Both the position numbers and the translations under genes were made by a program. Source: Mytilus trossulus (taxonomy: Eukaryota). From it: a stretch of 64,000 bases of DNA. The notes under the pieces are model-generated. The model had not been told where the DNA came from, did not search any database, and saw only the letters and a program-made list of their open reading frames with translations. The DNA is taken from positions 25,296,001-25,360,000 of the forward strand of contig NC_086382.1 of assembly GCF_036588685.1 (NCBI RefSeq). The letters are read 5' to 3'. Numbering within the stretch: the first letter of the stretch is position 1; each line of letters starts with the position of its first letter. This document shows positions 1 to 64,000 of the stretch, piece by piece.

Positions 1-10462: not shown

Positions 10463-13400
10463 TTAATCACTACTGAAATAGAAATCTGCATGTCCTGGTG
10501 TATTTCCTATTTGACATGCCATAGTTACATCATATTCTATTTTCCATGTTGTGGCATCCACATACGACAGCAGAAATGTTAATGTATTGTTGGGTTGAAC
10601 ATTGCCGACAAAGACCACTCGATAATACATTGGACTCGTCGAAATAGGAAAATACAATGTCATATATTTGGAGAAGCTGATAGTGCCTTCTTTTGTTATC
10701 TTGAAATCTAAGACAAAATATAAATATTGATTGAGTAATTAAAAAATGCATGCGAAATCCAAATTATTAAATGTGTGTCATAAGCAGAGAAATAATATAT
10801 AGAATGTTATTATACAAACTCCCAAGAAGACATACGCAATTAAATAGTAAGTGAAAAGTGTTTTAATCCTGAATATGTTTTCATTCTTTGAGTTTTGTTT
10901 CGATTGCATATCGTACATAGTTTTTGTTAATTTCATTTAAAATATTTATGAATCAGGACGAATTCGCACTCAACGTTTGTCTATTGTTTTGTGTAGTAGC
11001 AGTATGTGAACCCCCACGAGTTTGGTTAATTTTGGATTGACATGAACCCTTCTTTTTTTTCATTTAAAAGACGAACCAGTTCCACTGAATGATTTGCTTT
11101 TAATTGAATGATGTAGTCTTTGACTTTTTATTCAGAACGGATGATATTTTTTGCAGTTTACGCTATTGTCATATTTGATCATTTAAAAATATTGCCCACA
11201 AGTGGTTACTTGATTATCCAAGCTCTCAAAAAATAAAGTTTTGTGAAAATCATAAGAATTCGAAACCGGATATCTGATCCGAATAATCAGATTTTGACCA
11301 TTTGTTAGAATTGTTTGAAATTGATTCTTGTAATCAATCTAATATTTTCATCTTGTTTCTGCATCAAAAAATAGTTCTATACTTCTATACAAAATAGCAG
11401 GAAAGTATTATTATCCAAAGGATGTTTTTATTATGTTACAATACGTAATTATTATTCAGGAGAATGGAGATTAAGCAGTATTAATCCTCGGGATATTTTT
11501 TAAACCACCATAAATAAGATCTACAATTGTCTTGATCTCAAGAAAGACGTTTGTACTAAAACATATTACCCTTCATATCTCCTCCGACATAATCATCTCC
11601 ACAGTCTTCTCCTGACGGACATTTACAACCTCCGGTTGTAATAACAAATCGAATAAGATCTCCACCTACCACAGTCTGACGGATATCATTGTACGAACTG
11701 AGATGTTTTGGGAAAGCAGGTTTATGTGCCCAAAAACTACAAAATACACTGCGCTATCATTGCAGGTTATAAATGCTGACATCAGACAAGTCAATTAAGG
11801 ACGGACAATAACAACATGTTCAATCATTCCATGATTGATAAGGACTTATAGTAAAACCAAACATTCAAATCGTGATGATCCTTCAAAGGTATTTTTAAAC
11901 ACATTATAATGATAAAATGGCCACTTAAAGATATCAAACCCCTAGTACTTTTTTTTTAACAAAGAGTGTGAATATTAACTAAAATTCCGTTACTAGGGGG
12001 AAATAACAGATAACGAAATCGAAACAGGATTTTTAATCTGATTATATAAGTAAAAACATCGAATAACGAATTTTCAATGGTAATGTCAAACAAGGGTGTA
12101 TTAATATCAACTTACTTTCCATTACCAATGGGCCATTTGCAGATAACTCCCTTTATTTTGTCAGTGTTGTTGGCAAAGAAACCTGGTTTGCCATACATCA
12201 TACGTAAAGTATCTTCCATTATATACATAGAATACAGGTCTACTTTTAATGCTCCTATGAATATAGTTGTAGCAAATTATGATAATAATAATACTGATTA
12301 AAATAATAATAATAATATTACAATATTTAAAGTTAAAGCAAAAAAAAAGATAATAATGTTAGTAATAATTAGTTCACTTGGTACTGAATAATAAGATGAG
12401 GATAGGTGGCTATGTGTCGTCTAGTTGCAGATTAAATAAATTCCTATATCGAAAACATGTTAAAACGATATTAATATAAACTCTGCTATGGTTTAGAACG
12501 ATGTTGTGGTGTTGTTATTTATATGATGATTCACACGGAGGTATTTACATATCGTTGAAGAAAATTTATTGTATTTGTTATATATAAAGACCAATCAATC
12601 TCGAAATCATTTCTTACGATACGATTAAAATTTCTTTAACAGTAATATGAAAATGATGTGCAATTTTTAACAGTTAAAAGAAAATACATAATTATGTGTT
12701 TTCTAGTCATCATTATTAATATATCTGTATTTCAAGATTATTAAAAAGATTTAAACACAATGTTTACTGCACTACCCCTACTGTTGACATTTTTACGTAT
12801 TATGTCTGTTTGTTTTGTTCATACAATGTTTTCAAAATAATGATTTTTTTGCGACAGTAATACAAGTGAGGGATTTAGCTAGCTAAAAACCATGTTAATC
12901 CACCATTTTCTAAGTTAGAACTTGCCTGTACCAAGTCCGGAAAATGACAATGACAGTTGTTGTCCATTCGTATGATGTGTTTGAACTTTTGAATATGCAA
13001 TTTGATCAGGGACTTCCCGTTTTGAAATTCCTTTAAGTTCGGTATTTTTGTTGTCTTACTTTTAACAAACCTTTTGTGTCGAATTCAACTACTTCGTGAT
13101 TGAAAATCAGCTGGACAGCAGCACTCTCTGAACTTTTTGAGGCCAAAAAGAAGTTGATTTCGCCACCAAATATTGGTAAGTCAGCAGCAGCAGCAGCAGT
13201 AGATGAAATTGGTTTGCAGGTTGTCGTATTGAAAAAATATGACACACGTGATCCATTTGTCAGATATGACACGAGGGAATCGTAGGTATGTATTGGTATT
13301 TTTCTAGTATAAAATATAACGATTCATTTAAATTGTAGTATATAATGAAGACATAATCTTTCAATCAGTTTAATTGAAGACTAGAGCTGGCATCATGTCT

Positions 13401-14294
13401 GTAGCTGCTTGTAGTCCTTTGATGCGGTTTAATTGCAAATGAGTCCATTTTCATTAAACTAGTACACATGTTTGTTCATGGGCAAGCTGAAGACTGCAAC
13501 CGGTGCGGTATTTTCTTGTTGTGTTAAACACTAAATGGTTGCCTTCGGTTGGGGTTTTTTACTCTCTGGTCGGGTTGTCTCTTTGGCCCATTTTCCCATT
13601 CTCTGTTTTATGGAAACTATTCTGATGAAATAACATTGACCATTCATCTTTTGCACGGGCATAGTTTTAAATTTGATAATTTTTCAGATATACATATATA
13701 TTCGATTTTTATTGAAAACAAATAACTTTTTGAAGGAAAGCGAAAAAATACAGTGTTTTTTTTCTATCAGGTCTATTGAAAATAAATACAAAATAAATAC
13801 ATTAATTAAAAACAAATTACGGGTAGTACAATCCACGTCCTCCCTGCAAAGGATGTAAAGATAACGAGAAAGCAAAGCCACCCCCTAAAATATGTGTATG
13901 TAATGTGCTAAACAGTTGTTCGGGTTTTTTTTGGTGTGTACTTTTCATCATTTGTTTTCTCGTATTCTGTTTTTTATTTTTTTTATAGTGGAAATGAAGG
14001 CATACATATCTCTCGTCTGTCGAATGGTAACGTTAAATTAATAAGATCATTTGGATAAAAAAAATATCATGTCGTTGTCAGTTTATTTTCGATTTAGGAG
14101 TTTTAAAGTCCATCTTGTATTTTTTGCACTCCTTTTTTATGTGACACACACATAAAAAATCAACAGGGTATGCTGTATTTTAAAAGTCTTTATACAAAAG
14201 AGGAAGATAACTATAATTTCATAAAAACTCACGCTTGATTGGACACTTGAAGGCAGCACAACAACGTACAAAATAATGATATGAAGTAGAACAT
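10463..14294 (-). CDS. Secreted protein with two tandem VirK-like domains, copy 1, 281 aa; exons 14294-14233, 13303-13071, 12254-12116, 11736-11570, 10707-10463
   Basis: All introns GT-AG with consistent phases (2,1,2,1); 846 nt total. Signal peptide MFYFISLFCTLLCCLQVSNQA; domain 1 IHTYDSLVSYLTNGSRVSYFFNTTTC...IFGGEINFF...LIFNH...VICKWPIGNGNFW; domain 2 LSSYNDIRQTVVGGDLIRFVITTGGC...VGGDMKDFKITKEGTISFS...VQPNNTLTFLLSYVDATTW...MACQIGNTPGHADFY. Gene model is strong; VirK call is from recalled consensus. Confidence 0.85.
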
Positions 14295-14688
14295 TCTCAG
14301 TGACCTTATCGGATTGAGACCAGGTATAGACTGTTGAATTGAATAGTATGTTATCTATATAGGGACAAAGATATTAAAATTAATGTTCCACTTTTGATGA
14401 ACCAACAGCATCGCAACGTAACATTTTCAACACTACTTCTTATTTTTGTAAATGTATAATTTCCATACTTACTTAAAATCAACTAATTCATTAGACTACG
14501 ATAACTTAAAATGACCATACAGCAATTCAGAATACGAAAAAAACTTACAAAGAGATAAAAAAAAAAAAAGAAGGAAAAAAGTGTTGAAGTCTTATATGCA
14601 ATTCAAAAGAAGTTTGTTTTTTTAAGAATTGATTGTATCTAAATGACCGTTTCACATCTAAATTGGTTTACTGGTTTATTATATTTTA

Positions 14689-17600
14689 TTAATCACTACT
14701 GAAATAGAAATCTGCATGTCCTGGTGTACTTCCTATTTGACATGCCATAGTAACACCATTTTCTATCTCCCATGTTGTAGCATCCACATACGATAACATA
14801 AAGTTTAATGTATTGTTAGGTTGAACAGTGCCGACCAACACCTCTCGATAATACATTGGACTGGTAGGAATAGGAAAAAATAATATCATAGATTTAGAAA
14901 AGTTGATTGCCCCTTCTTTTGTTATCTTGAAATCTAAAATAAAAATGATTAAATATTTAAAAAAGGCATGTAAAATCTAAATTATTTAGTGTGTCATAAT
15001 TAAAGATGTAATCTTTAGAATGTAATAATCAGTTTACTTTTAAAAGGACAAGTCCCAAAGAAATCATACGCCAACTTTTATCTGACCGGAGAAGCGATTT
15101 TGTCATTCATAGGGATTGCAGATCGTTCAAACCTTTCTATACCCGGTACGAGTTCTAGCTCGACACTAGTTTTGTTGTTATATTTAGTAGCATGTCAACC
15201 TACATGTGTTTTTTCTTCCTTTGGGTCTTCTCGGATTATCTCTTTTATTTGAGTCAGAAACTATTTCTGCTGTATGATTTTCTCTTATTGGAAAGTTGTT
15301 GTATATTTTTTTTAAATATGCAGAACTGATAATCTCCCGTTTTACTGACTACCATGGTAGATTAAGCTTGATTCATATTTGATAATCAAATATTATTTTC
15401 TGCATTTTTTAATTGGGTGGTACCGGCTCACAATATAATAAGCTTCGTGAAAATCATAACAATTTTAGACTAAAGATGTATAACGAACATTTGTTAGAAA
15501 TGATGATTTTGAAATTTATTAATCACTTAAAGGGACACTAGCTACGAGAAAAAAATAATATGATTTCGTCTGTTTCAATCATAAAGGTAGAATAATGAAA
15601 TAATGATTCGTTTTAGCAGCCAATTCGGTTCAACTGTGTCAAAGAAATTAAATATCGCTGATGATTTATTCTTTTGTATGTGAGTAATTTGACCTCTGTG
15701 AATCCTTAATCATGTGACCTTAATTATTCAATTACCTAGAAATTGGTTATGCAAACATAAGTCATATCCATCCATTATAAGGAAACGAATGTCTCATTAA
15801 AGTGAAACAAAGGTGAATCATTTCGTTGGTTGATTCGATTCACAAAAAAAGATCATTCTTAAACAGGTAAAAACGTTTATAAACCTTTAACATGAAATCA
15901 AACAGACCTTTACAAATTCAATTGCACGATTTCGCAATCTATTTATGTTTATGTTTTTGTTTATATCGGATTCAGTGACCATCGGCAGTATTCAGATGTC
16001 ATCTCGATAGTAAATTCGATGGGGTCTGGACTAAAATACATAAGAAATTCTATATATATCATCGATTACCTGCTTTTTTACTGTTTATTTCAAACTTATA
16101 GTAGTTGGATAATCGTTAAAGATTTTTATGATTGAAATATGAGAATTCGAATCTAATTAGTGAACATGAATTTGACAGCTAGTGTCCTTCCAAGAAGAGA
16201 GTCAATATGTTCGCTTACATCAGGTTGAGATGTATTCCAAGAAACAAAAACTTTGTTTGCTTTAATAATCCTTTTCATTTTTTATACATCAAATCACGTT
16301 TAATTATCCAAAGAAGTTGTTTTTATATAACATTATAGTTAATTATGTTTCTGTAGGCAAGATATTTAACAGTTTGAAACATTTATTTTTTTACGCCATC
16401 ATAAAAAAAGATCTGCAATAGAGTTGAACTGAAGAAAGACGTTTGTACTAAAACAGATTACCCTTCATATCTCCTCCGACATAAGCATCTCCGCAGTCTT
16501 CTCCAGTCGGACATTTACAACCTCTGGTTGTAATAACAAATCGAATAAGATCTCCACCTACCATAGTCTTCCGGATATTATCATACGAACCGAGATGTTT
16601 TAGGGTAGCAGGTTCATCAGCCCAAAAACTACAGAATACAATATAGGTTATTACTGTAAGTTAATATTGCTGACATCAGACAAGTCAATAAAGCACGTAC
16701 TATGACAACGTGTTCAATAATATCGTGGTGGAAAGGGACGTATAGTAAAACCAAACACTCAGATCATGATGACCCTTTGTTGGTTGACCGTTGTGGAATG
16801 ATATGCGACCTACCGAATTAGACTATTTACCGGATTTGATATAAAATTAACAACACGACGGATGCCAAATGTGGATCATAACTGCTTACCCTTCCGGAGC
16901 ACCTGAGATCACCCCTACTTTTGGTTGGGTTCGTGTTGCATATTATTTAGTTTTTTATGTTGTGTCAAGTGTTCTACTGTTTGTATGTTTGTCTTTTTCA
17001 TTCTTAGCCATGGAATGTAACTTTATTTTCGATTCATGAGTTTGAAGGTCCCTCTGGTATCTTTCGTCCCTCTTTCAAAGGTCTTTACACGTTGTAATGA
17101 CAAACTAAATGACCGCTTTCGCGTCTGGCGCACATATCAAATTTCAATCCTGGTATCTATAATGAGTTTATTTACAACCACTTGGTCGATGCCACTGGAT
17201 GCTCAGGAATAGATCACCTCAGCAGAATTTGGCAAAACTTTTAGAAGTGTTGGTCCTCAATGCTATTCAACTTCGTTCTTTATTTGGCCTTATTAACTTT
17301 TTTTGTTCGAGCGTCACTGATGAGTCTTTTGTAGACGAAACACGTGTCTGCTGCATATACGAAATTTCAATCCTGATATCTATGATGAGTTCATTTACAG
17401 ATAAAAAGCATTCAGTACTATTTTCGAACAAAGAGATAATATATGAATATACAACAAGATTCCGTTTTACTAGTAAATGCACTTGCAAATAACGAACAAT
17501 CGACGGGATGTTAAAGCACGTTGTAGAAGTAATAAATCGTTTAACAAGTTTTCAGTGGTCTCGTCAAACATAGTGTATACATATAATAAAATTGAGAATG

Positions 17601-18993
17601 AAAAAGGTGAATGTGTCAAAAAGACAATAACCTGACCAAAGAGCAGACAAAAGCGGAAGGCCACCAATTGGTCTTCAATGCAGCGAGAAACTCCCACACT
17701 CGGAGACGTGCTTCAGCTGGCCACTTAACAAAAATATATACTAGTTCAGTGATTATGGACGTCATACTAATCTACGAAATATACACAATAAACTTAAATT
17801 AAAACTTACTTTCCATTACCAATGGGCCATTTGCAGATAACACCCTTTACGTTGTCAGTGTTGTTAGCAAAGAAACCTGGTTTACCATACATCATGAGTA
17901 AAGTATCGTCTATTATATACATGGAATACAGGTCTACGTTTAATACTCCTGGGCAATAGTAAATAGATAATAATCTTTATTGTCATATAATTATAGTTAA
18001 TGTGACAATGAAAAAACACAATATAGAAAAGAAGTAACAATTCTTAATGAAATGAACTCATTGAAAGACCTCAGTTCAAATAAAGGAACCATTATTTTCA
18101 TGATGGAAGGGTTTAGCGATTCTTTTACTTTTTGTTCTAGGGTAAGATTCATAAAACTATGAATAGGTAAACATTTTTACATGTAAAATGAATTATCCCT
18201 TAGTTTTGTGTTAATTTAAAAAAAAAAAAAAAAAGAGTTTTTTTCTCACCCAGCAAGTGGCACAGTTTACATATTATATCCTTTTCTATGAATATTATAA
18301 TAACAACTTTTTCTATTTCTAAGTTATGGTAACTTATTCTCAACTGCGTATAGAATTTTCATATAGAAAGGTCACTGGAAGCTGGATACAGTTCCCTATC
18401 AAAGTTAAGTCTTAAATTTTCATAAAGTAACAGATTACTTTTTTTATCATAACTTTTTTTTCTATTATCAAACATATTTTGATTTTTTTTTTAATCGTTT
18501 TATTTCATCCAAGTCCCTACACTCATTTACTCTATCTATAAGATATCAGTTTTGTGAAATACTCTTTGCATATATGTATACCAAGAATATATTAAGTAAC
18601 ATTGGAGTCCACAGTTTTAACCATATCAATATTTCTTTAAAAAAAGGATTTATATTTTAAGAATTCAGCCCTCTTAGATCAGATGGAGAATGCGAGATAT
18701 TCAAAGGAGAGTTCATTTAGTTCTAATCGGACTGCTGTATAGGATGCAGTTTTTCTGGTGCCTCGCAAAAAATTACTATTGGGTGGCTATTTCTAATTCA
18801 GAAACATGTTAATAAAAACCCTTCTTTCACTAATTCACATGGACATTTGTTATAGTACATCGTTGAATAATGTGCTTTGTACTTGTTATTCATAAAAGGA
18901 CTTCGTTTTCAAAACAATGATGCTATAATAACAATAACATTATATTGATGTGTATTGTTAAAAAGATAAATGCATGTGTGTTATCTAAGCATC

Positions 18994-19035
<42 letters not shown>

Positions 19036-20512
19036 TATACCTTTTTTGTCGTATTCAACTACTTCGTGGTTGAAAATCAGCTGTACAGCATCCTCCTCTG
19101 GACTCTTTGAAGTCAAAAAGAACTTAATTTCACCTCCAAATATTGGTAAGTCAGCAGCAGAAGCAGTAGATGAAATTGGTTGGCAGGTTGTGGTATTGAA
19201 AAAATATGACACTCGTGATCCATTTGTTAGATATGACACGAGAGAATCATAGGTGTTTATTGGTACTTTTCTGGTAAAAAATAGAACAAATCATATATAT
19301 ATATATACTATTATATAAAATAAAGACAATCTGTGAAGTTCAAACAGTTAAATTGAGTTCATGAGCTGGCATGTCAGTAACTACTAATAGTTCTTTGTTA
19401 ATGTATGTGTCATTGTCATTTTACTGTCCATGTTACAGTACTGTGTGTTTGTTTTATCTACATTGGCTAGAGGTATAGGGTGAGTCTTAAGATATCCAAA
19501 AACATGTTTAACGCCAACGCATTTTTGCGCCAGGCTAATGTCAGGAGCCTCTGCCTTAGCCAATCTTGTATTATGTATCTTTCAATTTTAGTTCATCGAT
19601 ACATTTTGGATTTTTTTAAATAATAAAGCAGATGTGGTATGATTGCAAATGGGTCCATTTTCACTGAACTAGAACACATAAGTGTTTATGGACAAGCTGA
19701 AGTCCTCCACCGGTGCGGGATTTTCTCGGTGTGTTCAATATTCATTGGTGTCTTCGGCTGGGTTTTTTTTTAACTTTTTGGTCGGGTTGTTGTCTCTGAG
19801 GTTATCACAAGCCCAGTTGTCAGCACTGTTTGTGCTGACATGAATTATCATTGATATGGTTATAGTTATAAATTTACTGTTTACAAAATTTAGAATTTTT
19901 TGAAATACGAAGGCTTTTCTACCTCATGCATAGATTACCTAAGCTGTATTTGGCAACTCTTTGAGAATTTTGGTCCTCAAAGCTCTTCAACTGCGTACTT
20001 TTTTGGCCTTTTCAATTTTTTGGGATTGGAGCGTCACTGATGAGTTTTTTGTAGACGAAACGCGCGTCTGGCGATAATACAAATTGTCGTCCTGGTATCT
20101 ATGACGAGTTTATATATTCGATCCATTCCACATTCGCTCAATTTTATGGGAATTATTCTGATGAAATAGCATTCATCTTTTGTAAAGTGATGGTTTTTAT
20201 TTGATAAATTTTCTGCAAGTTTTCGATTGTTATTGACAACAATTAACTTAGGATAGTGAATAAAAATATTTGTTTTCATATCATGTATATTGAAAATAAG
20301 TACATAAGTACAGAGAGAGTTTGAAAGTCCCTCTGGTATCATTCGCCCCTCTTTTAAATGGCAGACGCATGAAAAACCAACAGTATATACTGCGTTTTTA
20401 AACTTATTAATTCAAAAGAGGAAGATAACTATAATTTCTTAAAAACTCACTCTTGATTGGACACTTGGAGGCAGCACAGAAAAGTGCAAAATAATGATAT
20501 GAAGTAGAACAT
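14689..20512 (-). CDS. Secreted protein with two tandem VirK-like domains, copy 2, 280 aa; exons 20512-20451, 19270-19041, 17948-17810, 16628-16462, 14933-14689
   Basis: Exon sizes 62/230/139/167/245 versus 62/233/139/167/245 in copy 1; open frame throughout; about 83% amino-acid identity to copy 1 by manual count. Confidence 0.85.
17311..17355 (+). ncRNA. Hammerhead ribozyme variant in retrozyme repeat (~17120-17395)
   Basis: GCGTCACTGATGAGTCTTTTGTAGACGAAACACGTGTCTGCTGC; core intact, helix III palindrome changed to ACACGTGT, helix I weakened. Confidence 0.6.
18997..19032. repeat. (TA)n microsatellite a few nt inside the intron after exon 2 of VirK-like copy 2
   Basis: About 18 TA units seen directly. 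Confidence 0.9.
20031..20073 (+). ncRNA. Hammerhead ribozyme in retrozyme repeat (~19800-20110)
   Basis: GCGTCACTGATGAGTTTTTTGTAGACGAAACGCGCGTCTGGCG. Confidence 0.7.
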
Positions 20513-21689
20513 TCTCAATGATCCTATCAGGTAGAAACAAGCTATCGTCTGTTAAATAAATTGAATAATAGGTTATCTATATAGACAAAGATATGAATAT
20601 TAATGTCCCACTTTAGTGAACCAAATGTCATGTTTAGTAATTAATATAACAGGATTGCACATAAGTCATAGCAAGGACTAAGTAAGTAAGTAAGTAAGTA
20701 ATTCAAAATAACAATACGATCAGCGTGTGAGTGTGTATTTCTTTCTTTACTTTGTCGTTAATTTGCCATTAAGGTTTTGAAAAAAAATCAACAGAAAGTC
20801 TGTGACTAGCTGTTTTCAAGTTAAATTGTTATTCGAGTGCTACAATAAAGGACCAAACTTCGTCTCTTACTTCATTGTTTTTCGTATATGAATTTTGGAA
20901 AATCAATCACAGCCTATATATAGCTAATATATGAACATATTTATGTACACTTGCATAAGGTCGATTTCTATCCGACGCAGCTCAAACTTGAAAATTATCT
21001 AAGAGTCCGAAGGGGGTCACTAGCAAACCATATAACTCATAAAATGACCGTTGGCAGTCTGTGGATGTGATCTAGAAGTAATGCTGATACATATTATCGA
21101 CTCCATTGATTGTTAATCGTTTAATATAGACTTTGTATTTTTGATATACGTTTTTGTATGTTATAAAACAAATAAAATCGGGAAACAAAAATTTTGACAG
21201 ATAATGACTTTTAATTGGCATAACTCATACTCACTATTAAAACTCAGATATAGTTGACCTCGATAGTAGTATCTAAATAACGTTATCAATCCCACAAAAC
21301 ATATCATTGGCCAATAATCTATTTAAATGATGTAGAGGTCAGATGAACCCTATTATACGAGCATGATCACCTCTTCAATTATTTCAAGATCAATAGTGCT
21401 TATTGATTCAAAGATAAGTATATATTTTCATAAAAACTAAATGTTGATCAGCAACTTAAGAAATCTTGTCCAGGTCTAGTAATACGTCTAACAGACGTGT
21501 TTTAATACCTTGCAATGATTTCCAAATATAGTTGTTATATTGAAATTGAAAAGTTCTCTCGACAAAAACCGCTTAAGTATGCCAAACGAGGTTAAAGACA
21601 AATGCATAAATGAACAAATGCAAAGAGGAACATCTTAGAAAACGACATTTAGTATCCCAGTCTGCTTCCTGTAATATTAATATTTATGG

Positions 21690-22245
21690 GAATATCGATA
21701 TGTTCATGATTATAAATTAAGTGTTACTAAACAAAACTTTGAATTTTTGAAAAACTAAGACTTGTCTACCTCAGGAATAGATTACATTTATAGCTGTAAT
21801 TGGTAAAACTTTTAGGAATTTTTGGTCCTCAATGCTCTTCAACTTCGTACATTATTAGGTCTTTTAAACATCTTTTTATTCGAGCGTCACTGATGAGTCT
21901 CATGTAGACGAAACGCGCGTCTGGCGTAAATATAACTTTTTAATCCTGGTATCTATGATGAGTTTATTCTCAATATATAACATACATTTGCATAGACATC
22001 CCTACGTTACAAATTTTTGAATATTTCGAAATACTAAGGCTTTTCTACCTCAGGCATAGATTAATTACCTAAGCTGTATTTGGCAAAACTTTTAGGAACT
22101 TTGGTCCTCAATGCTCTTCAACTTTGTACTTTGTTTGGCCTTTTTAACTTTTTTGAATTCGAGCGTCACTGATGAGTTTTTTGTAGACGAAACGCGCGTC
22201 TGGCGTATACTAAATTTAGTCCTGGTATCTATGATGACTTTATTT
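21690..22245 (+). mobile_element. Tandem dimer of retrozyme repeat with two hammerheads (21884-21927 and 22163-22206)
   Basis: Two head-to-tail copies of ...GGTCCTCAATGCTCTTCAACTT...GAGCGTCACTGATGAG...GACGAAACGCGCGTCTGGCGTA...CCTGGTATCTATGATGA; ribozymes 279 nt apart. Confidence 0.8.
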
Positions 22246-22989
22246 ACATTTTACATATCATGTTAACTTATCAACATATTCATTCCCTGTTCAAGTATCA
22301 AATCAAGCCATTCAGTTATTTTTAAAGGAAGTTTTATAGTTATTATAAAGTAGGGATGTTACTAATATCTTTAAACTTATTACATTATTACTTATTCATG
22401 TTATCAATATATCCATTCCCTGTTCAAGTGTCAGATGATTTTTTTGTTATTCAAGGACGTATTATAGCAAATGTTCAATAATGTAGAGGTTTTGCTCAGA
22501 AGCAGTATGGTCAACTGTAGTTGTTTTGATTTTAGATTAATTGTGGTTTTATCACGGACAATTATTCCACATCGCCTTAAATCTGTATTGGTCCTAATCA
22601 AGGAGTCTATAGTGGTTACTTCAAAAATGTATAGTCTTACAAATTTTAACAATATTAGTCTCTGAGGAGTAAATTTTCATTCCCATCACTTTTTCAAATT
22701 TAAAAGCTTGATATATTGTAATATGGAAATTTGTCAGTGAACATCAAGGAAGATCTTTTGGTGTCATGTGTGCTTGTCTTGTTGTATAGTTGCTTTCTCA
22801 TTTACAGCCAGATTGAAGTTTGAGCACTATTGTAATAAAAAATAAATGTTATCTTTGGCAGTGCATCTCTATCTCTATAAAATATAAATTCTGACAATTC
22901 GTTTCGGAATTTTTGCTCAAGTGATATAAAGCTGTTTTGTTTGTTTTGATTGGGGTTGGGTTTTTTTTGTTGTTTTTTTTTTTTGGGGG

Positions 22990-23710
22990 GGGGGGTCTTT
23001 TTGATAGTTTTGTGGTTTCTCTTAGACATGAACCCAAGATCTCCTTTTACTTAGATACATGTTTCTTGGTGATTGGTGCACTGCTCTATTATATCAATAA
23101 CTTTCTTTAAATGATCTTATTCTGGAAGATAATTTTTGGCAGAATATTGTGTCAGAATTCTAACAAATATCATAACTTGAATTCTAAACCTTGTTCTTAT
23201 AAAGAGGGGAAAGGCAAAGTTCTGGGTTCGGTTTTTTTTGTTGTTTCTCTTAGACAGGGGGGTCTTTTTGGTAGTTTCTCTTAGACATGAACCCAACATC
23301 TCCTTTTACTTAGATACATGTTTCTTGGTGATTGGTGCACTGTTCTATTACATCAATAACTTTCTTTAAATGATCTTATTCTGGAAGATAATTTTTGGCA
23401 GAATATTGTGTCAGAATTCTAACAAATATCATAACTTGAATTCTAAACCTTGTTCTTATAAAGAGGGGAAAGGCAAAGTTCTGGGTTCGTTTTTTGTTGT
23501 TGTTTCTCTTAGACAGGGGGGTCTTTTTGGTAGTTTCTCTTAGACATGAACCCAACATCTCCTTTTACTTAGATACATGTTTCTTGGTGATTGGTGCACT
23601 GTTGTATTATATCACTAACTTTCTTTAAATGATCTTATTCTGGAAGATAATTTTGGCAGAATTCTAACGAGTTCTAACAAATATCATAACTTGAATTCTA
23701 AACCTTGTAC
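22990..23710. repeat. Tandem repeat, 259-bp unit, about 2.8 nearly identical copies
   Basis: Near-identical ORF-track peptides at 23117 and 23376 (offset 259); TTAGACATGAACCCAA recurs at ~23021, 23281 and 23540. Confidence 0.9.
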
Positions 23711-25271
23711 TCATATAGAGAAAGAAAAGGCAAATTTACAAAATGACAAGGGGGCAACATACAAATCAGTAATGAGATTTGAAAACAGCCTTTAATACTG
23801 GTAGTTCCGGAGCTTGTTTTTACATTTTCAACGGGATGTCATGTTTAAGACTCATCCTACTACTCTCGACTCAGTTTGCTTTGTGAATCAATTTGTTGAA
23901 AAAGATTTCATTCCATTCCGAATAAGTTCTCTATTCCTGTCTGTTATTTGATATCACAGTGCTCAGTGCTCATAAACAAAAACATATACTGATACTAATC
24001 TAACAGGTACATTTTGACATTGAAAGAGAACAAACTTAAGTGCCTGTAGTTTAGTGGACGTCTTTGGTTTGTGGTCTGTCATAGATATACTAGTAGGAAG
24101 ATGTGGAATGAGTGCCAATGAGACAACTCCCCATCCAAGTCTTAATTAATAAAAGTAAACCAATACAGTCTTCAACAGGGAGCCTTTCCACACACCAGAC
24201 ATATTTGATTTGTAAATTATTTTGTTTTTTTATTAATTAGGCCTTTAGTTTTCTCAATTGATTTGTTTCATATTTTTATGTCAGGCCTTTCATAGACTAT
24301 AATTTGATTTTCTCATTGTTGAAAGCCATAGATTTACTTATAATTGCTAATTGCTTACATCCATTTCATTAGAACTGTAGTGGACAATTGTCTCATTGGC
24401 ATTCATTCATTAGCCATAATATCATGACAGAGATACTATTTAATCAGCATTGGTTATTATCATACATATTCTAAAAAAAATCTATCATCTCATTTTTTCA
24501 AACATTTTTTTTTTGGTTCATACAAATTGTCTTTCCTTTTAAATTCAGTAAAATGAGATTTTCTATGCCTAATAATCAAACTGACACAACTTCTTATATT
24601 GAATGCCTGTGCATTTTTGATTGATTGATTTTTGGTTGCTTAATGTTCAGTGGCAAATATTTCATGCATAATCAGGATGTCTGTGCATGTTTGAGCAGAA
24701 TGATAACAGTAAAAAATTGCAACTAAGACTATGACAAATACTGTTGTACATTTTTAATAACTTTATTTAACATGGAATTCATATTTCCAATAAACTCTCA
24801 TACTTATTTTCTTCTTTTGAGAGAGTGATTTCAAACATACAATCTACAAATTGAAATACTATGTAAAAACTCAAATCATGTGTCCGTCAAATCCACCCCA
24901 AAACTTAATTTTCCTTTCTAAAGAGAGATTTTAAAAAACAAGAAATACATGAAGGGTAAAAATTTGGTCAAACATGAAATTCCATTTTCTATTCGTAATA
25001 ACTGCTTTTTTTCAGTTATTATTTTTTCTAATAAAAATCTTTAAAGATTTTGATGATTACCTGTATATCTATGACAGGATATAATTAGGTGAATAAAAGA
25101 AAGACCCAAAAGGAAGGAATACTACAACATAAAAAGTCATATATACATAGCACTAAGACGATTTATTTTCTCTCATACAACACATGCATGTACATGTTCA
25201 AGAAACTCACTATAGTCCTTTCGTACTGATTTGCAATGTTTGGTGGTACCCATTCGTGAACTGTTTCTGCT

Positions 25272-25500
25272 AGTTTACTGTCAGTTTATTAAGTTTTAAC
25301 TGTCAGTTTATTCACAGTTTTTACAGTTTTACTGTCAGTTAATTAAGTTTTAACTGTCAGTTTATTCACAGTTTTTACAGTTTTACTGTCAGATTATTCA
25401 GTTTTTACTGTCAGATTATTAAGTATCAACTGTCGGTTTATTTAGTTTTAACTGCCAATTTTTTCACATTTTACCATCAGTTTATTCATAGTTTTAACTG
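25272..25500. repeat. Degenerate ~21-bp minisatellite just downstream of the PAXBP1 stop
   Basis: Repeated AGTTTT(A/T)ACTGTCAGTTTATT motif. Confidence 0.8.
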
Positions 25501-25577
25501 AGTTAATGCAGTGATTTTGGAGTGTCACACAGTTAAACACAAAGTTTTTGAAATTCCTGTACAGTTTCCTCTGTTAG

Positions 25578-28500
25578 TCATGTGACTTTTGGTAGATTTG
25601 TAACGAGATCCATGGCATGAACACCGATAAGCATCTTACTGATCTGTTTGGCATATTCTCTGCAAAAGAAAACAAACATAATCATTTAAATATTTAGATT
25701 TTTTTTTAAAACAACATTCAATTAGATATGTAAGATATGCTGTGGGTTCATTTGGCAAAACTTTTAGGAATTTTGGTCCTCAATGCTCTTCAACTTCGTA
25801 CTTTATTCGGCCTTTTTAACTTTTTTGGATTCGAGCGTCACTGATTAGTCTTTTGTAGACGAATTGCGCGTCTGGCTTATATACAAAGTTTAGTCCTGGT
25901 ATCTATGATGAGTTTATTCATGACTATTCAGGAATTTATGGACCTAATGGGTGAATGTGGACAATAGCAAAGAATTTTTAAGTGTTTAACAAAGTACAAT
26001 TTTTTAAATGCTTTAACGCAACTTAAAAAACATTTTTTTTCTCAATTCACATGAATAAATAAATCCACAAAACTCTTGTGGCTATGTAATAAAATAAGAG
26101 AGAACAAGAATGTGTCCCTAGTATACAAATGCCCGAATTTTCTATGTTTAGTGGAGTGCGAAATTGGGGTAAAATTTTTAATTTGACATTACAATTAGAG
26201 TGATCATATCATAAGGAACATGTGATCTAAGTTTCAAGTTGATTGGACTTCAGGTTCATCAAAAACTACCTCGACCAAAAGCTTTAACCCAAAGCGAGAC
26301 GGACAAACAAACAAAAGAATGGACAAATGAATGGACGCACTCACAGACCAGAAAACATAATGCCGATAAATTAGCCATAAAAATGGGGCATAAAAAATAT
26401 ACCATCAACAACTGAATGAGTAAAAAGTTTGTTTTAGATCTCCATTGATATATAAATTTTTCAATCTATTTATGCCTCGTCTCATGTGTTGGTCATTTTG
26501 ATTATTGCTAGTGTTTTGTCTGCTGCTTTCTCGTTCATTCTTATATTTGAGTAGGATTTGCCGCATTTGAAGGGGCTCACGGGAATAAATCAAATTTTTT
26601 TTTAATATAGGATATGGATTTTTCGCATAAAAAAGTCGAGTCGGTCGGTCGGAAAAAAAAAGAAAAAAAATATCTTTCAAAACAGAAAAAATATGCAAAA
26701 TAAATATATATTTCACCTTACTAACAAAATGTTTGTCTTATCTGCTGTTTTGTCATCATTTCTTAACATTAAGTTCGATGAAATATTATTGATCAGTAAT
26801 CATGAACATCGCATGACATTGTTTAATAATTTCCTGTAAAAAAAGGGGGGTTGCACGGACAAAGACAAAATTAAATTGTCATTTCACAAACAAGAAAAAC
26901 AGATTAGCGTAGCTCTCAATCAATTCCAGAAAACTTGGTGAATAATGATCTTCAAGCACAAAAACTGATAAAAGAAAAAAAATATAAAAACATCGTACAA
27001 AAATAAGTTTCAACACACGTGTCGAAAAACGTAATAGACTCGTCCACTGGAAAAATGACAATATCGGGTTAATTAGTTGTCATGCAATCCGGTTTTTATC
27101 CCAATGATCGATATTTTTTGTTTTCTATGAAACAAGAAAATTTCAAATGATTTTTTAATATTCAGTACTTTAATTGATGTATTCCACCTGTCCACATTTG
27201 GACAAGTCTATTTCTCTGTGATGATGCATCTTACGGACTGATGACAAATAAGAGAAACGAACTTATTTTGTAATTGGTTTTAAACACAGGTTTCTTTCCG
27301 CTAAATAATTTGCGCAATAGACATTTCAAGGTCAGTTATAATTGATTTGTCTATTTTTAGAAACGTAAATTGGAAGTTTTATTTTTCACAACAGAAAGTG
27401 ATATCAACTTTGTTAATGATTAATGCATTTCATTTCATAAAAGAAGAAAATTTTAATTATTTTTCAGGGATAATGCATTTATAAGGGTCGGCGGGAATGA
27501 AAAAAAGTCAATTTTATTTTTATTTTGAAAATCGGCAAAATCGGGTCAGCGGATCAGTAAACCAACAAATAAAAAAACCATGGCCTAATAGAAAAATAAA
27601 ATAAAAATATGGGGTCACCATTCATTTAAGCTCACAATTTGCCTCAGAAAGAAGCATACATTTTTGTTAATAACCTTTTTTTCTGTTGAACTAATAGGAG
27701 AAATATAGATAATATAGAAATAAAAAAATAACAGAATTACATAAATTGCAAAAATTTTACAATTATTTAGTATTATATGTAGAGCTTATTAGAAAACAAT
27801 AATAAAAAACATAGGTCACTGATGTGTTAAAAAAGGATATTATAATTTTAATGTCAAAAAATGTCATTTTTGCACCAAAGGGAGATAATTTGGAGCTTTT
27901 TCAATGATAAAACAATTTTTCAAGTCATCTGGGGCCAAACCAAATCGATTTTTGGGGTTGATTTTTGTACCATATCATAAAGTAATAACTAATAGTGTAA
28001 TACTAAAAAAAAAATTGTAATGAAAAAACAAATGTTTAATTTTTGGCTGAAATTTTTGTACCCACGAGCCTCCTTAAGGTTGTTTGCTTCTCTTGTTTGT
28101 GAAATTTTGCCAGTTAGTCAGATTCCCCTGGTTTTATACATGTAGCACACTTAAATGTTTTTACCTGATAACCACTACTTTTCTTCTTACATATAGTTTA
28201 AATAGCCATATTTCAAAATCTTACACAGGATTTTTTCAAAGCTTTTGAAAGAAACAGGTGCCAATGTTAGATGATGAAATAATCTCAAGAGAATAATTTT
28301 CTGACAGATTTTCAATGGCTTCTATCGTGAAAACCACCACACAACCACTTCATTTTTTTCTGCTTATTCCGTTCATTTATTTATATGCTATCAATTGATA
28401 AAAGTTGTTTAAAAAGCCTTGTTTCATAAAACAAAGAAATGACCATCTTAGAACCTTATAAGTACTGATGAAAAAGTGGATATTTTATGAAAAAAAAGAA

Positions 28501-31500
28501 AGAAAAAAAACCCAATCCCTTCCCCTCTAATTCTATAAACAGGATGTAGAATCAACATCAGATATAAAAGCACTGCTACAGAATTCCTTTTGTTTTCTTT
28601 AAGAGATGAACACTTACTTGGCTTCCATTTTTTGGAAATCTGTACGGGACTGAGTATGAATAGAATTAAATATTGACACTAGGTATCTACAGAGGTTTTC
28701 TAACTGTGGCATTGTTCTGTCTTCTGTTAAACCTGTAAACCATTGCTTTGGAAATGTTGATATGATCTGAAAATTGAACACAGAATATTATGAAACTTCT
28801 AACTCCTGATGATACATCATATGTCAGGGTTCTCGCTAAGGATTTTTGAAGGCGAGTCCAGGGACTTGTCATTTTTGGCCATGATGAGTACAACAGCAAG
28901 AAGAAAATGTTTTATTGCAATATAATATAATATTTTAGTCATCATTTCCTAACAGAGCAATGAAATGACATTAAATTCAGATCACTTTTCAATTTTGCCA
29001 TTAAATGATGATATTTGTGTTAAAATATTTCAAAATTGATGCATCTGTGGAATCACCAGTTTTGAAAATGGTGAGTCCAGACAGATTTTGATGAGAACTC
29101 CGAATTATGTAATGTATTGATAAGAGAATTAGTAATAAGAGGCATGGTGCTTGCTTTTCAGTTTAATTTTTAAAATCCATTTAATTGAGTCTGACGCTAG
29201 TTTCTCTCTTTGACATATCTTACAGCATTGAGTTATTATGTATATAATTATTGTACAGCGCCTTAGAGTAAATTTTATTTTTTACATAGGGAGCTCTATA
29301 AATTTTAATTGTTATTATTATTATTTATATTAATTATTATTATTATTATTATATGTACAAATGTATTTATAAATTTTAAGTTAAATTTTCAAATTTTAAT
29401 TTTGTTTTCTTAATGACAATGAAAAGTACACTACTTATGATATTTTTTTCTGTGCATGATTAATGGTTCAGGGAACAAGGTATACTACCACTTAAACAGC
29501 ATTAAAATGCTGACATTCATTTCTAAACAAATTTCTTATTTTTCAATCAACATTTCTACATATTAGCATGTATTCCTGTTATTTATGGAGCCCTGGATTA
29601 ATTATTTTTAGAGGATATAATTCTGTTCCCTCAATATTGAGATTCATCTGAGAATAATATTCAAAATGCCTTTTGAACCAAAGAAATAAAATTGAAATAT
29701 CCCACAAGCAATACTTTTTGATATAGCCTGGTTGATTTTTCACCAACTTGTTACTAATACACAATACATGTTCATTAGACTTACTGATTGACATTTCTGG
29801 ATAGTTTCTTGACCAATGGGTGAATTACACAGACCAAGTATGATATAACGATTTAATAACCCATCCAGGGCGAGACTGTGTAGTACTTTACTGGAGAGGA
29901 TTCCATGCCAACTCAAAATATTACCTAGCAGCTGAAACATAAAAGATAAATTACAATGAAAACTTTGATAAATTACAATTAAAACTATGATAAAATACAA
30001 TGCATTTTTTTTTAATATATTAACTTGTGAATATATGTCTTTTTTTTGTTGGAATCCAAAAATTCGACAATTGATTATTTTTGTCCAGTCATTTCTTTTA
30101 AACTTGCAGCCAACCAGGAAAGAGTGCTGACTAGACAAAGCATAGCCTTGCTTTTGCTCCCTGTTGAAGGCTTAATTTGAACCTGTAATGGTTTAATTCT
30201 ACAAATTGTGACTTGGATGGACAGCTGTCTCATTGGCGCTCATGCCACATCTTCTTATATATATATATATATCCACCAATTCACTTGTAAATATATTATG
30301 TGTTACTATACTGCTATGATTTACCTTTATACATGTCCAGGACTGTCTATGAAAGAATACAGATGAACCAGATCCTCTATTTTCCGTTACTCTGAAAAGA
30401 AAATTATCGTTATTTTCGAAAAAAAAAAAAAAAAAAAATCTTAGATTTTTCTGTTTAAGATTTTTCTGTTCAATAATTTTCAGTGTCACACTTCTGTAGT
30501 CAACTATGAAATAAAGGTCAAAACCCTTCAAACTTGTTTTTTTTAACAAAAGATGATTGCTTCCATTTTTTATTTACAAATGTATAAATTACTTATATTA
30601 TATAGTGTCTAAAAATAGCAACAATCAACATTCAATCTATCTAGGTGTGGATTAGTTTGTAAATAACTGATGCAGTTACTAAATTAAATTATAAAAGTGT
30701 CTAAGAATGTAACTTTAACACACTAATGAGTGTTATACAATTAGGTGTTATATTTTATATATTATTCACGCAATATTTCGCTATTAGACAAATTAGCTTC
30801 ATCGGGCGTGTGCATCTATCTAGGTGAAATCGGATGCATGACAAAAAATATCTTTGTAGCTTGAGCTACACAAAAGTTTCACATATTGATTGATGGTCTG
30901 TATAAAACAATTTTTTGCCGTTTATTGTACATAAACATTTTTTTTAAATTAAAACAAATAGTTGTTATAGTTAAAAAGAAATTAAAATTCATGATTTATT
31001 CCTTTGGTTTCAGGTAGAATTTTTTTCATCCCTCTCATTAAGTCCATCAGGTTCAAGAGTACGTAGCTGATGCATCCAGAACCTTTCTCTCTGTTTCCTC
31101 CTTTCAGATTTTGGTTTACCTCAATTATTTGAAAGGTGATATTATCAAAAGTATGTCCTGTTCTTAAGAGATGTCTCCTAAATGGACAGTTTCTTTCTTT
31201 TGTATAGAACGACCGGTGATTGTTAAGTCTGATGTTGAATGTAGTTTCTGTTTCATCAACATACTGCAGCTTGCAAGTTCCACATATAAGAATATAAATA
31301 CTATTTTCCGTTTTGCAATTAGATGTAACATAGATGATGTATGGCTGCTTTGTTACTGTGCTGCTGAAAGAGTTTCAGTGTTGGCTGCTTTGCATCACTT
31401 ACAATTGCTTCTACCGCATTGTTTGTAACACCCAAATTTAGAAGTTTCTTGTTTCTTTAATTTTAATGTCACAAGTATGTCTTTGAGATTTTTGGGTCTG

Positions 31501-34500
31501 CGATAGGCAATAACAGGAGGTGATGGGAAAATTTCTTTTAAGGAAGAGTCATTTTCTATTAGACGCCAGTGCTTTCGGACAGAAGATGATATATTTGTCA
31601 AATCGGGATGGAAGGTTACTTATTACTTATATTATATGTAAAATATATATAATACTGTTATTAGGAGAAGAGATCAAAAGACTTACGATTTGGGATAAAG
31701 AGGCATAAAAACATCATCATCAAGGGTCTTCTTCATTCTGTTAACAACAGCTCTCAGTAATTCCTGTAACAAAAGATATGGAATTATAAGTCAACATTTC
31801 TGGCATAAATTGTTCTATAAAGATTCTGTCAATGGTTCTACTTGATATTTAGAATTCAACTTTTCAAGGTTTACATAAATGTTTTATGAAAGGATATTGA
31901 CAGATTACTTTCAAGTTATACAAGATAAACCAATAAAAACATAATGCACTTTAATGTATTTTTTTATTTTCAAATCCTTGTTTATACTTCACAGATTAAT
32001 AATAATACACATTTTAACTCTGGATAGTTCCTTTTACAACTATATATAGTTATAAGAAGATGTGGTATGAGTGCCAATGAGACAACTCACCATCCAAGTC
32101 ACAACGTATAAAAGTAAACCATTATAGGTCAAAGTACGGTTTTCAACACAGAGCTTTGGCTCACACTGAACAGCAAGCTATAAATGACCCAAAAAATTAC
32201 TAGTATAAAACCATTCAAACAGGAAAACCAACAGTCTAATCTGTATAAAAAACAAGAAACACTTATGAACCACAGCAACAAACCACAACGTCAGATTCTT
32301 GACTTTTGACAGGTGTGTATACAAAGGCAGCAAGTTTAAACATTTTAATAGGTACCAACCTTCTCCCTTATCTGCTATTTTTAAAACAAAACATGCATAG
32401 ATCTAACCTGTTTAGCTGGAGTAGCGCCATATTACTACAACTACACATTAGAAACAACCCAGTCATATTTATGGCAATAACACTGATAATCCTAATCGAC
32501 TAAGATTGGGAGCCAAACACACCATGCCACCAAAAGGGTAGGAATTCACAAACTCAAAGTTGAAAGTCTAGTTTTCAGTAAATGAACTAATCAAGACAAC
32601 CTGGCCACAGAAACCCTTTTCGGGAAAGTTTTACTTAGACCACTTGGCTATGCAAGACCTTTGACAAGAGGAGTTATATCATAATGATTTTCAAGACCTA
32701 TTTTTGCTCGCTTGTGCACTTTATTACGCTGTAAATGTGGTTACAACATGGAATGTCTCCTTACCTGTGTTTTTTTGTTATCAGCATGAACTGATGGATA
32801 TTCATTTATAATTTTTTGAACGACATTTACTAGCCTGGAAGTTTGTGTTGTTGATAATGGATCCCAAATTTTCTCAGCAAATACTGAAAAGCAAGATGAC
32901 ATTCAAATCAGTGTGCATACAAATAAATCTTGAACATAAAATTGATCTTTTAAAAGTATCAACAATTTGTAGAATAATTAAAAAAAATAATCATGATAAT
33001 CGAGCAAATTTAAAATTTCTGTTTACGTTTCTTTTAAGTAAAGAAGGACATTGAACCATTCATTTTAATAGACAAAATAAAAATTGAATTTGTCGCCAAA
33101 GTTTTTCTATTGACCAAAAACTCTTTTTTGTGAAAATCTCAACTTAACACTGTAAATCAAGAACTATAGCAGCTTTCAATCCATTTCGATACTGAACATG
33201 CAATACAACTGTCATAGAATAATATTACATAATTATTTAAAGAGATTTTATGTAGTCATTCCATTCCATTACTAACTATCGGGCCAATACACTGTTTTAC
33301 TATTTGTCTGTTGTTAGTGACACACACATCCTCGAAATATTTTGATGCCAGTAGTACAAGTGTCACTTTATATCGGGTCAAGTGATTTCAACAGATTTCA
33401 AAAATAGTAATGAGATCTTTTAAAACAAAATAAAAATAGATTTTTAGCTCTTTTCCTTAAATTGCCTATCTTACCAGTAAGACGAGGTTGAATAATTTTT
33501 TCCACAATAGTGGGTAATAATTTTACATCATCATCAACATTTTCCACTAATTCTTCAAGTTTTGAACCATAAAAAAGCATGGTATCAAACCAACTGTTCT
33601 CTTCAAAATCTCGACAACTTTCCTATAAAAGAAAGATTTCATAATTGATAATCATGCATATTTAAAAGCTTTTTTTAACATTTACAGATCTGTTTTTATT
33701 TAAATTTCTCCTTTAATACAATTTCCCTCTGACAGTGGCTTAGGTTAGCTCGTCTTTTAAAATATTCTGTTAACTTCTTTTTGATAACACGTTTTTCAAA
33801 TGCTTTAAATATTTATAAGCAGCCCACAAAAATATCAAGATCACAGTCCTTTTTCACAAAAAGGAATATGTAAGTTATTACACAAATTGTTGCAAGTTGA
33901 TGAACATAGACAATATATGAGCATGTAATTCAGTGGATGTCTTTTGTTGCTGTTTTCATAATTCAGTTTTTCGTTCATTATTTATGAACACAAATCAGGC
34001 ATTAAGTTTTCTAGTTTGAATTGTTTTACATTTGTCCCTTCCAACTTTTCTAGCTGACTGTGTAGTATGGTTTTCACTCATTGTTCATGTTGTTGAAGAC
34101 TTTTAGTGACACAGTTGGGGAAAATTTTTTGAATCCCCTACTGCGTTATTCAATATACCCTCCCATTTCTGCTCAGCTGCTTTTACAACTGGTATTGCAC
34201 CTTGATTTAAAATACTATACATGTCTTTTAAACCTTTGTTTGACTTGAAAAAATATTAATATTAAAAGGTAACAAAGCTTGTATTTTTTTTCACTTTCAG
34301 TGTTGATTCCCATAAATTGTAACCATTTTTTTAATGCTACTTTAATACCATAAAATTGTAAAAATGTGGGTTTAAAAGAATATAGCTGTTCAAAGTTTTT
34401 GATAAGACAATATATTCCCTTGCTCATCTTGAAGGTCATTCACAGTCCATACTTCTATAATAAACACTGAAGTTATCAATTTTGATGTTCTCATTTTTCC

Positions 34501-37500
34501 ATACAGAGAAAGATATGACTTCCTCAAAATAGTGAGGAGGTCAGAGTCTAGACATATTTTTCCAGGCACAAATAACTTATTTCCAAAAATCGTTATCTAA
34601 TTGTTTAGTTGTTCCAAAATAAGCCAACTTTGTAAAATTTATATTTTGTGTAGCAGTAAATAAGTTGATCCACTTTGAACTTGAATTAAACAATCTTCTA
34701 ACCCAGGTCAATTTTAGCCTTTGTATAAAATTTCTCAAATTAATCATTTTTAATCCACTTCTACAATTTTCTTGACATAAAAGACCTATAATTAATTCAT
34801 GTGTCATTTTGTCTCTTGTTCAGAGATGTCTTATTGGCATTGGTACCACATCTTCTTATTTTTATATAGACATGTAACTTCATTTTTATGTAATAAAGAA
34901 AGATAGAATTATTTTTGTAAAGCTTTTATGAAAGGTGTGAAAGGAGTAAGTTCGATAAGTGCCACATTTGGCCCCAATTATAAAGTTCATGGTTACAAGA
35001 CGGAAATTGTTTTAAGTTGCCTTAAAGACATGTGAGAAAGTTAAACAGAGCTTTTTTTTGACAAAGTTTAATTCTAACACTTTGATTTTTACATCCCAAA
35101 AAGGTCAAGATAAGGGATTTTGGTGAAATTTGACAAAATCAGCTGGATTTCAACCAAAAAAGGACCAGGAAACATAGAGCGCAGGCGTCGACAAGCTTAA
35201 TATTCAAATAAGACATGTTAGATGTCTTCACAAACATTATTTTAAAAGATCTTTGTTGTCGACGTATGCGCCCTATGTTTCTTGTCAAATAATCTTTGGA
35301 AATTTACCCATTTTCATTGATTTTTTCGTGAAAAATCAATATGAGTACAACTTGTGACGTCATAATGAAATGCAGAAACGTAAAATTTTCAACAAAATGG
35401 CTTATATCCTATCTAGTCAATGTATTAGCTATAATTTATCGTAATATTGGTCAATAAATCCGAATTTGAAATTTACGCTAAAAAAGGGGGCCATTTTAGG
35501 ACCTTATCGAACATACTCCTTTACACCCCAAGAAGTACAAACATAAACAATTTCAATAATAGTTGTCAATTTGGTCTGGATTTTAATTAAATTTGATTGG
35601 GTTTAGGAAATCCAGGGCTCATGATGTTGGAAACACTAAATATTGATGTTTGCCTTTAGAGCTTGCTGTTCAGTGCTAGCCAAGGCTCTGTGTTGAATGC
35701 TGTTCTTTGACCTTTAAATGTTAACTTTCTATACCTTGTGACTTGGATGGAGTGTTGTCTCATTGGCACTCATACCACATCTTTCTTTGTATACTCTGAA
35801 ATTTTAGCTAGAAATTGGGGCATAAATCTTCACCTTTTCTTGTTTAATTGTTATCCTACCTGTAATGGATTCCAGTTGATCAGCTGTAACCGTACAAATG
35901 GATTCACCAGTTTGGGTAGACATAGTCCTATATAGGCCTCTTTATATGTATCATTGTATAAAGACCTCCAGTCCTCAAATCTTTCTCGTATGGAATGGAT
36001 CTCACTAAAATCTTCCACCACGTCCTCAAATAATCTCTCAACTCCAGTGTGTATGCTTTCTAAGAATAAAAAGAAACATTTCTTGGTTAAAAATATTTCC
36101 TCAGGGTAAAACTTTTAAAAATTCATGTTCCAAAGGTAAAATACTGTAGTATTTTTTGTTAAAACGATAGAATGATTATAAATACAACTGTATTGCAGTT
36201 TCCAACTATAACAGTTTTCCTAAAAAAAAATGACTTGACCTGTCTGTAATTACTTTTTCAAACATTCCTGTTCAGTTTAAATTTTATTACTATCTTATAG
36301 ATAGTTTACACAATATCTACCTTTTCACACTCTGTAACAACTGTATCTAAATGCTATAGACAGTGCAATTATACAGAATTTTTCTATGTAAGGATCCTCA
36401 ATTGAAATGTTGACTGTTGTAAATATTCACACAGATACTTCAGGTATCACCCGAACAGGTCACTAAGGTGCTCAATTTACAGATTTATCATACTCAAAGA
36501 CTAAAGAGAGTTAACAACACATTTACAATATTTAATGTCATTTTTGAAAAAGCATCATTAAGTCAACAAATGGCCTTTGGGAGATATTTTATGTACACTC
36601 TATGCATATCTTTTAAGTGGGTAGGGTATGATGAATAAAATATCTTTCCACCTTTTTCCAGATTAAATTTAGTAATTTCTGATTGGTTTTGTTCGTCATC
36701 TGAGGAAAGACCATCATGGTGACCTACAATATCTTTAGACTCTCTTAACCTTCTTCTCCTGGCCCTGAAACAGAGAATAACTATGTCAACTTGTTTGCTA
36801 AATAAATGAAGGGCACAAAGCATATTAATTAACATTCTGTGCTAGTGTGTTTGAAAAAGCTCAAGTGTGTGTTTTTATCATTGTTTTGTTTTTTGTAATG
36901 GTTGGTTCTCCAGAGGTAAAACAAATTCATAAAAAAGACATGTTTGCTAATTATATATGTATATTTTGCATACGTATATTGGTGAAACTAAGTTTTTAGT
37001 AATTCTTCTTGTCCTTATTAGAGGGTTTTATTACACAAATATGAAAAATATGTGTATACAATGAAGAAATAAAATCACAGGAGCACAATGAACGCAAAAC
37101 TGCTGAAAGATTTGTTTTTTATGCAATTTCTGAAAACATACCTCCTGGCCTCTCTTTCAGCAACTCTTCTTTGTCTTTCCTGGTCTTCAGATGTCTCTAT
37201 GACAACTATAGCTTTACCTGAAAGATTAAAGGTTACAAACTTAAGGTTTGAATTATTTTGCAATTACACATGAACCTTGGAACCTCCAAGAATCCTTATT
37301 CTTGAGTGACCTTTAAATAAGTCAAGATTTGGCTTGGGTCTTTTTTCAAAATCAAAAGGAGGAGATCAATTTAGAAGAAAAAATATTGAATATTGTTAGC
37401 ATAATTATGATTTGTTATGATCACTTACCTTTGTAACCTACAAATAAAATCTAGCGTTTCCTTACCTGTTTAACAATATCATTTGAGCAATGTTTTGGAG

Positions 37501-40500
37501 CAATTGGTATTTTGCAATACAATTAAATTATACATGTAGTATGACGTATAAAATAGAAAATCAATTAAAAAGTTATTAGAACTGAGGACAGATGAATCTG
37601 GACTATTTACTTGATAAATATGGTTGTATGTGTTAATTTTCATTTATATTGTGTACTTATTTTGCTTCTTACTTGTCACAAACTTACCTTTTGGAAATTT
37701 ATATCATAAAAAATATGCACAGGCAAAACTGGCATTTAATTGCAACCTAGTAAACTGACCCTTTTAAGTTTATAAAGTCAATTTTGAAAGACAAAAATTA
37801 TATGTAAAGAATTTTCATTTATTTTTCACCAGTTTTAGTGCACTTACTATTGTAGTGCTTAAATCGGTTTCTGATATAATGGTTATGCAAATCTTTAAAA
37901 TTTATTATGTTTGTACTCTAAAAAGATTGGTCTCTCTCTCTAAGGATATTAATAATAATTGATATTGGGATTTGTTTTTGTCAAGAATTTTGTTTTAACT
38001 CAAAACCATAACGTATTTGTGTGCACTGACGGCAAAAGTTTATGCAAAAACACCAAGGACCTATCTTAAGTAAAAGTATCAGTATCTTCTAGACTTCATC
38101 AATTATACAGAATGCTATATGATTATAGATGGGACAGAATGGAGTAAACTGGTATAAATACCGACTTGTCATATAATCTTGACACTGGTCTCGTACATCT
38201 TGTTGGCGACGGGATATCAGCCTCTCTGTTCGATTACTTAGCAAGTTAAGCATTTTATTCTCAAGATCGTTGATAGTTGGCACCTAAAATAAAAAGAAAA
38301 TGAATATGACACACATGTAGTGAATTTTTTTTTTGTGTGAACATACAATTTCCTTAGCTTTAATTTTGTTTTTACATTTAAAATAAATCCTTTGTCTAAG
38401 ATTTGATACCAAGTGAATTTTCTGACTGTATTTAAAATATTGAAATTTTGTAACAGAATGAATTGAAGTTTTTTCATAGTCATTTTGATATTTTTTAAAC
38501 TGTTTTAAAGTTTAAAATGATATTACAAGTTATGCTGTAGTTATTATATTTTTACTGAAAACTAAAAAATTGTTCAAACGATTCGATGTTAAATGAAATC
38601 AATGTAAAAAATGTAATTTTTCCTGTTGTTTATATTGTCCATTTTCAATTTGTGTATTCCAGTTTTCTACATAGCAAGTCCCTGACATGCTTATGCTTTG
38701 GATAATGTAATAATCTATAAAGTAGTTCTCATTTTAAGAAATCTCATTGAGGCATTTCCCAACATGTGTGTGTTCTTATATCCATGGATGACCTAACTGA
38801 AACTGAAGTCGTATACATAAAGAATAATATGACATACAATCAAGAGCTTCAACGAGAATCGTTATGTCTATTTCATGGATAAAATGTAGTACTCTTATTT
38901 CTAGATATTTCTTCCTTAATTTGTAAAAGAAATTTCTCCCTTATTTTATAAAAGAATTGTAGTTGCAAAAATAAATTAGTGGTTCCTAATTTCAATTATC
39001 TCTAAAGTGAAAGAGGTAAATATATTTCATAAATCAAACTGACAATACAAGGATGACAACCCTCACATGGCCCCTGTGCCACTTGTATTTATGTAAATCA
39101 AAATCATTTGCACTCAAATAAAACTAAAAACTTTTTTTGAGTATTATTTTTTCAGCAGAATTTTAACTTTAAAATATATAAAATTTTAAGAAAAGTCTTG
39201 TAGCACATAATAATTTAACCAGGATAAAAAAATAAAAGAAATATACAAGTGGCATTAGCCCAACCCTCTTTCTTTCTCGGGACAGAATCCCTCCCAACAT
39301 AGAAGAGACACCCACCTTCTCATTGAGACATTCAACCAAGTCTCTCACATACCCCCTCATTTCTTGGAAGAAGCGATATTGCTCTTCCAACCCTTTGACA
39401 CGTTCTTTACACGTGTCAATACTGGTTGACGATTCCACAATGTCCGTCTCAAGTGTGTCTCTCTCACGCACATGGCTACGGTGTACTTCATCCATAGAGG
39501 TCAGTCTGTAAAGATACATTAGGGTGAAGGATGAAAATAGTATTTCAAATAAAATAAGCACAAATAAAAAAAAAATTATTACATCAAATTTGAATGTCTG
39601 AATATATAATGTAGATAAAAAGAAACTTGCCTACCAAATGTTACATCTTCTGACATCAGCATATCAGATTTTGGACTTCTCTTGAACTGAATGTGTATTG
39701 TTATGCGTTTACTTTTCTAAATTGGCTAGATGTATAGGAGGAGGGTTGAAATCTCATAAACATGTTTAACCCTGCCGCATTTTTGCCCCTGTCCCAAGTT
39801 AGGAGCCTCTGGCCTTTGTTCGTCTTGTATTTTTTTCAATTTCAGTTTCTTTTGTACTATTTGGAGTTTAGTATGGTGTGCACTATCACTGAACTAGTAC
39901 ATATATTTGTTAAGGGGCCAGCTGAAAGACACCACTTGTGCTGGAATTTCTCGCTGCATTGAAGACCTGTTGGTGACCTGCTGTTGTCTGTTCTATGGTG
40001 AGGTTGTTTTCTCTTTGACACATTCCCCATTCCCATTCTCAATTTAATACAATTTTTCTCCTCCATAAAAAGACCACCAGTTGCTTTAAAATGTTTCAAG
40101 AATTTCACTAAATAAATGCAAATAACATTATCAAATATAAATAAATTAACTTAAGCTGTATTCAATTTTTGCAGTTGAATATGTTACAACCAGCTCAGAG
40201 GTATTTATTTTCTAGTTTAACAATAACAATGTTTAGTTATATTTATATAGTTACTGAGGTTAATATATTTTGATAATATTTGAAATAAGTACAAAATTAA
40301 TTCTTTAAGGTGGTACCCAATACCATCACTAAATTTAATTTGGCTAGTCTAATTTTCATAAAATTTTGACCAAGTGTTTACTTTGACCCTTTGACAAAAA
40401 TATAAAGATTTAAAAAAATTTCAACCAACCAATTCATCAGAAAAATTACACTGGTTTTATAGTAGTCTGACAAACACTAATTTTGATCATTGAGAAGCTT

Positions 40501-43500
40501 AACATTCCCTTAACAACACAACGAAACTGAAACGTTCAGCTGATTTTACAGAGTTATCTCCCTGTAGCAACCTAAACGGTGTATATTACCTCTCCTGTAA
40601 ACGTTTCCTTAGTGACTCCATGGTTACACCAGACATGTCTTGTGAGTCAGTAAGAGGTTTGAATGGTTTAAATGACAGTTCTTCTTCTTCTCTGTATCCA
40701 CCATAACCATTACTGTTCTCTCTATACTGGTCATAGCTGTATTCCTCCTGTCCTGGACCACCCTGAAATTTGAGAATTTCAACTATCTGTAATTCTTTGC
40801 AGTAAATTTACATGACTAAGGAATATAATGATCTACAAACAGAGCTTAAATATGTTATCTCTATCAAGTACAGATTGCATAATAACACTGTTTTAATCAC
40901 TTTAATGTTGACACAAAATCATCATTGATTAAAATGCTGAGGTTGTGAGTTAGAAATCTGCACTGGGCAGGAGTTTTGGAATACAATTGACAACAATTGG
41001 TCGGTAGGTCGGTAGTTCTCTCTGAGCACCCCAGTTTACTCCACCAATAAAAACTGACCGCCATAATACAGCACAATAGTGTTGAAAGTGGCTTTAATAC
41101 ACCAACCAATCAAGCTCTCATTGATTAAGTGAAGTCCAAAACTTAAACTAGTGATAAAGCTGGTATCTGAGAGAGAAAACAATCATAATCACCTCTTGTA
41201 TATAATACAAATATTCAGATATGATATTTTTGAGGGGTTAATAATACCATAATAACTTTAGGTGTAACAAAACTTTTATTGCGTTTCAAGCATAAATTAT
41301 GTACATGAATATGTATGTAGTAAAATCTGAGAAATGAAAAAGGTTTGCATTCTGCGACATGTATTGCAGGACACACAAAAATCAAATGACTGTACCTGTG
41401 TATTGACACCTTTTCTGATCTGTTGTTCTTCCCACTCTTTGTCCTGGTCACTCTCTTGGTCACTTCCTGTATAATTAAATCAATTTTGTTTGGTTTATAG
41501 AAAATATATGTTTGTCATGTTTGTAGAACATTTCATTTTAATTATTACAAACTGTATTCATGAATTCAGAAATCAGAAATGAATACAAATTTATGTCAGG
41601 AAAATGGCATTCATTAACTAACATTGACTGGTTATGCAATATTTTTCTATAGATTTCAAAATGCTTTTGATTTTAGATATTGCTTTAAAGAATTAAAATA
41701 ATGATAAAACGTTACAGAATACTGTATCTTATAAACACATGGCTTTCTACAGGAATACTAGTGTTAATATTATTCAATATTTCTAGTCAATTTTAGCCTA
41801 TCCTAACCTACCATGTTCAATAGCTAGGAAGTCATTCTGTATTTTCTGTCTTTCTTTGGCAAATGTATTAACAGAGAAATCAATCCGGCCTTCTTCATCA
41901 TCATCACTTTTATCATTGTCATCCTCTCTGGAAAAAAATTAATGATAAATATTACAATCACACATAATTAATTTAACCTTGGCCTATTTATTGTATCAGG
42001 CCATAATAAATAATAGGTTTGTTTGCCCAAATGCTACCTACCCAGAAAAAAGCTGCCTACTCAAATTCTTTTATTGTCCTTATTTGAAGATTTTTTTTTT
42101 TTAATCAAATAGGCATGAAGACTAATAAACATCTGATACTTCAATTTCTTTTTTTGAAGAAAAAAAAAGAAAATGCCTACCTATCTACCCACTGTCTCAA
42201 CCTTTGGGTCGGGTTTGGGCAAACCAAAATATTTTTAATTGTGGCCTCATGTGTATTGCACATAATCTGCCTCATTATTTCATCTTCCCTAGTCAAGGGT
42301 TCCAATCCACTCCTGTTCTCTCCACCCTTGGCAGATTAAGCCAACATTTGTGATATCAATGTTACGCCATCTATCAGAAGATTAAATTCACTCCAATTCC
42401 AAATATATTATTGTTGACTCATGGAAGCACTTGATATCTTCAAGTTGGAGGTAAAAACATGGTAGTGACTTGGTAAAGCCGGGAACGAAAATATACGTCA
42501 ACATTCATGCATTTGTGCATGAAACATACACAGGAACTTCTATTAGTTGATAAGAAACATTCAAGTTGTAACTAAATATAGTCGTATGATAAGTGATGTA
42601 AAGACTTGTTGCACAATAAACATGTGGCAATTGTTTACAAACACTTAATTACTACATTTACACATGATCTTTATGTAGGCACTTTTTGATTGGATGCAGC
42701 AAGTTTCTACTGCAACCAATAAAAAACCTTACCTTGTGTCTTCGAAATTTTATCTCAATCCGCCAAGGGTGGAGAGAACGGGAGTGGATCGTAACCCTTG
42801 GCTAGCAAAGATGTCAATATTTATGTGCCTGATATAAAGTTGAGTGTTTGAAATTCAACAATTGTCATGGGTTTTTGTTTGCCACATTTGTATTTCATTA
42901 TTTGTATTGTTATCTTACAGAATTGTATTTGCTTCCTTCCCTTTTAAGGTACATGTATTACAAATAAAAAAAATGTTGCATCCAAGCATATCAATATACT
43001 TTTTTCTAACACAAACCAAGGAATCAATTTTGATTTAATTTTCTATATCTTTATTTCTTTAGATAAATGTATGAATGTCAGATGCATAAAAGCCTCACCC
43101 TATTACAGTATATGTACTAAAAACAGTGTATATGTACGAATTTAAGATGCTTAAAACTATGTGTTTATTTGGAAATACTTTACATTAAGCTATTCCTGAT
43201 TATACATATGTACTTAGAACAGCACACAAGGTTTTAAACAGAAAAAATTATGCACAAGTAAAAAATGTTGATGTATTTGTCTATTATCTAAACCTTTCCA
43301 ACATCATATACTGTACCTGACTAATCTAGACTTTGAACTGGCTTTTTCAACTTTGACTGTATCCTCGACAGGTATAAAATCTCCCAGATCTCGTCTCTGT
43401 TGTCTTTGTTTTCTGATGCTGTGGATCATGTTTGCATCTGGTATCTGGCCACCTACAAATATTAGTTTAAACATATTTATTTATAGTGGATTGGGAAACA

Positions 43501-46500
43501 AGTTTTACAACTTATATTAATCCCTTTCCACTTTGCGGGTGCGAGTGCTGCCTTGTAGCGGCATTAGCCTACTCTTTTTCGAAATCTACAAGGGTGTCTT
43601 TAACGTGCAAGAGATATGACTCTCTCTTAACACGGGCCAGCCATTTATCGTCCCCGTCCGACGGACTGTCATCGTTTCCTCAAGACCATACTCGCAAATG
43701 GTGTCAAGGGAGAGCCGAAAATTGAGTTCCTGAAATTTTCATCCCAAACGGGAATCGAACCAGGAACCTTTGTGTTAGTAGTCCGATACCTACAAATATT
43801 AAGAACAGGACACTTATAATCATGACATTAACAAGTGCTCAGTAATCTAAACAAACAGGTATTACAGCTTTACAGGTAGAACTTACCTGTGAGCAATTTT
43901 TTTAATAATAGAATTACATCTGTCAGAGATCGATGGAGGTTCAATCAATTGCAAACAAGTCAAAACGCTACTAAATCTTTACTTCACAAACTACTATGAG
44001 TTCAGTTATTTTGGGTGAAACCAATTTTGGTGCCTGGTGGATAGAAAAAAAAAGGTATATGTATGGATATTTCAGTTTGTAGTTTGAGCTAGCGTCTCAA
44101 TACATGCAATACAGACACATATACAAATTGTACTTATTGTAAACCTTATTCTTTAGGTGTCAGCTCAAAGTCTACCTCCAGTTGGTGTATTTTCTTGCTG
44201 TGTTGAAGAGTTTGGTGGGCATTAGCATTTTTTTTGCTCTCTTTGTCCGGTGGTTGTCTCTTCAAATATAAGGTTTATCTATACCCTCAAATTCGCATAA
44301 ACATTGGTATCATAAATAAATACAATAATGAATCATCTGAACTCTCCAAACCACTTACGTCCAAGCATTTTATGTATAGCTCCCTTCTCATCCTCATCAC
44401 TCTCATTATCTACTGCCTCTGCCTCTTCTCCATTCAAGGTAAGTAACTCTTCTCGTAATTTCTGAAAATATATAAATAATGCTCTGAAGGTGTCAGTATA
44501 AACAATTGAAATGTCGCTAATTTTCATTAACAATTTGCATCAACTATGGGTTTTTTTGTTCAGAATATGAAATAAAATGATAAAGTGGGTAAATTCATTT
44601 TACTCTAACAAGATTATTGGTTGTATGAATGAAGTTTCATGCATTTCATTGATAATTTGACGTGGATTTACTTGAACATGTGAGATTGATAGGCAACTTC
44701 ACTGCCTAATATTTGCAAGTATCAGGTCCTGTACATTATCAAGAAAAATATTAGGCAGTAAGATCAAAGGGAAAATGTACTAATTTTATTCTTTAATTCT
44801 GCCCTTGAAACCAAAACAATTGTTGAAATTTTGTCTTACCTTTATGTGTGCGTCTCTGTCAACCTTTGGAATAACTTCAACATGTTCAACCTGGACTGGT
44901 TCCTGTTTTATGATCTTTTCTACTTTATGCACCTCTTCCTTCTCTTTCTGCATTTCCTTTTTTAGCATCTTAGCCAGTTTTTTGCTGTGACTAGATTTTT
45001 TAATCTTGATTTCTTCTCCTGAAAAATTGAAAGAGAGTTAAATCAAAGACATAGTGCATGTACATATTTCAGTTAGTTTTAAGTAGTAAAGGGTAATGTT
45101 AAAGTAAAGTGACGCCACCAAAATTCAAACCGGATCTGTGTTTTGAAGTAACAGTGTTCTCGCCTGCCCCAAATAGAAGGGCGGCCCGCCCTTGATGCCC
45201 TTACCGCCGCCCTTCTGCCCTGCCAATGTTCAAATGCGCCCTTCTGCCCAAATTGTTACAAAAAATAATTAAAAATGCATATTTTTACGATATAAACATT
45301 TCCGTTCGAAATAAATTATCTCCTTTTAACCAGTAAATCAATTTACAATACCCCTGACATGTAGCCGTCGGCAATTTTACCACTGTCGATGAAATGATGT
45401 AACATAAAGGTAATTACAGGTAATCATATCATTATGAGACACAGGACAGTTGATTGTAAATCATTGAATATTTATTGATTATCACCGGATTAAAAGGTTA
45501 GCTTGGCCACGCTTGTCGTGATTAGCATTTTCTTCAAAGAAATCTGTGCCAACTACTCATACTCAAGATAAGTGTCACAGCTGAGATGTTAACTTTAAAA
45601 TGTACAGTTTGGGAACTTGTGATCATATTATTAAAATTACGCATTAAAGATGCCTTGGCAGAAAAGACGATTGGCACAACAGCAGAATGTAAATCAGAAA
45701 GTTGCTAAACAGAATTGTTCCATCACTTCTTTCTTCAATAAAGATTCTACTCGGTACATATTTTAAATAAAATTGTTATTCCCTGACCATCACGATACGT
45801 TTTATGTTTATCGCGGGTAAATAAATGTCCGGTTTGCGATGTTCAACATAAATTTTAAAAAGTTTCCGGATATCGAGATCAATTAAAATGTTCGAAAATA
45901 AATTGAATGAAGAAATGTTACAAGAAAATTTTAATATGAATACGAAGAGTACGAACTTTAACTTGTTAATGTTTTCAAGCATGCTATTTAGTATACGATT
46001 TAATCGGTATGTGAGCCGAAAATAGTAATAAAAGAATAATGATCAGCGTTACGAATTTATCAGTATTTGATCGAAAAATAAAAAGTTTTGGATAATGTAT
46101 GATATTCTATTCCTTCTAAATGAAATGAAAAATTTAAATTAATTAAATGATTCATTAATTTTTAGTTATGAAAGTACGTTTTGGTTAAAGGAATAAGAAC
46201 CGTAAATGGAAAATAAAATAGAAGTTTATTTTATTTTCCCACCTATGTTCAATGATGTTTCTATAAAATTAGACATATTTTTTTTCCAATTAATAAATTT
46301 CTCTTTTTAATTTTTCGGTACTGACGAGACTACTGTTGTGGAAACTCCTACTCCAAGCTTACATAGAGACAAAATTAAAGAACACCAAGATCGCGATCAA
46401 CACAAAGATTCACTTAAACAATGGGTCAACCACACCGTCTCTGACATGACAGCAAAGATTTCAACAACTGCACAGAAGTCCATCCGAGATGCACTGAAGG

Positions 46501-49500
46501 TTTTGTACTTTTTGATATCTCATAACGTGCCACTGGACATGTTTTCATCATTTATAGACCTTTGTATAGAGCTTGGTGCAACCAACTTAGGCAATCTCAG
46601 ACTTGCAAAGTGTGCATCCTACACTAGTTGGGACATAGTTCAGGAGCTACTTGACATCCTAAGTAAGGAAGTAACATCAACAGTAATATCTGATATGCAG
46701 AAAAGTCCATCCTACTCTGTTATGGTAGACGAAGTGTCAGACAACAGGACCATTAAGCATCTCGCAATCTGTGCAAGGTACATCAACCCAGCTGGTGAAA
46801 TTCAGAATTCATTTGTAACAGACGTAGAGCTACAAAATGCAACAGCTGAGACCCTGACAAGAACAATTACTTCAGAATTGACCAATCATCAACTCAATCT
46901 CCAAGATATGACTGGTTTTGCCTCAGATGGCGCAGCTGTATTTCTTGGCAAGAAGACCGGTGTAGCTACAAGATTAAAAGACATCAATCCATCTCTTATC
47001 ACTATACATTGCCGAGACCACAGACTTGCCCTAGCCACCAGAGATAGCTTCAATTCCGTACCTGTGATGAAAAAGGTAGATGACACACTTGAGAAACTCT
47101 ACAAGTACTACAAATACAGTTGTAACCACTCAGCCAGCCTTAAAGCCGTCCAGATTGCATTCAACCAGGCACCATTGACCATAAACCAGGCCAAGCATCA
47201 CAGGTGGCTCTCACACAACCAAGCAGTTGCATCTATTGTACGATCTTACCAAGCCATTGTTGTAGACTTAGAAACTTCTAACATCAGTTCAGATCCAGTT
47301 GGTAACGGTATACTGAAAAGCCTGAAAGACCCTACTACTCTTCGTTGCCTTTTACTTCTGGCTGACACACTGCCTCACCTATGTACAGTATCACTACTAT
47401 TCCAGCGTAGAGATGTCAATCTTGGTATGGTCAAATCAACAATGGACAAGACTCTCAAAACACTGCAGATAAGGAAAACCCAAGATGGTCCCTGGCTACT
47501 CAAAGAACAACAGATAGCTGCAAGCATCAACATTACAACAGAACCAAAAGCTGACTTCTACACAAAAGTACGCACTCCTTTCTTGGACCAACTCATCGAC
47601 AATGTCACTGCTAGATTTACAGATAGTGACATCATAGATCAGTTATCTATCATCGACTTGAATGGTACAGACACTCTTCCCTCTCTCTATGGGTTTACTG
47701 AGTTGTACACACTGGCAGACCACTTCTCCATGCAACCAGAAGATCTTCAAACACAGTGGCAAGACTTTCTGAAACTAGTTGACAGCATGTCCACCCAAGA
47801 ACGTTCTGTTACTCAGCTACTGAAACTACTGCACACCTCAGACTGTGGTCTTCAAGAAATGTACCCACTAGTTCATCAACTGTATGCCATAACAGCCACA
47901 CTTCCATTGAGTACTGCTGAAGTAGAGAGGGTGTTTTCCTAGGTGAAACTCATCAAGACTAGTCACCGCAGCAACCTCAAGACAACAACACTCAACCGCC
48001 TACTGAACATCAAGCTCAACTGCACCAGCATCTTGTTTGATACACTACTTGACAAAGTCACAAACCAGTTCTTTCAGAAAAAAAGACAGAAGACTGCTTC
48101 AGTTTACACAGTGACTCTAGACTCTAGTGCAATTCATTGACTTCATTGTGTAATTTATTAACTCTATACAATGTTTAGTCTCATGTAATTTGTTTGATGT
48201 TAGTACATTGCTTTGAATTGGCCCAGTAGTTTTTGTCGAAAATGTTACCGGTGGTTAAAATTTACAATTTTAATGAAAATTGTTTAAAATTGTCTATAAA
48301 GGACAATAACTCCTTAGGGGGTCAATTTGGTCATGTTGAAATATTTGTAAATCTTACCTTGCTGAACATTATTGAGGTTTATAGTTTATCTCTATCTATA
48401 ATAATATTCAAGATAATAACCAAAAACAGCAAAATTTCCTTAAAATTATCAATTCAGGTGCAGCAACTCAACAACGGGTTCTCTGATTCATCTGAAAATT
48501 TCAGGGCAGATAGATCTTGACCTTATAAACAACTTAACCCCTGTCAGATTTGCTCTAAATGCTTTGGTTTTTGAGTTATAAGCCAAAAGCTGCATTTCAC
48601 CCCTATGTTCTATTTTTAGCAATGGCGGTCATCTTGGTTGGTTTGACGGGTCATGCCACACATTTTTTAAACTACATACCGCAAAGATGATTGTGGCCAA
48701 GTTTGGATTAATTTGGCCCAGCAGTTTCAGAGGAGAAGATTTTTGTAAAAGATATATAAAATTTACGAAAAATGGTTAAAAAATTGACTTTAAAGGGCAA
48801 TAACTCCTAAAGGGGTCAACTGACCATTTTGGTCATGTTAACTTATTTGTAAATCTTACTTTGCTGAACATTATTGCTGTTTACAGTTTATCTCTATCTA
48901 CATGATCTATAATAATATTCAAGATAATAACCAAAAACAGCAAAATTTCCCTAAAATTACCAATTCAGGGGCAGGAACCAAACAACGGGATGTCCGATTT
49001 ATCTGAAAATTTCAGGGCAGATAGATCTTGACCTGATAAACAATTTAACCCCCGTGTCAGATTTGCTCTAAATGCTTTGGTTTTTGAGTTATTTTTAGCC
49101 AAAAACTGCATTTTACCCCTATGTTCTATTTTTAGCCATGGCCGCCATCTTGGTTGGTTGACCGGGTCACGCCACACATTTTTAAAACTAGATACCCCAA
49201 TGATGATTGTGGCCAAGTTTGGTTTAATTTGGCCCAGTAGTTTCAGAGGAGAAGATTTTTCTAAAAGCTAACGTCGACGGACGACGACGACGGACGCCAA
49301 GTGATGGGAAAAGCTCACTTGGCCCTTTGGGCCAGGTGAGCTAAAAAAGGAAAAAAAACACTCAACAATCATACAATCTTTTTTACAAACAAAATTTACT
49401 AGTACCCTTCTGCCCTCAAATTCAAGCTGGAACACTGAGTAATAAGCATTGTGTATCAGTTTCATAACATTTGGTTCAGGCAAACTAAAGTAAGAGAATG

Positions 49501-51357
49501 GAAACCAACTTAGGGACGTACAGGACATACAGAGGGAGAAGGGTAAAACTGTGTTTCCTTAGTCCTATTTCTGTACCTATCTTATATTTTAAGCTTATAG
49601 AGTTAGACATAGCCTTCATTAAAGTTTTTTTTGGGTAATTTTTCAGTAATAGTGGCACTGTTAGTCAAGAAAATTCAAGTGTTGAAGTGAGTTGACAATG
49701 TCAGAGGGTGGTAATAGGGGTACCTTCATGAGGAATAACAGTAAAACGTTAACGGTACTTTTTGGTGCATGACGCTAAAATGTACAATTTCTTTAAGACG
49801 ATAAAACAATCGACTGATTTTGAGAAGAATCTTGTTAATTTTCAGTACTAGGGATATTGTTTGCCTTAAATTACTGGAGAATAAAGGCATTTTCCCCTGG
49901 AGAAGAATCCCAATTTGAAAAAAAAAGGCTTAAAATTATTCCCCAAGACAATTTTTTCCCCAAACAGTGCAGTCTCAGTAGTATTTATGCATGAATCAGT
50001 CTTCACAATGAACTGTTAAATCTACAGGCCAGTAGCTCAATTTTAGAAAATTTTTAGTTAGATTCTGTTGGCCTGTAGATATGATTTTAACGAATCCGGG
50101 TCTGTCCGCCCTGATTCTGGTTCGCCCTAGTTTCTGTTCGCCCTAATACCTGTTCGTCCCAAGTCCATTTGCCCTGATTTTATTTTTTAGTATATAGTGT
50201 TGCGTTGTGTGTATATAAGTGAATGTGTTGAAGTCACTCTACAATTTGGCCCAATATTTACGATGTATCATGTTGTTTATAGCTAGCTGCTACTAGGACT
50301 AGATTATAAGTTTTTGTACATTCACTGTTAAATTGAATTACTATTAGCATGATTAGTAAATAAAATACCAAAAACACAGTCACACTGCTGTACATTGATC
50401 ACTTGTCATCAGTGTTTAACTTTTTACCCATCAAAGCTGACTATTTTATTTACAATCAGTCATATCAAAGATTTCAAATGATACATGTGATACCTTAATT
50501 ATCAGCAATCTAAATTCAATAAAGTAATTATAAAATAAAGTAATTAGTAATTATAAAATAAAGTAATTATAAAATAAAGTTATTATAAAATAAAGTAATT
50601 ATAAAATAAAATAATTATAAAATAAAGTTATTATAAAATAAAGTAGTTATAAAATAAAGTGTAACAATGCAGCCAAGAATTTTATTTAATGAATATAAAT
50701 TTGGCAAATATTCTGTATTAAACTTTTAATAGATATACATGCACATAAATTTCATTATATATACATATATTTATTTCATCAAGTTTATTAATGTAACATA
50801 TATACATATCATAAATGAATATAAGGCTATGAACCCAGGGCAAACGGACTATCAGGTCGAACAAACTCAGTGCGAATAAACTTAGTGCGAACATGTATTC
50901 AGGGCGAACGATCCTAATACCGGTTTTAACAGGCCCAAGAGCAATTTTACAAGCCTGTTGTTAACATGTTAACGGACCCCCTATTGTCCCCCCCCCCCCT
51001 CACTCAACTACAAAAAGTCTGAATGAACAAGTTTAAAATATTGACAATGAAAAGGTCTGACACCCAAAATTGTAGGTGTCACGCATGACCGATATGCATT
51101 TTGTTTATATAATTACAGATATCTAAATAATATATATTTTAACCTTCATTTTGTAAATCATGGACAAAACTCAAAGACGATTTCGCTTCTTTTTTACTCT
51201 TCTTTGATTTTTTGGAAAGCTTTGGTCCTTCAGCATCATTAGACTGTTCGTCAACTTCCATTTCTTGTACATCCTCATCCTTTTCTTCGTCTGATTCCTC
51301 TTCTGTTACAATTTTCCTACCTCGAAAATTACGTCGCGGCTTTTTAAACGTCGCCAT
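25578..51357 (-). CDS. PAXBP1: PAX3- and PAX7-binding protein 1 / GCFC (Ntr2-related) family protein, ~825 aa, 19 coding exons
   Basis: Exons 51357-51144, 45018-44840, 44461-44359, 43452-43317, 41927-41812, 41466-41396, 40762-40590, 39505-39316, 38283-38166, 37217-37142, 36764-36652, 36059-35860, 33622-33475, 32883-32765, 31763-31687, 30391-30325, 29931-29785, 28766-28618, 25659-25578 sum to 2478 nt in frame. Hallmarks: [101 protein letters not shown]. Confidence 0.92.
25750..25916 (+). mobile_element. Degenerate retrozyme copy with mutated hammerhead
   Basis: GCGTCACTGATTAGTCTTTTGTAGACGAATTGCGCGTCTGGC: both catalytic boxes altered. Confidence 0.7.
26103..26397 (+). mobile_element. Short Helentron-associated (HINE-like) non-autonomous element; related copy inverted at ~56880-57090
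   Basis: AACAAGAATGTGTCC start, GACG/GACA microsatellite-like tract, terminal ATGCC...GGGCATAAAAA; shared GGACTTCA...TCATCAAAAACTA...CCTCGACCAAAA core. Confidence 0.55.
30767..31620 (-). mobile_element. Penelope-like retroelement 3' fragment (degenerate GIY-YIG endonuclease region plus minimal hammerhead) in PAXBP1 intron 15
   Basis: [36 protein letters not shown]-x4-C-x2-C motif, frameshifted IYILIC..CKLQYV.ET...[10 protein letters not shown], and [22 protein letters not shown]; hammerhead-like CACGC CCGATGA AGCTA..TAGC GAAA TATT GCGTG at 30810-30767. Confidence 0.8.
34215..34820 (-). mobile_element. Decayed L1/Tx1-clade non-LTR retrotransposon fragment
   Basis: [23 protein letters not shown]...KW...FWK resembles the GGL...KW region downstream of L1/Tx1 reverse transcriptase. 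Confidence 0.6.
34934..35527. mobile_element. MITE with ~25-bp terminal inverted repeats
   Basis: GGTGTGAAAGGAGTAAGTTCGATAAG ... CTTATCGAACATACTCCTTTACACC. Confidence 0.7.
39650..40048 (+). mobile_element. Abundant interspersed repeat (copies or fragments at ~1690-1830, 13440-13610, 17590-17800 (-), 19440-19800)
   Basis: Shared GGGGCCAGCTGAA...GGAATTTCTCGCTGCATTGAAGACC...CATTCCCCATT...CTCAATTT core. Confidence 0.65.
42281..42813. mobile_element. MITE with ~58-bp terminal inverted repeats
   Basis: CATCTTCCCTAGTCAAGGGTTCCAATCCACTCCTGTTCTCTCCACCCTTGGCAGATT ... AATCCGCCAAGGGTGGAGAGAACGGGAGTGGATCGTAACCCTTGGCTAGCAAAGATG. Confidence 0.8.
43465..43787 (-). mobile_element. tRNA-derived SINE with 14-bp TSD; second copy (no tRNA head) on + at ~52365-52618
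   Basis: B-box GGTTCGATTCC near the 5' end on the minus strand; ACCTACAAATATTA at 43451-43464 and 43788-43801. Confidence 0.85.
46338..48140 (+). pseudogene. hAT transposase (ZNF862-like) interrupted by one in-frame TAG at 47940-47942
   Basis: [22 protein letters not shown] (CxxH), [30 protein letters not shown] (hAT C-terminal dimerisation motif continues in frame across the stop). Confidence 0.9.
48230..49348 (+). mobile_element. Helentron-associated (HINE-like) element with two ~495-bp internal repeats, nested in the hAT element
   Basis: Repeat units start at ~48293 and ~48788; (GAC)n tract then terminal hairpin AGCTCACTTGGCCCTTTGGGCCAGGTGAGCT followed by A-run; left boundary approximate. 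Confidence 0.65.
50517..50660. repeat. 16-bp AT-rich minisatellite (TAATTATAAAATAAAG)n
   Basis: About 8 copies seen directly. Confidence 0.9.
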
Positions 51358-51586
51358 GTTGCTTTAACAGCATACACTAAAGTGTTGATTTGTAATAAAC
51401 ATCTGGTAACCTTAATTACATCAATCAAATCAAAAGCTTTATTTACAGTCGGCATGTCACATACCAATCGATTATTTCTACTTCTATACTTCCTTTCGTT
51501 TCATTGTTCGCAGATATTTAAATTATACAAATGCAAAAAGTGTAATAATGTATTTCCGGCTCCGCATTATACAGTTAGTTTTATTG

Positions 51587-52165
51587 ACCATACGAGTATT
51601 TGGACCGTACGCGTACGGTCCGGACCGTACACGTATACTCGTGCGGTTCTTTTACTAGCTAAAGATAATTTTTTATTTTTTAATTGGTTACCTTATCTAT
51701 TAAAAGCAATTACCATACTGCCATATTTTTAATCCCATTTATATTCTTTTTTGTTTGAACTACTTATTTTTACCTTTTACCCTTTGATTTTATCATTTTT
51801 CTGTCACATTTAAATCTTTTAATTCCTTAAACATATGATAGTAACGTCTCATAAAAAGGGATCAAAACTGTTTTTAAAAATCATGGCATAAACTCTAACC
51901 TAGGTAGAATCATAAATGATGTAAATAGCACATAATTTTAAACTATTGTTCTTAAAATTCACAGTTTTACCTGTATATAAGGTTTTTTAAAACTTAAGCA
52001 CCACACCTCACTGTAAATATCTGTAAATATTTTAAAACCATATATCCCCAAGTGGGAGTGCTCCGATATATAACGGAGGAATCTACCTGAACAGAACAGA
52101 ACATACAATACGCGTACGGTCGGACCGTATGAGTATACTCGTACGGTCCAGCTGACAATACATGT
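51587..52165. mobile_element. MITE-like element with palindrome-rich ends upstream of PAXBP1
   Basis: CCATACGAGTATTTGGACCGTACGCGTACGGTCCGGACCGTAC at the left and TACGCGTACGGTCGGACCGTATGAGTATACTCGTACGGTCCA at the right, flanking an AT-rich core. Confidence 0.6.
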
Positions 52166-55100
52166 TTAGGTATCATATGGGTTAAATTAAAAAAAAAACA
52201 ATATTACCAAACATTTGTAGTTTTAGTTCTACAAGATGTTATTTTTACATTAGATGGATAAAGTGAATAAGCGTACAATTGAAATTAAATGTTTGTTTAA
52301 TTCTAGTTCATCATTGTTTGTTTGTTTCATCACAAATAAGAAAGGACTCTCCCTTGACACCATTTGCGAGTATGGTCTTTAGAAAAGATGATAGTCCGAG
52401 TATGGTCTTTAGAGAAGATGATAGTCCGATAAATGGCTTACCCATGTTAAGAGAGAGACATATATCTTGCACGTAGAGTACACCCTTATAGATTTCGAAA
52501 AAAAAGCAGGCTAATACCGCTACAAGACAGCACTCGCACCCGCAAAGTAGAAAGGGATTAATATAAGTAACAATAAATTGTTTCCGAATCCACTATAAAT
52601 AATTATGTTTAAACTAAAGGACTCTAACAAATATACTATATTCATTTTGTTTTAATTTTGATCTTTTAAAAAATGAATTGTTTTTGCCTGATTAGCTTAT
52701 AAATCACAACTGTTGCAATGCATCAAGTAGAGAGGCCTTTAATAAACCAGATAAGAATTCATACGAAATGGAAGCAAGTGACGCTTCATGCAAAATGTGA
52801 TGGCTATTTGCCTCCATTTTCAAAACAAAACTGCATTGGTTTTTTTTTTGCACCGGGTCTAAGTAAATAAACTCATCATATAGATATCATAAGGAACAAT
52901 GATACTGTTGTTCAGCTAATGTCGTTTGTTGATGTGGTTTATAAGTGTTTCTTGATTATTTTGATAAATATTAGACCGTTGATCTTCCTGTTTGCATTAT
53001 TTTAAACTAGTCATTTAGTTGGGACCCGTTATATAGTTTGCTGTTCGATGTGAGCCAAAGCTCTGTGTTGAAGGCCGTACTTTGACCTATTATGGTTTAC
53101 TTTTTCCAAATTGTGACATGGACGGAGAGTTGTCTCATTGGCACTCATACCACATCTTTTATATCTACTCAATTATTTAATTAATATGTGATTTTATAGC
53201 ACATGTATTGAAGTATCTTAGCGGCTTTAACAAATGTCTCATCCATACTGTATAGAAACAGTGATGTCTCAGGAGAGGGTTCTGAGAGTTATTACATTAT
53301 AACACCTCAAGTTCTTTGGAAACCTTCAACGTAACAAAAAATACTATTTCATGTCTGATTTTTAATTAAATCAGACAGGAACACGTTTTACATGTAACGA
53401 TCATGTTTGGTTTAGATGATTTCTATTTCAAACCGTTTTTTTTTGTATTTGACGACGGGAACAACTAATTGTAATAACCAGAAATGTAAAAATAAAATAA
53501 TGTCTGTGCATGTAAACAGGGGAACTTGGACCGAAAAATGAAGTTAAAACAGTGGAGATACCGGTATCAAATATCATTATATATTATTTACATATGTTGC
53601 CCTACAGATATTATCACCATTGTATACTTTTGGGCTACACGAATATCTCGTTCATGAGGCGGATCGAGCCACATTTAAAAGGGGGTTCCCAACCCAGGAG
53701 AAAGGGGGGATTCCAACTATATGTACACATTCAATGCATTGATCGTCCAAAAAGAAATGGGAGATTCCAACCTCCGGAACCCTCCCCTGGATCCGCCACT
53801 GCGTTCGTCTCAGTAAAAATGATGTCACAAGTTATACATAATTATCATTGTGTCAACAAGAGTGTAACACAAAAAAATCAAAATAAACATTATAAGTTAT
53901 CCTTATTGGAGTTTAATCTGAGTTCGCACGTTATTCGAGTTCGATTCGCATAAACTAATTCGAATTGGTTAAATTCGCATTCGAAACGTTTTATGCGTCC
54001 AAAACGAATTGAGGGTAACAAGAAAAACAAATCCAACAATGAGAGAGTATGAAATGATGGGACAACAACTTACCACAGTACACCAATATCCATACCTCGG
54101 AGTCGAATTGTCAGTAGATCTCAGTTGGGATCCACACATCAAGAAAGTCATCATACAATTAAGCCGAGTACTAGGATTCCTAAGACGTAATATCTGGAAG
54201 TGTCCACAAGACATCAAAGCGCTGGCCTATACATCGCTAGTGTGCCAACATCTTGAGTACGCATCTGCAGTATGGGATCCGTATCGAAAACATCACATCG
54301 ACTCCATAGAAATGGTCCAAAGAAGAGCTGCTGGATTTGCTAGACTTGATGTCGGAAATTATCGACCAGTCAGTATTTTAATTGTAGTTTCTAAAATTGT
54401 TGAAAGATCAGTATATTCACAATTTGAAAAATATCTGGTGGAAAATGATCTACTTTATAATTTACAATCTGGTTTCAGATCTGCCTATTATACAGATACA
54501 TGTCTTATTCATTTGTTAGATCATATTAAAAATGAAACTGCTAAGGGACTTTATACTGGAATGATAATGTTAGATTTACCGTGAAAAGCCTTTGTCACTG
54601 TCGACCATCTTATATTGTGTAACAAACCACAAAAAATGGGTGTCAAATGTACTATAACGATTTGAATCATATTTATGTAATAGAAAACAAAAAGTTAGTA
54701 TAAATGGTACTGAATCTGATTTAAGATATATTACATATGGAGTACCACAAGGGAGTATTTTAGGACCACTTTTATTCCTATATTATGTTAATGGCATGTC
54801 TATAAGTATTAGTAAAGACTGCAAAATTTTACTATAGGCAGATGATAGTACCATACTATACTCTCATAAAAACCCAGAAGTTATATCTGAGAAACTTAGG
54901 AACTTGAATCTTGTAGCAAATGGCTGATTGGTAATAAATTATCACTTCATTTGGGGAAAACAGAAACTATTCTGTTTGGGTCAAAACGTAAATTATCTAA
55001 AATCCGTAACTTTGATGTTACTTGTAATAATCACACAATTTCCTCGCAAAATTGTGTGAAATATTTAGGCCTTAATATAGATAATTCTCTTTCTGGAGAA

Positions 55101-55805
55101 TTTTTTTTAATAATATTATTCAAAAGATAAATTCAAGACAGGCAAAATGTTTATCAGAACAATCAAGAAAGACTTAAGTTACAGCTTTAATTCAATGTCA
55201 TTTTGACTATGCCTGTTCTGCATGGTATGCTGGTGTCAGCAAAAAATATAAAATAAGTTACAAGTATTACAAAACAAATTTGTTAGATTTATAAAAAACA
55301 CTGGATATAGATCAAAAGTTGACCATAATGTATTGAATAGTATTAGATATGTTAATATTAAAAATCGTGTTAAACAATTGAGATTAAACCACGTACATAA
55401 TATTTATTACCACCATTGTCCTAATTATATGTATTCAAATTTTACAAAGGTGAGACATTTACATCATCATTTCACACGAAATAGTGAATATAACTTCTGG
55501 GTTCCTCCAGTTAAGAGTCAACAAAAAGACACATTTTATTTTAATGGCAAACAAGATTGGAATATGTTGCCAATTAATTTTAAAAAGATAAACAAAATAA
55601 AGAATTTCAAAATTAGCGTCAAAGAGCACTTAACCAAAAGTTATAGTGCGGCTTCATCAGACTCCTTTTTATATTATTAATCATATTTTTATATAAATTA
55701 TTTTTATATGAATTTTCATCTCATATTAATTGTGTGTTATCTTTTTTGTATGTCGAAACTATAAGCCGTTTACATGAAGGGACCCCATTGGAAACAAGCT
55801 TTAGA

Positions 55806-56066
55806 TGTACAGTAGTTGTCGTTTGTTTATGTAAGATATACGTGTTTCTCGTTTCTCGTTTTGTTTATATAGATTAGACCGTTGGTTTTCCCGTTTGAAT
55901 GGTTTTACACACTAGTAATTTTGGGGCCCTTTATAGCTTGTTGTTCGGTGTGAGCCAAGGCTCCGTGTTGAAGGCCGTACTTTAACCTATAATGGTTTAA
56001 TTTTTAAATTGTTATTTGGATGGAGAGTTGTCTCATTGGCACTCACACCACATCTTCCTATATCTA
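55806..56066. mobile_element. SINE-like repeat with TTTAGA TSD (family also at ~24098, 30140-30260, 32055-32320, 35660-35785, 52905-53165)
   Basis: TTTAGA at 55800-55805 and 56067-56072; core GGATGGAGAGTTGTCTCATTGGCACTCACACCACATCTT. Confidence 0.75.
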
Positions 56067-56223
56067 TTTAGAGCTTTCATGGGTTATCCCTGATAAAATA
56101 TCAGCAAAGTTTTTCATACACTTAAAAGGATACTGCACTCATAATAATGCCAATATATTTTACCATATATGTGTTAGTATTGTCTTTATGTACCGTATAT
56201 ATTGTGTATTGTAATTATAAATA

Positions 56224-57608
56224 CTAGAACACACCCGCGAAATCGCGGGCATATACAGCTTGTGAACTGTTGTAGGATGATTTTTTGGTAAAAGATATTG
56301 TATGGAGAATTTCATAAAAGGTATCAAAAGCCCTCTCCCTTTTTCCAAAGTCCGATATTTGTTTCATTTTTGTTAAATTCAATTATTTTCGTGTTTCTGG
56401 CCTCAAACCACAATTATTCTTCTCCTTTGCTACAATGCATCTTTTGGTAAAAGTCAAATTAAATTTAAAATTTGCACCGCTTGAAACATGAAATAAACGT
56501 AACTGCTTATATATAGACCCTTATTAGTCTAATAAAATATGCTTCTAGGACAACCCATCAGTGCTTTTTCGTTTGAGAGCCTTATTAACATGTCAATGGT
56601 AGGATATGAATCTTGTATAAATGACTAAGACCGACCAAGGCTAATTTTAGGGGTGGTCGGAGGGGTCCTGATCCTGAAATCCCGGGCTTAAAAACATGAA
56701 ATACCGAGATGCAGAAATTCATATCCCGAAATCCCAAAATCGAAAAATATATTCCCGGATCTCATAAATCCCGAGCTTTAAAACACCCGATCCCGACGTC
56801 CCGAAAAAGGTCCTGCCTCACTCTAATCTCTGCCCTTCTTTCATTTTTGCCAAATCACTACTTTCACGTTTAACAATAAATTTTAATGCCCCATTTATGG
56901 GCATAATGTTTTCTAGTCTGTGTATCTGTGCGTTCGTTCATTCGTTCGTCCGTCCGTATGTCCCGCTTCTGGTTAAAGTTTTTGGTCGAGGTAGCTATAT
57001 AGTTTTTGATGAAGTTGAAGTCCAATCTCGAAACTTAGTAAATATAGTGGTGCCGATGTGGCATCCGTGAACTTTGGACACATTCTTGTTTCCACATGAT
57101 TTACCAGGAACATATATATTTAATATATATGCAACTGGTATGACCCCTTAAATAGTAAACATTTCAAAGAAAACAGTAGACAGAATACAGAGTCTCTATA
57201 TATTAAAGTAGTATAATCTTAGTTTACATGTAGATAAACGCGAAAAATAATGTCCTCTCCAAGGAGGTATAATAGTTGTGGTTCTTACGATCTAAACACC
57301 ATGATATGGAGAACGCTCTGATTGGCTTATTTATTTTTCATTTTTGTTATCTATCATACGATTGGTTGTACTTCATGTTTCAAACCGGAAGTCTCATCTG
57401 ACTAAAAATCAGTCTGATGACGGAATCAATATCCGGACTCCTTTTTGTCGTTTTTCTCCAAAAATAACTCAATCTGAAAAATCATAAGAATGGATGACAA
57501 ATGCGACTATGCATGTTACCTATAGAACACAGAGACATGATGATTAATTTATCTTGGAAGGAAGAGAAGCGACACACAAAATGAGGTCTTCTCGTTTAAT
57601 AGTATAGA
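56224..57608 (-). mobile_element. Non-autonomous Helitron
   Basis: Minus strand begins A|TCTATACTA and ends CCCGCGATTTCGCGGG (hairpin) TGTGTTCTAG|T: canonical TC...CTAG termini at an AT site with no TSD. Confidence 0.85.
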
Positions 57609-58862
57609 TGCTCAAGTTGATATTTTTTGAATAATATATTATTATTATTATTATCATTATGATTATTATTATATTATTATTTTTTTTATTTGCGACATCA
57701 ACATACAGTCGAGAACCAGGGACAGTTACAAACATCAGGAAAACCCTAGATAGCAAACGTTAGAATCTAGACGGAAATCCAGTAGACTAAGCATGTTCTA
57801 CAAAGCAACACATGGAAAGGCGGCTGTCAACATACTATCATACGTGACACTGAAGACCATGCATTTAGACTACCTCAACAAGACAATACCATCCAGAAAA
57901 TTCACTCAGATCAGTACCTCCACAGATGCCTACAAATACAGCTACATACCACGCACCATCACTGACTGGAACAGCCTGCCTCTTGAAGCCTTCCAAGCTA
58001 ATCTCTAGAATGCTTCAAGGAGCAACTTCGGAGACTGCAGCTGTAAACAGAAATCACCTGTTTTTATCCAATTTTAATTGCATTTGTAAATACTGAGCAC
58101 GCAGGTTGACGTTTGCACATGTACAGCAGTATCTGCGTAATGGATGTCCACTGCAGATCAATAGTATAGATGTAGATGTAGATGCAATGCGTGTCAAATT
58201 CTCTTCACTGACCGTCCAAACGACGTTAACTTTTCAATTAGTTGATTATAATTTAATTCCAATTACATTTAAGAGAGTGTCCAAACTTTAGTTTAAATCG
58301 AATTAATGTGAATAAACCGTTGGCAAGGCTGAACTGACACCATGGGCGAAACGTCTATTTTCATGTACGCCCCTTTTTTCTCTACTCTTCAAAAAATTAA
58401 CCCCTTTTTTCTCTAATCTTCATTTTTTAAAGGCATTATTCTTTAATCATTTAACCCCATCCAAACCGTCATATACTAGTATGTAGTCATTAACTAACAA
58501 ATATGCATGTGCTGATTTGTGTCACGCCATATCCTTTACGTTTCTTTTATATAGACTTGTTTCGTTGACGTTTGACAAAAACTTTATTCCTGAAACATCA
58601 ATATTACTCTCATAAACATGAACATGCGATAGTCGTATTCACAATCGCGCTTGTTCGGTAACTTCCGGATAATTCCGGAATTATGGTTTAGGTTGATATC
58701 GACTGCATAACATGAACACATCAGTGTAACATGATTTGCTCTTATTCCAAAACGAGTCTCCCAAGTTCCTCCACTTTCAGTTCGACCAAAATATGGGCAG
58801 GGATTTTTTTAAACCTATTTCATGGAAAAGACGAACGTAGATTAATGAGTATTTAACTTAAA

Positions 58863-61800
58863 ATGGAACCCACTTTTGTGGAGGAGATAGAATTCCAAGA
58901 ACTACAATTCTACGAGGTTATGCTTCTTGTATATATATATCTGTTTATATGTCAGTCTGTCAAACCCTGTCCATGACCATGTTTTGTTTTTCATATTCAT
59001 ATTCTCCACTATAGAATTATAGCTTAGAGTAGACATAAAGTTATGAAAGATACGATTACATTAAGTTTGTGCATTGTCAACTACTATCAGTAGTAATCAG
59101 GTGGACAAAAACCTTTTAGATTATATGATAATTCCACAGCTCTTAAAAATTCTAGTTACACTTCGGCCCCTGCTTCGGGTAACACGAATTACCGAATAAC
59201 AGTGTTATTATCCGAATAACACATGTAATGACCGAATAACTTCAAATATCAATATTTATGTAACAGTAAATTTGGTCCGGTAGGAAAATTTGTCCGCCGG
59301 ACATTTTTACCTAGGTAATCAAGTCCATGGCCATAATTTTACTAGGATTAAAAGTCCTAGGACAAATTCTCCTAGGAAAATAAGTCCATAGCTAGTAAAA
59401 TAAGTCTGGCATTTATTTTTTTAGGAAAATTTGTCCTAATACATGTTTTTCTAGTAAAATTAGGATCATGAACTTGTTTACCTAGAAAAAATGTCTGTTA
59501 CCCATACCTGCCAACTTTTGAAAATGCCCATGGGGGTTTTAGCGCGCGATAACAATTTCAAAGTTTAAAATTCTTTGCGACGACTATTTTGCGCGTGCTG
59601 TTTTGTAGTCTAGAAAAAGTGTCATATTTGCATGATTTGTAAGATGAGCTTACATCCCTTTTTATACGACCGCAAATTTTGAAAAAATTTTCGTCGTATA
59701 TTGCTATCACGTTGTTGTCGTCGTCGTCATCGTCGTCCGAATACTTTTAGTTTTCGCACTCTAACTTTAGTAAAAGTGAATAGAAATCTATGAAATTTTA
59801 ACACAAGGTTTATGACCATAAAAGGAAGGTTGGTATTGATTTTGGGAGTTCTGGTCCCAACATTTTAGGAATTAGGGGCCAAAAAGGGCCCTAATAAGCA
59901 TTTTCTTGGTTTTCGCACTATAACTTTAGTTTAAGTCAATAGAAATCTATGAAATTTTGACACAAGGTTTATGACCACGAAAGAAAGGTTGGGATTGATT
60001 TTGGGAGTTTTGGTTTCAACAGTTTAGGAATTAGGGGCCAAAAAAGGGCCCAAATAAGCATTATTCTTGGTTTTCGCACAATAACTTAAGTTTTAAGTAA
60101 ATAGAAATCAATGAAATTTAAACACAATGTTTATGACCACAAAAGGAAGATTGGTATTGATTTTTGGAGTGTAGGTCCCAACAGTTTAGGAATTAGGGGC
60201 CAAAAAGGGACCCAAATAAGCATTTTTCTTGGTTTTCACACCATAACGTTAGGATAAGTAAATAGAAATCTATGAAATTTAAACACAAGGTTTATGACCT
60301 TAAAAGGAAGGTTGGTATTGATTTTGGGAGTTTTGGTCCCAACAGTTTAGGAAAAAGGGGCCCAAAGGGTCCAAAATTAAACTTTGTTTGAATAATTGGG
60401 GTTCTTTAATATGCCGAATCTAACTGTGTATGTAGATTCTTAACTTTTGGTCCCGTTTTCAAATTGGTCTACATTAAGGTCCAAAGGGTCCAAAATTAAA
60501 CTTAGTTTGATTTTGACAAAAAATGAATCGGTTGGGTTCTTTGATATGTTGAATCTAAAAATGTACTTAGATTCTTGATTAGTGGCCCAGTTTTCAAGTT
60601 GGTCCAAATCTGGGTCCAAAATTAAATTTCATCAAAAATTGAATAAATGGGGTTCTTTAATATGCCAAATCTAACTGTGTATGTAGATTCTTCATTTTTG
60701 GTCCCGTTTTCAAATTGGCCTACATTAAGGTCCAAAGGGTCCAAAATTAAACTAAGTTTGATTTTAACAAAAATTAAATTCTTGGGCCTCTTTGATATGC
60801 TGAATCTAAACATGTACTTAGATTTTTGATTATGGGCCCAGTTTTCAAGTTGGTCCAAATCAGGATCTAAAATTATTATATTAAGTATTGTGCAATAGCA
60901 AGTCTTTTCAATTGCACAGTATTGTGCAATGGCAAGAAATATCTAATTTCACAATATTGTGAAATAGCAAGATTTTTTTTAATTGGAGTTATCTTTCTTT
61001 GTCCAGAATCAACTTAAATCTTTGTTATATACAATATACAATGTATATTCACTTTTTACTACCAACTGATAATTAAATAATCTTTACCATTCAGTGATAA
61101 CACGCAGTTTTTTTACATCTTAATATTTTATGATGTATTTAAATGAGTATTTATTGTTGCAAACTCCAATAGAATATTTTAATTGAGATTAGTTTTGGAA
61201 TAAGGGAAAGGGGGATGTGATTAAAAAATTGGGTTCAATTTTTCTCATTTGAAATTTCATAAATAAAAAGAAAATTTCTTCAAACTTTTTTTGAGAGGAT
61301 TAATATTCAACAGCATAGTGAATTGCTCTAAGAGAAAACAAAAAAAATAAGTTCATTAGAACACATTCATTCTGTGTCAGAAACCTATGATGTGTCAACT
61401 ATTTAATCACAATCCAAATTTAGAGCTGAATCCAGCTTGAATGTTGTGTCCATACTTGCCCCAAACGTTCAGGGTTCAACCTGTGCGGTCGTATAAAGCT
61501 ACGCCCTGCGGAGCATCTGGTTCTCATTTGAAATTTCATAAATAAAAAGAAAATTTTTCAAACATTTTTTTGAGAGGATTAATATTCAACAGCATAGTGA
61601 GTTGCTCAAAGGCAAAACAAAAATTTTAAGTTCATTAGACCACATTCATTCTGTGTCAGAAACCTATGCTGTGTCAACTATTTAATCACAATCCAAATTT
61701 AGAGCTGAATCCAGCTTGAATGTTGTGTCCAATGGACTCCATACTTGCCCCAACCATTCAGGGTTCAACCTCTGCAGTCGTATAAAGCTGCGCCCTGCGG

Positions 61801-64000
61801 AGCATCTGGTTATATTTATACAATGACTTTGTTTCAAGAAATCTGGACTGTGAATGAAACCCAAAAGCGTAAAAATCGTGGAACACAGTGGTACAAAAAT
61901 CATAACTGGAATAAAGAAATTGAAACAAGCATGAACTTGTTAGAATGGTGACCGTATATTGAGTTCAGAAAGTTGACAAACATACGCATTTATAATTTAT
62001 TAATTTATAGCAAGCCCTTAGATTTAGCCATGCCTTTCGTTTTTTGTAGACAAACAGAAAACATCCTCTGTCCCAAATTGGCAATACCCACGATAGAGTC
62101 ATTAAACAACTTTATTTCATATCGGTTAAGAATAAGCTTCTCCTATTGAATAAAAAGAGGCCACATGACATTCATTATTCTTCAGTAATACATTCAATCG
62201 GTCATTAACAGAACAAACGGACCAGAAAACTGGTCGTTAACGAACTTTTGACATGATAATGACCGATGGGGCGTGGTTTCCGTCTGATAATGACCGTTGG
62301 AGCGTGGTTTCTCTGTTAATGACCAGTGGGGCGTGGCGTCTCTGTTAAGGGAGATGTCCCTTTTATAAAACATTTTCCTGTTTTCAATATTATATTTAAG
62401 TTGTTGAATTGTTTACTATATGTTTTCGTTAATTATAAAATTATAGAGAACTTGAATAAGTATTTATATACTGAAAAACAGCACTAAAAGAATGGCATTA
62501 TTACTACGACTGGTATTCACTCTTGCCATAGTGATAATATAACTACTCGAGTTTGCTTTAGGCATTTTGAATTAATGAGAATTTACCAAAACATGGTTTC
62601 TCAATGAAATAAACATTATAGTTTTTGAAAAACTGGTCATTATCATGATACAGGGACTGCCCATAGGACAGTGGTTTTAACTGCGACAGCGATAATGACC
62701 TCGCCTCTGGCTCAGTCATTATCACTATCTTAGTTAATACCACTGTCCTGTGGGCAATCCATATATCACGATAATGACCAGTTTTTCAAGAACTATTATA
62801 TAAATATGTTCAACATTGTAATTATATTTGCATATTAAGGACCAACCCTATTATTTCCACACTGTTTGAGTTTTCATTTTATTCTGTACTTATCATACTT
62901 GTGTTGCATACCAATGCATTTGCTTCATTTTACTAGGACAACAACAACTGAAGAGAGCATTTCTCCACGTTTCTGCTGTTTACTATAAAATAGGTTTCTA
63001 AGGCATCAATTACATGTAGAACAGTGGTTGCCAATCAGAGATATATATTAACGAATTTGAAAAAGCGTCACCAGCATATGGAGTATATGTGTCTCAATTG
63101 ATACGTTATTCTAGAGCTAGCTCAAAGTACGTTGATTTTGTTGAATACTGCTTTCTCAAAAGTTGCTAAGACAGGGCTATAAATCAATCAATTTAAGGTC
63201 ATCACTCAAGAAATTTTATGGTCGCCATTATGAGCTGATTTGCCATTATGACAAAAGTGTGTCAGAAATCATATCTGATATTCTTCCTCAGTCATAATAA
63301 CCTTCCATCATTTCTGAACTGAACAAAGAAATAACATGAAGGGTGCCGTATACGGTGCAGGAAATGCTTACCCTTCCTGATTTTTCCTGAGCACCTGATT
63401 TCATTCCAGGTTTTTAGTGGAGTTCGTGTTGTTTCTTATTTATTATTTGTATCTGTTGATGTAAATGTCTTTTGGTTTTATGAGTCTTTGTTTACTCCTT
63501 GGTTTTGATTGTTATTGTCTTATACACGATACCTTATGCATGTATTTACATGATATAAGCTTATTAATAAACTTGCATATATATATATGAATAACACATG
63601 ACAAGAAGGTTTCATATGAAATAAAATTTAAAAAATAAAATCCTCCCACCAGCCCCTTTTTTTTCAAAAATTTGGATGAAAATCTACTAATTAATTTTGG
63701 TTGGCCTAATCTCAAACAACTGTCCATTGTTTAAAAGTTGCAGTTTAAAAATTTAGTACAAGATCATTGTAGTTTGATACAATGAAGATGTAAATTATGT
63801 TGGAAATATAAATTGTTGTTAATCTATGTTAATAGAAAGAAATCATATTTACAATATATCAAATAATATAGATTTATATTTCTTTATAGGTTGTAGGGAA
63901 AGGAGCATTTGGAGTTGTCAGTAGAGCAAAATGGAGATCAAAAGATGTTGCTGTAAAACTTATAGAAACCGAATCAGAGAGGAAAGCTTTTATGACAGAG
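58863..64000 (+). CDS. MAP3K7: TAK1 / MAP kinase kinase kinase 7, 5' part; exons 58863-58916 and 63890 to beyond the window end
   Basis: [18 protein letters not shown]|[37 protein letters not shown] closely matches TAK1 kinase subdomains I-III; phase-0 GT-AG intron. Confidence 0.9.
59659..61810. mobile_element. Helentron-associated (HINE-like) element with internal tandem repeats and a duplicated end
   Basis: TTTATACGACCGCA...GTCGTATA hairpin plus (GTC)n tract at left; inverted TGCGGTCGTATAAA at ~61484 and ~61773; ~170-bp repeats at 59750-60370; 61243-61522 repeated at 61523-61810. Confidence 0.7.
63060..63430 (+). mobile_element. Penelope-like reverse transcriptase C-terminal remnant and associated 3' repeat
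   Basis: [25 protein letters not shown]...[11 protein letters not shown]...[19 protein letters not shown], with a frameshift; followed by the GCTTACCCTTCC..GAGCACCTGA repeat. Confidence 0.6.

Follow-up and report, generated by a model that had tools for sequence, protein, structure and literature searches.

A recent tandem pair of double VirK-domain genes in the mussel Mytilus trossulus, likely secreted and part of a family that appears to be old in eukaryotes

The analysis of a 64,000-nucleotide stretch of Mytilus trossulus DNA (hereafter the window) revealed two neighbouring genes, A and B, each coding for a protein with two tandem domains that resemble the bacterial VirK domain (PF06903). 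We suggest that they are a recent tandem pair of an old eukaryotic family and that their products are likely secreted and act as two-site, non-enzymatic extracellular binders, a reading in which, taken as a whole, our confidence is about even.

An initial annotation of this DNA had described two intact five-exon genes, and this description holds. Indeed, all eight introns are of the GT-AG type, with phases 2,1,2,1, neither spliced frame contains an internal stop, and the products coincide letter for letter with the M. trossulus database models LOC134686119 (P0001) and LOC134686120 (P0003); an independent gene predictor has therefore arrived at the same models. Gene B (20512-14689, minus strand) has a spliced coding sequence of 843 nt (280 aa) and gene A (14294-10463, minus strand) one of 846 nt (281 aa); the two proteins are identical at 233 of 281 positions. 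The features of the locus are as follows.

20451..20512, minus strand: gene B exon 1, with the start codon and a signal peptide likely from hydropathy, phase-2 donor
19041..19270, minus strand: gene B exon 2, N-terminal half of VirK domain 1 (helix, G38, C50, GG motif), phase-1 donor
17810..17948, minus strand: gene B exon 3, latter half of domain 1 including the second conserved Cys, phase-2 donor
16462..16628, minus strand: gene B exon 4, final strand of domain 1 followed by the linker and the start of domain 2, phase-1 donor
14689..14933, minus strand: gene B exon 5, remainder of domain 2, then the stop codon, with AATAAA 9 nt past it
14233..14294, minus strand: gene A exon 1, with the start codon and a signal peptide likely from hydropathy, phase-2 donor
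13071..13303, minus strand: gene A exon 2, N-terminal half of VirK domain 1
12116..12254, minus strand: gene A exon 3, latter half of domain 1, including C137
11570..11736, minus strand: gene A exon 4, final strand of domain 1 followed by the linker and the start of domain 2 (C182, C184, C190)
10463..10707, minus strand: gene A exon 5, remainder of domain 2 (C265), then the stop codon, with ATTAAA at +9 followed by AATAAA at +223
10199..20624, no strand: head-to-tail tandem duplication, eight blastn blocks with 72-92% DNA identity

The blocks of the duplicated unit lie mostly around the exons and include the 3' flank. Directly upstream, on the same strand, a GCFC/PAXBP1-like gene (28617-32902) was found, and the same order is implied in M. 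edulis. An apparent "GCFC"-VirK fusion of the latter species (P0011) was rejected as a merged gene model, whose parts map to the GCFC-like gene (28617-32902) and to exons 3-4 of the VirK genes.

According to the predicted models and the profile comparisons, both mussel domains almost certainly have the VirK fold, which upholds the assignment to PF06903 made at the outset. The model of domain 2 matches the Legionella VirK structure 5XTA (Foldseek E 5.2e-6, TM(target) 0.78; VIA Z 15.8, rmsd 2.1 over 117/120 residues, next Z 6.2), and the model of domain 1, folded alone and template-free from the gene's protein and close relatives (pLDDT 80.8), matches the same structure with VIA Z 12.8 and rmsd 2.6 over 110/120 residues (next Z 5.1). 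A structure match to VirK in the ESM Atlas reached TM 0.79, and 5XTA was the single match in a sequence search of solved structures (E 0.037). Two Pfam matches per spliced protein had been anticipated; only one stretch of each, in domain 2, was detected, at 23.1 and 19.5 bits (E 8.1e-5 and 1.1e-3), below the gathering cut-off of 23.7. VirK is the sole Pfam family matched by the two proteins at E up to 1, and close oyster relatives exceed the cut-off (29.1, 31.8, 30.5 and 34.9 bits). Since the introns split the domains, the Pfam search of single exons recovered VirK in none of the eight exon frames. The two internal repeats described at first stand when profiles and structures are compared (hhalign E 1.8e-6, versus 0.045 for a reversed control), even though they are barely visible in pairwise alignment, where the score was reached by 17 of 1000 shuffles for B and by 256 of 1000 for A. 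Compared with 30 bacterial-type domains (mostly from Bacteroidota, Myxococcota, Cloacimonadota and others), domain 2 gave an hhalign E of 8.6e-20; domain 1 matches the bacterial profiles strongly in its first half only.

The VirK motif that we looked for comprises a Leu-containing helix, Gly, V/I and Cys, followed by Gly, F-S and another Cys late in the domain. G38/G170, C50/C182, G67/G196, F88/F212 and C137/C265 are present, and the departures are Asn for Ser in domain 1 and Val for the helix Leu in domain 2. The mussel proteins share with the VirK proteins of Agrobacterium/Rhizobium (Ti plasmid), Xanthomonas, Dickeya and Legionella (Lpg1832/NttG, 5XTA) the fold, the N-terminal helix and the Gly and Cys motif, and likely also a signal peptide and secretion (by the type II route in bacteria). 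They differ in that the domain is doubled and encoded by five exons, that N-glycosylation sequons are present, that domain 2 has an additional pair of Cys and that the host is a eukaryote; their identity to 5XTA is 12-14%. The single-domain layout of about 140 aa is absent; this is a variant architecture of the same domain. Secretion, as proposed in the initial annotation, appears likely from hydropathy: both N-termini, encoded on an exon of their own, are hydrophobic (KD11 2.59 and 2.50), and no later segment exceeds 1.8. The NGS, NTT and NNT sequons were likewise found, at NGS37, NTT46, NNT127/126 and NNT240/239, with NFS210 additionally in B.

The recent amplification of the pair is also well founded, as A and B are sisters in the tree (support 100/99) with a dS of 0.26. 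Their dN/dS of 0.32 (bootstrap 0.21-0.49) reveals purifying selection between the copies. Double-VirK genes number at least six in the genome and are spread over four contigs (C6, C9, C10 and C11), and all six traced paralogues exhibit the phases 2|1|2|1 and a domain-2 intron in the same alignment column; decayed VirK copies were noted in the mussel as well. Three further Pfam matches in the same genome (L004, L005 and L006) were discarded, being unsupported by the domain profile. Orthologues occur in other mussels and oysters, with multiple loci in Ostrea edulis and Mytilus californianus. The paralogue on C6 has an upstream exon coding for a CpeT domain (PF06206; E 3.5e-19), lying 13-14 kb from its VirK exons, the linkage being deduced from similarity to an Argonauta protein. 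The same CpeT+2xVirK build is found in Lottia (LOTGIDRAFT_228780) and Argonauta (GAB1603732.1), and the C6 domains pair with those of Argonauta in the tree (99/90 and 100/84). These fusions, uncharacterised like A and B, share with them the double module and, in the case of C6, the intron phases; the N-terminal CpeT/CpcT-family barrel is absent from A and B, in neither of which the Pfam search found PF06206. Since the C6 fusion is built as in limpet and argonaut, the double domain very probably predates the split of bivalves, gastropods and cephalopods.

Tandem VirK proteins are not confined to molluscs. The hemichordate Saccoglossus has a protein with four repeats and a hydrophobic C-terminal tail, and the ostracod Cyprideis one with three, whose record lies on a 19-kb contig and might be a contamination. 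On a metagenome contig (L053), an intronless 2xVirK gene adjoins a gene for a P4-type phospholipid ATPase (E 3.4e-57); P4-ATPases are not known outside eukaryotes, and the contig likely derives from a microbial eukaryote. No vertebrate, insect, nematode, cnidarian, plant or fungus was met among the 25 of 70 search matches that were named or looked up. A word-based search with a broad alignment yielded eleven proteins, three of them new, and the eukaryotic range found is therefore a lower bound. Overall, the data suggest an old eukaryotic family rather than a recent gene transfer into mussels, and the family was probably present in eukaryotes before molluscs. The idea that acquisition, duplication and intron gain were a package special to this mollusc is not supported: the layout and phases are common to the six paralogues, the CpeT fusion among these has counterparts in a gastropod and a cephalopod, and tandem proteins occur in the other lineages just described.

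As for the function, we lean slightly towards a non-enzymatic binder, because the most conserved positions are Cys, Gly and hydrophobic residues and the best-kept polar residue, a Ser (61/75 domains), is replaced by Asn in domain 1 of both proteins. Over the 75 domains aligned, the only invariant residue is one Cys (75/75), followed by a Gly (73/75) and hydrophobic positions; a second Cys occurs in 43/43 eukaryotic-labelled rows and 13/32 bacterial-labelled ones, the Bacteroidota type tending to lack it. The signal peptide would direct the proteins to the secretory pathway, where they might be N-glycosylated; to judge from conservation, one putative disulfide would staple each small beta-barrel (C50-C137 and C182-C265), with an additional C184-C190 in domain 2. 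The proteins might then be released into mucus, haemolymph or gut fluid, where the two tethered domains would bind a ligand. A tentative first candidate would be a tetrapyrrole, a lipid or a similar small hydrophobic molecule, as one paralogue carries the double domain behind a CpeT-family barrel and the CpeT family binds bilin; the clue is indirect, A and B themselves being devoid of CpeT. More speculatively, VirK might be an old extracellular ligand-binding module of bacteria and eukaryotes that, together with a secreted CpeT-type barrel in molluscs, handles hydrophobic molecules, for example bilin-like pigments, in the extracellular space by binding or moving them, A and B being carrier or sensor modules split off and expanded in bivalves. 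If so, their ligand would represent the first biochemical function for the entire VirK family.

A possible, although doubtful, alternative is that these proteins serve immune recognition or mucus defence: they would be lectin-like, attach to microbial surfaces at two sites and have multiplied in filter-feeding bivalves. Such a role would suit the likely secretion and glycosylation, the several rounds of duplication in mussels and oysters (with both a recent tandem pair and copies that have decayed), the fast divergence of domain 1 (which has a long stem in the tree) and the possibly surface-anchored four-repeat form of Saccoglossus. However, the proteins are acidic rather than cationic (K+R 20-22 versus D+E 25-30), the family is small (six traced genes) with a dN/dS far under 1, and the fold searches reveal no standout lectin fold.

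It is improbable, in our opinion, that a bacterial virulence-type domain entered the mollusc by horizontal transfer and was there duplicated and furnished with introns. Such an origin would fit a fold otherwise described from bacteria (in the portions available of PMC554113 and PMC5700972) and a patchy eukaryotic distribution, and the tree is compatible with an early transfer to molluscs plus separate transfers into other lineages. This tree includes 75 rows and 132 columns, its backbone does not resolve, and it leaves aside 20 of the 43 bacterial domains as well as P0002, P0004, P0007, P0008, P0010, P0012, P0068 and P0092. No animal domain falls within a starred bacterial clade, with the caveat of that backbone and of long branches, and a starred group (98/85) unites domain 2 of the molluscan CpeT fusions with domain 1 of microbial-eukaryote and unnamed proteins. 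None of three AU tests is significant (bacteria on one side, p 0.43; the two domains of the locus subfamily as one clade, p 0.22; all mollusc domains as one clade, p 0.26), so that the domains may have been duplicated independently. Against the transfer stand the tandem forms of Saccoglossus, Cyprideis and the microbial eukaryote, and a coding GC of 0.38 (GC3 0.33) in line with an AT-rich host. Moreover, the bacterial-type lipoprotein P0080 already has two VirK domains, and the duplication therefore needs no mollusc-specific event; its "bacteria" label, like those of P0063, P0065, P0069, P0074-P0076 and P0078, is inferred. Of the horizontal transfer originally put forward, a recent and mollusc-specific version is not supported, and an ancient transfer from bacteria to eukaryotes is possible, the tree being indecisive.

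We consider it quite unlikely that A and B code for secreted enzymes, or for helpers of enzymes, involved for instance in the loosening of algal or plant cell walls during digestion. In bacteria, VirK is exported by type II secretion and induced in planta together with cellulases and polygalacturonases (sections available of PMC5700972 and bioRxiv 10.1101/2021.08.03.454866); nevertheless, the 75-domain alignment is devoid of a conserved catalytic-type residue set, and no glycoside hydrolase recurs around 35 bacterial loci whose neighbours were clustered by similarity. In those neighbourhoods, no family is present in more than seven loci, and none provides a functional hint; the families recurring in up to seven reflect related genomes or common domains.

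It is scarcely credible that the locus is a pseudogene, was duplicated by the assembly or stems from contaminating bacteria: no RNA record was listed for positions 10400-14400 and none of the short database fragments examined spans an exon junction with real similarity, yet the genes have spliceosomal introns, lie on a 78-Mb contig beside the GCFC/PAXBP1-like gene in an order implied also in M. edulis, differ by 17% in protein under the constraint reported above, and have orthologues in other mussels and oysters.

The bacterial relatives recovered belong mostly to uncultured Bacteroidota and Myxococcota genomes, in which single-domain VirK-like genes are sparse (9/401 and 6/401 genomes, respectively, the centre genome counted in each). 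The relatives from Bacteroidota, Myxococcota, Cloacimonadota and others match domain 2 by profile, but they are single-domain, stand-alone genes in variable neighbourhoods. The label "virulence-associated" is accordingly weak, also in view of a Dickeya virK mutant with unchanged symptoms (bioRxiv 10.1101/2021.08.03.454866, in the text available). The VirK-YbjX proteins of Shigella, Klebsiella and Vibrio share the name only and form a different Pfam family (DUF535). They are described as membrane-associated envelope factors in the accessible parts of PMC13109725 and PMC12562796, and their virulence data should not be carried to the mussel genes. PF06903 itself has been presented as a domain limited or specific to bacteria that live with plants (PMC554113, PMC5700972), with Legionella as an outlier carrier (PMC6617341), and no function is assigned to VirK in PMC5700972, PMC6617341 or bioRxiv 10.1101/2021.08.03.454866, as far as the accessible portions of these papers go. 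In agreement with the initial annotation, which knew of no characterised animal VirK system, our search of the available main texts brought up no publication that deals with VirK in eukaryotes. This picture changes with a tandem family that carries introns and extends over molluscs, a hemichordate, an ostracod and a microbial eukaryote, and the harmless animal proteins offer a place to seek the VirK ligand, the conserved CpeT fusion being a concrete lead. In precomputed database annotation, both mussel proteins already bear the PF06903 tag.

The tandem genes A and B represent a real, conserved and apparently undescribed eukaryotic variant of the VirK domain family (PF06903) known from bacteria. 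The initial annotation had described two intact five-exon genes, and this is borne out by their exon structure and by the predicted spliced products, which match exactly the Mytilus trossulus proteins P0001 (gene A, LOC134686119) and P0003 (gene B, LOC134686120):

20512-14689, minus strand: gene B, five exons, 280 residues
14294-10463, minus strand: gene A, five exons, 281 residues

All introns are GT-AG, 379-1528 nt long and in phases 2,1,2,1, and internal stops are absent. The two proteins share 233/281 identities and, at a dS of 0.26, their dN/dS of 0.32 (bootstrap 0.21-0.49) implies purifying selection on both copies; with exon 5 as query, A and B emerged as the only close copies in the genome. 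The pair sits on a 78 Mb contig, downstream of a GCFC/PAXBP1-like gene, and the following features were noted elsewhere in the window:

about 28600-39600, minus strand: exons of the GCFC/PAXBP1-like gene, upstream of the pair (weak PF07842 match; frame of 39169-39630 assigned by eye); in the M. edulis model P0011 this gene is merged with a VirK gene
46311-47942, plus strand: 543-aa open frame with DUF4371 (Pfam, E 3.4e-10), resembling a hAT-type transposase
53973-55680, plus strand: fragments resembling, by eye, a non-LTR retroelement reverse transcriptase, the 203-aa frame among them having no Pfam match

The VirK assignment of A and B is confirmed. It had initially been proposed for both halves of the proteins, with two PF06903 hits expected; Pfam did return a VirK match, but only one per protein, just below the cut-off and best in domain 2 (23.1 and 19.5 bits against 23.7 for the whole proteins, none for single exons), whereas oyster relatives pass the cut-off. 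Both halves are supported by model structures, compared with the Legionella VirK structure 5XTA (the only one solved), and by profile comparisons. The full-length predicted model had 5XTA as its sole Foldseek match under E 0.001 (E 5.2e-6, TM 0.78), and its residues 154-278 aligned to it in VIA-align with Z 15.8 (rmsd 2.1, 117/120; next Z 6.2). Domain 1, folded alone and template-free from an alignment of the window protein and close relatives (18 rows, pLDDT 80.8), gave Z 12.8 (rmsd 2.6, 110/120; next Z 5.1). The internal repeat is barely detectable by pairwise alignment; in profile comparisons the two domains matched each other with E 1.8e-6 (reversed control 0.045) and the bacterial domains with E 8.6e-20 (domain 2) and 5.2e-7 (domain 1, chiefly its first half). 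Domain 1 is the more diverged of the two.

Genome searches with PF06903, PF06206 and two relatives, followed by exon tracing, revealed beyond A and B at least four double-VirK genes with open exons and at least two decayed fragments, all counts being lower bounds (C6 to C14 are contigs, C10 being that of the window):

C10:25086127-25090716: double-VirK gene about 220 kb from the pair, open exons 2-5, phases 2|1|2|1, candidate first exon found
C9:72018381-72022494: double-VirK gene, open exons 2-5, phases 2|1|2|1, candidate first exon not found
C11:44721572-44727684: double-VirK gene, open exons 2-5, phases 2|1|2|1, candidate first exon not found
C6:51124883-51142700 (loci L008, L010-L012), minus strand: two VirK domains behind a CpeT/CpcT domain (PF06206, E 3.5e-19)
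C10 about 25259570-25260510 and C14:23857419-23857526: incomplete, decayed remnants of the C10 and C11 paralogues, disrupted by an in-frame stop or by frame breaks

The phases 2|1|2|1 recur in all six traced genes; the domain-2 intron falls in the identical alignment column in 6/6, and each of the two domain-1 introns varies across the genes by no more than a few columns, in gappy loops. The CpeT/CpcT domain of the C6 gene is encoded by an upstream exon, and the same build is found in proteins of Lottia gigantea and Argonauta hians, the latter pairing with the C6 gene in both domains with strong support. On the basis of the mussel intron positions and of protein architecture (for limpet and argonaut, architecture only), the doubled, intron-bearing module very likely predates the split of bivalves, gastropods and cephalopods.

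When a profile was run against 1.84 billion representatives, 70 matches reached E <= 0.001; 25 of them were named or looked up, and most of the others are single-exon fragments nearest oyster proteins. A Saccoglossus kowalevskii protein carries four VirK repeats and a hydrophobic tail, and the ostracod Cyprideis torosa three, on a 19-kb contig that is possibly contamination; the other named distant matches belong to Lottia, Argonauta and Mytilus coruscus. On a metagenome contig of 2531 nt (L053) an intronless double-VirK gene begins about 100 nt after the end of a P4-type phospholipid ATPase gene, and this neighbour, on a compact contig of eukaryotic type, points to a microbial eukaryote. The double-VirK protein of L053 shares about 43% identity with four others (P0067, P0090-P0092).

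The bacterial relatives obtained by a pattern scan (35 loci) belong mainly to uncultured Bacteroidota, with Cloacimonadota, Marinimicrobia, Ignavibacteria and Myxococcota also represented, a mix that mirrors the Bacteroidota-type query. They are single-domain and sparse (9/401 Bacteroidota and 6/401 Myxococcota genomes), and no conserved neighbours were found around them. P0080, a lipoprotein of bacterial type (325 aa), carries two VirK domains and clusters with sequences from Myxococcota (96/90), so domain doubling occurred in bacteria too. Classical VirK genes were found on 15 Rhizobium, Pantoea and Brucella plasmids; in two of three such loci inspected, virK immediately follows a GNAT acetyltransferase gene (L090:1814-2866, L091:1970-2926).

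The data lend no support to a recent transfer into mussels or bivalves, nor to the mollusc-specific acquisition and duplication of a bacterial domain that the initial annotation had suggested. In the tree of 75 domains (132 columns, LG+G4), whose backbone is open, no animal domain falls inside a strongly supported bacterial clade, and tandem forms exist in non-mollusc eukaryotes. A and B are sisters in a mussel-oyster subfamily, the third C10 gene belonging to a separate one, and the second VirK domains of the molluscan CpeT-fusion proteins group (98/85) with domain 1 of microbial-eukaryote and unnamed proteins. AU tests did not reject bacteria on one side (p 0.43), the two domains of the window subfamily together (p 0.22) or all mollusc domains together (p 0.26). 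The module may stem either from a single ancient transfer with many subsequent losses or from several old transfers.

In the relevant passages of the literature, PF06903 is listed as restricted to plant-associated bacteria (PMC554113) and VirK is described as secreted, specific to such bacteria and of unknown function (PMC5700972); Dickeya VirK uses type II secretion, with no mutant phenotype reported (bioRxiv 10.1101/2021.08.03.454866), Legionella NttG/Lpg1832 is listed as VirK-like with undefined activity (PMC6617341), and PMC7325957 only cites the 5XTA structure paper. Searches of main texts found no paper on eukaryotic VirK; proteomic tables in supplements may list double-VirK proteins.

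Compared with fold, architecture and selection, which the data establish, the function of these proteins is a reasoned guess. The N-terminal exon of A and B is hydrophobic, with no other hydrophobic segment, which fits secretion; the proteins would then be N-glycosylated at four or five sequons. One disulfide per barrel might be expected because the first Cys is present in 75/75 domains and the second in 43/43 eukaryote-labelled rows. The remaining conserved positions are Gly and hydrophobic, and the best-kept polar residue, a Ser (61/75), is substituted in domain 1 of A and B, which argues for a binding module rather than an enzyme; its repetition, two to four times, might confer avidity. Given the fusion to a CpeT-family barrel, a bilin-binding lyase fold, small hydrophobic ligands are the first candidates, immune recognition being the main rival explanation.

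The CpeT/CpcT-family domain of the C6 gene is likely secreted, and the presence of a phycobiliprotein-lyase-type domain in animals merits separate study. An ESM Atlas cluster holds 95 CpeT-like proteins, mostly molluscan (score 0.81; a lead only), and, in a passage of PMC13336835, slug genes "CPCT1/2", which may encode PF06206 proteins, change in muscle under salt stress. In the C6 gene (L011, about 51126570-51126430, minus strand), only about 35 nt separate the exon that encodes the later half of domain 1 from a diverged duplicate downstream, which has an AG acceptor of its own and may be a mutually exclusive or a decayed exon.
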